From: a virus
Length of the DNA: 21,770 nucleotides
Reading direction: 5' to 3' (one strand)
Virus genome (UHGV): UHGV-1845973
The notes below the pieces were generated by a model. The model ran no database searches, was not told where the DNA came from, and saw only the letters and a program-made list of their open reading frames with translations. The translations under genes and the position numbers were made by a program. This document shows, one piece after another, positions 1-21,770 of the stretch; positions within the stretch are counted from its first letter, which is position 1, and each line of letters opens with the position of its first letter.

Positions 1-12
1 GGACATACCTCG

Positions 13-969
13 TTAACCGATTGCTTTCAGGCCATGAACAAGAGCAAGTTGCGGGTCATCCGCCACGAAGAAACGGTCATCACGAATATTAACTTGCTCG
101 CGAATTGCATCTGCCACCAGCGGTGCGCCACCACCGATCACCATGACATGCGTATATCCTTTAAAGTCGCCAATCACATCAAGAACGCGGGTACGCAGAC
201 GGTCAATGCTTGCGGCAATGGCCTTTTTCACATCACCAATCGCTGATGGGTCATTGATATTGTCGTTCAGATAATCTTCATCGTGGCGGTTAATAATGAG
301 CTGATCAACATTGTAATTGGACGTTTCGGTATTGGCTCTGGCAAGTGCTTGCCTTACTTCCCTGGTAACCAGAGAGACGCCAAGATTCGAATCGCCAAAA
401 ACACGGGAAACTGCCGTCATTTGCCCGGCGACCATTGAAACATCAAGGGTAGTTCCACCCAAATCGACGATAAGAACAGAATGGGCAGGGTTCAGATTGT
501 CGCACAGGCCAATTCCTGCCGGAATAGACTCCGGTCGTACCGTAACTTTCTTAATCGTGAACACATTGCCTTTATTCAACGTGACGGGGCGCATAAGACT
601 GGATTTCTTGCGCTCGATGTTATCGAGATTGTATTGCGCGTCGTCGTCGTAAAACTCCGCCAGAGGCAGCGTGACCACAATTTCTACTTCCTGCGGCTCA
701 ATGCCACTTGTCAGCAGGGCATGGTGAACAGCCAGGACGTTAAGCGGGCTGTATTGCCATTCCACGTTATTCGTCGGCAGAACATCTGGCGAGATCAAAT
801 CATACGAATACTTTTCGTCGTCAATGACATAGTTAAACGGCTTGCCAGCACAAAATGTTGCTGACCATCCGCGCTTAAAGCTGTTAGGGCTGATGTGAGT
901 GCGAGTTTCCCCGTCGTGCTCCCACAGCATTTTGATATTGGTTGAACCATCATCGATAAAAATGCGCAT
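13..969 (-). CDS. parM: ParM-type actin-like plasmid segregation ATPase (type II partition)
   Basis: The translation MRIFIDDGSTNIK...HISPNSFKRGW...VAVHHALLTSG...IVDLGGTTLDVS...GDSNLGVSLVT...THVMVIGGGA aligns along its whole length with R1 ParM/StbA as I recall it, including the actin-fold phosphate and adenosine motifs. I prefer the ATG at 969, which has GGAG 7 nt upstream, over the GTG at 993 used by the ORF track. On the minus strand, positions 12..4 read GAGGTATG, which looks like the start of a downstream parR that runs off the window. Confidence 0.9.
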   Translation of the reverse strand: MRIFIDDGSTNIKMLWEHDGETRTHISPNSFKRGWSATFCAGKPFNYVIDDEKYSYDLISPDVLPTNNVEWQYSPLNVLAVHHALLTSGIEPQEVEIVVTLPLAEFYDDDAQYNLDNIERKKSSLMRPVTLNKGNVFTIKKVTVRPESIPAGIGLCDNLNPAHSVLIVDLGGTTLDVSMVAGQMTAVSRVFGDSNLGVSLVTREVRQALARANTETSNYNVDQLIINRHDEDYLNDNINDPSAIGDVKKAIAASIDRLRTRVLDVIGDFKGYTHVMVIGGGAPLVADAIREQVNIRDDRFFVADDPQLALVHGLKAIG

Positions 970-996
970 CTTCTTGCTCCACTTCTGAGACACATT

Positions 997-1150
997 TGAG
1001 AATCAAAATGCAATTTTAAAAGAGAAGCACCCAAAAATCCACACCAAAAGAGATAATAAAGAGTGATTATTGAGTTCATTTTGAGAATATCTTAATCACC
1101 CAATGAATGATGGTCTGACAGTGAGATTTATTTGAGGATGAATTGAGAAT
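997..1150. promoter_or_regulatory. Candidate parC-like centromere and promoter region upstream of parM
   Basis: (T/G)TGAG(A/T/G)-type repeats have TGAG cores at 1071 and 1082 (11 bp apart) and at 1122, 1133 and 1144 (11 bp apart). A further copy lies at 997. TTGAGAAT occurs exactly three times. R1 parC is built from 11-bp repeats flanking the par promoter. Confidence 0.35.
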
Positions 1151-1190
1151 ACAAAAATATTCCGAAATTTTACTCTCAGTTTGAATGACG

Positions 1191-1211
1191 AAATAACAAA
1201 GTGATGACAAT
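1191..1211 (+). promoter_or_regulatory. Candidate -35-less (late-type) promoter: AAATAACAAA-N5-GACAAT
   Basis: One of three copies of the same architecture; the others are at 3965 and 20058. It lies 25 nt upstream of the PAAR gene ATG, and a strong AGGAGG follows it. Confidence 0.45.
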
Positions 1212-1235
1212 AGGAGGATAACCAGGAGGTGAAGA

Positions 1236-1520
1236 ATGAGCGCAATAGCCACCAGCGACACCCTTTGTTCTGGTCACGGAGGATTTCCGCCGCGACTGGT
1301 AGCTGAAACTGTTCCCTGGTTCACCGTTAACGGTAAGCCAATTGTTGTAGATGGTGCCATGTTTCCCAGTCACACTGACGGTAACAGTGCACATCCAGGG
1401 GCAGCTGTATCGACGCGAGTATGGTTTTCGATAGGTGGAAAGGGAGTTGTCTGTGTAGGCGATCCGCTTTCTTGTGGTTCTGTTATCGCCAACGGCGAGG
1501 ATATTTTTCAGGTTGCATAA
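1236..1520 (+). CDS. PAAR-domain spike-tip protein
   Basis: The 94-aa product has the PAAR-like layout: CSGHGG, TVNGKPIVVDG, SHTDGNSAHPGA, IGGKGVVCVGDPLSCG. This three-fold pattern of beta-strand plus Gly/His/Cys matches T6SS and phage PAAR proteins. A strong SD (AGGAGG) precedes the ATG. Confidence 0.8.
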   Translation: MSAIATSDTLCSGHGGFPPRLVAETVPWFTVNGKPIVVDGAMFPSHTDGNSAHPGAAVSTRVWFSIGGKGVVCVGDPLSCGSVIANGEDIFQVA

Positions 1521-2326
1521 TGCTTGATTCAATAGGTGAAGTTAAAGCCTTCAAAATTCTGTCAGATGCCGGTATCTCTACACCAGAATCTATAACCATA
1601 AGCCGGGCAGCGTCTGTAAAAGCCTCATCACTCGCCAGCGCCATACAGGGAATAGTTCACGCCGATAAAACCTATCCTGATTCTGTTTCGGCCTGGACTA
1701 CTCAATTGCTTGGCTTTTCTGAACAGCTAAATGAGGCCAGCAAAGCGTCTTCATTACTGGCTGATTCTCTTTCCCCATACACCAAGCCATCAGAGCTGTT
1801 ACAGATGAAGATTGGCTGGGAATGCTACGTAAAAGGTAACGAGCTGACCCCCATACCTGCTTTCGCCCTTGTTGAGGGGATGGGGAATGTTTCCATTCCG
1901 CAATCTCTAACGGACGCATTGACGGCGCTAAAACTTGATGCTCTGAAAACCGCCATGAACGCCATTAACGCAAAAATAGAAGCTGCCGGAAGTGCTGGTG
2001 GTGGTGATAGCAATGGTGGACAGGGTGGTACTGGGGGCGCTCAGGCTCCAGTCATTACTCAGGATGAAATTGATGCTTTACGGGAAGCAGTGACAGCCGC
2101 CGAAGTTTTACTCTCCGAAATTAACTCAGCAAGTGAGAGTGTCGTAGCCCTTACAGGTCGCATTAAAACGTCAACCACTCAGGCAACCAAAGGTTTAGAA
2201 AACGCTGTCGCCATCACGTTAACTGGTTCTCTACTGGATGATGCAGTAATGAGTCCGGCAATCAGTTTAATCATGCCACAAGGCGTTATCGATGCGCTCC
2301 AAAAGAACACCAAAAAGGAACAATAG
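1520..2326 (+). CDS. Hypothetical protein (268 aa), translationally coupled to the PAAR gene
   Basis: The ATG at 1520 overlaps the PAAR stop (TAATG). The ORF-track start at 1421 would overlap the PAAR gene by 100 nt and is unlikely. The protein looks helical, has a central Gly-rich linker (GSAGGGDSNGGQGGTGG) and no TM segment. I recognise no family. Confidence 0.6.
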   Translation: MLDSIGEVKAFKILSDAGISTPESITISRAASVKASSLASAIQGIVHADKTYPDSVSAWTTQLLGFSEQLNEASKASSLLADSLSPYTKPSELLQMKIGWECYVKGNELTPIPAFALVEGMGNVSIPQSLTDALTALKLDALKTAMNAINAKIEAAGSAGGGDSNGGQGGTGGAQAPVITQDEIDALREAVTAAEVLLSEINSASESVVALTGRIKTSTTQATKGLENAVAITLTGSLLDDAVMSPAISLIMPQGVIDALQKNTKKEQ

Positions 2327-2381
2327 CAACACCACTTAGGAACACAAAAGGATGTGAATTGGTACATGTTTAACACCAAAA

Positions 2382-2855
2382 ATGAACCTGAAGAGGATGG
2401 TTTTGAAAAAGATAATTTTGATTGTAATTGCGCTTTTAGCCATTTCTGGAATTTACCGAACAACGACGGCAGTTATCGAACACATCAGGTATGTCCGATC
2501 GCTTGAAGACTCAAAATCACAACTGGAAAGCACGAACAACACGCTTTCTACCGCATTACAGTTAAGTGAGAACGCTCGCTCAGCCATGCTGACCGAAAAC
2601 GAAAGAATTAAAGCACTGGAAAAGGAGTACCAGCGCAAAACAGCAGAACTGAATGCCAACCTAATCAAACAACGAGAGGAAAGCCAGAATGAAATCACTC
2701 GCCTTGAAAATGCGTTACGCCGTGCTGGGATTAACGATGTGCGTGTGCCTGATGACGTTATCAGGATGCAGCGGGAACGGGCAAAAGCCATCAACCAGCG
2801 TGCCAGTGAAAATTACCGTAGAAGCCACCAGCAAGCCGCAGGCAAATCTGATTGA
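2382..2855 (+). CDS. i-spanin (Rz-like inner-membrane spanin subunit)
   Basis: It has an N-terminal TM anchor (KKIILIVIALLAISGIY) followed by a long charged coiled-coil-like periplasmic domain. A lipoprotein ORF is embedded in its +1 frame. The start is ambiguous between 2382 and 2397. Confidence 0.75.
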   Translation: MNLKRMVLKKIILIVIALLAISGIYRTTTAVIEHIRYVRSLEDSKSQLESTNNTLSTALQLSENARSAMLTENERIKALEKEYQRKTAELNANLIKQREESQNEITRLENALRRAGINDVRVPDDVIRMQRERAKAINQRASENYRRSHQQAAGKSD

Positions 2856-3021
2856 TTACTCCCCTTGTTTAGTGCCAGAGGACACGCCAGTGCTGTTAAA
2901 CAAGTATCCGACATACGCTGAACAGTTATTCAGCACGATCGACGAATGCAACCAACGAAACGCACTGAATAACCAAAAAAACAGGGAGATTTGGGAAGGG
3001 AAGGGGGATCAAGGCTCCTGA
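2689..3021 (+). CDS. o-spanin (Rz1-like outer-membrane lipoprotein spanin subunit)
   Basis: The signal peptide ends in the lipobox L-S-G-C (Cys27). The mature part is Pro-rich and contains additional Cys residues. The gene starts inside the i-spanin gene in the +1 frame and extends 166 nt beyond it (overlapped architecture). GAGAGGA lies 8 nt upstream of the ATG at 2689. Confidence 0.75.
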   Translation: MKSLALKMRYAVLGLTMCVCLMTLSGCSGNGQKPSTSVPVKITVEATSKPQANLIDYSPCLVPEDTPVLLNKYPTYAEQLFSTIDECNQRNALNNQKNREIWEGKGDQGS

Positions 3022-3467
3022 AGCCAGATGTCCTGGCTGTCAGCTTCTTCGAAACCGTGACAGACGTTAAAGTCACTCAAGCGATACTGACGCTGACGGC
3101 CTCTATTTCGCTCATGCCAATGCATGTATCCACCAGCAAATGCCAGCGGACAATCACTATAGTCTATGTAACCAATACCATTCCCCAAACGTGCTTCGCG
3201 CGCACCGGCTTTCCAGGACAGTAGAAAAGAGTCACGATCCGCCAGCATAACAACAAAATCGTCCGGATCTCCGATACAGTGAAGAATACCTGCCTTACAT
3301 AACTGCTTGAGCGCTTTGGGCTGGCTCAGGATGTCTTCTCCGTAATACTGAAAACAATCATCAACAACAGCGGGATAGCCTGCCGGGGGATTCAGGCTGG
3401 TTGGTATAGCTGACGCGATCGCCAGCATTAAGCGATATTGTGTTTTTGATGGGTTAACGTGACTCAT
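3009..3467 (-). CDS. Hypothetical protein (152 aa), second gene of the minus-strand cassette
   Basis: SD AAGGGA lies 4 nt upstream of the ATG, which is 17 nt after the upstream gene's stop. The 3' end overlaps the convergent o-spanin gene by 13 nt. A segment PKALKQLCKAGILHCIGD could be a winged-helix. I recognise no family. Confidence 0.55.
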   Translation of the reverse strand: MSHVNPSKTQYRLMLAIASAIPTSLNPPAGYPAVVDDCFQYYGEDILSQPKALKQLCKAGILHCIGDPDDFVVMLADRDSFLLSWKAGAREARLGNGIGYIDYSDCPLAFAGGYMHWHERNRGRQRQYRLSDFNVCHGFEEADSQDIWLQEP

Positions 3468-3483
3468 TTTGTCCCTTGTTTAC

Positions 3484-3918
3484 TCATTGTCGCCATGCAT
3501 TTTTTAACTCAGGAATATCTGCCATTTCAATTAACTTGCGAAGTCCAGCACTGACTTTCCCATTGCCAACCATAGCAAGCCAATCTCTTACAGCTTTCGG
3601 CATGTAGAGCGTTGCAGTTACCGGCTCTTCAACCCTGGCAGGACATCCGCATACAGGCCATTTAATTGACTCCATAACTTCGGATGCCGGGGTGAGGGCG
3701 GGGACATTGAGTATATCTCTACCAGAAAACTGGATAACGATCCGTTCAGCGAGCGAGAGTATCTCACTTTCGGCAAGAATTGATGCCAACTGCGCCTCAA
3801 CAAGAAAGCGACTTGTTGTGTTCAGAGAGTGGCTCTTAGCGCCATTTTTATACGAAACAAAGATTCGATACGCCATAACTCTAATGATTTGTGTTAGAAA
3901 ACTAAAATTAAACCACAT
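3484..3918 (-). CDS. Hypothetical protein with C-terminal ribbon-helix-helix (Arc/MetJ-like) DNA-binding domain
   Basis: The C-terminus TATLYMPKAVRDWLAMVGNGKVSAGLRKLIEMA fits the RHH beta-alphaA-alphaB pattern seen in Arc and Mnt. The N-terminal domain of about 85 aa is unassigned. The start is either ATG 3918 or ATG 3876 (MAYRIF...). A TAAAAT -10-like hexamer lies on the minus strand at 3949..3944. Confidence 0.5.
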   Translation of the reverse strand: MWFNFSFLTQIIRVMAYRIFVSYKNGAKSHSLNTTSRFLVEAQLASILAESEILSLAERIVIQFSGRDILNVPALTPASEVMESIKWPVCGCPARVEEPVTATLYMPKAVRDWLAMVGNGKVSAGLRKLIEMADIPELKNAWRQ

Positions 3919-3964
3919 AACAACATGTGTGTTAATAGATTTTATTTTACTAAACCTATTGACT

Positions 3965-3985
3965 AAATCACAAAGTAGGTATTGT
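3965..3985 (+). promoter_or_regulatory. Candidate -35-less (late-type) promoter: AAATCACAAA-N5-TATTGT
   Basis: The motif and spacing are the same as at 1191 and 20058. It lies 50 nt upstream of the capsid gene start. The adjacent TTGACT (3959..3964) is only 15 nt from the hexamer, which is too close for a normal sigma70 -35. Confidence 0.45.
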
Positions 3986-4034
3986 TAGTCCGTCAAAAGA
4001 ACCTTCACGCCGCGCCCGAATTTAGGGCTTAACC

Positions 4035-5732
4035 GTGAATAAAAACATTCAGCCAGCTCGTGATCGCGAGCGCGAGATTATGAATCGGGCGGCAAGCGTC
4101 ATGGCTATGACCGTCGATCCGACCACCGATGCAGCAGGCAACATGATTGCTGACCAGGCAGTAATGATGGAAAACCTGGATAAAGCAATCCAGAAAGTGC
4201 CTATGTTTGAAGGCGTAAATCCAGAGGTCGCTCGTCAGATCACTGGTGGGTGGGCTATGTCTCTGCATGAGTATAAACGTCAACATGGTCATTACCCGGC
4301 AAGTGACATCCTGGCGAACGCACACATGGCTCTTGAACGCCTAATGACTGAATGTGCCAGTGATACCCACGAAGGCACGGGTAAGGCAATGTTTGAGTCT
4401 GTCGCGCAATCAATGCGTAGCTCTGACGGCGTAATGAAAGTTGCTCAATATGCTGCTCTAATTCTGCCTGCCTCTCTGGGCGCTGCTACCAGTGATGCCT
4501 GTACTTTTGTTCCTTGTGATCGTGACGAGTCAAATATTTATGAACTGGTCAACGTAGCAGGCACAAAATTCGGCACCTTCAAACAAGGTGACGAACTGAA
4601 TATGCAGTCAGCTGGTGTTTATTCTCAAATGAAGCGCCTGTATACCCTTTCCACTAAAGGGGATGGCAGCACCAAAACCTTCCAGTTCGACATCCAAAAT
4701 TTTGAGGGACAATCCTGCCCGCTTCGCGCTGGTTATAGCAAACTGCTGATCAACCGCAAACCGTCCAAAGTTGACGACGGCGATGGCAACCTTTATTTCA
4801 ATGCTAAAGACAGCAAAGGTAAAGCTTTCTCAGCGACTGCCAAAGTCGCCTATGACACTGGTGTCATTGACATTACATTTACCCAGGCTCCGCCAGAAGG
4901 TACTGAAATTGCTGTTCAGGTCGAAATTAACATCGAGCGCAATCCAAGCCTGATTCCTGTGATCAACCAGGCTATGCGTAAGTACGAAGTTCGTCCGTCC
5001 CAGTACGTAATTGCTTCCGAACACACGGTAATGTCCGCATCCGATTTAAGCCGTGAGCACGGCCTTGAATTAGCGGCACTTCAGTTCTCCGCGATGCGTA
5101 ACTGGATCTCCCATGAAACCGACATCATGCGTCTGCGCACCCTGGTATTCCATACCGTTTATGGTCGTGAATTTGATGTGGCTCTGCCGGAAGCTCAAAA
5201 CTATGAGTCCTGGGTCGGCCTCCTGCGTCACGTAGTAAACGCTCTGTCTCAAGAAATGGCAAATCGTACCCTGACAACGGGTATTCGTGGCGGCTTTGCT
5301 GGTGGTGACGCCGCGAACTTCCTGCGCTCTCTGCCTCCACAGCACTTCCAGATCGCACCAGGTTACGTTCAGTCGCCGTATGTACAGTACATCGGCACCC
5401 TGTTTGGCACGATTCGTATTTACGAAGTGCCGCAACCTGTCTGTGAGCAATTCCAGGCACAGGGATATGACTTCGGGCTGGATGACATCTTCTTCTATGG
5501 GCGTGGCGAAGGCATCGGTAAAGCCGGTCTGATTGCTGGTGATGCAGTCCCAGCAATCCCTTACGTGCACGAAACCAATCCGTCTCTCGTTAACCGTACC
5601 ACTCTCTGGGGCAGTGCCATCAACGAAGTACATCCTCGCAACGGTGAAAACTACTTCACCCGCCTGCGTCTGACTCGCGCCAAAGAAGGTGCTATCGACA
5701 TGCTGACAGGCAAGGTTAACGAAAAAAAGTGA
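4035..5732 (+). CDS. Putative major capsid protein precursor (P1 gp23-like, about 62 kDa)
   Basis: It is the first gene of the structural block, followed by an Ig-like decoration-type ORF and the sheath gene. Codon usage looks strongly biased toward high expression (CGT, CTG, GGT, GAA). The size matches my recollection of the P1 gene 23 product. The GTG start at 4035 is uncertain. The function is assigned from synteny and memory, not from a recognised motif. Confidence 0.55.
   Translation: MNKNIQPARDREREIMNRAASVMAMTVDPTTDAAGNMIADQAVMMENLDKAIQKVPMFEGVNPEVARQITGGWAMSLHEYKRQHGHYPASDILANAHMALERLMTECASDTHEGTGKAMFESVAQSMRSSDGVMKVAQYAALILPASLGAATSDACTFVPCDRDESNIYELVNVAGTKFGTFKQGDELNMQSAGVYSQMKRLYTLSTKGDGSTKTFQFDIQNFEGQSCPLRAGYSKLLINRKPSKVDDGDGNLYFNAKDSKGKAFSATAKVAYDTGVIDITFTQAPPEGTEIAVQVEINIERNPSLIPVINQAMRKYEVRPSQYVIASEHTVMSASDLSREHGLELAALQFSAMRNWISHETDIMRLRTLVFHTVYGREFDVALPEAQNYESWVGLLRHVVNALSQEMANRTLTTGIRGGFAGGDAANFLRSLPPQHFQIAPGYVQSPYVQYIGTLFGTIRIYEVPQPVCEQFQAQGYDFGLDDIFFYGRGEGIGKAGLIAGDAVPAIPYVHETNPSLVNRTTLWGSAINEVHPRNGENYFTRLRLTRAKEGAIDMLTGKVNEKK
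5723..5729 (+). promoter_or_regulatory. Candidate -1 programmed ribosomal frameshift heptamer A_AAA_AAG
   Basis: The zero-frame codons are GAA AAA AAG TGA, so the heptamer is in the correct phase one codon before the capsid stop. The -1 frame stays open for 35 more codons, to the TAA at 5834..5836. Confidence 0.3.
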
Positions 5733-5845
5733 TGGTGGCGAACGTGTCGGTATCACCAACGTCACTTGACGTAGATGAAGGTGAAACTATCGCCGCGAAC
5801 ACTTCAAAGGCACAGAAAAAAACAAAGCAGAAGTAAGGCAAAAAC

Positions 5846-5866
5846 ACGCCCCTGATTAAGGGGCGT
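5846..5866 (+). terminator. GC-rich hairpin downstream of the capsid gene (8-bp perfect stem, 5-nt loop)
   Basis: ACGCCCCT-gatta-AGGGGCGT. No U-tract follows; the SD of the next gene does. It may be a partial terminator or an mRNA-stabilising element. Confidence 0.35.
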
Positions 5867-5879
5867 TCAGGAGAAAAGA

Positions 5880-6158
5880 ATGGCAAACATTCAAGTAACT
5901 ATCACGCCATCTGACGCAACAGACAAATCTTTCACTGTTGAGTCAGATCACCCTGAAATTGTCCGGGTTGATGGCACTACATGTACCGCTCTTAAGGCCG
6001 GGCAGGCAGTGCTGACAATCAAAACAAATGACGGCAATAAAACCGCACAGTGCACAGTCACTGTTAGGGAGGCACATAAAAGCGTAAGCACCGTCAGTGT
6101 TGAACCAACTACGAAAGAAGTAACCGTAGGCGATAACTTCACGGTAAGCCAATCCTGA
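5880..6158 (+). CDS. Bacterial Ig-like (Big_2-type) domain protein, probable head or tail decoration
   Basis: IQVTITPSDATDKSFTVESDHPEIVRVDGTTCTALKAGQAVLTIKTNDGNKTAQCTVTV has the Big_2 pattern (...V...G.v.al..G.a.it..t.dG....c.vtV). The C-terminus VSVEPTTKEVTVGDNFTV looks like the first strands of a second, truncated domain. Confidence 0.7.
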   Translation: MANIQVTITPSDATDKSFTVESDHPEIVRVDGTTCTALKAGQAVLTIKTNDGNKTAQCTVTVREAHKSVSTVSVEPTTKEVTVGDNFTVSQS

Positions 6159-6163
6159 TCAGA

Positions 6164-6188
6164 GGCTGCCCATTAACCGTGGGTAGCC
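6164..6188 (+). terminator. Hairpin after the Ig-like gene (9-bp stem with one G-U pair, 7-nt loop)
   Basis: GGCTGCCCA-ttaaccg-TGGGTAGCC, followed by the T-rich stretch ttgcctcgttctc. Confidence 0.3.
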
Positions 6189-6225
6189 TTGCCTCGTTCT
6201 CTCGCTTTAGAGGATAAGAACCAGC

Positions 6226-7884
6226 ATGAATAAGATTAGTTTTTCGGTAGGGCAGGCAGCTGGCGTTGCTGTAATGTCAGTAAATGCTGACGCTACCCTC
6301 ACCAATACCAGCGGTGGCGCATCCGTCTTTGCTGGGCTTGTAATATCGCGTCGTGGCGCACCGGGTAAGGTACTGAAAGTTGACGATACGACTTATCAAA
6401 GCGTATTAGGTTCACCGATTCACCCTCGCCAGGGCGCGGCATTTGAACCATATCGCCACGTGGAGCGTGCAGTAAAAGGCGGCTCTGGATATGTCGTTCG
6501 AGTTTGCGCTAAAGACATGAAGGTGCCGGGTATTTCTGTTTCCGTTGTGGGCAAAGCAAAAGCGGCAAAGGCGAGCAAAGAACTTTCCGTTGAACCTACT
6601 GAAACCACAGTAAATCCAGGTGACACATTAAGCGTTGGTGTTGCTTCAACTGCAACGACTCAATCAGTGACCTTCACACCCAAAGAGACGCCCCAGATTA
6701 AAGGTGAAGAGAAGGCATTATTCTTCATCAAAGATGGTGATGCATCTCAAAATCGCACGTTATCACTAACTCGCGATGATGAAGAAAGCGAACTCTTTAC
6801 GCTGACGCTGAAAGAAAAACAAACCGATGGGTCCATTGAGGTGCTGGAAAGCCACCAAGTGTCTTTCAATCCAGAAGGCACCAACGACATGGGCCAACCA
6901 GCATGGATTCCGACACTGCTTGAAAGCCAGTCCACTCGCATTGGTGCCGTACTGGCAGATAATGCAGAAGCATCCGCTGCTCAACTCATTTTTGAGGATG
7001 TAGCTTTTGAAGGTGGTACTGATGGAAATCTGTCCGAAATTAACGCTGCAGACTATCTGGAAGCATTAAAGGTTCTCGAAGCTTCAGAGGTTAATTACAC
7101 CGCATTGCTGTCACTGGGTTGTTATGACGCATCCGCCTTAGCCGCAATCAAAAAGCTGGCTGAAGATGTTCGCGTAGACATGTTCTATGACCTGAAGGGC
7201 AACCAGACACCTGAAAACGCTATTTCAGAAGCGAAAAGCCATAGTTTTGGCGGCTCACATCAACCAAGCCGTTACTACTTCCCGCTCTCCTGCCGAGATA
7301 CCTTCACTGGGATGAATGTCGTCTATGGCATTAGTTGCGACGCATTCGTAGCAAAAGCAAAAGGGGTAGCGCTGGTACCGGATGTTGGTGGTTGGCATTA
7401 CGCACCGGCAGGTATATCACGCGCGATTATTGATCGACAGAACATTGCCCGAATTCCAAATATCGGTGCAGTTGATCGTGAAGCGTTCGTTCTTGCGCGC
7501 ATTAATCCGGTTTCAGTTGCTGCTGATGGGTCCGTTTACATTGACGACTCTTTAACAACTTACAGCAAAAACAACTATCTGCGATTCCAGCATGTGTCTT
7601 CCTTGATGAACGCCATCGCCAGAGATTTCTATGAAGTAGCTCAGGCGATTAAGCACGAACCGGATGGCATTACCAAAGAAACGCTAATGAAAGCAATGAC
7701 TGAATTGCTTGACCGTTACGTTGCAGCCGGTGCGCTGGTTACTCCACGTGACAAGTCCCAGGGTGAAGATCCATACGTTGTTCAGGTTGTCCAAAAGGAC
7801 ATCGATCTGTGGGAAGTGTCCTGGTCTGTTTGTCCGACCGGTACAGCTCGCCGAATCGTCGGTAAGCCAATTCTGATGCGCTGA
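6226..7884 (+). CDS. Contractile tail sheath protein
   Basis: The C-terminal half shows the usual sheath pattern: GGWHYAPAGISRAII...REAFVLARINPVSVAADGSVYIDDSLTT...YLRFQHVSSLMNAIARD...LDRYVAAGALV. This corresponds to the PAG, INP, wG and R.l..i motifs of the P2 FI / T4 gp18 C-domain family. The N-terminal part carries an Ig-like insertion (LSVEPTETTVNPGDTLSVGV). Confidence 0.7.
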   Translation: MNKISFSVGQAAGVAVMSVNADATLTNTSGGASVFAGLVISRRGAPGKVLKVDDTTYQSVLGSPIHPRQGAAFEPYRHVERAVKGGSGYVVRVCAKDMKVPGISVSVVGKAKAAKASKELSVEPTETTVNPGDTLSVGVASTATTQSVTFTPKETPQIKGEEKALFFIKDGDASQNRTLSLTRDDEESELFTLTLKEKQTDGSIEVLESHQVSFNPEGTNDMGQPAWIPTLLESQSTRIGAVLADNAEASAAQLIFEDVAFEGGTDGNLSEINAADYLEALKVLEASEVNYTALLSLGCYDASALAAIKKLAEDVRVDMFYDLKGNQTPENAISEAKSHSFGGSHQPSRYYFPLSCRDTFTGMNVVYGISCDAFVAKAKGVALVPDVGGWHYAPAGISRAIIDRQNIARIPNIGAVDREAFVLARINPVSVAADGSVYIDDSLTTYSKNNYLRFQHVSSLMNAIARDFYEVAQAIKHEPDGITKETLMKAMTELLDRYVAAGALVTPRDKSQGEDPYVVQVVQKDIDLWEVSWSVCPTGTARRIVGKPILMR

Positions 7885-7891
7885 TTTATAA

Positions 7892-7913
7892 CCCCCGCTA
7901 AATGATGCGGGGG
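7892..7913 (+). terminator. GC hairpin after the sheath gene (7-bp stem CCCCCGC/GCGGGGG, 8-nt loop)
   Basis: It lies 8 nt after the sheath stop. No U-tract follows. It overlaps the purine-rich SD region of the next gene. Confidence 0.3.
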
Positions 7914-7927
7914 AGAGAGGTTTGAAT

Positions 7928-8662
7928 ATGAAAAATTATACTGCTGATCCTTTTATGCGTGCGATTTTCGGTTCTGGCTGCTTTGAAAGCGGTGATAAAT
8001 CCACGCAGGACAATAATGATAACGCCATGCTGGAAAGCGCAGGACAGAAAGGAAAGGACACTCAACCAAAGCCCAAAGACGACATTGAAACCGCGATGAT
8101 GGAAGCGGTTGAATCCCGTGCACAAGGTGATATGCGCAGCCTGGCAGCTTCCATGCTTGCTGGTTGGGTTGAAGATGGTGATCCGGAGGCTGACTCATTT
8201 GATGCATTAGCAATCACTATGGCTGGCCTGGCTGATATCGATGAAGACACCGATTTCACCGATGAGCAAATCGATGCTTATAACGATGCACTCGCAGCTC
8301 TTGCTGATGCAGCTGTTGCGCTTGGCGCTGATCAGGATGATGTAACCGAAATGATCGACGATGAAGATGACTCAGCTGCCGAACGTGTTTATGACGCTCT
8401 TTCCGAAAGCGACACCGACATGATGGAAACAGCTATTGCCATTTACACCGTTGCTGGTGGTGATAGCGCAATGCTGGAAGCGGTACGTAAAAAAGTGGTT
8501 CGTGATGGCAAGGTAACCATCATCCGTAAACGCCCGCGTCCTCGCCGCATGACGTCATTGCAAAAACAGGCGCTGAAAAAAGCACGCCGCAAAGCACATA
8601 CATCCGTAGCGAATATCAACCGCAAAAAATCAATGCGCATTCGCAAAAAACGCGGTTTGTAA
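7928..8662 (+). CDS. Hypothetical bipolar protein: Asp/Glu-rich body and strongly basic C-terminal tail
   Basis: I prefer the ATG at 7928, which has GAGAGAGG 8 nt upstream, over the TTG at 7922. The middle of the protein is very acidic (IDEDTDFTDEQID, MIDDEDDSAAE). The last 55 aa or so are Lys/Arg-rich (RKRPRPRR...KKARRKAH...RKKSMRIRKKRGL). Confidence 0.55.
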   Translation: MKNYTADPFMRAIFGSGCFESGDKSTQDNNDNAMLESAGQKGKDTQPKPKDDIETAMMEAVESRAQGDMRSLAASMLAGWVEDGDPEADSFDALAITMAGLADIDEDTDFTDEQIDAYNDALAALADAAVALGADQDDVTEMIDDEDDSAAERVYDALSESDTDMMETAIAIYTVAGGDSAMLEAVRKKVVRDGKVTIIRKRPRPRRMTSLQKQALKKARRKAHTSVANINRKKSMRIRKKRGL

Positions 8663-8711
8663 GTGACATAGGCCGTCTGCAAAGGTGGCCTCTACCTGGG
8701 AGAAATAGCGT

Positions 8712-9302
8712 TTGATTTGCGGCGCGATAATGCCTGACGGAATAAGTCCGTTAATGAAGGTTTATATCCTCTCTTCAGAGGATATGGTCGTCGGTTATAT
8801 CGGTGAAGGATCTACCGCAGAACTGTCATCAATGTGGCAATCACCATTTGAAAACCAGTCAGTAGGAGGTTTGCTTGGTGGTATTAGCGCTGCGGCTGGC
8901 TCTCTTGCAGATACGCTTCAGACCGCAACCGGCGTAACAACAAAAACCCTCTTCAACTCAATGCTTGTTTGGGAAGGTCAGCAACCGCCTGAATTTAATC
9001 TGGTAATTGATTTCATGGCGACAACGAACGCGCAACTTGAAGTAAACGCAGCCATTACAGCATTGCTGAAGATGGAATCGCCGGAACTGAACAATGTAGC
9101 GCCATTCGGTCGTCGCCCGGAGACAGTAACGTTAAACATAGGTAGGAACATAGCCCTTACCGACGTTGTTATCAAAAGCGTGAGTTACCAACTGGACGCC
9201 CCACGCACACCGGAAGGCTATTTCACTCATAACACGGTAACCCTGCAATGCAGCGGAAACACCTCGATTAACCGTAGCAACATATCATCTGTTTTTGTGT
9301 AG
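8712..9302 (+). CDS. Hypothetical virion or tail protein
   Basis: It lies between the sheath and tube genes. The start is ambiguous among TTG 8712 (GGGAGA 9 nt upstream), ATG 8730 and ATG 8754. I recognise no confident family. Confidence 0.45.
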   Translation: MICGAIMPDGISPLMKVYILSSEDMVVGYIGEGSTAELSSMWQSPFENQSVGGLLGGISAAAGSLADTLQTATGVTTKTLFNSMLVWEGQQPPEFNLVIDFMATTNAQLEVNAAITALLKMESPELNNVAPFGRRPETVTLNIGRNIALTDVVIKSVSYQLDAPRTPEGYFTHNTVTLQCSGNTSINRSNISSVFV

Positions 9303-9310
9303 GAGTATTT

Positions 9311-9802
9311 ATGTCCGGTTTTGCAAATACAAAAGCCGATATCGCTTTTCTGAAATCCCGGTTGAACAAAAACCTGGCAGCGGGCGAAAAACTTATTGGT
9401 TCAGAATTCTGGATGACTATTAAAGGTTACGAAAAACTATCTGTACTTGTTCGTACCACTCAGTTGCCGGAAATGACTCGCGAAGACGTGGAAGACTATG
9501 GTCCTGGCGGCATGAAGATCAACCAGCACGGGCCATTGCGTAACTCAGGTGAATTCCAGGTTACCTGCTCTGAAACCATCGAAGGGGATGTTCTGGCCGC
9601 CGTAAAACAAATGGTATATGGCAAAGAATATCTGGAAATTACCTTACAGGCAGCGGCTGAATCCAATAGCGGTAACCATAAAGGTCTGATCCGCACATAT
9701 TATCACTGCAAAGTGTATTCCGACGCAGTGGACTTCTCCACCGAAGACGTAACAGCAGTCGTTAAGCCTTCCCTGCGTATTGTTTACAACTGGGTAGAGT
9801 GA
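9311..9802 (+). CDS. Tail tube protein (P2 FII / Hcp-like)
   Basis: The 163-aa size fits. The segment VLVRTTQLPEMTREDVEDYGPGGMKINQHGPLRNSGEFQVTCSE parallels P2 FII SVTLPKLTRKLENYRGAGMNGSAPVDLGL...MEWSLGG as I recall it. A hairpin follows the gene. Confidence 0.6.
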   Translation: MSGFANTKADIAFLKSRLNKNLAAGEKLIGSEFWMTIKGYEKLSVLVRTTQLPEMTREDVEDYGPGGMKINQHGPLRNSGEFQVTCSETIEGDVLAAVKQMVYGKEYLEITLQAAAESNSGNHKGLIRTYYHCKVYSDAVDFSTEDVTAVVKPSLRIVYNWVE

Positions 9803-9807
9803 TCTCT

Positions 9808-9828
9808 TTCCCGCCCTTGTGGCGGGAA
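9808..9828 (+). terminator. Hairpin after the tube gene (8-bp stem TTCCCGCC/GGCGGGAA, 5-nt loop)
   Basis: It lies 6 nt after the stop and is followed by ctccttgtattt, a partial T-run. It is the most terminator-like of the intercistronic hairpins. Confidence 0.4.
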
Positions 9829-9854
9829 CTCCTTGTATTTGAGTTGTAGGTACG

Positions 9855-10406
9855 ATGACACCAACCGAATTATTAGAAAGCGTTAAAGTACGATTTAATC
9901 CACTGCTTGTGCGTGAAGAAGAAACGCTGAAAGCCTTCCTGATCAAAGCTCTGACCACGTATCAGGACAGGGCAGGGGTAGTGAAAACGTTAAAACTTGA
10001 AAAAGCTGGTGGTACTGCAATCCCATTACCAGAAGATTATCTCTCTCTGGTTCATGTTACCGACAACAATGGCCTGTTGGTCTATTCGGATGAATTATCC
10101 GGATTTATTGAATTAGAGCTAACAGGTTCAGAACGCTGGCCTTTTCGAATGCTGTATCTGGTTAATCTACGCGACAGAAAGCTGGATGAATGGCAAGTGC
10201 CTCCTGCAATCATTGGAATGCTGGAGGAATATCTGGAGGCGCTTATCAATGTAAGAAATGTCGCCCGGCAGCGTAGAGCGTCCATCGACGGGAAATTTGA
10301 CTACTCCGATCTGCCCGATGAAGCCACGCTATATGCCCGCGTGCAGGAGATTGAGGAAAAAATGTCCTCAAACCGGGCCATTATTCCGGGGGCTACCATT
10401 TTTTAA
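9855..10406 (+). CDS. Hypothetical virion morphogenesis protein (183 aa)
   Basis: It is an ORF in the co-oriented structural block. I recognise no family. Confidence 0.45.
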   Translation: MTPTELLESVKVRFNPLLVREEETLKAFLIKALTTYQDRAGVVKTLKLEKAGGTAIPLPEDYLSLVHVTDNNGLLVYSDELSGFIELELTGSERWPFRMLYLVNLRDRKLDEWQVPPAIIGMLEEYLEALINVRNVARQRRASIDGKFDYSDLPDEATLYARVQEIEEKMSSNRAIIPGATIF

Positions 10407-10421
10407 CGCTGGAGGCGCAGA

Positions 10422-11129
10422 GTGAGTATTTTCAGCAGCGTTGGTAGAACGTTGACCACCGCATTGTCATTTAACACGAAATCATTCACCAGCAACCTCA
10501 TTAGCGACATTCTTGATAAAGCCATATCAGGCGGCGGGGTAAGCGGGAATTACAGTAGCGATATTGCCTACGGGAAAAATATTGTTGCTGCCGCTATGCG
10601 TATCCGTTACGCCCAGGGGTGGCAGTGGACCGTTGAAGTGGATGGCCTGAACGGCTTCGATATGTTCGTGAAGGATATCACCTACAGCAGTGGAAACATT
10701 GAGACAGAAAGCAAGGTGATCGGCAGCGTAGAATTCAGCAAGCCAACCTATGTTAGCGCTGGACCGGTCACTATGACCGTGAGGGATACCGAAGATGGCA
10801 AGATCATGGACTGGTTCAAAGAGCGTCGTTCTCGTGTAACAAATCCTGATGGAACAATAAACCTTCCTCCGGAATATCTGATGAAAATCCGTGTCTACCG
10901 GGTAACTCAGGACGGCGGAAAAGAACTGGAAGAAGAAATGCGCGTATTTCCTACACAACTTGGGGAAATCACTCGCTCACGTGATCAGGTGTCAGAGTTC
11001 TTGTCATACCCAATCACTTTCCAGAAATACACATCTGCAGGCTCAGGTGTTTCTGCCTTGGTCAACGGTGCCGCTGGCATGGCTACAAGTGCGTTAAAGG
11101 GGGCTATCAGTGGAGTGATCAAATTCTGA
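10422..11129 (+). CDS. Hypothetical tail or baseplate protein (235 aa)
   Basis: The GTG start has GGAGG 7 nt upstream. The pattern W.W.VEVDG...FVKDITYSSG...TMTVRDTEDGKIMDWF...PPEYLMKIRVYRV loosely recalls T4-type baseplate or tube-initiator proteins. I consider this similarity weak. Confidence 0.4.
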   Translation: MSIFSSVGRTLTTALSFNTKSFTSNLISDILDKAISGGGVSGNYSSDIAYGKNIVAAAMRIRYAQGWQWTVEVDGLNGFDMFVKDITYSSGNIETESKVIGSVEFSKPTYVSAGPVTMTVRDTEDGKIMDWFKERRSRVTNPDGTINLPPEYLMKIRVYRVTQDGGKELEEEMRVFPTQLGEITRSRDQVSEFLSYPITFQKYTSAGSGVSALVNGAAGMATSALKGAISGVIKF

Positions 11130-11140
11130 AATGCTTTAAT

Positions 11141-11364
11141 TATGTGTGCTGTAGGGAAAGGTTTACGTTAAATGTGTGCTGCCGGGAAACCCCATTGCTC
11201 AAGATGTGTTGTAGAGGGAATGGTAATGGCAACATGTGTGCTGGAGGGGAATTTCGCATGTAAAGAGCGTCATTTATCCCTCCAGCACACATCTGAAATA
11301 AGCAATCCTCTGAAATTCCCTCCACCACACATCCAGACATGAAACTATCCCTTCAGCACACATT
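11141..11364. repeat. incA-like iteron array: seven 19-bp RepA-binding repeats downstream of repA
   Basis: Four copies have the GATGTGTGCTGGAGGGAAA orientation, at 11141, 11171, 11203 (diverged) and 11233. Three copies have the opposite orientation, at 11275, 11315 and 11346. The last overlaps the repA stop codon. The core CAGCACACAT/ATGTGTGCTG is conserved. Confidence 0.85.
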
Positions 11365-12227
11365 TAATCTGTTGGTTTAAGTTTCGGATTCCGAGAGTGA
11401 ACGATAATGAAGTTTTCACGACCTTGCTTTTCAATGGTGCAATCGAGATAACCTATTGTTTTTAACTGGTCTATAGCTTTTTTTATCGTTCTGTTTTGCT
11501 CACTTACCGATGACATCAAGGCTAATCTTTCACGTATTCTGGCAAATGAAATAGGTATTGGACGTGCCGGGAGGCTTTCTATAAAGGTATATATGGCCTG
11601 GGCTGCTTCTTTTTTAGGTAAAGCGCGAAGTGCGTGTTGCTGTAGAAGCACCCGATAGTCTAGCTGGAAGATTTCCCATAACTTGGAATCAGCCTCCAGT
11701 TCAACGACATCTGTTTCAAAGTCAAAATATCCCGTTTTAAGCAGGCCAGTATTGTAGCTTCCACGAGCACTTTTCCCTCTTTTGAATGAGATGCCTTTGT
11801 TGCGTAACCGACCTAAAGAATCGTGGATCGTGTTTCTTAATTTCCCATCAAGTCGCTTAGATGGAAATCCGCACGCCTTTGCAAATTCTTGAAAAGAAAG
11901 GCGAATTGTATTCGATGATAAGCCATACTTGCTAAATGAGTAGATTACCCCAATCCAGACTTTGAAATCAGTATCCATGTCCAAGCGAGGGCCAGTGATC
12001 TTGATGTTGTCGTAGCCTTCTGCTTGAGCTATTTCCAATTTGGAAAAAACAGATGATGCATCTATCTCGTTGTTTTCACCCTGTTTTTTAGTTGGTTTAG
12101 GGACGAAAACACCAAGCCGCATAAGTGCGACAGGTTGAACAGTATTGTTCGAATTAACTGTTAATTCTTTAGCCTTGCTTTCAATGTCAGCATAAAGAAT
12201 ATCAGAGATAAATGACTTATCCATCAA
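11364..12227 (-). CDS. repA: P1-type plasmid replication initiator RepA
   Basis: The 287-aa product is near-colinear with P1 RepA as I recall it: FISDILYADIESKAKELTVNSNNTVQPVALMRLGVFVPKP...ITGPRLDMDTDFK...LSFQEFAKACGFPSKRLD...ALPKKEAAQAIYTFIESLP...IVHSRNPKLK. It is flanked on both sides by P1-type 19-bp iterons. Confidence 0.95.
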   Translation of the reverse strand: MMDKSFISDILYADIESKAKELTVNSNNTVQPVALMRLGVFVPKPTKKQGENNEIDASSVFSKLEIAQAEGYDNIKITGPRLDMDTDFKVWIGVIYSFSKYGLSSNTIRLSFQEFAKACGFPSKRLDGKLRNTIHDSLGRLRNKGISFKRGKSARGSYNTGLLKTGYFDFETDVVELEADSKLWEIFQLDYRVLLQQHALRALPKKEAAQAIYTFIESLPARPIPISFARIRERLALMSSVSEQNRTIKKAIDQLKTIGYLDCTIEKQGRENFIIVHSRNPKLKPTD

Positions 12228-12280
12228 TAAGTTACCGTCATGTTGTGAATAAAGTTTACGACAGTGGATATCCGGCTTTT

Positions 12281-12384
12281 TTTCCCGTCAGCACACATCC
12301 TACATCCCGTCAGCACACATGTAAAACCCTCCAGCACACATATTTTTCCCGTCAGCACACATCGTTCTCCCTCCAGCACACATC
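12281..12384. repeat. incC-like origin iterons: five direct 19-bp repeats
   Basis: TTTCCC(GT/TC)CAGCACACATC-type repeats start at 12281, 12303, 12324, 12345 and 12366. The spacings are 22, 21, 21 and 21 bp, about two helical turns, and all copies share one orientation. They lie immediately upstream of repA, as in P1 oriR. Confidence 0.9.
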
Positions 12385-12429
12385 TGAATAGTGGTTAAAG
12401 CCTTATGTGGCGCGGCCTGAAGAGCTACG

Positions 12430-12492
12430 GGATCTATTTGGTACTATATGGATCTAATCAGGATCTATATATTGGATCTATCCTGTGGATAA
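12430..12492. other. oriR-like origin core: four GGATCTA heptamers carrying GATC (Dam) sites in an AT-rich stretch, plus a perfect DnaA box
   Basis: GATC occurs at 12431, 12451, 12462 and 12475, each within GGATCTA. TGTGGATAA at 12484..12492 is the reverse complement of TTATCCACA. A weaker DnaA-box-like AGTGGATAT lies at 12262..12270, between the iterons and repA. Confidence 0.8.
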
Positions 12493-12578
12493 AAAAGAAG
12501 AATTACAAAGCTCCACCCAATTTCACACACTACCTATCCTCCAACGAATAAACAGACATCTGCTTATCGGAGGAATAC

Positions 12579-13400
12579 TTGAACATTCCAAAATTCCCAT
12601 TGCCTTCCCGTCCTGAGACAGAAATTCAGTTCCACGCCCCTACCGTGAAGGATGCGCTGAAATATTCTGACCTGAACCCGGCAGAAGATGAGGCAACTAC
12701 TACAGAGTACCTTAACTCTATGCAGGATGGTGAAATTAACGACAGTGCTTACTGGACAGTCCAGGATCGCAGAACTGCCCTTTGGTGGATATTTGTTAAT
12801 TCGCGCCCCGATGCAGTAATGACCTACTCCTATGAGTGCAGTCACTGCGGTAATACGCATCATGCAGATATTAACCTGAGCGACCTGGCCCAAACAGTAG
12901 AAATACTCACTGTACCTCCTTACGTGAAAACCAACGTACCAGTAAATGGAGTACCAACTGACTGGATACTTAAACCATTAACCGGGAAAGGTGCGGAACT
13001 CCTTGAACGAATGCGAGCGTCACTTCCTGATATGAAAAGTCCCGAATACAGTGCTGGCGTAGCACGGATGCGAATTGCTGAACTCGCTTTATGCACGGCG
13101 CTTGAAGACGATCCGGAGGACTTCACGCAGGCCGCTAACCGACGCTTTGACATCATTGAAAGCATGGCGCTTGAAACCGAATTTACTCCGCTTGTGGCTC
13201 GCATACAGCTTATGCAAAAAGACCTACGTCACGGCCTGAAAATGTCTATTGAGAGAGGCTCAAGCCGACTGATCCTGCCTCCGCAACATTGCAAAAACGC
13301 TAAGGAGGGTGCAGATGTGACAACCACACTGTACGTCCCCTTTCTCAATAGAGAGTTTATCCCATCAATTAGATCTGAATGGATGGCTAACCATTATTAA
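12579..13400 (+). CDS. Hypothetical tail assembly protein (273 aa) preceding the tape-measure gene
   Basis: The TTG start has GGAGGA 4 nt upstream. The gene sits directly upstream of the giant tail protein. It contains a CSHCG...HH element. The function is inferred from position only. Confidence 0.4.
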   Translation: MNIPKFPLPSRPETEIQFHAPTVKDALKYSDLNPAEDEATTTEYLNSMQDGEINDSAYWTVQDRRTALWWIFVNSRPDAVMTYSYECSHCGNTHHADINLSDLAQTVEILTVPPYVKTNVPVNGVPTDWILKPLTGKGAELLERMRASLPDMKSPEYSAGVARMRIAELALCTALEDDPEDFTQAANRRFDIIESMALETEFTPLVARIQLMQKDLRHGLKMSIERGSSRLILPPQHCKNAKEGADVTTTLYVPFLNREFIPSIRSEWMANHY

Positions 13401-13414
13401 CAACCTGACTCTGT

Positions 13415-16400
13415 ATGGATATCAGCCCATTAGTGACGTTGAACAATTACCGCAATGGCGAGCACTCCATATGTCAAAAGCCCTGGAAGAAAAATACAAA
13501 GCTCAAGCCGGGAAACGTTGATCGCGCTGGTAAAAGAGAGGTTATTTTGAAAGAGAATAAAGACCGTATCGCAATAATTGACGCTATTCAGGAAGCGAGC
13601 ACAAACGAACTTAAAGCTCTTGCTGAGGTAAAAGACGCCATTCTTTCTGGGGCAAGCACCATAACTCAACAGGACGAAAGGCAAGGCAGAGTTAGCAACA
13701 GACTATCACGCAGGCGTAAAGAGTACGAGCAAAGTACATCTGATAGCGTTAGAGATGTCCAAACTAACCCATATAAAAAACGTCTCCCTGCTAAAAAGGA
13801 GAGGGCACCGATAAACCAAACCGTGGACCGCTCTATCGTTGCAACGAACACACCAGAAAGTGTTCGCTCCGTGCAATCACGTCAGACCATCCGAAAATCG
13901 GACGGTTTTATACCGGTAGCTGCTAATTCAGCCCCTCTTGAACCACAATCCCCCCAAAGTCTAAAAGGCCCGCTGCGGGATAGTAATGGACGTTTTGTAT
14001 CCCAAAAAAGCAATGAGGATGTAGCCAGAAAAAAAGAATTGCAGAACGCACGTAAAGCCGACGCAAAATTACAAGCTGGCTTTCTCAGAAAGCTAGGTTC
14101 CATTATGGGGGTAGATGGCAATCGGTCTTCCAGTGAAGAGTCTTTAACAAATGCAGCTGGTGTCGGTGCTGGTGGGCCGTTCTGGATGGCGGCTCGTGGC
14201 ATGTACGACATAACTAAAGAGATCACAGGTAAAGCAGAATCTCTTAAAGAATGGGTAGAAAAGGGGAAAAAAGAAACATCAACCTCGAAAGCAATATCAC
14301 CAGTAATTACTTATCCGGCGGCGGTGAATTCTCAAAAAGCAACATCTGCAAAAGCGTTCAATAACGCTGTTGAGACAAAATCCGCACAAGCAGTAGAAGA
14401 GCAAACCAAAATCCTTCAGACCAATGACAACAAAATAATTGATGGTCTGGAAAATGTTTCTGACGAGATAGTTAAGCTTCGGAAATCAGTGTCTTCTGGA
14501 AATAAGTTCGGCTTAAGTGATCTCTGGAAAAATCGAGCAAGCAGAAGAAATAAAATCAATATTGGTGATCAGACGGGAAAAAATAAACGGAACAAATCGA
14601 AAAGGAAAGGACGCAATCTTGGGAAAAAAGCACTCTCCGCTGGCGAAAAAGTTGCTGCCGGTAGCGCTGCGGCTGGCACTGGTGTCGGAGCAGCAAAAGT
14701 AGTTAAAAATAAGATCAGCAAACCCAAAGATGTAAGCACTATCAGCGATACATCAAAGGGGATTGCAAAGGAAACAAAAAATACTGCTAAGGCCGTGAAG
14801 TCAGCTGGTGTTGTGGCTGAAGATGCCACCATTAAAACCGGCGAAGCCATTGCAAAGAAAAAAACTGAATCTGTAGCCCTCAAAAGTGCTGCAAAAATAG
14901 GTGTTAAATCAGCAGCATCCACAGCGGCAAGAGCGGTCCCTATCATCGGTTCGCTGGCAATGGCTGGATATGACGCCATAGATGGTTACACAGATACAGA
15001 GGCGCAAAAGGCAGCCTTTGGATTAAGTGACGATAATGCTGTATCCGAACAGCAAAAAACGGCTTACGCAACAGCTAATGTGCTCGATATGGGGGGCTTG
15101 GTGTCGGGCGCAACGAACTTGATAGGGAAAGGAATTTCTGCGCTAGGATTTGAAAGAGCAGGTGAAAAACTTCAGAATTTTGATACCGGAGATATTGCTC
15201 GTGGTGTTAACGGCGCGGTAGATATCACCAAATCTGTTTTTGGTAGCCTTAAGGATACATTTTTATCCACTGATGAAAACACGAAACAAGTAAAAAAAGC
15301 TGTTGAAGACGGCACCAAAAAAACTGTCGATGCGATTCATTCTCTAGGTGAACAATTACAAGGTGGGCGTAATGGCGAGGATGGAGTTGGTGAGCACGGG
15401 TATACTTCTCCAACTGAATTTAGTGCACCTGCCAACAACACCATTGCAGCGGATCTGAATATTGGCGGCAGCAACGCTAAAAACCGCAATTACCGAAATA
15501 ATAATCTCGGCAATCTTGTTTTTGCCAACCAGGAAGGGGCGACGCTGGAATCGCCAAATGCAAAAGGTGAACAACGTTTTGCGCGATTTAACACACCTGA
15601 AGAAGGGATCAGGGCACTGGCAAACCAGGTTTCCAGCTATTACAACGGCACCAGTGCCGCAGCGGGATATCAGAAGTTACAGACGGTATCCAGCATCATT
15701 TCAAAATGGGCACCGCCAAATGAGAACAATACTAACCAATATATTGATAACGTCAGTAAATATCTTGGTGTATCGCCTAATGAAAAAATAGATGTCAGCA
15801 AACCAGAGGTTATGACGCAATTAGTTCGTGCAATTGCGACGAAAGAAGGCGGAAATCCGGCAGTTAATAATGAGTTCATTAAGAACGCACTTGGAGCATT
15901 TAACACAAACACTGGTCGATGGGAGGGACAATTCTCTGACGAAACATTGGCGCGGATTAATAAAATTCAGAAAGAAAATGGTGGTCAGCTAATTGCCCGC
16001 GATTCGCAATATAGTGTTGGTCGCAAGGTAAAATATGCTAATGGAAAATCTCCAGCTCAACCAGTTTTGAATGCCGTTCCGACAGCAACACAACAGCCAA
16101 TTGAGGTTGCACAACATGCCCAGGCAGTCAAAAAGCCACAAAAAACAGGTAACCAACCACAACCGATTAATCCAGAGAACGCTGATGTTAATACCGGCTC
16201 TCCATCGAGTTTGCTTGAGCGGTTAATCACAATAAATGAAAGCGGAATCAGTGGTGCAAGTAATTTATTTGGCGGCGCGGCTACCAGCCTTGCTGGAACA
16301 AGTCTGGACCTGGTAAAGGATTTTGCGTTGGCTACTTCGTTTGGTTCTATATCTTCGCTTTCCGAAAAAGCGAAAGGAATGGATCAGGCTCTTACTGAAA

Positions 16401-17359
16401 AGATATCCGGCTTAACCGGTAAATCTTTTGGATTTAAAATAGCTTCTCAAGTGGCTGATATCGCAACAGCCATACAACAAAAACGCACTGTTAATCACGA
16501 TACAGAAATCATTGATCTACTTCCGGGAGATCAAGTATCCCCTTCTACTCCGAAAACCCCACAGCAGGAGCAGGCTCTAGCAATCAGCCAGGCTATGGAG
16601 GGCTTTTCATCTGCAGCGCCAGCACCGAAAACCCCACAGCAGGAGCAGGCTCTAGCAATCAACCAGGCTATGGCGGGAGCTGCGCCAGTAGTTACCTCTG
16701 GAAAACGAACTATCACGGCACCAAGTGATGTGCAGATTTATGACAACGGCTACAAGGTGGTTACAGGTGAGGATAAGAGCTTCTTTGGTTCGCTATTTGA
16801 TTCCACGGTGTCAGGGCTTAAACAGACAGGAACCGCAGTAATTCCTGCCGTTGGCGATAACCTTTCACGACTTGTTGGGGGGATTGATAGTACAGGGATA
16901 TTGAACGATCTTGTAATGCAGTCTACTGGGCAGAATAGTGCGATTGCGCGAGCTATTAGCCCATTAACAAGAAATGTTGGAGACTGGCTGAATGGGGGGA
17001 TTCAACAAACCGCTAATAGCATTAGGGGAATAGCAACTGGTGCCAATAACGCCATATTTGGCTCTGCTTCAGCTGTGCAAGAACCTTTTCTTGCTATGCC
17101 GCCACAACTCCCTACTGTAACCGATCTCGCACGAAGCGGAATAAGACAACCATTAACTACTGACACTATAAATAACGATCCTGCTATGTTGAAGGCGCTG
17201 GATAACATCTGCTCTATCCTGAACGATCTGCTGAATGTGAACAAGAACAATACAAAAGGCGATCCGGATAATGTTGTCAAAACATCGCAGCCGCAGCCGC
17301 GACCACGTGCGAGCACAACTATTAATGACCAGTCGCTGGATGCTCTGCTTGAGGATTAA
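13415..17359 (+). CDS. Tail tape-measure / injection protein (P1 Sit-like), 1314 aa
   Basis: It is the largest gene and lies just upstream of the baseplate genes. It has long Ala/Lys/Gly-rich helical and hydrophobic segments typical of tape-measure proteins (AAGSAAAGTGVGAAKVV, VPIIGSLAMAGYDAIDG). A globular domain is embedded at about 15480..15900. The start is ambiguous: ATG 13415 has no SD, while in-frame TTG 13547 has AAGAGAGG 5 nt upstream. Confidence 0.7.
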   Translation: MDISPLVTLNNYRNGEHSICQKPWKKNTKLKPGNVDRAGKREVILKENKDRIAIIDAIQEASTNELKALAEVKDAILSGASTITQQDERQGRVSNRLSRRRKEYEQSTSDSVRDVQTNPYKKRLPAKKERAPINQTVDRSIVATNTPESVRSVQSRQTIRKSDGFIPVAANSAPLEPQSPQSLKGPLRDSNGRFVSQKSNEDVARKKELQNARKADAKLQAGFLRKLGSIMGVDGNRSSSEESLTNAAGVGAGGPFWMAARGMYDITKEITGKAESLKEWVEKGKKETSTSKAISPVITYPAAVNSQKATSAKAFNNAVETKSAQAVEEQTKILQTNDNKIIDGLENVSDEIVKLRKSVSSGNKFGLSDLWKNRASRRNKINIGDQTGKNKRNKSKRKGRNLGKKALSAGEKVAAGSAAAGTGVGAAKVVKNKISKPKDVSTISDTSKGIAKETKNTAKAVKSAGVVAEDATIKTGEAIAKKKTESVALKSAAKIGVKSAASTAARAVPIIGSLAMAGYDAIDGYTDTEAQKAAFGLSDDNAVSEQQKTAYATANVLDMGGLVSGATNLIGKGISALGFERAGEKLQNFDTGDIARGVNGAVDITKSVFGSLKDTFLSTDENTKQVKKAVEDGTKKTVDAIHSLGEQLQGGRNGEDGVGEHGYTSPTEFSAPANNTIAADLNIGGSNAKNRNYRNNNLGNLVFANQEGATLESPNAKGEQRFARFNTPEEGIRALANQVSSYYNGTSAAAGYQKLQTVSSIISKWAPPNENNTNQYIDNVSKYLGVSPNEKIDVSKPEVMTQLVRAIATKEGGNPAVNNEFIKNALGAFNTNTGRWEGQFSDETLARINKIQKENGGQLIARDSQYSVGRKVKYANGKSPAQPVLNAVPTATQQPIEVAQHAQAVKKPQKTGNQPQPINPENADVNTGSPSSLLERLITINESGISGASNLFGGAATSLAGTSLDLVKDFALATSFGSISSLSEKAKGMDQALTEKISGLTGKSFGFKIASQVADIATAIQQKRTVNHDTEIIDLLPGDQVSPSTPKTPQQEQALAISQAMEGFSSAAPAPKTPQQEQALAINQAMAGAAPVVTSGKRTITAPSDVQIYDNGYKVVTGEDKSFFGSLFDSTVSGLKQTGTAVIPAVGDNLSRLVGGIDSTGILNDLVMQSTGQNSAIARAISPLTRNVGDWLNGGIQQTANSIRGIATGANNAIFGSASAVQEPFLAMPPQLPTVTDLARSGIRQPLTTDTINNDPAMLKALDNICSILNDLLNVNKNNTKGDPDNVVKTSQPQPRPRASTTINDQSLDALLED
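16550..16673 (+). repeat. 75-bp-period tandem duplication inside the tape-measure gene
   Basis: The 49-bp cores at 16550..16598 and 16625..16673 differ at a single base. They encode PKTPQQEQALAI(S/N)QAM twice, 25 aa apart. Confidence 0.9.
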
Positions 17360-17364
17360 TACTG

Positions 17365-17739
17365 ATGCTTTACGAAATAGACGCAAGACTTCAAACGAAT
17401 GAGAGCGGTGTCATTATTGCAGAAGGAAGTACCGCAGCATGGATGGCCCGACTTGACGAGTGGCTACGAACCCCTGAAGGGAGTGTTTATGGTTTACCCT
17501 CTTGGGGGAGTCCAATGGAAGAATTTAAGCATGAACCATTCGGCTCTGAAACTTCGCACATAGTTGAAGTGGCTATTGAAGGGAGAATGATGAAAAAACT
17601 ACGACAAGACTTGCCAGGTTTGGATGTGCAGGGGATTCGTTGCACATCAATTTCTGAAGATTCTTTATTAATTAGTTTTTATGCGAAAGGTGGGAGCATG
17701 GATATTGTTATGCAGAAATCAAGTGGGGTGGGCGCGTGA
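17365..17739 (+). CDS. Baseplate wedge protein, gpW/gp25-like
   Basis: The 124-aa product shows the pattern WLRTPEGSVYGLPSWGSPMEEF...IVEVAIEGRMMKKLRQDLPGLDVQGIRCTS...LLISFY. This matches the GPW_gp25 layout (T..G.r...p.fG..l..l.f.......i...i...l....P...v..v.v). It lies directly upstream of the gpJ-like gene. Confidence 0.7.
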   Translation: MLYEIDARLQTNESGVIIAEGSTAAWMARLDEWLRTPEGSVYGLPSWGSPMEEFKHEPFGSETSHIVEVAIEGRMMKKLRQDLPGLDVQGIRCTSISEDSLLISFYAKGGSMDIVMQKSSGVGA

Positions 17740-19166
17740 CGATTACAGAATTACTGGACAAATTTAACGCCAAGTTAAACGAAAACACATGGTGGTCACG
17801 ATTTGTAAATAGTCAGTTTGTGCAGATGCACGCTATATTCGGAGCGCAGCTTATTTATATTGCCCGTACATTTGCAAGCCGCGGCCTCACTGAGGGACTT
17901 ATTTCAACGGCAACGCGTCGCTCAAGTATTTTAGCGGTTGCTGAAGACCGTAGCTACGTAGGGCGATTTGTTAGTGCTTCATACGGAACAACGTCTATAA
18001 CCAATAAAACTGATCGGGATATTACGTTACCAGCCGGGGCTGAATTGCTTGCCAATGACCAAACACCTTTGGCAATTATTAACAGTGTTGTAATTCCTGC
18101 TGGAGGAACTGTTTCTGGCGTAGAAACTAAACAGCATGAAGCTGTTAGCATTACATTTGATATTGAGAAGGAAACTTTATTTCTGACATTGTTGCTTTCC
18201 AGAGAGTTAACAAAAGAAGTCTCTAGCCTGGATGTTTATGTTATTACAGATGGAGTAGAAGAAAAATGGACATATAACCCATTATTTAGAATGTCCAGAG
18301 ACAAGAGTAAGCACTATTCATTGGCATATAAACCTACAGAACAACTTGGAGTCAAGTTTGGTGATGGTTCTATGGGTATGATGCCTCCAGCAGGCTGTCA
18401 GGTTCGAATCGATGTTATGGCTAGCCTTGGCGACTATACTTTGGCTGAAGGACAAAAGTTAGAACCGGCTGGAAATATCGCTCAATATGCGGAGTCACTA
18501 GAGTTTAAAACTGATTCGATCATTACCGGTGGTAGTGGTATGGAAACTACAGAAGAAACTCGAAATCGTGCTCAGTATTATGTTGCATACGATGAACAAG
18601 TGGTATGGGGCGGTGATTATCGCCAATTCATTCAGAATGTTGTTCATGGAACTTCATGGTTGAACGTTTGGGGCGAAGCGTTACAAGAGAAAATAACTGG
18701 GTTTGACGTTCGAAACATCAACAAAATTTTCTTTTGCGGACATAAGCCGGGTGTAAGCCAGGCTCAGCTAAAATCAGAAATACTGAAAGCCCTGGAGAAT
18801 GTTCCAAATGAGTTGAACAAGCGGTTCGAGTATGTAGATACAAATGAACAGCCATTTACTATAAAATTTATAGGTATTGCACGTAAAAATGTTCTGATAG
18901 ACGATGCTCAAAATGCTATTAAAGCAGCGTTGGAAGATAATTTTGGCCGTGATTCGTCATCATTCAGTTTATTACTACAGAGTGATGATGATTCCCAGCA
19001 ATGTTATGCACAGGTAAAAGTTAAAGATATTTGGCGAGTAATAGAGTCTCTGGATATGTTTCTGTCTTACGACATAACAATACAAAATATGAAAGATGCT
19101 GTTTACTTTAATGACTTCATTTATCTTAACGTAAAATCTTCAACGTTCAGCATTTCTTACCCGTAA
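17736..19166 (+). CDS. Baseplate J-like protein (P2 gpJ / T4 gp6 family)
   Basis: The GTG start overlaps the upstream stop (GTGA). The central segment GGSGMETTEETRNRAQYYV resembles the conserved GG.d.Esde.lR.R motif of Baseplate_J proteins. Size and position also fit. Confidence 0.65.
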   Translation: MTITELLDKFNAKLNENTWWSRFVNSQFVQMHAIFGAQLIYIARTFASRGLTEGLISTATRRSSILAVAEDRSYVGRFVSASYGTTSITNKTDRDITLPAGAELLANDQTPLAIINSVVIPAGGTVSGVETKQHEAVSITFDIEKETLFLTLLLSRELTKEVSSLDVYVITDGVEEKWTYNPLFRMSRDKSKHYSLAYKPTEQLGVKFGDGSMGMMPPAGCQVRIDVMASLGDYTLAEGQKLEPAGNIAQYAESLEFKTDSIITGGSGMETTEETRNRAQYYVAYDEQVVWGGDYRQFIQNVVHGTSWLNVWGEALQEKITGFDVRNINKIFFCGHKPGVSQAQLKSEILKALENVPNELNKRFEYVDTNEQPFTIKFIGIARKNVLIDDAQNAIKAALEDNFGRDSSSFSLLLQSDDDSQQCYAQVKVKDIWRVIESLDMFLSYDITIQNMKDAVYFNDFIYLNVKSSTFSISYP

Positions 19167-19176
19167 TGAGGTTAGC

Positions 19177-20022
19177 ATGAAAGATAATTGGCTTAAGGAA
19201 CGATTAACTAAAGTAAAACAGGATTCACATCTCTGGAGTGCATTTATAGACGCTTTACAGGATGTCTGGAATGAGGCAGTAGAACCAATATTAACAAGAA
19301 TAAGTAACAGAAAATCCTTCTTCACTATGGACAGTGAGGATATGGATGCCCGCATTGCTGAATACGGGCGTTTTTTCGTTATCACTGAAAAAGATAATGC
19401 CCGTAGGCCAATGCTTCTGGCGCAGCGTTTAGATGAAGTGCACTTTAAAGGTACTATCTTGCCTATTGAGCAGACATTCTGGCGTGAATTCGGTTGTATT
19501 CCTGTTAGTTGGGAACCGCTGTATGCACCTGTAAATATAGAAAAACACCCCTATGGTTCATATTTTGCGACCGAAATAGAAATACCTACGGCACAGGCTC
19601 AATTCGGTGAGCTCTTCCTGACATCAAGGGGGCTGGTCGTTGTTGATCAGAACAAGCTATATCGCTCATATGGAGAGCAGGATAAAGAAGCCGCTGTGCA
19701 GAAATTGTTATCTGACTTCGAAACAGTAATAGCCCCTTTGTTGCCATTGCATATTGTTTTTGATGGCGTCTCGTTTCGGCTTAGTGCTGTATTCCCTGAA
19801 GTGGCAGAAATATTAAATTACCTGTCTACGGATGTTTCGGTAATTGAAGGTGTTTATGTTACTGAGAGTATGGCTGATATGCTATCCCGTAGTGATACCT
19901 CCTGCCAGGCAGACAATATTTCTCTTAATGCCATACCGAACCGAACGGCAGAAAAGCAATTACATCTTGATGTAACCCCACTCGATGCGTGGCCTTTGGA
20001 TTACCACCTTCAACCTGTTTAA
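19177..20022 (+). CDS. Hypothetical baseplate or tail-fibre attachment protein (position of P2 gpI / P1 gp16)
   Basis: GAGG lies 5 nt upstream of the ATG. The gene follows the gpJ-like gene. The assignment rests on synteny only. Confidence 0.4.
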   Translation: MKDNWLKERLTKVKQDSHLWSAFIDALQDVWNEAVEPILTRISNRKSFFTMDSEDMDARIAEYGRFFVITEKDNARRPMLLAQRLDEVHFKGTILPIEQTFWREFGCIPVSWEPLYAPVNIEKHPYGSYFATEIEIPTAQAQFGELFLTSRGLVVVDQNKLYRSYGEQDKEAAVQKLLSDFETVIAPLLPLHIVFDGVSFRLSAVFPEVAEILNYLSTDVSVIEGVYVTESMADMLSRSDTSCQADNISLNAIPNRTAEKQLHLDVTPLDAWPLDYHLQPV

Positions 20023-20025
20023 TAA

Positions 20026-20051
20026 TTCTTCCCCCGCATTTGGGGGAAGAA
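20026..20051 (+). terminator. Perfect 10-bp hairpin (TTCTTCCCCC-gcattt-GGGGGAAGAA)
   Basis: It lies 4 nt after the stop at 20022. No U-tract follows. It sits immediately upstream of the promoter-like motif at 20058. Confidence 0.4.
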
Positions 20052-20057
20052 CAACGG

Positions 20058-20078
20058 AAATCACAAACTGAGCATACT
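20058..20078 (+). promoter_or_regulatory. Candidate -35-less (late-type) promoter: AAATCACAAA-N5-CATACT
   Basis: This is the third copy of the motif architecture. It lies 39 nt upstream of the ATG at 20117, which heads the tail-fibre operon. Confidence 0.45.
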
Positions 20079-20116
20079 CTCCTTTGGTTCATTGCTTATG
20101 AAGGGGCTATGTTCGT

Positions 20117-20563
20117 ATGGCTGAAAATTTAAAGGTAAGAGATGGTAACCGCCTGTATAAGGCGCAATTACTTTCCTACTATTATTCACGCCGCGCAGAG
20201 TCGGCGATCGGCAAAGGTGCGCGTTTTGTTATCTCTAAGGCGTATTGGTGCAAATCTAGTCTGGTAACTGCTAATGGTGCAGGAGGCTGGAATATAGCGG
20301 ACATTCCGCTCGATTTTAAATTGAGTGGCGCTCAACAGTTTGCTGTGTCCGATCTGATATTGTCCAGCGTGGATGGGATTATCACGATCAATGCAGCCTT
20401 CCCTCAAGAAAGAATGCCGGATAACACGCCTTACGACTTTAACACGCTTGTGCTTGTTGATGCTGAGGAACAGGCTTTTGGTGTGCTTTGCACCCAGCAA
20501 GATACCCTCTATAAAGGTAAACGTTACAGTATTCTCATGACAATCGAGCAAGTTGAGGGTTGA
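20117..20563 (+). CDS. Hypothetical tail-fibre-associated protein (position of P1 gpR)
   Basis: The 148-aa ORF lies directly upstream of the tail fibre gene. The segment FNTLVLVDAEEQAFGVLCTQQDTLYKG loosely recalls the N-terminal domain of P2 gpH (ELGLYDDAGTLIAVAN). I consider this similarity weak. Confidence 0.4.
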   Translation: MAENLKVRDGNRLYKAQLLSYYYSRRAESAIGKGARFVISKAYWCKSSLVTANGAGGWNIADIPLDFKLSGAQQFAVSDLILSSVDGIITINAAFPQERMPDNTPYDFNTLVLVDAEEQAFGVLCTQQDTLYKGKRYSILMTIEQVEG

Positions 20564-20565
20564 TT

Positions 20566-21770
20566 ATGGGGGCTGATAAAACGAACAACATAATGACACT
20601 ATCCTCTGGTGTCTCACAGTCGTTGCTTGCTGATGTTCAATATTTCGAACTCTATAGTAGTCTGGCTCTTAACAGAAAACTAAAAAATATTGTTTTGCCT
20701 GGCTTTTACTGTGGATTTGAACCGGTTCCCGGCACAGGGTTGAGTGTCCGCATAACTTCTGAAAACTCCGAAGGTAAAGGGGCTGCTTCAGTAGATGTAA
20801 ATAATGTTCAGATATCCGTTCAGCAAATAGAAGATGTGACTGTCTCGGTAAAGGCAGGGGCTACCAACATTATTGTGCTGGAAGCCAATTTTGAACATGG
20901 TGTAAAAACGACACAGGTAGATAGCGCATCTTCTGTCAGTGCTGCAAGAATTTACGCGCGTACGGACAATACTATTGGGCAGAATCAAATTGAATTATGT
21001 CGAGTTATCGTGCCTAGCGGCGCAACGGCTGTGACTAAAGAAATGATTGTGCTTAAATACCGGGTTAACCGTGCTGTTGGTGTCGAATTCTCTAATGAAA
21101 TAAGCAGTACAGAAGAAAGAAAAGCGGCTACACCGAAAGCTGTCAAGGCTGCATATGACCTGGCTAACGGGAAGTATACAGCCCAGGATGCAACCACGAC
21201 ACAAAAAGGGATAGTTCAGCTCAGTAGCGACACCAACAGCACTTCTGAAACATTAGCTGCAACTCCAAAAGCGGTTAAAGCTGCATACGATCTAGCAGCC
21301 GGAAAGGCACCATCCAGTCATACACATCCCTGGAATCAGATCACTGGTGTGCCAACAGCTTCATTGACAGCGAAAGGCATCACTCAGCTCAGTAGTGCCA
21401 CTAACAGCACGTCTGAAGTGCTGGCCGCTACACCGAAAGCTGTCAAGGCTGCATATGACCTGGCTAACGGGAAGTACACAGCCCAGGATGCAACCACGAC
21501 ACAAAAAGGGATAGTTCAGCTCAGTAGCGACACCAACAGCACTTCTGAAACATTAGCTGCAACTCCAAAAGCGGTTAAAGCTGCATACGATCTAGCAGCC
21601 GGAAAGGCACCATCCAGTCATACACATCCCTGGAATCAGATCACTGGTGTGCCAACAGCTTCATTGACAGCGAAAGGCATCACTCAGCTCAGTAGTGCCA
21701 CTAACAGCACGTCTGAAGTGCTGGCCGCTACACCGAAAGCTGTCAAGGCTGCATATGACCTGGCTAACGG
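20566..21770 (+). CDS. Tail fibre protein, 5' partial (P2 H / P1 S / Mu S family); the ORF runs off the window
   Basis: It is absent from the ORF track because no stop is reached. I translated from the ATG at 20566 (MGADKTNNIMTLSS...) to the window end and found no stop. It contains repeated SLTAKGITQLSSATNSTSEVLAATPKAVKAAYDLANGKYTAQDATTTQKGIVQLSS motifs, which are nearly identical to the P2 gpH repeats as I recall them. Confidence 0.85.
   Translation, partial: MGADKTNNIMTLSSGVSQSLLADVQYFELYSSLALNRKLKNIVLPGFYCGFEPVPGTGLSVRITSENSEGKGAASVDVNNVQISVQQIEDVTVSVKAGATNIIVLEANFEHGVKTTQVDSASSVSAARIYARTDNTIGQNQIELCRVIVPSGATAVTKEMIVLKYRVNRAVGVEFSNEISSTEERKAATPKAVKAAYDLANGKYTAQDATTTQKGIVQLSSDTNSTSETLAATPKAVKAAYDLAAGKAPSSHTHPWNQITGVPTASLTAKGITQLSSATNSTSEVLAATPKAVKAAYDLANGKYTAQDATTTQKGIVQLSSDTNSTSETLAATPKAVKAAYDLAAGKAPSSHTHPWNQITGVPTASLTAKGITQLSSATNSTSEVLAATPKAVKAAYDLAN
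21127..21770 (+). repeat. 300-bp tandem repeat within the tail fibre gene (2 full copies plus the start of a third)
   Basis: Positions 21127..21426 and 21427..21726 are identical except for one synonymous T/C at 21177/21477. Positions 21727..21770 repeat the unit again exactly. Confidence 0.95.

Follow-up and report, generated by a model that had tools for sequence, protein, structure and literature searches.

Genes at the locus

We have analyzed a stretch of 21,770 nucleotides from the virus genome UHGV-1845973 (hereafter the window). Two adjacent genes near its beginning, one of 94 and the other of 268 codons, are followed by a pair of spanin genes. Both open reading frames, at 1236-1520 and 1520-2326 on the plus strand, exist as an earlier reading made from the letters alone (the sequence-only reading) had described them. 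The features of the region are the following.

1193-1211, plus strand: late-promoter-like site, with a -22-type box (ATAACAAAGT), a 3-nt spacer (GAT) and a -10-like hexamer (GACAAT, 1206-1211), and no -35
1224-1229, plus strand: Shine-Dalgarno AGGAGG, 6 nt 5' of the ATG of the PAAR gene, read from the sequence
1236-1520, plus strand: 94-aa PAAR protein of the spike tip, orthologous to P1 UpfC and T4 gp5.4
1509-1522, plus strand: coupling junction, made of CAGGT (an SD-like AGGT within the last PAAR codons), 5 nt (TGCAT) and the stop/start TAATG
1520-2326, plus strand: UpfB-family protein, 268 aa, pI 4.6, all-helical, predicted subunit of a spike-tip "tripod"
1997-2041, plus strand: Gly/Ser/Gln-rich low-complexity loop (residues 160-174) between the helices 140-158 and 181-238 of that protein
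2382-2855, plus strand: i-spanin, Rz-like, counterpart of P1 PpfA (phrog_214, E 7.6e-16)
2689-3021, plus strand: o-spanin lipoprotein, Rz1-like, counterpart of P1 Mlp, which also has 110 aa (phrog_456, E 4e-5)

The assignment of the first gene to the PAAR proteins, already proposed from the letters, is well supported. The protein matched the PDB chain 9vyi_A, named "UpfC", over residues 1-93 (E 1.8e-35), the family phrog_281 annotated as "PAAR" (E 1.3e-28) and T4 gp5.4 in 5iv5 (E 1.8e-5). The Pfam PAAR_motif (PF05488) was found with an E value of 8e-6 and 26.4 bits against a cut-off of 27 bits, a match that is marginal when taken alone. The protein is a minimal cone with no N- or C-terminal extension. 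Five of its residues (H14, H46, H53, C73 and C80) were invariant over 18 lineages and can be aligned with P1 UpfC. In published PAAR structures, conserved His and Cys residues near the apex of the cone bind a metal. Cryo-EM of P1 has placed UpfC as a monomeric tip on the gp5 trimer and, by orthology, the PAAR protein of the window would sit on the tip of the gp5 spike in the D6-type particle.

The spanin genes had been described as part of the operon headed by the PAAR gene, and the profile matches listed above agree with that. The i-spanin has an N-terminal TM segment (Kyte-Doolittle 2.48) and appears as a membrane-anchored coiled-coil protein; its true start is likely the ATG at 2403, preceded by GAGG, as in orf55 of phage D6. 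The gene of the o-spanin begins inside that of the i-spanin in another frame. Its product carries an LSGC lipobox at residues 24-27 and matched the Pfam family O_Spanin_T7 with E 0.01; the P1 counterpart, mlp, is annotated as "Rz-like spanin". Scanning for terminators gave no terminator-like site between the PAAR, UpfB, i-spanin and o-spanin genes.

Relation to phages D6, P1 and T4

Escherichia phage D6, a P1-like phage-plasmid (plasmid prophage), was about 98% identical to the bases 1000-3100 of the window. Over the whole window the identity was 96-98%, with two exceptions, a segment of the replicon that has been replaced and a portion of the tape-measure gene. The D6 record labels the PAAR gene as "similar to P1 gene upfC" and the 268-aa gene as "similar to P1 gene upfB", and the reference record of P1 had already noted the likeness of the PAAR protein to T4 ORF5.4. 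The homology of both genes to P1 was, in this way, known from the D6 annotation, and the role of the P1 homolog was published in 2026. Rfam and tRNA scans of the window gave no matches.

The distance of more than 15 kb between the PAAR gene and the baseplate genes holds, because the wedge genes pmgA, bplA and 16 (after the D6 annotation) begin at 17365 in the window. Genes 5 and 6, which code for the spike and the hub, the direct partners of the PAAR protein, are outside the window, and in D6 they are found about 7 kb away on the opposite side. The PAAR gene had been described as detached from the baseplate cluster, which is nothing unusual: such a scattered layout is the norm of the P1/D6 group and no peculiarity of the window.

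P1 itself has the same gene order, upfC-upfB-ppfA (i-spanin)-mlp (o-spanin). Its PAAR protein has 94 aa and is about 55% identical to that of the window, and P1 UpfB has a low-complexity loop rich in Gly and Ser at the same position. There are differences too. P1 UpfB is only 27-28% identical to the protein of the window; in P1 the two genes are separated by an 8-nt spacer with its own SD, whereas the D6-type genes overlap by 1 nt; and the P1 block is flanked by uhr/hrdC and upfA/repA, whereas the window has ParM partition genes. Besides, the structural and genetic data are those of the P1 pair.

In T4, gp5.4 (97 aa) is a small single-domain PAAR cone sitting on the gp5 needle (5iv5, 4ku0), like the protein described here, but it is encoded beside gene 5. 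We know of no UpfB homolog in T4. T4 gp5.4 is dispensable for plaque formation (PMC9024508), and a gp5.1-gp5.4 complex in this phage is an AlphaFold3 suggestion only (PMC13611949).

The 268-aa protein belongs to the UpfB family

Sequence comparison shows that the 268-aa protein and P1 UpfB are distantly homologous along their whole length. In a tblastn alignment the two were 27% identical at a coverage of 98% (E 7e-7), and hhalign gave a probability of 99.9% (E 2e-34, 258 columns). Both proteins span the full length of the family phrog_1559, the one from the window with E 4.5e-111 over positions 1-263 of 263. The absence of any known motif, noted in the earlier reading, is in keeping with the Pfam search, in which no family matched the protein at E <=1 and none was common to 56 members of the UpfB family. 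The lack of a TM segment was also borne out, the maximum of the Kyte-Doolittle 19-residue window being 1.39, and neither a signal peptide nor a lipobox was found in the protein.

The AlphaFold2 model, computed from an alignment of 34 sequences, had a pLDDT of 88 and a pTM of 0.79, and consists of ten helices, the longest at residues 181-238. From the letters the protein had been pictured as two helical domains joined by a Gly-rich linker. The helical nature and the Gly-rich stretch stand, the two domains do not: with a pTM of 0.79 the helices would rather pack into a single elongated unit, of which the Gly-rich stretch would be a loop, than form two independent domains. Residues 160-174 were predicted as disordered (pLDDT <50). 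Among alleles that were at least 94% identical, this loop showed indels of 1, 4, 7 and more residues, and across the family it varies in length and in its composition of G, S, T, A and P. Conserved positions of the protein include Y52-P53, IGWEC (98-102), N150 and A247/P253.

Sequence searches of the PDB, by means of the protein itself and of the profile of its family, retrieved noise from Gly linkers or designed proteins and no chain of the UpfB family. Foldseek of the model against the PDB found nothing specific (best E 0.05, TM <=0.27). A confidently predicted all-helical model with no solved relative is one of the additions of this analysis. The AlphaFold, Foldseek and homology checks that had been proposed for the protein led to the helical model and to UpfB; a homology to an unrelated function, such as lysis regulation, was sought and not found.

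In a library of viral structures the best Foldseek matches of the model were DUF7217 proteins (E 1.3e-3, TM 0.47-0.64), which are found in Ackermannviridae and other large myophages, have a similar length (190-240 aa) and are all-helical too. However, the member located in Serratia phage 3M has no sequence-profile similarity to the UpfB family (hhalign probability 0.6%), and we have discarded a kinship in favour of a generic likeness of helical bundles. Its gene has no PAAR gene beside it, and a search of the first 100 kb of that phage revealed no UpfC-like PAAR ORF.

The junction between the two genes

The sequence at the junction reads GTT GCA TAA TG, with the stop codon TAA at 1518-1520 and the start ATG at 1520-1522. 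The overlap of the PAAR stop and the start of the 268-aa gene described before is, then, real and amounts to a single shared base at 1520. The proteins of the family begin with M-L-D/E, which is invariant or nearly so, and for this reason we prefer the start at 1520 over the longer ORF that opens at 1421 in the same frame. The frame of UpfB, open from 1421, is -1 with respect to the PAAR frame. A run of five to seven T is found at the PAAR/UpfB junction in many D6-type lineages.

The same 1-nt overlap, as TAATG or TGATG, was present in 45 of 50 related loci, and three more had a gap of 0-1 nt. P1 and JK004 alone among the 50 had a spacer of 8-9 nt with its own AGGAG. Within the last PAAR codons, 8-12 nt 5' of the UpfB ATG, the motif (C/G/A)AGGT or GAGGT is conserved across the loci. 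The overlap had been taken to imply stoichiometric co-expression, which does not follow. The ratio reported for the virion is one UpfC to three or nine UpfB, and in the branch of P1 and JK004 the overlap is replaced by the spacer with AGGAG.

Distribution of the family and conservation of gene order

The family is narrow. An exhaustive HMM search of 1.84 billion representatives retrieved only 77 clusters of UpfB, most of them full-length (236-265 aa), the others being shorter partials and two long repeat-type matches. The named sources of the matches were Escherichia, Salmonella, Citrobacter, Enterobacter, Serratia and Pantoea. The larger contigs bearing UpfB matches in a word-index search were of about 80-105 kb.

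We examined 50 loci coming from phage records, IMG/VR, GTDB genomes and metagenome contigs. A 94-aa PAAR gene was located directly upstream of the UpfB gene in every one of these loci, all with an UpfB identity of at least 28%. In 18 lineages we also looked downstream, and the spanin pair followed directly in each of them, in several cases with the start of the i-spanin gene overlapping or abutting the UpfB stop. The four genes behave as a block, since the flanking genes differ between lineages (ParM partition genes in the window, ParE/ParD in L004). This conserved order of PAAR, UpfB and spanin genes, across loci with UpfB identities of at least 28%, is described here for the first time.

The identities to the two proteins of the window fall together along the lineages, with PAAR/UpfB values of 96/79, 88/60, 79/51, 63/41 and 55/28%. 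The PAAR identity was always above that of UpfB, whose rate of divergence is about twice that of PAAR. L056 represents the most distant branch, and its UpfB-like gene has neither a PAAR gene nor spanins in its neighbourhood. The gene before it codes for a methyltransferase and is joined to it by the same kind of junction (GAGG...TAATG), while the gene after it codes for a gp23-like capsid protein. Other members of this distant UpfB-like branch gave no matches, P0115 in the phage collection and P0122 in IMG/VR.

A motif resembling a late promoter

The 10-nt box found upstream of the PAAR gene and its spacing to the -10-like hexamer recur in the window 5' of gene 23 (3967-3985) and of gene R (20060-20078). 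In D6 the same motif is found 5' of mat, of the 7-24-6-5 operon and of the pmgB-sit operon, at sites that were outside the definition of the pattern. Altogether the motif precedes six structural or late operons with a fixed spacing. The number of matches in D6 was 8 against 1.24 expected, and none of 100 shuffles reached 8. That such a late-promoter-like motif is common to the structural operons is also a new observation.

The layout, with a box near -22, a -10 and no -35, is like that of the annotated late promoter LP23 of P1. LP23 has a 9-bp -22 box and a 4-nt spacer before its -10, and the box of the window differs from it in sequence. A promoter and terminator scan found no sigma-70 -35/-10 promoter 5' of the PAAR gene on the plus strand. 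The D6-type motif is absent from the corresponding upstream region of P1, whose reference record has no promoter annotated ahead of upfC. The motif of the window suggests that the PAAR and UpfB genes would be expressed late, together with the virion genes, from a putative P1-type (Lpa-dependent) promoter with a predicted start near 1218. Two terminator-like matches fell within the PAAR coding region, and sites of this kind were fewer than expected by chance.

A probable spike cap and its tripod

We consider it quite probable that the 94-aa and 268-aa genes correspond to upfC and upfB in a D6-like phage-plasmid related to P1, and that they code for the spike cap and the subunit of a tripod. In January 2026 a cryo-EM study of P1 described UpfB as forming an alpha-helical "tripod" that is fixed on UpfC, the PAAR tip (PMC12810830). 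Of the options offered in the sequence-only reading, a tip decoration is therefore the one supported by homology, because the 268-aa protein is a homolog of UpfB. In P1 the placement of UpfB comes from an AlphaFold3 trimer fitted to density of medium resolution, with no atomic model (PMC12810830). The failure of the family profile to find a PDB chain is consistent with this. A second study, with an independent AlphaFold3 model of the complex, described the P1 tripod as three copies of UpfB on UpfC with distal loops (PMC13611949). The copy number is in dispute, three trimers in one case (PMC12810830) and three copies in the other (PMC13611949).

In the D6-type particle, a single-copy PAAR cone would cap the trimeric beta-helix spike of gp5 at the centre of the baseplate. 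The elongated helical UpfB homolog would bind the faces of the cone and form a three-legged tripod beyond the spike tip, with the flexible Gly-rich loop probably at the distal end of each leg. Both genes, the first two of the four-gene cassette PAAR-UpfB-i-spanin-o-spanin, would be transcribed late from the P1-type late promoter, and translation of UpfB would be coupled to that of PAAR via the embedded AGGT and the TAATG overlap. On contraction of the sheath the spike, the cap and the tripod would be the first to enter the outer membrane. The D6-type UpfB homolog may thus do the same as UpfB does in P1, and the tripod may affect penetration or host range.

According to the P1 literature, neither deleting upfB or upfC in frame nor knocking them down by CRISPRi leads to a plaque defect on laboratory E. 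coli. Since both are dispensable for P1 plaques, no phenotype ties the tripod to entry. To our knowledge no phenotype has been shown for spike-tip proteins in any phage. Yet no part of a contractile injection system is as conserved as the spike-tip proteins. The first description of a helical tripod on the spike tip dates from 2026 and concerns P1 alone. The two-gene module is always joined to the spanin genes throughout the P1/D6 phage-plasmids of Enterobacterales. Testable handles on the role of the tripod are provided by the conservation of the cassette, by the speed at which UpfB diverges in comparison with PAAR and by the changing length of the Gly-rich loop. A name, UpfB homolog, is now available for the "hypothetical protein" annotated in D6-like plasmids.

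UpfB could alternatively be a chaperone that is not part of the virion, which folds the PAAR cone or brings it to the gp5 spike before being released. Its tight coupling to the PAAR gene, its being dispensable for plaques and its acidic and helical character, shared with many chaperones, would all fit. UpfB was also undetected in the LC-MS/MS table of P1 virions, from which gp5, gp26, PmgA and UpfC were missing too, several of the undetected proteins being true baseplate components of low copy number. We find this explanation quite improbable, because the three-legged density at the P1 spike tip was fitted by the UpfB model and no likeness to known families of PAAR chaperones or adaptors appeared. 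Moreover, PAAR is itself dispensable, so a conserved chaperone of 27 kDa dedicated to it would be odd.

The sequence-only reading had drawn an analogy with the T6SS. In an explanation of this type UpfB would be a cargo delivered by the spike tip, and would act in the periplasm or on the membrane of the infected cell. Such a function is compatible with the location in a tripod, and T6SS loci are similar in that the PAAR cone caps a trimeric spike and the partner gene lies immediately 3'. However, the PAAR protein of the window has no extension, being just the 94-aa cone, and its gene is in a late phage operon with spanins. Pfam and structural searches of the 268-aa protein found no effector, immunity, Eag/DUF1795, DUF4123 or DUF2169 domain. 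The analogy, either as cargo or as adaptor, is not supported by these searches, and we give the cargo only a slim chance. That UpfB is a lysis accessory protein working with the spanins that directly follow it in 18 of 18 lineages, with start and stop overlapping or abutting in several, is the least credible explanation and has a very faint chance: devoid of signal peptide, TM segment and lipobox it should be cytoplasmic while spanins act in the envelope, it has no likeness to holins, antiholins or other lysis regulators, the P1 density puts it on the virion and the homolog in L056 has no adjacent spanins.

Staying with UpfB as the tripod subunit, a more speculative extension is that the PAAR-UpfB-spanin block is a self-contained cassette for crossing the envelope, mobile as one piece among P1/D6-type phage-plasmids. 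The fast-evolving body of the tripod and its distal Gly-rich loops of variable length would then be the first to meet the outer membrane and would work as a host-specific trigger or determinant of penetration. We regard this extension as unlikely. If true, variation of the tripod would tune the range of strains that can be infected, an effect invisible in plaque assays on E. coli K-12. In a more remote variant, occasional slippage of the ribosome at the run of five to seven T could produce a covalent fusion of PAAR and UpfB.

Expression and junction of the PAAR and UpfB genes

In D6-type phages (Escherichia phage D6 is the P1-like phage-plasmid about 98% identical to the genome analyzed here), we have found a common motif, ATMACAAAST-N3 followed by a -10-like hexamer, 5' of six late or structural operons.

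1193-1211, 3967-3985 and 20060-20078: motif sites in the window
4992, 9699 and 31601: motif sites in the D6 locus L001

The shared motif is probably a D6-type late promoter, putatively dependent on Lpa, the late-promoter activator of P1. Its box differs from that of the annotated P1 late promoter LP23, which reads AAGTGACTT.

The UpfB gene lies in the -1 frame with respect to the PAAR gene, and this frame is already open from 1421 (region 1421-1522). Just 5' of the junction there is a T5 run (1504-1508), which extends to T6-T7 in some lineages. A rare -1 slip would produce a PAAR-UpfB fusion. This arrangement is probably meaningless, because a classical slippery heptamer is absent and P1 lacks a T run.

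Within UpfB, alleles at least 94% identical differ in the length of the Gly-rich loop (1997-2041), to which indels are restricted, giving proteins of 260-268 aa. This variation is consistent with slippage in GGT/GGC-rich DNA.

Distant and fold-level relatives of UpfB

3001-3765 of L056, an IMG/VR contig of 87 kb: gene of the most distant UpfB-like branch
16871-17593 of L012, a locus of Serratia phage vB_SmaA_3M: DUF7217 protein gene

Neither a PAAR gene nor spanins adjoin the UpfB-like gene of L056. It is directly preceded by a DNA methyltransferase gene, with a GAGG...TAATG overlap as in the PAAR-UpfB junction, and immediately after it comes the gene for a gp23-like major capsid protein, which shares 34% identity with its counterpart in the window. 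In a viral structure library, DUF7217 proteins of Ackermannviridae-type phages came nearest to UpfB in predicted fold (TM ~0.5), with no detectable sequence similarity between the two. The DUF7217 genes of these phages show no linkage to a PAAR gene.

Spanins and neighbouring small genes

In the D6 record the o-spanin is a 73-aa product (window 2800-3021) devoid of signal peptide and LSGC lipobox. This start looks mis-annotated, since it is the ORF from 2689 (2689-3021, 110 aa, SD GAGAGGAAAG) whose length and lipobox match those of P1 Mlp. For the i-spanin (2382-2855), the probable start is 2403 and not 2382.

3009-3467 and 3484-3918 (minus strand): two convergent genes between spanins and capsid gene, phrog_8101 and phrog_7830 in this order
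5880-6158: Ig-like protein gene, 92 aa (Big_2, E 2.6e-8)

Between the first convergent gene and the o-spanin stop there is an overlap of 13 nt; in P1 the corresponding place is taken by upfA. The Ig-like protein, annotated in D6 as a structural protein, may decorate the capsid or the tail. Its gene sits between the major capsid and sheath genes.

Replicon and tape measure

11364-12227, minus strand: repA, Rep3-type (Pfam Rep3_N, E 2e-6)
12228-12560: origin-like region
13415-17359: Sit homolog, tape-measure/transglycosylase (divergent part ~16444-16843)

Compared with D6, the window appears to carry an exchanged replicon, because 11157-12522 lacks nucleotide similarity to D6 although both flanks are 96-98% identical. 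The Rep3-type repA lies within this segment. The origin-like region contains five iterons, CC(G/C)TCAGCACACAT, four GATC-bearing repeats (GGATCTAT) and a DnaA-box-like site (TGTGGATAA).

The Sit homolog has 1314 aa in the window versus 1260 aa in D6; among the additional 54 aa is a segment, PKTPQQEQALAI(S/N)QAM, that is duplicated. If helical, the added length would predict a slightly longer tail.

Follow-up and report, generated by a model that had tools for sequence, protein, structure and literature searches.

orf52 and orf53 of D6-type phage-plasmids: a probable early operon of a conserved anchor gene and an exchangeable cargo gene

The window analysed here is a stretch of 21,770 nucleotides that matches phage D6 at 98.8% identity; the element that carries it is, by sequence comparison, a D6-like phage-plasmid of the P1 family. 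Phage-plasmids of the D6 type are common in E. coli and Salmonella. Two small neighbouring genes lie on the minus strand between the spanin genes and the capsid gene. Gene 1 is D6 orf52 and gene 2 is D6 orf53, both labelled hypothetical in the D6 record. The original prediction, made from the sequence alone, held that these two and repA are the only minus-strand genes between the PAAR gene and the tail fibre gene. This is borne out by the D6 annotation, in which the only minus-strand genes from upfC/PAAR to sit are orf52, orf53 and the Rep3-type repA. The GC content of orf52 and orf53 is the same as that of the flanking genes. An Rfam scan of the whole window found no RNA family, and in the literature no paper mentions the PHROG identifiers or the D6 accessions of the two proteins. 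The features of the locus are the following.

3007–3487, unstranded: cargo slot, the exact segment swapped in relatives, from BLAST breakpoints against relative L002
3009–3467, minus strand: gene 2 (D6 orf53 family), 152 aa, from its ORF, PHROG 8101, alignment and exact replacement in L002
3009–3021, unstranded: 13 nt shared by the stop region of gene 2 and the convergent o-spanin gene, an Rz1-like lipoprotein ORF at 2689–3021
3472–3477, minus strand: AAGGGA Shine-Dalgarno sequence of gene 2, 4 nt before its ATG, read from the sequence
3484–3876, minus strand: gene 1 (D6 orf52 family), 130 aa, from its ORF, the D6 annotation, PHROG 7830 and family alignments
3877–3918, minus strand: unsupported 14-codon 5′ extension of gene 1, missing in homologues, holding the operator-like site and the predicted −10
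3886–3905, unstranded: putative D6-type C1 operator, core TGTGTTAGAAAAC at 3890–3902 (13/13), over the predicted transcription start
3907–3935, minus strand: candidate early promoter of gene 1, TTAACA (3935–3930), 17 nt, TGg-TTTAAT (3912–3907), read by eye
3944–3973, minus strand: second promoter-like site, TTGTGA-18-TAAAAT, a single scanner match against 1.6 expected, not significant alone
3959–3996, plus strand: probable Lpa-type late promoter of the capsid gene with the start of its leader, including motif TGACnAAATnACAAAGT, which includes the second ACTAAA

Although gene 1 had been read from the ATG at 3918 as a protein of 144 aa, the homologues place its true start at the ATG at 3876 (MAYRIF..., 130 aa), since the M-x-Y start motif is found in 31 of 31 aligned full-length members of the family, PHROG 7830 aligns to residues 15–144 of the longer call, and the Salmonella relative L005 does not conserve the upstream ATG. 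Two of the 31 members have an upstream extension, which resembles an over-called start. The gap between the two genes is 16 nt (3468–3483) and not the 17 nt given before; their tight linkage and the AAGGGA Shine-Dalgarno sequence stand, as does the 13-nt overlap with the convergent o-spanin gene.

The orf52 family has an N-terminal α/β domain with invariant Y3, Y9, G12, S15 and H16. The linker of gene 1 carries WP..G, and the peptide strings WPVCGCP, singled out earlier, and TATLYMPKAVRDWL... are both present in the translation. Homologues of orf52 share 26–81% identity, fall into 42 clusters, nearly all from Enterobacterales, and sit on elements of roughly 55–100 kb where the contigs are long enough to judge. 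The predicted divergence from the capsid promoter region is confirmed, and it is a constant feature: the orf52 homologue is divergent from the capsid gene in all eight lineages examined (D6, Salmonella L005, L014, Citrobacter L028, Pantoea L031, Xenorhabdus L030, Hafnia L033 and Yersinia L034). The arrangement is kept even at 23–35% protein identity, while everything downstream changes. By this conservation, gene 1 is a lineage-conserved anchor, a backbone gene tied to the capsid gene, and not cargo. P1 itself has no gene 1, so the gene is dispensable for capsid expression across the wider family. In hhalign comparisons, neither gene 1 nor gene 2 is related to UpfA or C8, which occupy the equivalent places in P1, and no P1 homologue was found for either the orf52 or the orf53 protein.

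Neither protein has a match in Pfam, NCBIfam or, at E≤1, the PADLOC models, and PDB profile searches with the family profiles of both genes gave nothing significant. Similarities to the Swi6 chromo-shadow (E 0.31) and to LNX2 (E 0.5) in the PDB profile search were rejected as chance. The only PHROG matches, 7830 for gene 1 and 8101 for gene 2, are both function-less entries. For gene 2, which had been said to resemble nothing recognised apart from a possible winged-helix segment, fold searches likewise gave no significant match.

The C-terminal tail of gene 1 is basic (pI 9.4) and had been described as a clear Arc/MetJ-type ribbon-helix-helix (RHH). The tail carries an RHH-like pattern, P-x-x-x-[ST]-x-x-x-P-...-L-xxx-G-x-G..., that is conserved across the 31 members; G104 and G106 are conserved in the family and S109 is frequent. 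In the AF2 model of the monomer (pLDDT 74 overall, about 84 over residues 91–110), residues 85–92 are extended and are followed by helices at 94–103 and 108–118. Against sequences of Arc, CopG and Mnt, hhalign places the tail in the correct RHH register for Mnt and Arc, with probabilities of 0.2–3.3% over the three proteins. Pfam searches with the full protein, with four C-terminal fragments (E≤10) and with the 31 members returned no RHH family; PDB profile searches with the family gave no RHH match, and fold searches with the gene 1 model matched no RHH protein. Gene 1 gives no significant profile match to an RHH family or to a solved RHH protein, and the "clear" RHH is a pattern match. The best guess from the sequence is that gene 1 is a small DNA-binding early regulator, to which the N-terminal α/β domain may add a second function.

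The gene 2 protein is soluble and mildly acidic. Its C-terminal half is conserved, with F81, G88, G95, Y100, F110, G113, H116 and a C136-H137-G138 motif. The family is small, with only 23 representatives among 1.8 billion, and homologues of 32–59% identity lie between cre and ref on nine other viral contigs and in Citrobacter. Elsewhere, gene 2 sits in early operons with cre, ref, dut or rdgC, and PadR- or MarR-like regulators also occur among its neighbours, as do dut and ref. No conserved partner of gene 2 was found across the other lineages. Thirteen Vibrio plasmids (tblastn, E≤1e-3) and phage douglas have gene 2 without a detectable gene 1. Pantoea, Xenorhabdus and about 8 of 119 D6-like plasmids carry gene 1 but no gene 2. 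Plasmid CP147095 has an intact gene 2 beside a gene 1 shortened to a 71-aa C-terminal ORF. Since 30 kb separate the two genes in Citrobacter plasmids and each occurs in plasmid groups without a detectable copy of the other, they do not form an obligate pair. As its distribution indicates, gene 2 is independent, swappable cargo and not an obligate partner of gene 1.

The check that accompanied the original prediction, whether the locus varies among related phage-plasmids, was run, and the slot holds different cargo across relatives. In L002, positions 3007–3487, which correspond exactly to gene 2, are replaced by a 1.6-kb c4/icd/ORF6N module, and L003 has an IS200/IS605 insertion at about 3448–3451. 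Among the eight lineages and the variants within the D6 lineage, seven different contents are found downstream of gene 1, including orf53, a c4-icd-antirepressor module, RelE-type toxin-antitoxin (TA) genes, NinX, a long early operon and nothing. RelE-type TA pairs fill the slot in the Hafnia and Xenorhabdus relatives, and antirepressor modules have been acquired recurrently right beside gene 1. The segment downstream of orf52 is a real cargo hotspot.

Upstream of gene 1, a copy of TGTGTTAGAAAAC lies 13 nt before the ATG. A scan of the whole window with the P1 C1 consensus gave only chance matches with five mismatches, and the match at 3875–3891 was dropped in favour of this de novo motif. No 10-mer is more over-represented in the D6 genome than the one within the putative operator, and at two mismatches or fewer the motif has 16 sites in D6, against 2.8 in shuffles. 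Thirteen of the 16 sites are intergenic, adjoining c1, lpa, icd-ant, hrdC/dmt and ref, and the set of motif-bearing D6 genes matches the annotated C1 regulon of P1. The operator-like site near gene 1 is conserved in L005, L014 and L002, and the c4 insert of L002 carries its own pair of TGTGTTAGAAAAC-type sites. From the distribution of the motif and by analogy with P1, TGTGTTAGAAAAC is taken to be the C1 operator of D6; the repeated operator motif over an operon start that characterizes the C1 regulon is present at gene 1. The hexamers and spacing of the candidate early promoter are kept in L005, while the consensus scanner did not find the site, and its start site would fall inside the putative operator. 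No terminator was found between gene 1 and gene 2. Since a perfect C1-regulon motif covers the predicted operon start, the operon is likely to be repressed in lysogens. The orf52–orf53 operon is probably held off in the lysogen by C1 and expressed early in the lytic cycle, and the prophage-type expression first proposed gives way to this arrangement. The putative operator could also serve the capsid side.

The AT-rich spacer of 158 nt between gene 1 and the capsid gene contains ACTAAA at 3949 and 3962, which had been suggested to be operator half-sites. Shuffled versions of the spacer contain 4.7 repeated 6-mers each and 97% of them have at least one, so the repeat is at chance level; in addition, neither L005 nor L014 conserves the two copies, and that at 3962 lies within TGACnAAATnACAAAGT, which is common to the capsid-side site and the upfC promoter (1186–1202). 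Across lineages, no conserved repeat can be assigned to gene 1. The TGACnAAATnACAAAGT motif is most likely a late-promoter element. P1 has LP23 at the position equivalent to the capsid-side promoter, and conservation of CAAAGT and GTCAAAAG extends as far as Citrobacter and Pantoea. The −10-like TAAAAT attributed to the cassette is present in the second promoter-like site, but such sites show no excess over the 1.6 expected by chance.

The analysis establishes gene structure, conservation, slot variability, the independence of the genes and the operator-like motif; repression by C1, binding of DNA by gene 1 and any biochemical role for gene 2 are inferred. The explanation that fits best, and that seems fairly likely to be correct, is a bicistronic early operon, divergent from the capsid late promoter and probably silenced by C1 in the plasmid prophage, in which an anchor gene is followed by independent cargo. 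C1 would hold the operon off in the plasmid prophage through the putative operator over its start. Throughout the D6 branch of P1-like elements, gene 1 would head whichever early transcript leaves the region upstream of the capsid gene, while gene 2 would occupy in D6 the slot that in relatives is taken by antirepressor modules or genuine TA pairs. Gene 2 is most likely an early accessory protein for host takeover, DNA metabolism or counter-defence. The proposal of an uncharacterised accessory system survives in so far as the genes are real, linked and uncharacterised and lie in a variable slot; a functional two-gene cassette of the TA or abortive-infection type is not supported.

It is unlikely, though worth weighing, that gene 1 instead serves specifically to regulate the adjacent capsid or late operon, or forms part of the immunity circuit in place of P1 functions, such as Lxc, that are not found in D6. 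It would then act at the 158-nt spacer, with gene 2 as a passenger. Such a role would suit a gene whose divergent pairing with the capsid gene outlasts all changes downstream, whose C-terminal tail is basic and RHH-like, and beside which antirepressor modules are repeatedly gained. In the D6 record, neither coi nor lxc has an annotated homologue, and Lxc is reported to be undetected in D6-like phages (PMC6799933). However, P1 expresses gene 23 from LP23 without such a gene, and the capsid-promoter motif also occurs at the upfC promoter, where gene 1 is not a neighbour, so that it looks like a general late-promoter box. The lack of a conserved repeat assignable to gene 1 also counts against this role, and DNA binding by gene 1 is putative. 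A more far-reaching version is improbable: orf52 would be a previously unrecognised early regulator of the D6 branch that links derepression with the expression of late genes or the capsid gene, or with immunity, for instance by standing in for Lxc, and, alternatively or additionally, orf53 would be a new early protein for counter-defence or for modulating recombination.

Little credence can be given to a moron-type defence or exclusion cassette that is expressed from the prophage against other phages. The orientation opposite to the surrounding late genes and the variation of the slot between relatives are what such a cassette would show, and two orphan proteins leave room for a new defence function. 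Against it, a C1-operator-like site lies over the operon start, a terminator of its own was not found, the GC content is that of the neighbours, gene 1 belongs to the conserved backbone, gene 2 is found elsewhere in early operons, and the PADLOC models, which match neither protein, do not bear out the defence locus first suggested. A type II TA or abortive-infection pair, with gene 1 as an autoregulating RHH antitoxin and gene 2 as the toxin, is hardly credible: although two small tandem genes 16 nt apart, an RHH-like motif in the upstream gene and real RelE-type pairs in the same slot of the Hafnia and Xenorhabdus relatives would agree with it, only gene 2 is cargo, the genes are separable and fail to co-occur, gene 2 persists in CP147095 beside a truncated gene 1, no toxin or antitoxin family in Pfam, NCBIfam or PADLOC matches either protein, RHH antitoxins have their RHH at the N-terminus while the RHH-like part of gene 1 is C-terminal, and the operator-like site suggests an operon that is silent in the plasmid state, the very stage at which addiction requires expression.

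The reading as an early operon, in which orf52 and orf53 are an ordinary accessory unit of one anchor gene and one cargo gene, has consequences for annotation. Annotation of D6-type phage-plasmids should treat the two genes neither as one functional unit nor as a module for addiction or defence. In searches for accessory cargo, the slot that follows orf52 can serve as a landmark, where antirepressor modules and TA pairs land in relatives, and the de novo motif TGTGTTAGAAAAC offers a testable map of a D6 C1 regulon that differs from that of P1. Both families are small and lineage-restricted, and nothing points to a new mechanism.

Each of the known systems that the locus recalls shares some of its features. 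Type II TA modules (RelE/ParE with an HTH or RHH antitoxin) also consist of two small tandem genes, but orf52 and orf53 do not co-vary. The RHH regulators P22 Arc, Mnt, CopG and MetJ resemble the tail of gene 1 in their short polar/hydrophobic strand ending in Pro, their helix of about 10 residues, the Gly-rich turn with Ser, the second helix and the basic region. In gene 1, however, the motif is C-terminal, behind an 80-residue domain, its helix A is about three residues shorter, and no profile or fold match is significant. The P1 operons controlled by C1 (ref, dmt/hrdC, ban, kilA-repL and immI c4-icd-ant) are headed by a short asymmetric operator over a σ70 promoter, as this small operon appears to be, and the same D6 motif is found at the D6 homologues of c1, lpa, ref, hrdC/dmt and icd-ant. 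The D6 motif differs from the P1 operator consensus ATTGCTCTAATAAATTT, which it matches at 10 of 17 positions when reversed, and D6 has no good P1-type site; unlike the products of the P1 operons, the orf52 and orf53 proteins have no homologues in P1. Cargo hotspots of phages and phage-plasmids have conserved flanks and interchangeable content, and the D6 slot has both, being flanked at one end by gene 1 plus the capsid gene and at the opposite end by the spanins together with upfB and PAAR. Unlike moron cargo, which has an autonomous prophage promoter, the D6 cargo is apparently read from an early promoter under repressor control.

Gene 1 and gene 2 are best read as an early accessory operon of an ordinary kind, under repressor control, which pairs a conserved anchor gene with an exchangeable cargo gene. 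The original prediction was right that they form a real, tightly linked pair, but they make up neither a toxin-antitoxin or abortive-infection cassette nor a recognisable defence one. The region from 2300 to 4700 is 98.8% identical to Escherichia phage D6, a P1-family phage-plasmid, and 100% identical to one E. coli plasmid. The genes follow in the order parM/stbB, upfC (PAAR), upfB, the i-spanin gene (in which the o-spanin is embedded), orf53 and orf52 (both on the other strand), gene 23 (capsid), an Ig-like gene and the gene for the sheath. Gene 1 is D6 orf52 and gene 2 is orf53, both annotated in D6 as hypothetical proteins, and the o-spanin is annotated there as the shorter orf54.

2382-3021: i-spanin ORF (157 aa, DUF2570 in relatives) with an embedded out-of-frame o-spanin lipoprotein ORF (2689..3021, lipobox LSGC)
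3009..3467, minus strand: gene 2
3484..3876, minus strand: gene 1, 130 aa

As first described, the sequence contains both ORFs, AAGGGA as a Shine-Dalgarno sequence, the hexamer TAAAAT, two copies of ACTAAA and the peptides that were quoted, and the convergent overlap with the o-spanin ORF is indeed 13 nt; the gap between the two genes measures 16 nt, not 17. The start of gene 1 was first placed at 3918. Since an M-x-Y start motif is common to all 31 aligned full-length family members (two bear an upstream extension resembling an over-called start), the PHROG 7830 alignment covers residues 15-144 of the long form, and the ATG at 3918 is not kept in the Salmonella relative L005, the real gene begins at 3876. 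The GC content of both genes is that of their neighbours, and no terminator is found between or after them.

Neither protein has a match in Pfam, NCBIfam or PADLOC, PDB profile searches found nothing for either, and literature searches returned no functional data on them. The gene 1 protein belongs to PHROG 7830 and the gene 2 protein to PHROG 8101, neither of which has an assigned function. The gene 1 family comprises 42 clusters, nearly all from Enterobacterales, with no named member. In the AlphaFold model (pLDDT 74), a disordered WP..G linker joins an N-terminal beta-alpha-beta-beta domain to three helices at the C-terminus. The tail is basic (pI 9.4). Its pattern, P-V-x-A-[TS]-L-Y-M-P-x-x-x-x-D-[WF]-L-x-x-x-G-x-G-x-x-S-x-G-L-R, is shared by 31 diverse members, and P85, P93, L100, G104 and G106 are invariant. 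A "clear" ribbon-helix-helix (RHH) had been assigned to this tail. RHH models of Pfam match none of the 31 members and no isolated C-terminal fragment; hhalign sets the tail against Mnt and Arc in a register that is correct for the structure, but with a probability of at most 3%. The RHH is thus a reasonable lead, not a finding, and DNA binding by the tail, the only mechanistic hint for either protein, is a weak one. D6-like phages are reported to have no detectable Lxc and probably an immunity control unlike that of P1 (PMC6799933), which leaves modest room for gene 1 as a lineage-specific regulator.

Residues 4-16 of gene 1 (about 3829-3867, minus strand) form the invariant motif I-Y-L-S-Y-x-N-G-A-K-S-H, whose weak likeness to the Swi6 chromo-shadow domain segment IYLTWKNGAISH is not significant (E 0.31) and counts as no more than a lead. 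Two natural truncations occur. In CP147095 (L036 2501-2716) a 71-aa C-terminal ORF is left beside an intact gene 2, and in GCA_020366905 (L037 2501-2803) a 100-aa form, having lost the last 30 residues, adjoins a convergent Phage_pRha antirepressor-like gene.

Homologues of gene 1 (23-81% identity) are always divergent from the capsid gene, and the content downstream of them varies as follows.

D6, Salmonella L005 and related locus L014: orf53
Citrobacter: long string of small early genes
Xenorhabdus: NinX, then a RelE/ParE pair
Hafnia: RelE and HTH pair
Yersinia: two small ORFs
Pantoea: nothing

The slot varies inside the D6 lineage too. In plasmid NZ_CP021537 (L002), 3007-3487, precisely gene 2, is swapped for 1.6 kb (L002 3208-4848) that holds a1b1 targets, the antisense RNA c4 (Rfam RF01695, 71.7 bits), an icd-like gene and an antirepressor of the ORF6N type; an immI-like module of this type is also found in search hits H43 and H44. 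The module at this slot is an extra in some D6-like plasmids, and D6 itself carries two icd-antirepressor modules at other places. In CP099081 (L003 1745-3925), an IS200/IS605 element (tnpA and a tnpB-like transposase), inserted at about window position 3448-3451, parts gene 1 from gene 2 and removes the first few codons of the latter. The two genes stand 30 kb apart in Citrobacter plasmid NZ_CP099368, thirteen Vibrio plasmids have gene 2 with no detectable gene 1, and gene 1 occurs without gene 2 in about 8 of 119 D6-like plasmids (scored by identity band). The pair therefore does not behave as one functional unit. This distribution marks gene 1 as a backbone anchor and gene 2 as hotspot cargo, and the suspicion of a hotspot was correct for the slot after gene 1. 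An obligate toxin-antitoxin pair is incompatible with the pattern. Genuine toxin genes of the RelE/ParE type, each with an HTH or HicB-like partner, do occupy the same slot, downstream of the gene 1 homologue, in P1-like elements of Hafnia (L033 5640-6305) and Xenorhabdus (L030 6166-6958).

The gene 2 family is very small; when 1.84 billion representatives were searched exhaustively with its profile, 23 proteins were found, one of them a spurious repeat protein. Homologues (32-59% identity) lie between cre and ref in nine other viral contigs of about 90 kb and in Citrobacter plasmids, with neither gene 1 nor the capsid gene nearby. Vibrio phage douglas carries one in an early operon that also includes an oligoribonuclease gene and rdgC. 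Across the lineages compared, gene 2 has no conserved neighbour.

The control of the operon is suggested by a repeated motif. In a k-mer census, TGTTAGAAAA is the most repeated 10-mer of the D6 genome. Its extended core, TGTGTTAGAAAAC, has 16 sites with at most two mismatches, against 2.8 (maximum 6) in shuffles, and 13 of the 16 are intergenic by the D6 annotation.

D6 genome (MF356679) 197, 4630, 8928, 9084, 10333, 21278, 54219, 64114/64147, 75978, 76648, 80740, 89946: TGTGTTAGAAAAC(TA) sites

Intergenic sites precede c1, at close range, and lpa; others fall between repL and icd-ant, face each other as a pair upstream of hrdC/dmt, flank ref on either side, or occur near pmgS, pdcB and cre. 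In P1 these are the genes with C1 operators, among them the annotated Oref, Omat, Odmt, Oban and Orlf, the others being well established for P1. The c4-icd-ant insert of L002 has its own facing pair just upstream of c4, where P1 has its operator Op51. From these correspondences we infer that the motif is probably the D6-type C1 operator, giving a map of a putative C1 regulon of c1, lpa, icd-ant, orf52, hrdC/dmt, ref, pmgS, pdcB and the cre region.

3890-3902: only perfect motif copy in the window, 13 nt upstream of the gene 1 ATG
3935-3907, minus strand: candidate extended -10 promoter of gene 1 (TTAACA, 17 nt, TGg-TTTAAT; our own reading of the sequence)

The operator-like site is kept in L005 (one mismatch) and L014 (two mismatches); the gene 1 side of the spacer has no better-conserved block. 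Transcription from the candidate promoter would begin inside it; a TTGTGA-18-TAAAAT site found by a promoter scanner lies farther upstream. The operon is therefore most likely kept off by the repressor while the plasmid is a prophage, with early expression on derepression, the reverse of the "prophage-type" expression assumed at first. The ACTAAA pair, earlier suggested as possible operator half-sites, is at chance level, since shuffles of the 158-nt spacer average 4.7 repeated 6-mers and 97% of them contain one or more. Neither copy is conserved in L005 or L014, the second falls within the probable capsid late-promoter element, and a third copy, at 3901, belongs to the operator-like site.

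On the capsid side, TGACtAAATcACAAAGT (3960-3976) has a second copy, TGACgAAATaACAAAGT, ahead of upfC/PAAR at 1186-1202. The 17-nt motif common to these places upstream of the capsid gene and the upfC/PAAR operon, TGACnAAATnACAAAGT, is a candidate D6-type Lpa late-promoter box. Three elements are kept as far out as Citrobacter and Pantoea: CAAAGT, a -10-like hexamer and the leader GTCAAAAG...GCCGCGCCC...GGGCT. The leader GTCAAAAGAAC...CGCCGCGCCCGAATTTAGGGCTTAACC-GTG (3992-4037, with equivalents in L005, L014, L028 and L031) is strongly conserved over the same range; it has a GCCC/GGGC hairpin around the ribosome-binding site, and the capsid gene starts with GTG.

The D6 motif differs from the C1 consensus of P1; when reversed, it agrees with that consensus in about 10 of 17 positions (our own count), and no good P1-type C1 site was found in D6. 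The equivalent place before the P1 capsid gene holds the Lpa-dependent late promoter LP23, whose palindromic -22 box, AAGTGACTT, precedes a TAAAAT. The i-spanin/o-spanin pair is equivalent to P1 ppfA and mlp. In P1, however, the interval from these spanin genes to gene 23 contains upfA, oriR-repA-incA and parAB-parS, all on the capsid strand; the spanin-capsid interval is therefore not conserved even inside the P1 family.

Follow-up and report, generated by a model that had tools for sequence, protein, structure and literature searches.

The DNA analyzed here in full, referred to below as the window, is a stretch of 21,770 nucleotides from the UHGV virus genome UHGV-1845973. It is 100% identical to the E. 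coli plasmid pB2C_96 (NZ_CP035876.1) and 97.3% identical, across 89% of its length, to phage D6, a P1-like phage-plasmid to which P1 itself is only distantly related and whose genes are named for their P1 counterparts. By the D6 annotation, the window holds counterparts of upfC and upfB; of 23, 22, 21, pmgG, bplB, pmgC, and tub; of pmgB, sit, pmgA, bplA, and 16; and of R and S. The genes stbA/parM, orf52/53, and repA are encoded on the opposite strand. Among plasmid and contig records, matching elements come from Escherichia, Salmonella, Klebsiella, Shigella, Citrobacter, Pantoea, and Enterobacter. Neither the D6 record NC_050154 (the RefSeq copy of MF356679) nor record AY753669 contains promoter features, and among the records examined no promoter is annotated for the operons of D6-type elements. 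Tests on whole elements used the sequences of D6 and pB2C_96, each pieced together from record segments.

Predicted late promoters in the window

A sequence-only reading of the window had pointed to a 10-mer, followed after five nucleotides by a -10-like hexamer, in front of three operons. The three sites, beginning at 1191, 3965, and 20058, read letter for letter as claimed. All are intergenic and share the orientation of the next gene; between hexamer and start codon lie 24, 49, and 38 nt, the codons being at 1236 (ATG), 4035 (GTG), and 20117 (ATG), respectively. The 10-mer AAATMACAAA matches the window exactly three times, always on the plus strand, against a mean of 0.30 in dinucleotide shuffles, and none of the 100 shuffles reached three copies. 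The claimed excess thus stands; the rate quoted with it, one copy per 0.5 Mb per strand, does not, since it assumed equal base use and understated chance occurrence about 3.6-fold. When the 10-mer, N5, and NANNNT are required together, three copies are found where 0.02 are expected.

Scanning the window with a family PWM revealed four sites scoring at least 18 (1191, 3965, 12520, and 20058), all on the plus strand and all at the start of an operon. The next-best score was 11.5, within sit, and simulated windows contained 0.28 hits scoring at least 12. At all four sites, hexamer position 2 is A and position 6 is T. A sigma-70 consensus scan called no plus-strand promoter at any of them, which bears out the earlier statement that the first three sites recognized lack a properly spaced -35. 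A TTGACT at 3959 adjoins the gene 23 box, but it lies only 15 nt from TATTGT. Sigma-70-like sites are depleted in the window as a whole, with 13 called against 30.6 +/- 5.8 in shuffles.

The first site, at 1191-1211 on the plus strand, is the predicted late promoter of upfC (PAAR) and upfB. It consists of the box AAATAACAAA (1191-1200), an exact match to the 10-mer, the spacer gtgat, and GACAAT (1206-1211), with a predicted start at about 1217-1219 ahead of the ATG at 1236 and a family PWM score of 18.7. The orthologous site is present in D6 and pB2C_96, the version in the D6-like element CP085065 reads AAATCACAAA gtgga GAAGAT, and the 21-mer is identical throughout 11 unique D6-like sequences.

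The second site (3965-3985, plus strand) is predicted to drive the major capsid gene 23 and the head, sheath, and tube operon, and is the positional equivalent of P1 LP23. Its box, AAATCACAAA (3965-3974), again matches the 10-mer exactly and is followed by the spacer gtagg and the -10-like TATTGT (3980-3985); the predicted start lies at about 3991-3993, the GTG at 4035, and the family PWM score is 18.5. Among 19 distinct D6-like upstream regions, the site stands 70 nt 5' of the GTG in all but one, where the distance is 69 nt. Its sequence is fixed apart from position 5 of the box (C/A) and positions 13-14 in the spacer, although contigs this close are weakly informative as a footprint owing to their low overall divergence.

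The highest score in the window, 24.0, belongs to the site at 20058-20078 (plus strand), the predicted late promoter of the tail-fibre operon R-S-U and the positional equivalent of P1 LPs. It comprises the box AAATCACAAA (20058-20067), an exact copy of the 10-mer, the spacer ctgag, and CATACT (20073-20078), with a predicted start at about 20084-20086 and the ATG at 20117. The site is kept in D6, pB2C_96, and CP085065, in which the flanks have diverged. Between gene 16 and this box, directly 5' of the latter, lies an inverted repeat of 10 bp that is rich in G+C (ttcttccccc gcatt tgggggaagaa, 20026-20051) and may mark the operon boundary; it is not followed by a T run and for that reason was left uncalled in the terminator scan.

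The fourth site, at 12520-12540 on the plus strand, had been overlooked earlier. It is the predicted late promoter of pmgB-sit-pmgA-bplA-16 and consists of the box ATTTCACACA (12520-12529), the spacer ctacc, and TATCCT (12535-12540), with a predicted start at about 12546-12548, a TTG start codon at 12579, and a family PWM score of 18.2. Its orthologue in D6 and CP085065 reads AAATCACACA ctccc TATCCT. Because the window element, D6, and CP085065 carry different replicon modules, they share no related sequence upstream of the box; past the replicon-module junction, conservation begins with the box and hexamer. In the window element, the box has A-to-T changes at positions 2 and 3, two mismatches that may make the site weaker. 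This site would restart late transcription downstream of the repA/ori insert, which runs in the opposite direction.

Directly upstream of the pmgB promoter, positions 12430-12500 carry five copies of the GATC-rich ggatcta and a DnaA-box-like tgtggataa, and repA (11364-12227, minus strand) lies beside these repeats. This segment is probably the plasmid origin; the replicon module of the window differs from those of D6 and CP085065.

Two degenerate copies that the sequence-only reading had listed did not hold up as promoters. The string at 2339-2359, before the spanins, is present, but neither its core nor its hexamer is conserved: D6 has GGCACACAAA..GTAATT and CP085065 has AGCCCATAAA..ACAAAT, and the Citrobacter and Pantoea relatives have no promoter gap or motif at the counterpart position. 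The string at 12500-12520 is likewise present, but it has no -10 and falls in replicon-specific sequence absent from D6 and CP085065.

Distribution across whole elements

The pattern AAATMACA-N7-NANNNT occurs 11 times in D6 and 11 times in pB2C_96, compared with 0.7 expected from 300 first-order Markov simulations, whose maximum was 4. The 8-mer alone has 23 copies in D6. The 11 that bear a hexamer are all intergenic (intergenic sequence makes up 10.5% of the genome), all oriented to the next gene, and located 45-157 nt from its start; the 12 without a hexamer are divided equally between intragenic (6) and intergenic (6) positions. An unbiased count of all 8-mers in the oriented upstream intergenic regions of D6 placed AAATCACA first (10 regions, p ~1e-16), with AAATAACA also ranking high.

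Every one of the 11 D6 sites precedes a late-type operon (lysis, head, tail, or anti-restriction). The genes 3' of the sites are lysozyme, darB, prt/pro, ddrB, lydA-darA, R-S-U, pmgB-sit, 23-tub, upfC, 7-24-6-5, and mat. The PWM scan of pB2C_96 likewise returned 11 sites, located before homologous genes. Scanning the whole genome and its relatives, as had been proposed for the motif, showed it to be associated with the starts of late operons both genome-wide and across species. Additional sites stand where P1-like operons are broken by plasmid or accessory inserts: before pmgB, after repA, and before gene 7, after a toxin-antitoxin insert.

Anatomy of the element

The consensus of 46 sites from five elements is AAAtcACAaA Ct.c. 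TA...T. The element is 21 bp long and bipartite, a roughly 12-bp box (AAA-t-c/a-ACA-n-A-C-y) being separated by N3 from TAnnnT; if the hexamer is placed at -12 to -7, the box spans -27 to -16. ACA occupies box positions 6-8 in 45 of the 46 sites and C occupies position 11 in 41, while the hexamer has A at position 2 in 45/46 and T at position 6 in 46/46. Information content averages 1.03 bits per position within the 21-mer and about 0.05 in the 30-40 nt on each side, a figure that is partly circular because the sites were chosen with the PWM; the de novo 8-mer test is free of this circularity. The box has no dyad symmetry.

It is scarcely credible that the element acts in RNA, as part of a leader, a processing site, or an antitermination signal, or that it recurs by chance. 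Read-through from upstream operons could include the element in transcripts, but its fixed distance to TAnnnT argues for recognition in DNA by polymerase. Moreover, an Rfam search of the window returned zero matches, and the flanks carry no information content for pairing with the element. Chance is excluded by the shuffle, Markov, 8-mer, and PWM tests.

The hexamers differ in quality. Several sites have poor ones (GACAAT, GAAAAT, TATCCT), and others, such as CATAAT and TATGCT, are acceptable as -10 elements. Together with the A-rich box, the latter could fit activator-independent, -10-only sigma-70 promoters in which the box, inherited from a common ancestor, would be no more than a favourable spacer or UP-like sequence. 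Several observations make this highly improbable. The conservation is base-specific (ACA and C11) and goes beyond general AT-richness, the unrelated flanks indicate that the sites are not duplicated segments, and, as described below, different clades carry different boxes at the same place. An extended -10 promoter was also considered and rejected: where a TG occurs (cTGnn), it is at -16/-15, not at -15/-14, and many sites have CTCCC or CCGCn there.

Comparison with P1 late promoters

P1 late promoters contain an Lpa site (PMC10695390). Of the 11 late promoters marked in the P1 record, ten consist of a 9-bp "-22 region", 4 nt, and a hexamer (LPhot has a 9-nt spacer), and the set aligns to (A/G)ACAAGTGACTT-N4-TAnAAT. 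The D6-type sites resemble them in having an element centred at about -22, 4-5 nt before TAnnnT, with no -35, so that the position earlier proposed for the motif, that of the P1 -22 element, was correct. The spacing differs slightly, with a 9-mer, 4 nt, and hexamer in P1 and a 10-mer, 5 nt, and hexamer in the D6 type.

The two sets also agree in number, with 11 promoters each, and largely in place. Six of the D6 sites occupy the positions of LPs, LP23, LPmat, LPdar, LPpro, and LPlyz. The D6 sites at pmgB and gene 7 lie within operons whose P1 counterparts are transcribed from LPsit and LP26, and D6 has inserts at these points. Compared with P1, D6 has extra promoters before upfC, darB, and ddrB and none between lpa and pacA; since D6 lpa overlaps pacA, D6 is without an equivalent of LPpac.

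Despite the common layout, the boxes themselves differ. The D6-type box is AAATMACAnACy and asymmetric, whereas that of P1 is AAGTGACTT and is described as a 9-bp inverted repeat. Reciprocal PWM scans ruled out that the two are one consensus: the P1-type PWM recovers the P1 promoters and none of the late sites of the window, D6, or pB2C_96, and the D6-type PWM finds 0 of the 11 P1 late promoters. An AAnT(C/G)AC core is common to both only if one box is shifted by 2 bp with respect to the -10, an alignment of uncertain meaning. The same difference is seen upstream of the capsid gene, where P1 and the P1-like contigs L044, L045, and L050 have AACAAGTGACTT tcaa TAAAAT, 79 nt upstream of the match. 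Whether the motif matches the P1 consensus, a question that had been left open, can thus be answered in two parts: the layout agrees and the sequence does not.

Box type and Lpa clade

Lpa is an activator that binds DNA in a sequence-specific manner and is believed to act through the polymerase-bound host protein SspA (PMC1891329), which links region 4 of sigma-70 to the zinc-binding domain of beta-prime with no DNA contact of its own (PMC7515715). No solved structure of Lpa exists. We found that orf4 of D6 encodes an Lpa homologue, matching PF25716 with E = 5e-57 and 31% identical to P1 Lpa, and that its gene adjoins pacA, as in P1. The Lpa of pB2C_96 (record positions 86737-87129, outside the window) is 100% identical to that of D6. 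Indeed, every box-bearing element that we examined also encodes a PF25716 protein.

Following Lpa to more distant elements, we observed that CP085065, whose Lpa is 81.5% identical to that of D6 (tblastn), keeps all orthologous sites within diverged flanks and has additional ones ahead of darB and of a gene resembling ddrB. A Pantoea plasmid (Lpa 43% identical to D6) carries AAAtTACAnA-CyCCn-TAnnnT before late genes, and a Citrobacter plasmid (37%) carries AAA(n)(y)ACAnA-cy-N3-TAnnnT. The box forms in these two plasmids are AAAtTACAnA or AAAgTACAnA, in the same geometry as in D6, and pacA is there a separate gene with its own box. Their R homologues are preceded by ATTTTACGAA ctcca TACCCT (Pantoea) and AAAGTACAGA ctgat TATTAT (Citrobacter), and the capsid 5' regions of Pantoea, Enterobacter, and Citrobacter relatives have AAA(T/G)TACAAA ccgcn TAnnTT. 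In Cronobacter phage JK004, by contrast, Lpa clusters with that of P1, and P1-type boxes are found at at least 10 sites.

Box type follows Lpa clade in six elements. P1 and Cronobacter phage JK004 combine a P1-clade Lpa with AAGTGACTT boxes, and D6, pB2C_96, CP085065, and the Pantoea and Citrobacter plasmids combine a D6-clade Lpa with the new box. As whole genomes co-diverge, this co-variation supports Lpa as the cognate factor without proving it.

Capsid-upstream regions in other species extend the picture, with the variants AAATCTCTAA, ATATCACTT, and ACCACTT. Those of Rosenbergiella, Ca. Pantoea alvi, and Enterobacteriaceae B14 (L043, L048, and L049) have AAATCTCTAA cctcc TAAATT, AACATATCACTT tcca TAAAAT, and AACACCACTT tcgc TATTCT, respectively, and the AACATATCACTT variant combines P1 spacing with a D6-like TCAC core. 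This suggests that P1-like elements have a range of -22 boxes.

The pmgS homologues of the Pantoea (L010 30924-32213) and Citrobacter (L014 23810-25111) plasmids are annotated as containing an RNA polymerase alpha C-terminal domain. If this annotation is right, these phage-plasmids encode a second polymerase-related protein.

The sites could also be late promoters whose box is read by another phage-encoded activator or polymerase-binding protein, or by a host factor, a reading that we consider unlikely. The co-variation of box and Lpa clade would fit any co-diverging phage protein, the box is asymmetric where that of P1 is a dyad, and the pmgS homologues offer one annotated polymerase-domain protein. 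Nevertheless, the layout and the operon starts are those established for P1 Lpa, the PF25716 protein accompanies the box in every element, and no sigma-like gene is annotated in D6.

A second motif, probably a repressor operator

A second enriched motif (aaTTAGTTTTCTAACAc / TTAGTTTTCTAACA / aaTTAGTTTTCTAACAcaaa), unrelated to the box, has 12 copies in D6, 11 of them intergenic, and stands mostly before early-type genes: c1, hrdC, ref, pdcB, orf88, orf117, and orf52. The C1-like repressor of D6 probably uses it as its operator. One copy lies in the window at 3878-3913 on the minus strand (core TTCTAACA, 3892-3899), which places it 16 nt 5' of orf52, whose start is at 3876. As a repressor operator, it would make orf52-orf53 early and repressor-controlled, divergent from the late capsid promoter. 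Upstream of D6 lpa, the operator-like TTTTCTAATA is a one-mismatch variant of the same motif. In the P1 record, Olpa controls lpa, and the presence of the second motif at D6 lpa fits a cascade from repressor to Lpa to late promoters, as in P1.

Facing orf52 on the minus strand is a sigma-70-like TTGTGA-18-TAAAAT (3944-3973) that agrees with 9 of 12 consensus positions and may be due to chance. Its -35, TTGTGA, is the reverse complement of part of the gene 23 box, so that an activator bound to the box could block this leftward promoter.

This overlap (3973 to 3944), and the location of the box between the usual -35 and -10, a frequent binding place of repressors, could also be read as signs that the box itself is an operator, bound by a C1-like or other negative regulator over weak constitutive promoters. 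We regard this as very unlikely. aaTTAGTTTTCTAACAc, found before early-type genes, is the better operator candidate, the box with its hexamer is confined to late-type operons rather than common to early and immunity genes, and promoters with weak -10s and no -35 would need activation.

A proposed second class of Lpa-dependent late promoter

Taken together, the evidence favors the reading that the motif marks Lpa-activated, -35-less late promoters of D6-type phage-plasmids, which form a second specificity class beside that of P1. We give this reading a probability of about three in four. The proposal in the sequence-only reading, of a late-promoter signature that may be recognized by a distinct activator, is thereby supported, the support being comparative. 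In the proposed mechanism, D6-type Lpa would be made early from a repressor-controlled promoter. It would bind the box and permit sigma-70 RNA polymerase to initiate about 7 nt past the hexamer, probably in concert with polymerase-bound host SspA. D6-type Lpa and its box would form a specificity pair separate from that of P1 Lpa and AAGTGACTT, and, the box having no dyad, the D6-type binding mode may differ from that of P1. Promoter activity, late timing, Lpa binding, and an SspA requirement are all predictions that we draw from these comparisons.

Related strategies are known from other phages. In the middle promoters of T4, a MotA box centred at -30 replaces the -35, and AsiA remodels sigma region 4. 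The likeness lies in a phage activator box that takes the place of the -35 upstream of a sigma-70 -10 and in host polymerase being switched to a later gene class. The difference lies in the D6-type box, which is about 8 bp nearer the -10, and in MotA and AsiA homologues, which are not annotated in D6. In P2 and P4, the zinc-finger activators Ogr and Delta recognize a dyad near -55 and make contact with polymerase at its alpha subunit, and cross-activation between co-resident elements is known. Their late promoters, too, depend on a small phage-encoded activator, serve several late operons, and have poor -35 elements; they differ in the position and symmetry of the site and in the protein family.

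Boxes of the foreign type

Each D6-like element has a single perfect copy of a P1-type late promoter, (G/A)ACAAGTGACTT tcat TAATCT, on the plus strand at record positions 71093-71114 in D6, 59042 in pB2C_96, and 7202 in CP085065. These elements encode only a D6-type Lpa, and the retention of the P1-type box counts against our model, which does not account for it. The box is convergent with mat and precedes, by about 60 nt, a conserved hydrophobic ORF of 44 aa (orf77). Searching P1, JK004, and the Pantoea and Citrobacter plasmids for homologues of orf77 gave weak hits only.

The reverse case is found in the P1 record, where a strong D6-type site, AAATCACAAA gtaca TACCGT, occurs at 31571-31591 on the minus strand. 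The holin-like lydC begins 50 nt downstream of the site, in the neighborhood of cin, and no lydC promoter is annotated. LydC is slightly nearer to the LydA of Citrobacter (D6 clade) than to P1 LydA, and the P1 site may accordingly be a relic of exchange.

These "foreign" boxes are unlikely to have arisen by chance, and the P1-type box is conserved in three D6-like elements. One unlikely idea is that the Lpa-box pairs are orthogonal and that each lineage keeps, before a gene for a small membrane protein, one promoter of the foreign type as a sensor of a rival phage's late activator. If this were true, such promoters would fire only during the rival's late expression, leading to exclusion, premature lysis, or piggy-backing. 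That the foreign boxes are relics of mosaic exchange is at least as likely.

Implications

A full-text literature search for the D6 late promoter and Lpa and for the motif strings returned nothing relevant; the D6 and P1 genome papers fell outside its scope. Within the literature searched, the principle of a -22 box read by Lpa is known and is unchanged by our results, and the box sequence and its family-wide distribution appear to be new. The analysis provides a D6-branch late-promoter consensus for P1-like phage-plasmids and defines the late transcription units of the window. It also indicates that late transcription is re-established wherever virion operons are interrupted by plasmid modules. 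The predicted second activator-box pair, which should be free of cross-talk with that of P1, would be an orthogonal part for phage-timed expression and may be of use in asking how the late programmes of co-resident phage-plasmids stay separate.

Follow-up and report, generated by a model that had tools for sequence, protein, structure and literature searches.

Frameshifting near the 3' end of a capsid gene is a known source of extended virion proteins, and Ig-like capsid extensions made in this way have been described before (PMC5009743). In gene 10 of phages T3 and T7 (products 10A and 10B), in the Lactobacillus phage A2 and in the Listeria phages A118, A500 and PSA, a shift near the end of the major capsid gene yields a minor, C-terminally extended virion protein; T3 and A2 use a -1 shift, and their extension is Ig-like (PMC5009743). 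Among the relatives of the known phages, the capsid extension may be either in frame or frameshifted (PMC5009743). The heptamer A_AAA_AAG, which is found at the locus described here, is the most shift-prone heptamer in Escherichia coli (PMC5009743).

The present locus belongs to a phage D6-like plasmid prophage. With Ig-like capsid extensions made by frameshifting already on record, what appears to be new here is that the extension corresponds to a partial tail, strands A and A' of a Big_2 domain, with the rest of the domain encoded by the next gene. Our preferred reading, to which we give a probability of roughly 0.6, is that a -1 frameshift gives rise to a minor form of the capsid protein, and that the tail of this form completes the downstream Ig-like protein in trans and thereby anchors it.

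The capsid gene and its -1 extension

The window analysed, a stretch of 21,770 nucleotides (UHGV virus genome UHGV-1845973), is a phage D6-like plasmid prophage. The region of its capsid gene is 99.3% identical to phage D6, in which the counterpart is annotated as the major capsid protein. The encoded protein matches the solved P1 Gp23 (PDB 9ukm and 9vl4) with an E-value of 1.5e-164 over residues 4-560, and 9ukm is the structure of P1 Gp23, the major capsid protein (PMC12810830). The protein that would carry the extension is a virion structural protein, being a homologue of P1 Gp23. Among 5426 complete E. coli genomes, 83 contain this D6-like region, as do 123 PLSDB plasmids. In the GenBank record of D6 (MF356679) positions 5732..5836 are annotated as a separate gene, orf50, encoding a hypothetical protein, with no frameshift, and RefSeq has no gene annotated at the -1 ORF. 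The features of the locus are listed in Table 1.

Table 1. Positions of the capsid gene, the putative recoding site and the neighbouring elements in the window
Feature	Position	Strand	Basis or remarks
Major capsid protein gene (D6 orf51; P1 gp23 homologue)	4035..5732	+	Zero-frame ORF, 565 aa
Slippery heptamer A_AAA_AAG, in phase (X_XXY_YYZ)	5723..5729	+	Direct reading; zero-frame stop TGA 5730..5732 follows at once
-1 extension, 35 codons and TAA (5834..5836)	5729..5836	+	Translation VMVANVSVSPTSLDVDEGETIAANTSKAQKKTKQK, then stop
Segment coding VANVSVSPTSLDVDEGETI, equivalent to Big_2 strands A/A'	5735..5791	+	Gapless BLOSUM62 scoring, profile extension
Candidate frameshift-stimulating stem-loop	5735..5796	+	GUGGCGA (5735-5741) pairs with UCGCCGC (5790-5796), 7 bp, 5-nt spacer
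Lys-rich end of the extension, AANTSKAQKKTKQK	5792..5833	+	Translation
Conserved G+C-rich hairpin between extension stop and Ig-gene RBS (AGGAG 5869-5873)	5846..5866	+	-15.9 kcal/mol, z -3.5
Ig-like protein gene (D6 orf49), 92 aa	5880..6158	+	Big_2 domain from strand B on, without A/A'
C-terminal segment of orf49, KSVSTVSVEPTTKEVTVGDNF, second A/A' copy without a following domain	6078..6140	+	Strand scoring

The capsid ORF ends in GAA AAA AAG TGA (5721-5732). A heptamer in the phase for -1 slippage near the capsid stop had been proposed from the sequence alone, and reading in the frame of the capsid gene places it there. Its placement one codon ahead of the stop holds loosely, AAG being the last sense codon, but the stop in fact directly adjoins the heptamer. 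The 35-codon -1 reading was also reproduced, our translation being identical to the earlier one. Since the -1 frame is closed upstream by TAA 5717..5719, the overlap of the two frames is three codons only, and these contain the heptamer. The heptamer by itself is ordinary, with 12 copies of AAAAAAG across the window against 8.4 +/- 2.9 expected; this copy is the only one in the window that is in phase within a long ORF and followed by a sizeable -1 extension.

At such a site, the majority of ribosomes would terminate the capsid protein at TGA 5730, and a minority would move back one base on the heptamer, where the single E. coli tRNA-Lys would re-pair from AAG to AAA. The stop codon directly 3' of the heptamer probably aids the slip. 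Shifted ribosomes would append 35 residues, the first 21 of them corresponding to the Big_2 Ig-like strands A and A', and the resulting minor form of the capsid protein would be larger by about 3.7 kDa. The predicted fusion product would release the tryptic peptide VMVANVSVSPTSLDVDEGETIAANTSK, preceded by K, and would contain the junction ...GKVNEKKVMVAN..., with ...KKVMVANVSVSPTSLD as the corresponding Glu-C or chymotrypsin fragment.

The tail and the downstream Ig-like gene

The extension covers about positions 1-21 of the 79 positions of the Big_2 HMM; it gives no Pfam match on its own and does not amount to a complete Ig-like domain. The original prediction took VSVSPTSLDVDEGETI for the first strands of a Big_2 domain, and this is upheld by comparison with the A/A' strands of Big_2 domains that are intact and fused to capsid proteins: capsid tails score z 4.6-6.0, with none of 5000 shuffles as good. 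For the D6 segment itself z is 4.7 (gapless BLOSUM62; 0 of 5000 shuffles), and the reversed sequence is negative. The remainder of the domain is found in the next gene. The orf49 product matches Pfam Big_2 (PF02368) with 34.1 bits (cut-off 22.8; E-value 2.6e-8) over HMM positions 22-79 only, and is thus a member by score that falls short of full-model coverage by the missing strands A/A'. The Ig-like proteins of six lineages (orf49 and five others) all begin at HMM position 22 or 23. When the tail is joined to orf49, the match grows from positions 22-79 to 2-79. The accompanying gain of 5 to 9 bits (nil in lineage L008) is genuine but weak, since a control with the reversed tail also gains 4 bits, and the permutation test against intact domains was used instead.

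The co-occurrence of the two pieces is without exception. Among loci with an A-less Ig gene, 42 of 42 have a partial tail (37 via the heptamer and 5 in frame), a count that overstates independence, as many of these loci are near-identical plasmids. In the 72 loci that lack an A-less Ig gene the partial tail is never found, and six carry a complete in-frame Big_2 fusion. Complete Big_2 domains fused to the capsid protein occur in the relatives P0046, P0047, P0059, P0062 and P0063. The possibility, raised at the outset, that the extension is a decaying remnant does not fit these data, as the truncated form is conserved and the rest of the domain is encoded by a neighbour that lacks exactly these strands.

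The orf49 protein also ends in a segment that resembles the strands it lacks, scoring z 6.1 when compared with intact A/A' strands and z 4.6 when compared with the capsid tail. Such a spare A/A'-like C-terminal segment is present in every lineage. Lineage L113 has two A-less Ig genes, for proteins of 91 and 68 aa, one of which lacks the spare segment, so that donors and acceptors are equal in number, two each. An AF2 model of orf49 built on a 19-sequence alignment has a mean pLDDT of 91. The core of the model fits solved Big_2 domains at 1.0 A when 57-60 residues are superposed, and the model matches the Ig-like domain of lambda gpV (2l04) across 58 residues. In the model, strand G spans residues 55-62 and is followed by the linker REAHKS (63-68), with the A/A'-like stretch beginning at residue 69 (VSTVSVEP).

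An incomplete Ig fold with a matching strand on another polypeptide is the arrangement of donor-strand complementation, and at the level of sequence it is found here. The tail is the missing first piece of the neighbouring Ig-like protein and is therefore probably a docking peg for it: the tail would insert into the open orf49 domain, in the manner of a natural tag and catcher, and fix the Ig-like protein to the frameshifted subunits. For the pairing of tail and Ig-like protein taken by itself, we consider the odds about even.

It is also conceivable that the frameshift is real but that the tail acts alone, for instance by giving a small number of subunits a flexible, basic C-terminus, while the Ig-like protein completes itself, in cis or through a strand-swapped dimer or oligomer, and binds the capsid otherwise. 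A basic stretch after the A/A' part is indeed kept in most lineages, and in L041 an indel in its A7 run alters that part only; however, the basic end is absent from L008 and L113, in which the Big_2 A/A' motif and its spacing are kept even so. Self-completion would be in line with a 12-sequence AF2 monomer (pLDDT 64, C-terminus ambiguous) that placed orf49 residues 78-82 and 86-91 as strands with moderate confidence, and with the best structural matches of the orf49 model, which are Big_2 domains from dimeric and octameric crystal forms. The deeper, 19-sequence alignment yields no intramolecular ladder for residues 63-92, the last 30 of the protein (blocks 71-80 and 81-90 have pLDDT 92 and 95), which tells somewhat against self-completion, and the six-residue linker would be short for reaching back along the domain, to judge from the geometry of Ig folds. 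A tail acting alone also fails to account for the 42 of 42 against 0 of 72 co-occurrence with the A-less gene, and we regard this alternative as unlikely.

If the tail does complete the Ig-like protein in trans, a further step can be envisaged. Since orf49 ends in a spare A/A' segment of its own, it could bind another copy and so form a short chain held together non-covalently. Capsid gene and downstream gene would then encode a split Ig domain that assembles through donor-strand exchange on the outer surface of the virus, with the tail (A/A') as initiator and each Ig subunit (strands B-G and the spare A/A') accepting one strand and donating one. A single small gene would thus give a non-covalent chain of Ig domains, the number of chains per capsid would be set by the frequency of frameshifting, and the L113 subunit without a spare strand would cap the chain. 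We offer this extension of the model tentatively, and hold it to be somewhat improbable as it stands. A ribosome hop from the tail into orf49, suggested by the sequence AACTATC that both contain, was also considered and rejected: the product would lose strand B, about 109 nt would have to be bridged, and other lineages have not kept the repeat.

Conservation of the heptamer and candidate stimulatory signals

The heptamer and the -1 ORF are both kept in nine sequence-distinct lineages (37 loci), in which the capsid proteins are 69-100% identical and the heptamer lies 0 or 2 codons before the stop. The surroundings of the heptamer differ by lineage. The capsid proteins end in NEKK, GKKSQ, EKKSE, GDEKK or GDAKK, the codon before the heptamer is GAA, GGA or GCA, and the stop is TGA, TAA or TAG. 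The neighbouring synonymous sites have diverged (pS 0.44-0.66 at the capsid 3' end) though the heptamer has not. The -1 frame is open in every variant of the D6 clade, and its dN/dS of 0.22-0.56, against 0.54-4.85 for the other two frames, indicates that the -1 frame is under purifying selection and that the other two are unconstrained. One further plasmid, L009 (pSa1423-160k), has a shorter A-run and was set aside, its record being full of homopolymer indels.

A homologous tail is fused to the capsid protein in the zero frame in P0012, P0013 and L115. The D6 extension aligns gaplessly to the in-frame tails of P0012 and P0013, and the truncation point of the tail is identical in frameshift and in-frame lineages. 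In the Rosenbergiella relatives L013 and L079 the capsid gene ends in G_GGA_AAG TGA and is followed by a conserved 72-codon -1 ORF, so that, within the capsid family, this position is occupied by more than one of the classical bacterial heptamers. Lineage conservation, in-frame homologues and purifying selection all support the central proposal of the original prediction, a putative dnaX-type -1 frameshift that would give some capsid subunits a short Ig-like C-terminus. We infer that the shift occurs, at a frequency that would leave the extended subunits in the minority, and consider it highly probable that recoding yields the tail as a fusion to the capsid protein.

That the recoding is ribosomal is also likely, if a degree less so. 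The same protein could arise by transcriptional slippage, in which RNA polymerase adds one A in the A-run and the edited mRNA is read normally. Slippage-prone runs are known to support productive transcriptional realignment, Thermus dnaX being one example (PMC5009743). The A-run of D6 is 7 nt long (5722..5728), and, the protein product being identical, the two routes are inseparable by sequence data. Productive transcriptional slippage sites are known to use about 9 or more identical bases. In four lineages the run is only 6 A long (GGA or GCA AAA AAG), which speaks against RNA polymerase slippage, and the conserved element is a phased heptamer ending in G rather than a long run. The adjacent stop, a stem-loop spaced by 5 nt and SD-like sites fit ribosomal signals, and slippage by the polymerase seems to us distinctly unlikely.

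These candidate signals vary between lineages. The earlier reading of the sequence had seen no strong downstream hairpin; folding of the 71 nt past the heptamer contradicts this, with a minimum free energy of -25.1 kcal/mol and a z-score of about -3 (-3.0 or -2.7 in two estimates), a level (z <= -2.5) that only one of 27 control windows from the capsid gene attains. In the D6 clade this stem-loop probably aids the slip as well. Its arms are invariant in 14 distinct sequences, synonymous sites included, while the loop varies; with both arms invariant there is no covariation to test. Downstream structures with z about -3 and spacers of 5-7 nt are found in the D6 clade and in L113, and folding downstream of the heptamer in L031, L114 and L116 gave no structure (z -0.8 to +0.1). 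A single stimulatory structure common to all lineages was ruled out, the alifold consensus being just -4.65 kcal/mol. Upstream, an SD-like site (duplex <= -6 kcal/mol) at variable spacing is present in five of nine lineages, against 10% of control windows. Separate from these elements is the hairpin that precedes the Ig gene. It is kept in all lineages with changes on both arms, it lies directly 3' of the capsid stop in relatives that lack the Ig gene, and its T-run is on the minus strand only.

Read as annotated in GenBank, orf50 would be an independent small gene, with ribosomes terminating at TGA and restarting at the overlapping ATG 5732..5734 (TGATG) to make a free 34-aa peptide. The ATG is present in D6 and the TAA variants, but it is missing from all TAG-stop relatives, whose extension begins GTA GCA GTG and in which the ORF and its first residues are kept. 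ATG, GTG and TTG are all absent from the L008 extension and none occurs before codon 16-17 in L031 and L114, so that in these lineages the A/A' peptide can be reached only from the capsid frame. An SD-like sequence is absent between heptamer and ATG, RefSeq does not annotate the gene, and in P0012 and P0013 the homologous peptide is covalently joined to the rest of the capsid protein; a separate gene is therefore very improbable. As remote is the view that nothing is expressed, the heptamer being a Lys-Lys codon pair that arose by chance and the -1 ORF the dead remnant of a once capsid-fused Ig domain: AAAAAAG is not rare in the window, the extension is too short for a domain and the complete in-frame Big_2 fusions of relatives could be ancestral, but an open ORF with dN/dS below 1 next to unconstrained frames, a heptamer kept amid diverged synonymous sites, a shared truncation point and perfect co-occurrence with the A-less gene all argue against it.

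Comparison with known recoding and donor-strand systems

D6-like phage-plasmids are common in enterobacteria, and the existing records all miss the proposed recoding event. Some relatives reach the same C-terminal module by frameshifting and others have it in frame, with two classical heptamers at one position, which makes this family a clean natural series for studying how the use of frameshifting evolves. If tail and Ig-like protein do form one domain, the locus would represent a new means of fixing Ig-like decoration proteins to a capsid, and possibly of polymerising them there, with the copy number set by translation, and a small natural peptide-and-domain pair for phage display. Chain formation, if true, would be a pilus-like assembly principle undescribed for phage decoration proteins, and the two pieces a natural tag-and-catcher pair. 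No relevant account of phage Ig decoration proteins attached through a donor strand or by strand exchange came up in a literature search.

The D6-type capsid family resembles T3/T7, A2 and the Listeria phages in interchanging in-frame and frameshifted extensions. It differs from them in that the extension is not a domain but strands A/A' (about 21 residues) and a basic end, in that the rest of the Ig domain is a separate gene product, and in that the heptamer is of the dnaX type with the zero-frame stop directly after it. With E. coli dnaX (tau/gamma; PMC5009743) the site shares the heptamer A_AAA_AAG and its single tRNA-Lys, a candidate stem-loop downstream (5-6 nt) and SD-like sites that may lie upstream (PMC5009743). 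The shifted product of E. coli dnaX is shorter and is made at about 1:1, whereas that of the D6 capsid gene would be longer and presumably minor, and the candidate stimulators of D6 are weaker and lineage-specific. In some bacteria, the dnaX stop directly follows the shift site and the shift yields the longer product. The lambda G/GT tail-chaperone frameshift (G_GGA_AAG) shares its heptamer with the Rosenbergiella capsid genes; there, however, the gene is a capsid gene, the extension is rich in Ala, Gln, Asp and Lys, and the site lies outside the present window.

A class of Ig-like domains on phage structural proteins was reportedly described by Fraser et al. in 2006. Like the C-terminal domain of lambda gpV and T4 Hoc, the D6 domain would be a Big_2-type domain displayed on a virion structural protein; unlike these, it is split over two polypeptides at the A'/B junction, and its Ig-like protein has an extra, orphan A/A' segment. 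In chaperone-usher pili and in the engineered SpyTag/SpyCatcher split domain, as proposed here, an Ig-like fold that lacks a strand is completed by another polypeptide. As in the pili, head-to-tail polymerisation would be open to any subunit that has a groove as well as a spare strand, and the L113 subunit with a groove but without a spare strand resembles a terminator. The differences are that the missing element is the N-terminal A/A' pair rather than strand G, that there is no sequence relationship, and that D6 has no chaperone or usher and no evident isopeptide chemistry. The comparison with pili and SpyTag thus concerns how the D6 capsid tail and its Ig-like partner may work, and not membership in either system.

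The slippery site and its conservation

The capsid gene (4035..5732, 565 residues) ends in the codons GAA AAA AAG TGA at 5721-5732, and the -1 translation from 5729 reads VMVANVSVSPTSLDVDEGETIAANTSKAQKKTKQK up to a TAA stop at 5834..5836. The window sequence thus confirms the predicted in-phase heptamer at the capsid end and the -1 reading beyond it. The string AAAAAAG is not rare in the window (12 copies; 8.4 +/- 2.9 expected), and the copy at the capsid end is alone in having the right phase within a long ORF and a genuine -1 extension. Since an upstream TAA (5717..5719) shuts the -1 frame, the two frames overlap by three codons only, with the heptamer within them. The -1 ORF also holds a second run of seven A residues (5818..5824); in one relative (L041) an indel in this run alters the tail at its basic end only (to ...AQKKQSRSKAKTRP and a stop), so this end seems tolerant of change.

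In this region, identity to Escherichia phage D6 (a P1-like plasmid prophage) is 99.3%, and the capsid/-1 ORF part is 100% identical to E. coli plasmid NZ_CP035876.1. The capsid protein is annotated in D6 (orf51) as a major capsid protein 'similar to P1 gene 23', and it matches the solved P1 Gp23 structures (PDB 9ukm, 9vl4; E 1.5e-164). The P1 capsid has T=13 symmetry and 775 copies of gp23, a protein with an HK97-like fold whose 124-residue N-terminal region is cut off at maturation (PMC12810830). GenBank lists 5732..5836 of D6 as a separate 34-residue hypothetical protein (orf50) and 5880..6158 as orf49; RefSeq plasmid records name orf49 an Ig-domain structural protein and leave the -1 ORF without annotation. 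The sheath gene comes next, from 6226. None of the public records inspected carries a frameshift annotation at the capsid end. Of 5426 complete E. coli genomes, 83 have the segment 5640..5900, plasmid-borne in every case, and it was matched in 123 plasmids of PLSDB (from Escherichia, Salmonella, Shigella and Enterobacter).

Relatives were drawn from plasmids, GTDB genomes, IMG/VR and metagenome assemblies, and the 3' end of each capsid gene was classified. The in-phase A_AAA_AAG is kept in nine sequence-distinct lineages, whose capsids are 69-100% identical to that of the window. What is constant among them is the heptamer and a stop zero or two codons downstream; the zero-frame peptides at the site vary (NEKK, GKKSQ, EKKSE, GDEKK, GDAKK). 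With both heptamer and -1 ORF kept in these lineages, the main idea of the original prediction, a capsid -1 frameshift with an Ig-like extension, holds. The same tail occurs in the zero frame in two homologous capsid proteins, P0012 (74% identical) and P0013 (69%), and at locus L115; one in-frame tail, ...TGQVNGTSGTVVEGVTLSPASITVSAGDEITAGNTKKDS and a stop, aligns without gaps with the window's ...TGKVNEKK/VMVANVSVSPTSLDVDEGETIAANTSKAQKK.

Coordinates and site codons of features in the window and its relatives
Feature	Locus or lineage	Position	Strand	Details
Slippery heptamer A_AAA_AAG	window	5723..5729	+	X_XXY_YYZ phase in ORF 4035..5732; stop immediately 3'
Outer stem	D6	5735-5741 paired with 5790-5796	+	predicted fold; 5-nt spacer from heptamer
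Spare A/A' segment KSVSTVSVEPTTKEVTVGDNF of Ig protein	D6	6078..6140	+	similarity to A/A' strands
First A-less Ig gene	L113	3330..3536		68 aa; strands B-G only, without spare A/A'
Second A-less Ig gene	L113	3593..3868		91 aa; B-G plus A/A'
Site codons	D6			GAA AAA AAG TGA or TAA
Site codons	L003 type and L005 type			...AAG TAG
Site codons	L116			GCA AAA AAG TAG
Site codons	L113			GAA AAA AAG TAA
Site codons	L031 and L032			GGA AAA AAG TCC SAG TAA
Site codons	L008			GAA AAA AAG TCG GAG TAA
Site codons	L114			GCA AAA AAG TCC GAG TAA

We consider it very likely (roughly 85%) that a capsid-tail fusion is produced by recoding, and probable that the recoding is ribosomal. Transcriptional slippage would yield the same protein; however, the A-run at the site is seven long in five lineages and only six in four, so the conserved unit is the phased heptamer and not a homopolymer, which favours the ribosome. 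Read instead as a free small gene, as in the GenBank entry, orf50 would need a start codon of its own, but its ATG is confined to variants with a TGA or TAA stop (those with TAG have GTA GCA GTG), the L008 extension has no ATG, GTG or TTG at any position, and the L031 and L114 extensions have none upstream of codon 16-17; in those lineages, therefore, only the capsid frame gives access to the peptide's conserved beginning. That the -1 ORF is a dead remnant is an unlikely reading; its dN/dS within the D6 clade is 0.22-0.56, versus 0.54-4.85 in the two other frames, a test of modest power because the ORF is short.

Among the relatives, the Rosenbergiella plasmid prophages L013 (4195..4201) and L079 have capsid genes that end GGA AAG TGA, an in-phase G_GGA_AAG of the lambda G/GT type, with a conserved 72-codon Ala/Gln/Asp/Lys-rich -1 ORF like the in-frame tails of L081 and P0024. 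Judged by sequence, the family seems to have a further capsid frameshift, independent of the first. The Salmonella plasmid pSa1423-160k (NZ_MK356558.1) has many homopolymer indels over the capsid region, most likely assembly error and not biology, and its capsid gene is without annotation. The metagenomic relative L032 carries an IS605 OrfB/Cas12f-like TnpB gene (461..1546) a few genes upstream of the capsid gene.

Candidate stimulators and nearby RNA structure

In D6, the 71 nt 3' of the heptamer fold at -25.1 kcal/mol (z -3.0 or -2.7 in two analyses). The downstream folds of L003 (-23.0 kcal/mol, z -3.0 to -3.3) and L113 (z -3.3) are comparable, and one of 27 capsid-gene control windows has z <= -2.5. 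Across 14 distinct D6-clade sequences both stem arms are invariant, including at synonymous sites, whereas variation is seen in the loop and in the capsid codons upstream; this invariance fits an RNA constraint and leaves no covariation to assess. L032 and L008 have different hairpins 9-10 nt downstream (z -1.6 to -2.3 over two analyses), folding gave no downstream structure in L031, L114 and L116, and no structure common to all lineages emerged. SD-like sites (duplex energy -6 kcal/mol or better) occur upstream, at variable spacing, in five of the nine lineages versus 10% of control windows. Slippage may also be favoured by the adjacent 3' stop codon itself, the 'shifty stop' idea reportedly put forward by Weiss et al. 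in 1987; in PMC5009743 the term occurs only in that reference and in an unrelated passage on yeast.

A separate G+C-rich hairpin (5846..5866; -15.9 kcal/mol, z -3.5) lies just 5' of the Ig gene ribosome-binding site. It is kept in every lineage, with changes in both arms, and in relatives that lack the Ig gene (L010-L028) it directly follows the capsid stop, between the capsid and sheath genes. Only the minus strand has a T-run, so that on the plus strand a role in protecting mRNA 3' ends, or as an attenuator, seems likelier than one as a terminator.

An Ig-like domain probably divided between two proteins

The first 21 residues of the extension fit the pattern V.V.GVSV.P......V.VG[DE].[IF]. 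When the tails of eight lineages were scored without gaps against the A/A' strands of intact Big_2 domains fused in frame to Serratia/Erwinia-type capsids (P0046, P0047, P0059, P0062, P0063), z was 4.6-6.0; 0 of 5000 shuffles scored as well, and reversed sequences were negative. A Pfam search with the extension alone gave no match. orf49 matches Big_2 (PF02368) at HMM positions 22-79 only, and the Ig proteins of five other lineages also begin at position 22 or 23. With the tail joined to it, orf49 covers positions 2-79 and scores 43.5 instead of 34.1 bits, a gain that is weak taken alone, since a reversed tail also adds about 4 bits and the L008 tail adds nothing. With ...GETI at the end of the capsid tail and M-A-N-IQVTITPSDATDK at the start of the Ig protein, a Big_2 domain is, as judged from sequence, divided between the two exactly at the A'/B junction. 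Six Serratia/Erwinia-type loci (L017-L019, L084, L085, L091) have a capsid protein of 650-674 residues with one complete Big_2 in frame and no separate Ig gene downstream, the unsplit counterpart of the window's arrangement.

An earlier AF2 model of orf49, from a shallow alignment, was ambiguous; a 19-sequence alignment gave a mean pLDDT of 91, with core strands at 18-22, 28-31, 34-37, 41-49 and 55-62. Overlaid on solved Big_2 domains, this core fits at 1.0 A across 57-60 residues, and the lambda gpV Ig-like domain was also matched. Residues 63-92 reach pLDDT 80-95 per 10-residue block, yet form no intramolecular ladder. In every lineage the Ig protein (91-96 residues) has a second A/A'-like segment at its C-terminal end, with nothing after it; these segments score z 4.2-6.9 versus intact A/A' strands and 3.2-5.8 versus the capsid tail of their own lineage.

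Tail and A-less Ig gene, that is, one starting at strand B, also co-occur. All 42 loci with such a gene have an A/A' tail (37 via the heptamer, 5 in frame), versus a partial A/A' tail in 0 of 72 loci without it (64 unrelated low-complexity tails, 6 complete in-frame Big_2 and 2 Rosenbergiella loci with another -1 ORF); many loci are near-identical, so the independent evidence amounts to roughly a dozen lineages. Counts were made by regex, and four regex misses were settled by eye. Both Ig genes of L113 sit downstream of its frameshift tail, so that donor strands and acceptor grooves number two each, and its 68-residue Ig protein could, from its sequence, be a chain end.

Proposed assembly and comparison with known systems

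In E. coli, A_AAA_AAG shifts a few per cent of ribosomes when strong stimulators are absent. The few ribosomes that slip would place the 35-residue tail on the capsid protein; at a few per cent of about 775 subunits, we estimate tens of tailed subunits per capsid. The tail would give strands A/A' to the Ig protein, which would thereby be fixed on tailed subunits, and the spare A/A' could bring in another Ig copy. In-frame-tail lineages would have a peg on every subunit. We give about even odds to this complementation in trans. A less likely alternative is a genuine frameshift whose tail plays no part in completing the Ig protein. In our literature searches, nothing turned up on phage Ig decoration proteins attached by donor-strand or strand-exchange mechanisms.

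Frameshift-made C-terminal extensions of major capsid proteins are known in T3 (Ig-like), T7, Lactobacillus phage A2 and Listeria phages A118, A500 and PSA; relatives that swap frameshifted and in-frame Ig-like extensions have been noted, and no heptamer is more prone to shifting in E. coli than A_AAA_AAG, the site used by dnaX (PMC5009743). The probable capsid frameshift described here is a new member of this known class and is unannotated in public records. In contrast to the T3, T7, A2 and Listeria phage cases, however, the window's extension is a domain fragment, and the rest of the domain is a separate protein that bears a spare copy of the fragment. This split Ig arrangement sets the case apart and offers a testable, potentially new assembly principle.

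Follow-up and report, generated by a model that had tools for sequence, protein, structure and literature searches.

We find that positions 11130-12578 of the window (the whole stretch of 21,770 nt from the virus genome UHGV-1845973 that was analysed) are filled by a complete minus-strand iteron replicon of the P1 family, between tub, which ends at 11129, and pmgB, which starts at 12579. It is likely that this region is the prophage-maintenance replicon of a phage-plasmid of the D6 lineage (P1g2), which lies antisense in a boundary between late units that already existed. Judged by its sequence, it is a theta replicon of the P1 family (IncY-like) in minimal form, consisting of oriR, repA and incA and lacking par genes. 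The initial annotation had described a minus-strand replicon that is antisense between plus-strand tail genes, and both its anatomy and its coordinates were borne out. The same layout is the rule in phage D6 and throughout its clade, and thus not special to this window. The replicon and its neighbouring features are:

3963-3987, plus strand: late-promoter-like motif CTAAATCACAAAGTAGGTATTGTTA ahead of the major capsid gene, the equivalent of LP23; the late unit ending at tub presumably starts here
10422-11129, plus strand: homologue of tub (tail tube protein), last gene of the upstream late unit
11141-11364, minus strand: incA-type copy-control array of seven 19-bp iterons, found by their match to the P1 iteron GATGTGTGCTGGAGGGAAA (forward at 11141, 11171, 11203 and 11233; reverse at 11275, 11315 and 11346)
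11364-12224, minus strand: repA, iteron-binding replication initiator of 286 aa, by homology to P1 RepA
12244-12252, minus strand: DnaA-box-like 9-mer TTATTCACA with one mismatch, lying between the origin iterons and repA; its counterpart in the alignment with P1 oriR is the DnaA box region next to repA
12281-12384, minus strand: five origin (incC) iterons, spaced by 22, 21, 21 and 21 bp
12325-12320 (-35) and 12302-12297 (-10), minus strand: sigma-70-like repA promoter inside the origin iterons, matching the P1 annotation of PrepA and iterons 10-14
12427-12492, minus strand: host-factor part of oriR with four GATC-containing repeats (12431, 12451, 12462 and 12475), by alignment with P1 oriR
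12484-12492, minus strand: perfect DnaA box, by alignment with P1 oriR
12499-12523, plus strand: poor tandem late-promoter box AGAATTACAAAGCTCCACCCAATTT, inside the cassette
12518-12542, plus strand: late-promoter-like motif CAATTTCACACACTACCTATCCTCC, about 38 nt ahead of the start of pmgB, for pmgB-sit-pmgA-bplA-16
12579-13400, plus strand: pmgB homologue with a TTG start and a GGAGG ribosome-binding site, first gene of the downstream late unit
13415-17359, plus strand: sit homologue, next after pmgB

The assignment to the P1 family is based on the initiator and on its binding sites. RepA shares 84% amino acid identity with P1 RepA over 283 residues and matches the Pfam family Rep3_N with 28.6 bits (cut-off 22.4); on the identical plasmid pB2C_96, repA is annotated as a RepB-family initiator. 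A sequence search of the PDB with RepA gave no match, nor did an Rfam search of the window. The incA iterons differ from the P1 iteron by one to four mismatches, and scanning the P1 iteron consensus over the 21.8-kb window resulted in zero matches beyond the replicon. As in P1, the last incA iteron overlaps the repA stop codon. The whole origin can be aligned base for base with P1 oriR. Furthermore, the incA array, when folded as plus-strand RNA, forms a long nested hairpin (-105 kcal/mol, z = -5.4) without a U tract.

When comparing the replicon to that of P1, we find the same 19-bp iteron consensus, five origin iterons with an internal repA promoter, GATC repeats and DnaA boxes, whereas the nucleotide identity is only about 71%. 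The incA iterons show the same split-orientation pattern but are arranged as 4+3 (seven) instead of 6+3 (nine) in P1; there are four instead of five GATC sites, and one upstream DnaA box instead of two in tandem. In P1, parA-parB-parS is attached to the replicon. Here, it is missing downstream of incA, which instead abuts the tub stop codon, with the first iteron beginning 12 nt past it. The sole partition-like gene in the window is of the parM/StbA type (13-993, minus strand).

By analogy to P1, DnaA and RepA monomers would bind to the DnaA box and the five origin iterons, upon which the adjacent GATC-rich region would open. RepA would repress its own synthesis through the repA promoter embedded in the origin iterons, and the seven incA iterons 3' of repA would titrate RepA and pair with the origin (handcuffing), resulting in a low copy number. 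We infer this biochemical mechanism from the homology with P1. Copy control may differ quantitatively from P1 because of the seven compared to nine incA iterons and the one compared to two tandem upstream DnaA boxes. As the iteron consensus is identical to that of P1, an incompatibility cross-reaction with P1 and P7 (IncY) is predicted, although the nucleotide identity is so low; MOB-suite typing of the pB2C_96 replicon gives rep_cluster_2221, not IncY.

The position of the replicon differs from that in P1, where oriR-repA-incA-parAB is annotated elsewhere, between upfA and gene 23, and is co-oriented with its neighbours. Here, it lies between tub and pmgB and is antisense to both. That P1 does not split its tail genes with repA, as stated in the initial annotation, agrees with the P1 annotation, in which pmgC-tub-pmgB-sit is contiguous and unbroken behind LPsit, with tub and pmgB adjacent. 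The tub flank of the window is 98% identical in nucleotides to the D6 flank that contains orf43 ('similar to P1 tub'), and the tub product is 51% identical to P1 Tub; the pmgB product is 40% identical to P1 PmgB and has a weak Pfam match to T4_baseplate. Overall, the phage backbone shows 27-57% amino acid identity to P1 whereas the replicons show 84-85% to the P1 group, and we thus conclude that replicons have been exchanged laterally. This exchange with the P1 group occurred although the slot of P1 differs.

The replicon had been read as splitting the tail operon, leaving the downstream half with a degenerate late-promoter copy near 12500. We observed that D6 contains six copies of a late-promoter motif, all intergenic and on the late strand (upstream of mat, upfC, 23, pmgB, R and lydA), where about one match is expected by chance. 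This late promoter of the D6 clade is putative and defined by its comparative pattern only. It differs in sequence and spacing from the P1 late-promoter consensus (-22 box AAGTGACTT, 4 nt, TANAAT; from the P1 annotation), and scanning for the latter gave no meaningful match in either the window or D6. On the plus strand of the window, no further copy occurs between the motif at 3963-3987 and position 12518. The copy at 12518-12542 is degenerate, with ATTT instead of AAAT at the cassette junction, and scores 9.3 bits (P of about 0.06 in the shuffled intergenic region, not significant on the score alone), whereas the orthologous motifs before pmgB score 12-19 bits in relatives (D6 15.1, L008 14.6, L009 12.3, L036 19.0 and L037 17.0; L labels are IMG/VR loci), with L006 lower at 7.7 bits. 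The box at 12499-12523, which is also present in L006 and scores 2.7 bits with a leave-one-out matrix, is probably the copy that had been noted at 12500. A degenerate copy is thus confirmed there, and the better one is that at 12518-12542.

Alignment of five loci shows the motif core TCACACACTnCCTATCCTC without variation beside each cassette type. In the window, it occupies 12523-12541 with one substitution and an altered upstream A-tract, and the homology between the window and D6 breaks at 12523. In L037, the nearest replicon-free relative, the 108-nt gap between tub and pmgB holds a GC hairpin followed by a late-promoter-like motif (17 bits). A gap without any replicon thus already carries both signals, and the core is unchanged beside every cassette; therefore, the two halves were separate late units before the replicon arrived, and the view that the replicon splits an operon does not hold. 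The replicon would have entered an existing boundary, where one late unit ends at tub and another starts at the late promoter before pmgB.

Besides the window, this slot is occupied in many related elements. In D6 (NC_050154), orf42, annotated as a replication initiation protein, lies antisense between tub and pmgB. In total, an antisense replicon was found in the slot in phage D6, in more than 100 plasmids of E. coli, Salmonella and Shigella, and in about 30 IMG/VR contigs. The slot holds four initiator types, all of them antisense, in addition to relic iterons of former occupants. The window matches the circular 96-kb plasmid pB2C_96 at 100% identity, and the window replicon is the only typed replicon there. 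The same cassette is found in nine PLSDB plasmids and in seven of 5,426 complete E. coli genomes, in each case within the slot and on a plasmid. D6 and about 100 plasmids have flanks that are 98% identical to the window and an antisense cassette of an unrelated Rep_3 type. D6 thus shares the backbone, the slot, the orientation and the late-promoter core at the right with the window, and differs in its initiator (251 aa) and its iterons TGAGGGCAAATCTTACACC. The third type is p0111-like, with a Rep that is 85% identical in amino acids to that of pO111_2. The p0111 reference pO111_2 itself was considered as a further case of the D6 layout and rejected, as it has the P1 order with Rep next to par. 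The fourth type belongs to the RPA family and is found in L039, for which a search of PLSDB gave no match.

A full rep-par module fills the slot in the Enterobacter D6-like plasmids NZ_CP085744.1 and NZ_CP074151.1 and in L036. These share with the window the slot, the orientation, P1-type iterons, oriR and the late motif before pmgB, and their RepA is 93% identical to the window RepA; however, they carry parA and parB and a strong plus-strand intrinsic terminator directly after tub, both of which the window type lacks. In a survey of 80 IMG/VR loci, a replicon was present in the slot where pmgB reaches 81% identity or more, and otherwise in L039 alone; the other loci have a gap of 14-108 nt between tub and pmgB and no replicon. 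Searching genome contigs with PmgB returned one locus only, on a D6-like contig binned as Roseburia.

Traces of earlier occupants remain beside the present ones. Right behind its tub stop, D6 carries two relic iterons of the P1 type, L006 and L008 have D6-type iterons left of the p0111-like cassette, and the origin part with GATC sites and DnaA box is 95.8% identical between the window cassette and the p0111-like cassette of CP042620.1. From this comparison of sequences, the slot is a replicon-exchange hotspot that has been refilled repeatedly, by IncY-like replicons with or without parAB, D6 Rep_3 and p0111-like replicons, and by RPA in a separate lineage. We infer the order of the replacements from the relic iterons rather than from a dated phylogeny. 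Switching between replicon types (IncY/p0111) in P1-like phage-plasmids has been published (PMC9603915, PMC11165635, PMC10879196). In both cases, initiator cassettes are swapped on a conserved phage backbone, and a p0111-like cassette also occurs in the tub-pmgB slot; however, the published switching concerns the P1 subgroup, with a co-oriented slot next to upfA/par, whereas the slot described here lies between tail genes and is antisense. Replicon type and slot are both already known, and our main result is a clarification of the normal architecture of D6-like phage-plasmids. That one intergenic slot houses four initiator families helps to understand how phage-plasmids can switch their incompatibility type while leaving the virion genes intact.

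That no terminator follows tub, as had been noted before, is supported by RNA folding: the segment 11125-11175 folds at only -3.5 kcal/mol and has no U tract. Scanning and folding the plus strand over 11130-12578 revealed no convincing intrinsic terminator anywhere, and none was found on the minus strand between repA and tub. Strong terminators directly after tub are present in L036 (-26.3 kcal/mol, U7) and L039 (-21.4 kcal/mol, U6), whereas no terminator is seen there in the window type or in the p0111-like type, and D6 offers a weak candidate only. RNA folding detected the terminators in L036 and L039, which a simple scanner had overlooked due to its loop limits. Neither pmgC nor tub is preceded by its own late motif, so that the transcripts expressing them must reach 11129, 12 nt from incA. 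With the terminator absent and the pmgB late promoter weakened at the junction, late transcription ending at tub thus very probably enters incA in this variant. Patches that are C-rich and G-poor were computed at 11260-11380 and 12260-12420. We had considered a link between terminator loss and late-promoter weakness and dropped it, as L008 has no terminator yet a good motif. It had further been proposed that read-through silences plasmid replication or that the replicon insulates the two halves; the former is plausible, and the comparative evidence points both ways. Searching the literature for transcriptional interference in phage-plasmids gave no results. As otherwise similar elements differ in whether they have the terminator, they provide a natural experiment on interference between late transcription and plasmid replication.

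The antisense placement itself may have several explanations. The foremost, which we hold to be a serious possibility albeit short of probable, is that orientation and position have no function: a single insertion into a permissive boundary would be a frozen accident, kept by swaps via homology inside the old cassette. The shared origin part and the relic incA iterons at the left suggest that crossovers took place inside an earlier replicon, which would fix the orientation. Furthermore, the boundary predates the insertion, and there are only about two truly independent acquisitions (D6 Rep_3 and RPA), such that a uniform orientation would arise by chance in about 1 in 4 cases. However, replicon-free lineages (L037, L038 and L040-L042) lie between the D6 clade and the lineage of L039, whose RPA replicon nevertheless has the same site and orientation, and this hints at a preference.

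Selection during lysogeny might also account for the placement, which we consider rather unlikely. The antisense orientation would keep transcription from the constitutive plasmid promoter PrepA (and from Ppar, likewise constitutive, where present) out of pmgB-sit and the tail genes, and would prevent that late transcription over-expresses RepA in sense. All cassette types have their initiator directed away from pmgB and their origin end next to the late promoter; and as no minus-strand terminator separates repA from tub, repA transcripts would run out as harmless antisense RNA instead of sense tail mRNA. Yet P1 tolerates repA-parAB followed by gene 23 on the same strand, and with few independent choices of orientation the pattern could be due to chance.

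Still somewhat less likely is an active role in lytic growth, in which convergent late transcription through incA, antisense repA and oriR shuts off plasmid-mode replication and may partly supply the expression of pmgB-16. The open path from the tub stop to pmgB and the transcripts that must reach 11129 are in line with such a role, as are the weak pmgB late motifs of the window type and L006 and the antisense orientation of four of four cassette types. However, L036 and L039 do the opposite with their strong terminators right after tub, which argues against read-through as a conserved design, and terminator loss and promoter weakness are uncoupled in L008. The 1.4-kb untranslated stretch with its C-rich, G-poor patches might be a natural target of Rho, although this is only suggestive. 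Phages of the P1 type replicate lytically via repL/oriL, and silencing oriR is thus not obviously needed.

We regard it as improbable that this sub-lineage has been rewired, such that the loss of the tub-proximal terminator and of parAB and the damage to the pmgB late box made transcription of pmgB, sit and the baseplate genes rely substantially on read-through across the replicon, which would collide with transcription from PrepA and sweep RepA and DnaA off oriR. If this were true, tail-gene expression and the arrest of plasmid-mode replication would be linked mechanically. Lastly, that the arrangement arose by misassembly, or by a recent insertion unique to this one sequence, has practically no probability left, as it is refuted by identical or nearly identical arrangements in many independent complete plasmids, one cultured phage and IMG/VR contigs.

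Judged by sequence, the window derives from a D6-like phage-plasmid. The E. coli plasmid pB2C_96 (NZ_CP035876.1, 96 kb, circular) is 100% identical to it over the 3.1 kb tested, and phage D6 is 98% identical to the flanks of the slot, that is, the gap between tub and pmgB. With P1 gene names as used in the D6 annotation, the plus strand carries upfC, upfB, 23 (capsid), an Ig-domain gene, 22 (sheath), 21, pmgG, bplB, pmgC and tub to the left of the slot, and pmgB, sit, pmgA, bplA, 16 and R to its right. Between the tub stop at 11129 and the pmgB start at 12579 lies a complete P1-family replicon on the minus strand:

11141-11364: seven incA iterons, four forward and three reverse
11364-12224, minus strand: repA, 286 aa, 84% identical to P1 RepA
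12244-12252: DnaA box with one mismatch
12281-12384: five origin iterons, enclosing a promoter-like hexamer pair
12484-12492: perfect DnaA box

The origin also contains four GATC sites, and P1 oriR aligns with it over its length. The split orientation of incA is common to both (6+3 in P1, 4+3 in the window), and no P1-type iterons were found in the rest of the window. The minus-strand plasmid replicon of the initial annotation is thus confirmed by repA, the iterons, the GATC sites, the DnaA boxes and the oriR alignment. We conclude that it is an ordinary, functional-looking P1-family replicon in the slot that is standard for the D6 lineage. About 10 kb from it lies a ParM/StbA-type partition gene (13-993, minus strand); partition and replication are unlinked in this lineage, whereas P1 has a single rep-par block. 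The homologue of sit (tape-measure/transglycosylase, 13415-17359) encodes 1314 aa and is longer than its counterparts in D6 (1260 aa) and P1 (1140 aa); its BLASTP alignment to P1 Sit is limited to a short segment.

The initial annotation had also held that repA does not split the tail genes of P1, which agrees with the P1 annotation: pmgC-tub-pmgB-sit are contiguous and preceded by the annotated late promoter LPsit, and oriR-repA-incA-parA-parB-parS are flanked by upfA and gene 23 and share the strand of these neighbours. The P1 layout is also found in Cronobacter phage JK004, a Punavirus and pO111_2. D6, in contrast, has the layout of the window, with orf42, an annotated replication initiation protein, antisense between tub and pmgB. 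An antisense initiator in this slot occurs in about 115 more PLSDB plasmids (Escherichia, Salmonella, Shigella). Among 80 IMG/VR loci retrieved using a PmgB alignment, the gap holds an antisense initiator gene wherever PmgB identity is at least 81%, and then measures 1.45-1.77 kb (4.0 kb in L036, which carries a rep-par module). The remaining relatives, including all P1-like ones, have a spacing of 14-108 nt; the sole exception is the distant locus L039.

The slot is occupied by four initiator types, antisense in every case. The window type was found in nine PLSDB plasmids and in 7 of 5,426 complete E. coli genomes, and no more. A P1-like module complete with parA and parB fills the slot in L036 and two Enterobacter plasmids, whose RepA is 93% identical to that of the window. 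The D6 type is a Rep_3 protein of 251 aa with its own iterons and no sequence relation to the window RepA. The p0111-like type (294 aa; carried by L006 and L008) shares 42% identity with P1 RepA and 85% with the Rep of the p0111 reference, pO111_2. The fourth is an RPA-family initiator (PF10134; L039 3534-4790) with about ten TTCGTACATCGCGGATA iterons spaced by 21 bp; L039 had no match in PLSDB. Its slot and orientation are as in the D6 clade although its PmgB is just 54% identical, and the lineages in between have a slot without replicon. An isolated tub fragment (92% identical) adjoins IS903B in L010 (NZ_CP026578.2, 3582-4811), a conjugative IncFIB resistance plasmid with tet(A) named pQnrS1, and looks like what remains of a D6-like element. 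An 11-kb D6-like contig, L015 (CALWLV010000256.1), with a D6-type Rep and a PmgB about 99% identical, is binned in a MAG labelled Roseburia, almost certainly a binning error.

Relic iterons at the tub-proximal end of the slot point to earlier occupants and successive cassette replacements. In D6, two P1-type iterons remain directly 3' of the tub stop (L001 9743-9783), and the homology between window and D6 extends to 11156, through the first incA iteron. D6-type iterons, together with the final few bases of D6-type repA, remain left of the p0111-like cassettes (L006 1243-1283 and 1321-1557; L008 2472-2664). L006 and the window are 95.8% identical in the stretch of the origin that holds the GATC sites and DnaA box. 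Furthermore, RepA is 84% identical to P1 compared to 27-57% for 15 backbone proteins; the D6 and P1 groups have therefore exchanged replicons laterally. Published work already describes IncY/p0111 replicon switching among P1-like phage-plasmids, as well as the swapping of replicases to escape incompatibility (PMC9603915, PMC11165635, PMC10879196). Group P1g2 in PMC10879196 comprises D6 and NZ_CP066033, and the cassette of the latter is of the window type. Replicon and slot are of known kinds; what this comparison modestly adds is the succession of occupants in the slot and the finding that some relatives have a terminator and others lack one. That all cassettes are antisense could be due to selection, for instance against plasmid promoters that read into the tail genes. 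Homology-guided replacement could account for it equally well, since only about two acquisitions are independent. The Enterobacter-type element of L036 has a near-consensus sigma-70 promoter facing pmgB inside its origin iterons (4737-4764, plus strand; TTGACA, 16 nt, TATTAT; 11/12 matches), which has no equivalent in the window.

The replicon had been described as splitting the tail operon; this does not hold, as the boundary is older. In L037, the nearest replicon-free relative, the 108-nt gap contains the tub stop, a GC hairpin, a late-promoter-like motif, a ribosome-binding site and pmgB. Boundary and predicted promoter therefore predate the replicon, which entered an existing operon boundary rather than an operon interior. 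A motif scan of the window found no P1 late-promoter consensus; the D6 clade has a distinct motif family, AAAT(C/A)ACA(A/C)A(G/C)T, 3 nt and a -10-like nAnnnT. Its core occurs six times in D6 (minus strand of the record: 72122, 56920, 54146, 45513, 38137, 31533), each time in an intergenic region of the late strand and directly ahead of the operons of mat, upfC, 23, pmgB, R and lydA (holin), compared to a chance expectation of about one match per 91 kb on both strands. D6 also encodes an Lpa homologue. The window has copies at 1189-1213, 3963-3987 and 20056-20080, a degenerate copy at 12518 and a poorer tandem copy at 12499. With a leave-one-out matrix, the site upstream of pmgB scores 19.0 bits in L036, 17.0 in L037, 15.1 in D6 (P about 0.001), 14.6 in L008, 12.3 in L009 (another compared locus), 9.3 in the window (P about 0.06) and 7.7 in L006. 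The core TCACACACTnCCTATCCTC is unchanged across five loci, with a neighbouring leader that differs by about 20% among them. The degenerate motif before pmgB noted earlier is present, and its weakness is due to a change from AAAT to ATTT located precisely at the cassette breakpoint, 12523.

Likewise, no terminator had been seen between tub and incA, and our terminator scan and folding found no convincing plus-strand terminator in 11129-12578. The first 50 nt 3' of tub fold with just -3.5 kcal/mol, whereas strong canonical intrinsic terminators, missed by a simple scanner, lie on the late strand directly 3' of tub in L036 (1065-1112; -26.3 kcal/mol, U7; rep-par module) and L039 (3401-3434; -21.4 kcal/mol, U6; RPA-type replicon). 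The incA array as RNA folds into one long nested hairpin (-105 kcal/mol, z = -5.4) that lacks a U tract; at 12277-12283 there is a weak T7 run. D6 has just a weak candidate, and none was found after tub in the p0111-like cassettes. The absence of a terminator is probably a derived state in the window variant, and the terminators of L036 and L039 show that a design with read-through into the replicon is not conserved. In the window, the motif scan found no late motif upstream of pmgC or tub, so transcripts expressing these genes have to extend to 11129 and very probably continue into incA. Rho termination of this untranslated antisense RNA is plausible because of C-rich, G-poor patches on the plus strand of the replicon region. 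That late read-through shuts down plasmid-mode replication during lytic growth, as initially proposed, seems improbable to us. GC-rich hairpins without a plus-strand U tract also follow the capsid region (5846-5866), the sheath gene (7889-7910), bplB (9809-9826) and gene 16 (20030-20050); the minus strand of the first (5866-5846) carries a T-run, so that this hairpin resembles a terminator acting on antisense transcripts.

Follow-up and report, generated by a model that had tools for sequence, protein, structure and literature searches.

A P1/IncY-type replicon with a seven-iteron incA array, predicted to maintain a D6-like phage-plasmid

It is proposed that positions 11141-12492 of the window (the whole stretch of 21,770 nucleotides that was analysed, from virus genome UHGV-1845973) carry on the minus strand a functional P1/IncY-type iteron-controlled theta replicon responsible for plasmid maintenance of a D6-like phage-plasmid of about 93-97 kb; judged from sequence comparison, this reading has a probability of about 0.9. 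The initiator gene and all the cis elements of such a replicon are present, properly ordered, phased and oriented, and they bear the marks of selection. A complete P1-type oriR-repA-incA replicon with a 5 + 7 iteron layout had been recognized in an earlier, sequence-only reading of this DNA, and comparison with known replicons bears this out, as the order, spacing and orientation of the elements are collinear with those of P1, P7 and the Cronobacter phage JK004. The P1-type replication mechanism is known and nothing is added to it here; what is new is an ordinary family member with natural variation in its control iterons.

The initiator is encoded by a single gene:

11364..12224, minus strand: repA, 286 aa, iteron-binding initiator of the Rep3 WH1/WH2 family, annotated WP_000361425.1

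RepA is of the same length as its P1 and P7 counterparts and shows 84% amino acid identity to P1 RepA in a gap-free alignment over 283 of the 286 residues, while RepA of RepFIB proper is only about 50% identical to it. The Pfam family Rep3_N matches with E=2e-6 and 28.6 bits, which passes the curated cut-off of 22.4, and Rep3_C scores 19.2 bits, under its 21.1-bit cut-off; searches of NCBIfam and of PDB sequences with RepA returned no match. At the nucleotide level repA is just 70% identical to P1 repA, so that it belongs to an old lineage rather than deriving recently from P1. Between the two genes 146 codons differ synonymously only and 49 non-synonymously, with 183 differences at third positions, which argues for strong purifying selection on repA. 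Of the nine PLSDB plasmids that carry the cassette, eight encode an identical RepA and the remaining one a RepA at 99.7% identity.

The repeats flanking repA had been matched to the P1 iteron in the earlier reading. The 19-mer in question, GATGTGTGCTGGAGGGAAA, is found without mismatch at two places in P1, incA copy 6 and incC copy 14, and it finds 12 sites in the window at up to five mismatches and nine at up to three, against none in 100 shuffles at the latter threshold. With a position weight matrix (PWM) built on the P1 and window copies, all 12 window iterons score 20-31 bits, and shuffled windows give 0-2 matches at 9 bits or more. The consensus over the 12 window iterons is GATGTGTGCTGGAGGGAAA itself, identical to the 19-bp consensus of P1 and P7, and positions 2-7 and 14-16 are invariant among them.

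The origin lies upstream of repA and comprises the following elements:

12281..12384, minus strand: oriR/incC, five direct 19-bp iterons (starts 12281, 12303, 12324, 12345 and 12366), collinear with P1 copies 10-14
12297..12325, minus strand: putative repA promoter embedded in the iterons, -35 TTTACA (12325-12320), 17-nt spacer, -10 TAGGAT (12302-12297)
12430..12480, no strand assigned: AT-rich opening region with four GGATCTA heptamers (12430, 12450, 12461 and 12474), each containing a Dam GATC site
12484-12492, minus strand: distal DnaA box TTATCCACA, perfect, single copy
12244-12252, minus strand: repA-proximal DnaA-like box TTATTCACA, one mismatch, aligned with P1 CTATCCACA
12263-12271, minus strand: repA-proximal DnaA-like box ATATCCACT, two mismatches, aligned with P1 TTATCACCA

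The five origin iterons, which had been read as direct copies at 21-22 bp, are spaced 22/21/21/21 bp, about two helical turns, and P1 and P7 likewise have five origin iterons 21-22 bp apart with an embedded repA promoter whose -10 is TAGGAT. In the window this promoter is the only sigma-70-like promoter found in 11000-12700; its -10 hexamer is the annotated -10 of P1 repA and occupies the same position, whereas its -35 hexamer TTTACA is nearer the consensus than the TTGCTA of P1. The heptamer stretch is 68% A+T compared to 54% for the window, and its heptamers, which hold all four GATC sites of the origin, align with Dam sites of P1 and P7, where there are five. DnaA boxes stand at both ends of the origin in P1 and P7, and so they do here, one perfect box at the distal end and two imperfect ones at the proximal end. 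The heptamers in AT-rich DNA and the perfect box were thus located as first described; on the repA side, where one weaker box had been noted, there are two. At the distal end the window has a single box where P1, P7 and JK004 carry two in tandem; it corresponds to the first box of the P1 pair, now a perfect match, and directly after it the P1 homology stops.

Downstream of repA lies the control array incA, with the following iterons:

11141..11159, plus strand: incA iteron 1, the most distal, TATGTGTGCTGTAGGGAAA, 26.9 bits, starting 11 nt past the tub stop codon
11171..11189, plus strand: incA iteron 2, AATGTGTGCTGCCGGGAAA, 26.8 bits
11203..11221, plus strand: incA iteron 3, degenerate, GATGTGTTGTAGAGGGAAT, 20.5 bits, four mismatches
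11233..11251, plus strand: incA iteron 4, CATGTGTGCTGGAGGGGAA, 26.9 bits
11275..11293, minus strand: incA iteron 5, in the proximal block, which is oriented as the origin iterons, 31.2 bits
11315..11333, minus strand: incA iteron 6, 27.1 bits
11346..11364, minus strand: incA iteron 7, 28.4 bits, overlapping the repA stop codon by 1 nt

The array thus has the seven copies first reported, four plus-strand and three minus-strand, that is, three proximal and four inverted distal iterons. Iteron 7 runs up to position 11364, which is also the first base of the repA stop codon; in P1 and P7, copy 9 likewise overlaps the stop codon by 1 nt. The P1 and P7 arrays share the arrangement of three proximal iterons in origin orientation plus an inverted distal block at spacings of about 31/41 bp, and the proximal spacing is 31/41/40 in P1 and 31/40/42 in the window. 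Iteron 3 had been singled out as clearly degenerate; it does carry four mismatches, but it is no worse than copies 2, 3 and 5 of P1 incA, which score 20.6, 17.7 and 23.8 bits with the same PWM.

The nine incA copies attributed to P1 were counted in both P1 and P7, as six inverted distal plus three proximal iterons beside the five of the origin, compared to 5 + 7 in the window. Alignment of the region to oriR and incA of P1 and P7 revealed a real difference, the window being without two distal incA iterons, so that its array is not identical to that of P1 in count and orientation. In alignments of both orientations the seven window copies fall on the seven repA-proximal positions of P1, an equivalence of position only, since the spacers, about 31% identical, do not allow the missing P1 copies to be assigned by similarity. 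The iteron columns of incA are 80% identical between the window and P1 and the spacers 31%, a footprint of selection maintaining each incA iteron.

By homology with P1, RepA monomers would bind the five phased origin iterons, and host DnaA, bound to the flanking boxes, would aid opening of the adjacent AT-rich stretch of Dam-methylated heptamers. RepA would also repress its own promoter through the embedded iterons, an autorepression we expect because the promoter sits inside the origin repeats, and the seven incA iterons would keep the copy number low by titrating RepA and by pairing with the origin (handcuffing). By analogy, the window replicon is predicted to replicate autonomously, to need RepA, DnaA, Dam and the DnaK/J/GrpE chaperones for this, to be autorepressed and controlled by handcuffing, and to belong to the IncY incompatibility group.

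Relatives were compared to place the seven-copy array within the family:

JK004: 74% nucleotide identity over the module, 8 downstream iterons
Salmonella phage-plasmids CP053320.1 and NZ_CP146848.1: RepA 94.8% identical, 8 downstream iterons (3 + 5)
Enterobacter p60214CZ_1 (NZ_CP085744.1): RepA 92.7% identical, about 11 downstream iterons
F-type conjugative plasmids: RepA about 91% identical, about 4 downstream iterons
Pantoea, Mixta and other plasmids: RepA 70-75% identical, about 7-13 downstream iterons, several 3 + 4, one with a single detected copy

Across relatives with 70-95% identical RepA, the downstream array thus ranges from about 4 to about 13 iterons (apart from the one with a single detected copy), whereas the origin nearly always has five, at 21/21/21/22 wherever the PWM stays valid; 3-4 were detected in two relatives at 70-74%. 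The nearest non-identical RepA belongs to the two Salmonella phage-plasmids, which resemble the window in their five origin iterons and their incA of a proximal three and an inverted distal block, but in which parA-parB follows and the neighbourhood is P1-like (PAAR ... ppfA ... repA parA parB). IncY-like Pantoea and Erwinia plasmids such as pPagL15_3 (RepA 72-75% identical) also have near-identical iterons and five origin iterons; unlike the window element they are ordinary plasmids and not phage-plasmids, with 7-13 downstream copies at looser spacing. With 3 + 4 recurring within so wide a range, the iteron count looks freely tuned, and on these comparisons a seven-copy incA is not unusual but lies within the normal range of the family, in which array copy number is not a defining feature.

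This range bears on the strongest alternative, namely that the shortened incA and the single distal DnaA box make a functionally distinct variant whose copy number is markedly raised relative to P1 or whose incompatibility specificity is new. Removal of incA repeats from P1 reportedly raises copy number, and the window has two distal iterons fewer than P1 and P7 together with a -35 hexamer nearer the consensus; by analogy with that classical deletion work, the copy number may be somewhat above that of P1. However, a single DnaA box is said to be enough for P1 oriR, and the spread from about 4 to about 13 downstream copies in nature, with 3 + 4 recurring, speaks for a count that is compensated and matters little. 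As for specificity, the iteron consensus is that of P1, and plasmids with 72-73% identical RepA are experimentally IncY: the Pantoea plasmid pPagL15_3, with a RepA 73% identical to that of P1 and near-identical iterons, is displaced by P1 and experimentally incompatible with it (PMC10999674), and earlier IncY plasmids with RepA at 72-73% identity are cited in the same study. A new incompatibility group is thus unlikely, and so is the altered incompatibility that the sequence-only reading had considered; the window replicon is predicted to be IncY. We regard a functionally distinct variant as rather unlikely.

The genomic setting of the replicon is that of a D6-like phage-plasmid. The E. coli plasmid pB2C_96 (NZ_CP035876.1, 96 kb) matches the window at 100% over 11100-12580, and eight further PLSDB plasmid records from E. 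coli and Salmonella (nine including pB2C_96) match the cassette at 99.5% identity or more, seven of them circular plasmids of 92-97 kb and one incomplete and linear, of 35 kb. The Salmonella record NZ_CP044179.1 (35 kb) was considered as a natural mini-replicon and rejected, being linear and incomplete with head and tail genes still present. Of 5426 complete E. coli genomes, 7 contain the cassette at 99.5% identity or more, and it is plasmid-borne every time; a scan with a single representative genome for each species gave no RepA exceeding 84% identity, the cassette being missing from these species-representative genomes, and among sequenced phage isolates it was not found either, the top phage match showing 74% nucleotide identity. 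The genes flanking the replicon are as follows:

10422..11129, plus strand: tub homologue (tail tube gene), left flank, outside the replicon, marking the left cassette junction
12579..13400, plus strand: pmgB homologue, right flank, D6 homology restarting at about 12505

Phage structural genes surround the replicon, those for tail sheath, baseplate and tail tube upstream and homologues of pmgB, of the sit transglycosylase gene and of tail fibre genes downstream. These flanks are 96-98% identical to phage D6, so the host element is a D6-like phage-plasmid and not P1, and the module sits between tub and pmgB of a D6-like genome, not in the rep-par position of P1. D6-like phage-plasmids form the P1-g2 subgroup of Pfeifer et al. 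(PMC7969092). In P1, incA is followed by parA-parB-parS; no parA-parB-parS lies directly after incA in the window, in which the tub stop codon is 11 nt from the outermost iteron. The D6-like host element, the absence of parAB and the loss of a second distal DnaA box had escaped the sequence-only reading. A ParM-type gene is located at 13-969, about 10 kb from the replicon, and partition presumably relies on a ParM/ParR system at that distance, an arrangement that agrees with the separation of replication and partition in P1-g2 (PMC7969092). An Rfam scan of the whole window detected no RNA family.

In phage D6 and about 100 PLSDB plasmids the tub-pmgB site is filled differently: there, in unchanged orientation, lies the gene of a 251-aa Rep3 initiator that is unrelated to the window RepA and has iterons of its own. 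The D6 replicon (orf42, pfam01051) resembles that of the window in layout, in that iterons lie on both sides of a Rep3 gene and are joined by an AT-rich region with GATC sites and by a DnaA box, but D6 Rep shows no significant similarity to the window RepA (BLASTP E=0.05) and the D6-type iterons, TGAGGGCAAATCTTACACC, are unrelated to those of the window. The D6-type Rep was also considered as the replicase that is called 'p0111' in P1-like elements; probably it is not, as tblastn against phages returned only D6 and distant Sodalis and Acinetobacter proteins. D6 and the window stay homologous past the tub stop codon, up to about 11157 within the first P1-type iteron, and become so again at about 12505, which indicates that the exchanged cassette is essentially the replicon itself. 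The D6-type plasmids share incA iteron 1 as a relic: two P1-type iterons stand directly after tub (L004 5042-5060, plus strand, and 5065-5083, minus strand), and both are kept in a 92.7% identical D6-type variant. In the window no relic of a replacement in the opposite direction was found, there being no D6-type iteron (TGAGGGCAAATCTTACACC) at up to three mismatches.

A third state of the site is found in Enterobacter hormaechei p60214CZ_1, where the module occupies the identical tub-pmgB position in the same orientation as in the window but is complete, with parA-parB between incA and tub. The three states at tub-pmgB are therefore the full rep-par module (Enterobacter), the P1-type replicon without par (window) and the D6-type Rep3 cassette with two relic iterons (about 100 plasmids). 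The full module in Enterobacter together with the relic iterons of the D6-type plasmids suggests that the lineage probably had a P1-type module here from the start, and the seven-copy incA probably arose when a deletion or recombination placed or trimmed the module beside tub and so fixed the junction.

A further alternative is that the module is a decaying relic, with incA truncated and a DnaA box and parAB lost, while another replicon maintains the phage-plasmid. The abrupt end of incA at tub, the end of P1 homology at the first DnaA box and the different Rep3 cassette of most D6-like plasmids would fit this. However, repA is intact and under purifying selection, the cis elements are all intact and phased, the window is without D6-type iterons, and the plasmids that carry the window cassette have no D6-type cassette, D6 matching them in the flanks only. 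Furthermore, pB2C_96 has no second annotated initiator according to the PLSDB gene table, which is incomplete, so that a further replicon elsewhere on the plasmid, or a lytic one of the repL type, may have escaped; rep_cluster_2221 is the sole MOB-suite replicon cluster on it. Decay is thus very improbable; the intact elements, the conservation of RepA in nine plasmids and its standing as the sole annotated initiator on pB2C_96 support a functional replicon that is in use, whereas the single distal DnaA box, the missing parAB next to it and the absence of the cassette from sequenced phage isolates count against it. That the repeats are a chance or low-complexity similarity with no replicon function can be practically dismissed, shuffles giving 0 compared to 9-12 observed sites and the repeat positions being conserved across five relatives in which the spacers have diverged.

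It is conceivable, though doubtful, that tub-pmgB in D6-like phage-plasmids is a hotspot at which replicons are exchanged, with the left junction falling within a P1-type iteron. If so, the seven-copy incA could be a direct product of recombination at an iteron, and the relic iterons of the D6-type plasmids could still bind an IncY-type RepA, in which case cross-talk by titration or handcuffing could arise between otherwise compatible phage-plasmids. For D6-like phage-plasmids with the window replicon, incompatibility with P1-type (IncY) elements is predicted, which does not extend to the D6-type plasmids that form the majority. Identity-threshold typing that knows only IncY and p0111 in P1-like elements would probably not assign the window replicon to IncY, as its repA is about 70% identical to P1 repA at the nucleotide level. 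The window thus offers a clean natural case of replicon cassette exchange on a near-identical phage backbone.

The P1-type replicon of the window looks like a shorter version of a module that occupies the same tub-pmgB site in the Enterobacter hormaechei plasmid p60214CZ_1, whose RepA shares 92.7% amino acid identity with that of the window; relative to this module, the window copy lacks parAB and the distal iterons. The features concerned, here and in related elements, are as follows.

Features in the window and in related elements
p60214CZ_1, 7108-12659: full P1-type module at the tub-pmgB site, with oriR, repA, an incA of about 11 iterons and, following these, parA and parB
Window, 13-969 (-): ParM-type segregation gene, its partner gene just beyond the window edge
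Phage D6, 5042-5060 (+) and 5065-5083 (-): two P1-type iterons directly past the tub stop codon
Two D6-type plasmids (L015 and L016), about 3542-3583: two P1-type iterons, likewise directly past the tub stop codon
Window, 11140-11340 (-): 66-aa ORF over incA
Window, 11172-11342 (+): 56-aa ORF over incA
pB2C_96, 974-2635, beyond the window: full-length glnS (glutamine-tRNA ligase), as cargo
pB2C_96, 2684-4759, beyond the window: 2-kb Dam-family methyltransferase gene

No parAB is present in the window, and some 10 kb of DNA with head and tail genes separates the ParM-type gene from the replicon; replication and partition are unlinked in this element, whereas they are linked in P1.

D6 and the D6-type plasmids carry a Rep3 replicon unrelated to the P1-type replicon of the window. 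The P1-type iterons kept beside tub in these elements, the first of the two being homologous to the window iteron at 11141-11159, suggest either that a P1-type cassette was replaced by the D6-type one or that iterons act as the recombination junction. At the other end, P1, P7 and the Cronobacter phage JK004 have two distal DnaA boxes in tandem, but the window (12484-12510 region) has the first only, altered from TTATCCACT to the perfect box TTATCCACA. P1 homology stops directly past this box and D6 homology restarts about 12 nt on.

The two ORFs over incA, with their repeated 'CVLEG' and 'LQHT' motifs, are made of iteron sequence and are almost certainly spurious as genes. The Dam-family methyltransferase of pB2C_96 is of note beside an origin predicted to require methylated GATC sites.

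Transcription of the replicon (11130-12578) runs against that of the late tail operon on either side (tub +, repA -, pmgB +). The stretch from tub to the repA 3' end has no predicted terminator-like site, so that late read-through would cross repA and the origin in antisense. We speculate that this could shut off plasmid replication in lytic growth.

The RepA proteins of four F-type conjugative plasmids from Salmonella, Citrobacter and E. coli (L009-L012) are about 91% identical to that of the window, which is nearer to them than to P1 RepA (84%). The origin holds five iterons, of which the scan picked up a single one in L011, but the downstream array has only about four; umuDC and a gene for a DNA methylase lie at the flanks. 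This replicon type thus passes between phage-plasmids and conjugative plasmids.

Follow-up and report, generated by a model that had tools for sequence, protein, structure and literature searches.

Higher-order tandem amplification of shaft modules in the tail-fibre gene S of a probable D6-like plasmid prophage

The window that we analysed (the whole 21,770-nt stretch of the UHGV virus genome UHGV-1845973) ends inside a tail-fibre gene. Over 10,204 nt it differs from the E. coli B2C plasmid pB2C_96 (NZ_CP035876.1) by one mismatch, at window position 13429. The genes follow the order sit-pmgA-bplA-16-R-S-U...cin, as in phages D6 and P1; sit to R and the fibre gene are seen in the window. The homologue of gene R lies directly 5' of the fibre gene. 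On the 3' side of the fibre gene, outside the window, pB2C_96 carries a tail-fibre assembly gene (U), inverted fibre-gene fragments (S'/U') and a cin-type recombinase/invertase. The features of this end of the window, all on the plus strand, are as follows.

20117-20563, plus strand: homologue of P1/D6 gene R (tail-fibre/baseplate-associated protein), an ORF of 148 aa, with D6_36 ('similar to P1 gene R') and the CDS 8551-8997 of the extracted pB2C_96 locus as its counterparts.
20566-21770, plus strand: 5' part of the tail-fibre gene, homologue of P1/D6 gene S, 401 codons by translation, open at the window end; the identical stretch is found in the 928-aa 'phage tail protein' of pB2C_96.
20566-21120, plus strand: N-terminal domain, aa 1-185, 95% identical to D6 S.
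21121-21168, plus strand: first repeat core, partly degenerate (KAATPKAVKAAYDLAN) by its sequence, comparable to the partial 'a0' element of P1 at the equivalent place.
21127-21770, plus strand: 300-bp tandem array (Tandem Repeats Finder and sequence), with unit 1 at 21127-21426, unit 2 at 21427-21726 and the first 44 nt of unit 3 at 21727-21770.
21169-21300, plus strand: A module 1 by module decomposition, with T at 21177; its 132 bp equal the length of 'repeated element a1' of P1.
21301-21468, plus strand: B module 1 by module decomposition.
21319-21327, plus strand: His-x-His motif (HTH) of B module 1, read from the sequence; the second copy is at 21619-21627.
21469-21600, plus strand: A module 2 by module decomposition, with the C allele at 21477.
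21601-21768, plus strand: B module 2 by module decomposition, identical to B module 1.
21763-21770, plus strand: end of the window, ...GCTAACGG, its last base being common in pB2C_96 to the path into the next unit (G AAGTAC...) and to the path that leaves the array (A AAACAACC...).

The assignment of the gene rests on its homologues as well as on its neighbors. The window ORF corresponds to the first 401 aa of the 928-aa protein of pB2C_96, which scores 667.7 bits against Pfam PF03406 (Phage_fiber_2), for which the cut-off is 22, with 11 matched stretches. The C-terminal part of the same protein holds a Collar domain (aa 768-815) that aligns to the tip of T4 gp37, and residues 109-150 of the solved Mu tail-fibre protein S align with one of the repeat cores. 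Over aa 1-203 the window fibre protein and D6 S share 95% identity; at the position of the first core, D6 reads AATPLAVKTLHDL. Compared with the N-terminus of P1-like S proteins, that of the window shows 40% amino-acid identity (E=5.5e-44) and no match at the level of DNA. By synteny and homology to P1/D6 gene S, the gene is assigned as an S-type tail fibre with the array inside its constant part (Sc), which bears out the call of a tail-fibre gene made from the letters alone. The N-terminal domain presumably attaches the fibre to the baseplate, by analogy to gp49 of Mu, whose N-terminus docks on the baseplate wedge (PMC11915804). Taken together, we consider it very probable that the locus belongs to a D6-like (P1-related) E. 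coli plasmid prophage, and that it represents a higher-order tandem amplification in Sc of gene S, located between the presumed baseplate-attaching N-terminal domain and a hinge with a cix-like site for site-specific inversion.

The sequence-only reading had described a near-perfect 300-bp tandem repeat whose units differ by one synonymous base, and this description is confirmed by Tandem Repeats Finder, by the sequence and by the reading frame. Tandem Repeats Finder reports 21127-21770 with a period of 300, 2.1 copies, 99% matches and a score of 1281, and self-alignment of the window gives 99% identity between 21124-21423 and 21424-21723. Within the array the sole difference between units 1 and 2 is a T at 21177 versus a C at 21477. 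In the frame set by the ATG at 20566 this is the third base of a tyrosine codon (TAT/TAC) and the change is therefore synonymous. A second synonymous difference, GCG/GCC (Ala) at 21126/21426, lies one base 5' of the array start. The claim that a third unit starts identically at 21727 holds for the 44 bases that the window contains, which match the starts of units 1 and 2 exactly. The identity of the units, 299 of 300 positions, is beyond chance, and the S-gene frame is open across the whole array up to the last base of the window. Apart from this frame, no ORF in the array of the window reaches 50 aa. Two other kinds of feature were considered for the array. A hidden gene was ruled out on the six-frame list over the full array, which gave reverse-strand ORFs of 44-70 aa (47 aa per internal unit) and one forward-strand ORF of 73 aa at the 3' end of the array. 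A search of 20000-21770 for Rfam families found none, which rules out an RNA feature of that kind in the array.

Each unit is itself composite. With the invariant TPKAVK as an anchor, the spacings alternate between 132 and 168 nt, such that the 300-bp unit is made of a 44-aa A module and a 56-aa B module, each with one PF03406 core and its own linker. The A module consists of the linker GKYTAQDATTTQK followed by the core GIVQLSSDTNSTSETLAATPKAVKAAYDLAA, and the B module of the linker GKAPSSHTHPWNQITGVPTASLTAK followed by the core GITQLSSATNSTSEVLAATPKAVKAAYDLAN. The two older, diverged sub-repeats that had been noticed within each unit are hence real, and they are the PF03406 repeat that is also present in P2-like, lambda, Mu and P1 fibres. 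The 33-aa cores of A and B share 72.7% DNA identity (27 of 99 nt differ), with 18 synonymous and four non-synonymous codon differences. This ratio points to an old duplication kept under purifying selection. The linker of B carries the His-x-His motif, and no B allele seen has lost either histidine, although the residue before the motif and the one in its middle vary (SSHTH, SNHTH, SNHIH). Iron-binding HxH motifs are a known feature of the T4 gp37 tip, and by analogy the HxH of each B module may coordinate a single metal ion on the axis of the trimer. An AlphaFold2 monomer model of a two-unit segment was uninformative (mean pLDDT 43, pTM 0.25).

Complete relatives extend the picture beyond the window. 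In the nearest of them, pB2C_96, the array comprises five units (5.1 copies at 9561-11104 of the extracted locus), in agreement with the expectation that it would run past the window edge. We decomposed 20 further public arrays, most of them on complete circular plasmids, into A and B modules. Half of these (10 of 20) are regular, with 1, 2, 4, 4.5, 5 or 7 units; the others start with B or hold B-B runs. The D6-like set consists of 12 plasmids, for which the 4.5-kb upstream flank is 93-99.8% identical to the window. The module orders are given below, first for the D6-like and then for the P1-like elements.

D6-like, WCHEC96200 p1 and pKY1497_2: ABAB.
D6-like, p13ZX28-90 and pZX35-94k: (AB)4.
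D6-like, pB2C_96 and pCUVET20-PYO4.3: (AB)5.
D6-like, p702_18_3: (AB)7.
D6-like, p95_MLI121: BABABABAB.
D6-like, pF719-4: ABBBB.
D6-like, pGF4-B: ABBBABBBBBABBB.
D6-like, pMTY1586: BABABA, with other modules before it.
D6-like, AR_0118: BABABAB, with other modules before it.
P1-like, p1506-2: AB.
P1-like, pCREC463-2: (AB)4 A.
P1-like, phage 673R5: (AB)5.
P1-like, SCAID plasmid: (AB)5 in both of its S copies.
P1-like, pYJ4-b and pMB17512_2: ABBABBABABAB.
P1-like, phage 813R1: 14 modules, including B-B runs.

Phage D6 itself lacks the A/B array. At least eight array architectures occur among the 12 D6-like plasmids, a count in which several plasmids from the same studies are not independent. Flanks that are 98.5-99.8% identical to the window adjoin arrays as different as (AB)2, (AB)4, (AB)5, (AB)7, BABABABAB, ABBBB and ABBBABBBBBABBB. 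A two-flank BLAST of further PLSDB records gave inter-flank distances of 644, 1244, 1544, 1412, 848 and 1316 nt, all of which equal whole 132- and 168-nt modules plus a 44-nt partial unit; this measure was usable for about 15 records that share the hinge, as some 88 D6-like plasmids gave a match to the left flank alone. Among 5,426 complete E. coli genomes, 188 (about 3.5%) contain at least 80% of the unit, in 191 records. The number of matching places per record, when checked against extracted loci, proved an imprecise proxy for copy number and was not used for counts.

This strong variation between close relatives fits the suggestion that the copy number is prone to recombination. The sequence-only reading had named an outcome that would speak against it, namely a copy number that does not vary and units that have diverged normally; the comparison with orthologous fibres contradicts this. 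One of its claims needs amendment: a fibre that changes in steps of 100 aa describes the AB units, while steps of 44 aa and 56 aa also occur, as in the B-B runs.

The alleles of the modules bear on how the arrays came about. Leaving the hybrid modules aside, alleles of a module are 0-5 nt apart, and the differences are mostly synonymous. The median difference between modules was 0% within arrays and 2.3% between arrays (means of 1.5% and 2.7%), in a comparison that excluded 673R5, 813R1 and pZX35-94k on account of frameshifts, which make single-base alleles unreliable. Divergence within arrays is thus lower than that between arrays, as expected if the repeat had been amplified recently or had evolved in concert, the two possibilities raised from the window. 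Single arrays are dominated by alleles of their own: (A2 B1)x4 in pB2C_96, (A2 B2)x4 in p13ZX28-90, (A2 B3)x4 in p95_MLI121 and (A1 B6)x5 in p702_18_3. Such dominance is what unequal crossing-over or slippage would be expected to leave after a local expansion. In some hybrid modules a B ends in the manner of an A core, and in others an A bears a core of the B type. These hybrids and the B-B runs imply rarer crossovers between the 73%-identical cores of A and B.

We therefore propose that copy number would change by unequal homologous recombination or replication slippage between near-identical units, and that the rarer crossovers between A and B cores would give rise to the B-B runs and the hybrid modules. 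The rate at which this happens matters for the interpretation. Perfect direct repeats of 300 bp are good substrates for recombination, and copy number differs between plasmids with flanks that are more than 99% identical. One isolate of an Enterococcus phage held mixed copy numbers of a tail-fibre duplication in long reads (PMC6365445). These observations would suit a contingency (phase-variable) locus, which switches at high frequency within the lysogen or the lysate and maintains mixed fibre lengths as a form of bet-hedging. Against this stand the plasmids pYJ4-b (Myanmar) and pMB17512_2 (USA), which come from independent isolates: all 12 modules agree in their alleles, and the invertible segment is oriented oppositely in the two. 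Identity of so complex an array in two isolates suggests that arrays are stable over epidemiological time, and the repeated recovery of 2-unit and 4-unit arrays suggests the same. Furthermore, no dedicated switching mechanism was found near the array; the invertase would act on cix-like sites downstream. Phase variation is in our judgment an improbable account of the locus.

A different question is whether the number of modules matters to the phage. The shaft might tolerate any number of them, in which case length would drift by recombination with no effect on infection. The wide span of module numbers and orders in apparently intact genes is in keeping with such neutrality, as is the fact that D6 and P1 function with cassettes of quite another kind at the position of the array; in addition, no link between array length and source or host was visible in the small sample. 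On the other side, the module proteins are strongly conserved, and their mostly synonymous differences indicate that the modules themselves are under selection. Tail-fibre duplications were also selected in a coevolution experiment (PMC6365445). Neither of these two points bears directly on copy number here. We give neutral length polymorphism a substantial chance, though one short of even.

The end of the window deserves attention, as it governs what can be said of copy number in this genome. The units of pB2C_96 read ...GCTAACGG|GAAGTAC..., and the last unit reads ...GCTAACGG|AAAACAACC... as the sequence leaves the array. The window stops on that final shared G, where a random cut would land about once in 300. 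A stop on the last base before the branch indicates that the window is probably a short-read contig broken within the repeat. Both the earlier concern over assembly collapse and the statement that the number of units is not readable from the window are upheld by this exact coincidence of the window end with the repeat-induced branch point, and the 2.1 copies in the window should be taken as a lower bound. As a side observation, the layout fits a graph assembler that went through the T-allele unit 1, passed once round the loop and halted at the ambiguous branch.

Could the repeat itself be a product of assembly, with copies made or miscounted by the assembler and a single unit in the true gene? 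A de Bruijn graph assembler would print 2.1 copies for any true number of at least two, the window does end at the branch point, and some public records of the region contain frameshifts or an odd R-S duplication. Yet units 1 and 2 are separated by a SNP, so that at least two units exist in the window. The 20 arrays elsewhere keep an open frame, with allele patterns that are distinct and internally consistent, and the shared 12-module array of the Myanmar and USA isolates, with their oppositely oriented invertible segments, argues in the same direction. An artefact of this sort is highly improbable. The preferred reading remains a genuine tandem amplification in gene S.

The array also recurs in fibres of otherwise different make. 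Identical module alleles are found behind D6-type and P1-type N-termini, which share 40% of their amino acids with no DNA match. In a search of the protein database, the A/B array stood behind at least four different N-termini among 5,868 matches at E<=1e-30, the proteins listed being of 700 aa or less and the listing consequently unsuited to the counting of long arrays. On the chromosome of MB98, a lambdoid side tail fibre (Stf) contains B-A-B at 95-97% nucleotide identity to the plasmid arrays, and over its C-terminal part this Stf shares 96% identity with the S gene of AR_0118, a D6-like plasmid. D6 and P1 have two 74-aa 'b' modules at the array position, between the first core and the GKQP...LPYFTG hinge. 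In pB2C_96 a cix-like 20-mer, TCAATTACCTTGGTTTAGGA, lies at 11260-11279 of the extracted locus, outside the window and 155 nt 3' of the array end, with three mismatches from cixR of D6. Beyond it, inverted repeats of 229 nt mark several putative invertible segments. The array is accordingly the 3'-most element of the constant region and precedes the inversion site, which means that one shaft length would serve all alternative tips.

Modules that are repeated, amplified and exchanged have been known in the fibre genes of the P1 family since the early 1990s. Sandmeier, Iida and Arber (J Bacteriol, 1992) reportedly described sequence amplifications in the fibre genes of P1 and p15B that gave rise to mosaics of related repeated elements, and we take the repeated elements annotated in P1 from M81956 to be theirs. 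The P1 record NC_005856 (from GenBank M81956) annotates four of these in Sc: a0 (36 bp, upstream of a1), a1 (132 bp), and b1 and b2 (222 bp). The case of P1 Sc is like that of the window, in that both show a tandem, in-frame amplification of shaft modules in the same gene and at the same place, between the N-terminal domain and the cix hinge. The A module is the counterpart of a1, with the same 132 bp and an alignment that starts from aa 208 of P1 S, inside a1 (64% identity over 69 aa, E=7e-21). The differences are of note. P1 has one full 'a' and two 222-bp 'b' elements, whereas in the window A alternates with a 168-bp B module that is absent from P1; amplification has brought the A+B pair to five or more nearly identical copies, five being the number in the nearest complete relative, and the window has an N-terminal domain of the D6 type, unlike that of P1. 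Conversely, the 222-bp 'b' elements of P1 and D6 (DTKAP...LTGxPTAPT...) were not found in the window array, whose B modules are of 168 bp and of the PF03406 type; b-type modules are present in D6, pMTY1586 and AR_0118.

More broadly, the module cores match PF03406 far above threshold, as is the case for the fibres P2 H, lambda Stf and Mu S. By tblastn the unit was found in 368 phage records, among them those of Peduovirus, lambda, Stx phages and P1/P7; vB_EcoM-813R1 aside, none of the records listed has more than four matching places, and only two phage records reach 99% identity or more. Most PF03406 fibres have one to a few diverged copies, while in the window a unit of two modules has been amplified with DNA identity of about 100%. 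That unrelated phages exchange segments of their tail-fibre genes in a mosaic fashion is likewise said to have been described by Haggard-Ljungquist et al. in 1992 and by Sandmeier in 1994. The situation here is alike, as the array and the part downstream of it are 95-98% identical in nucleotides among D6-like, P1-like and lambdoid fibres with unrelated N-termini. There is nothing new in principle in such exchange; what the locus adds is a repeat array as the common crossover zone.

Variation in copy number within a fibre gene also has precedents. Enterococcus phage EfV12-phi1 acquired varying numbers of in-frame 1.8-kb tandem duplications in a fibre gene under coevolution, with mixed copy numbers within one isolate by long reads (PMC6365445), and duplications in gene 37 of T4 are on record (Tetart et al. 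1996, as cited in PMC6365445). Both are like the present array in having variable, in-frame tandem copies upstream of the receptor-binding part of a fibre gene. They differ from it in that they arose in the laboratory under selection, as 1.8-kb units or small adhesin segments, whereas the array described here belongs to natural plasmid prophages. In the literature that was searched, including papers on P1-like and D6-like plasmids, we found no description of the A+B higher-order unit, its near-perfect amplification or its wide copy-number polymorphism.

The functional consequences can be put in conditional terms. Each unit would add a fixed length of trimeric shaft, of about 5-6 nm per 100 aa if extended like the long tail fibre of T4, the known extension per residue of which is the basis of this estimate. 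The fibre itself would be a trimer, as in Mu (PMC11915804). We infer that array length may influence fibre length or host range. The shared, high-identity DNA of the array would additionally provide an in-frame crossover zone for the swapping of fibre halves between phages. These elements can be combined into a selected 'length dial and universal adaptor', in which modules of 44, 56 and 100 aa, rapidly gained and lost, would set how far every one of the alternative receptor-binding tips extends through O-antigen or capsule, and the always-in-frame crossover zone would let P1-like, D6-like and lambdoid phages swap their baseplate-binding and receptor-binding halves. We hold this reading only tentatively and consider it rather improbable. 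The tape-measure/transglycosylase gene of the same tail module has a second in-frame repeat, with one to eight copies of 75 nt among the surveyed plasmids, and if the dial and adaptor were real, this repeat would serve that strategy too, as another means of adjusting the dimensions of the tail. Inspection by eye showed no clear trend between fibre-array length and the number of tape-measure repeats in 12 non-independent plasmids.

The feature is real and ordinary in kind, and the first reading of it was correct. Conceptually it adds little beyond the module amplification and exchange already known for fibres of the P1 family; what is specific to it is the A+B higher-order unit, the near-perfect amplification and the wide copy-number polymorphism in present-day plasmid prophages. 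Phage-plasmids of the P1/D6-like type are common carriers of resistance genes in E. coli and Salmonella. Their short-read assemblies break or collapse in the S gene, as has probably happened here, and tail-fibre lengths and annotations taken from such assemblies are for that reason unreliable. The locus would also constitute a natural series of fibres that differ in shaft length alone (about one to seven units) on near-identical backbones. Such a series would be material for testing fibre length against adsorption through O-antigen or capsule, and may be useful in the engineering of P1-based delivery vectors.

The window and pB2C_96 (NZ_CP035876.1), its nearest complete relative, differed at one position among 10,204 bases compared (13429, A versus G). 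This single mismatch indicates that the window derives from a very close relative of pB2C_96, distinct from that record. A repeat of 21 nt, probably the iterons of plasmid replication, lies beside the gene for a RepB-family replication protein.

Window 11364-12227, minus strand: open reading frame of the RepB-family replication gene, adjoining the repeat.
Window 12279-12385: five copies of the 21-nt repeat, 74% matches, TTTATCCCGTCAGCACACATC.

The complete plasmid also exposes the region downstream of the fibre array, past the window end.

pB2C_96 locus 11260-11494, 12648-12876 and 13087-13315: a site resembling cix (the crossover site of fibre-tip inversion), and a 229-nt segment present three times as inverted copies.

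The segments are followed by a recombinase gene. The inversion region of pB2C_96 is a putative multi-segment (Min/shufflon-like) system, with several alternative fibre tips on offer.

The array in the fibre shaft is assembled from modules A (44 aa) and B (56 aa), AB being the 300-bp unit of the array. The tail-fibre gene S of two D6-like plasmids, pMTY1586 and AR_0118, carries, ahead of the A/B array, an insert of ~235 aa that contains a module of the P1 ‘b’ type and an extra domain; the placement of this insert shows that shaft cassettes can be stacked. On the plasmid NZ_CP102949.1 (21786-34432), S and the gene directly upstream, R, are present as a pair in two tandem copies. An (AB)5 array is present in both copies of S; the second copy has a frameshift. 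Either the fibre locus is truly duplicated on this plasmid or the record is misassembled. Several public proteins made of these tail-fibre repeats (P0027, P0073, P0077, P0080 and P0103) bear the source name ‘short-chain fatty acid transporter’, evidently an annotation error that has spread from record to record.

The same modules were found on the chromosome of E. coli MB98, in a lambdoid prophage.

MB98 locus 4381-6942: side tail fibre (Stf) gene, after lom.

This Stf has modules in the order B-A-B, at 95-97% nucleotide identity to the plasmid arrays, and over its C-terminal part it shares 96% identity with S of a D6-like plasmid. The likeness indicates recent exchange between the plasmid prophages and the chromosomal lambdoid prophage.

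A second in-frame tandem repeat was observed inside the sit gene.

Window 13415-17359: sit (tape-measure-transglycosylase) gene.
Window 16550-16677: the repeat, two copies of a 75-nt (25-aa) unit, PKTPQQEQALAI(S/N)QAM...

Twelve related D6-like plasmids have 1, 2, 3, 4, 5, 6 or 8 copies, and the annotated length of sit among such plasmids (3870 to 4437 nt) moves in step with copy number; comparison with phage D6 gave no match to the repeat. If the repeat-bearing part of Sit works as a tape measure, tails might likewise differ in length.
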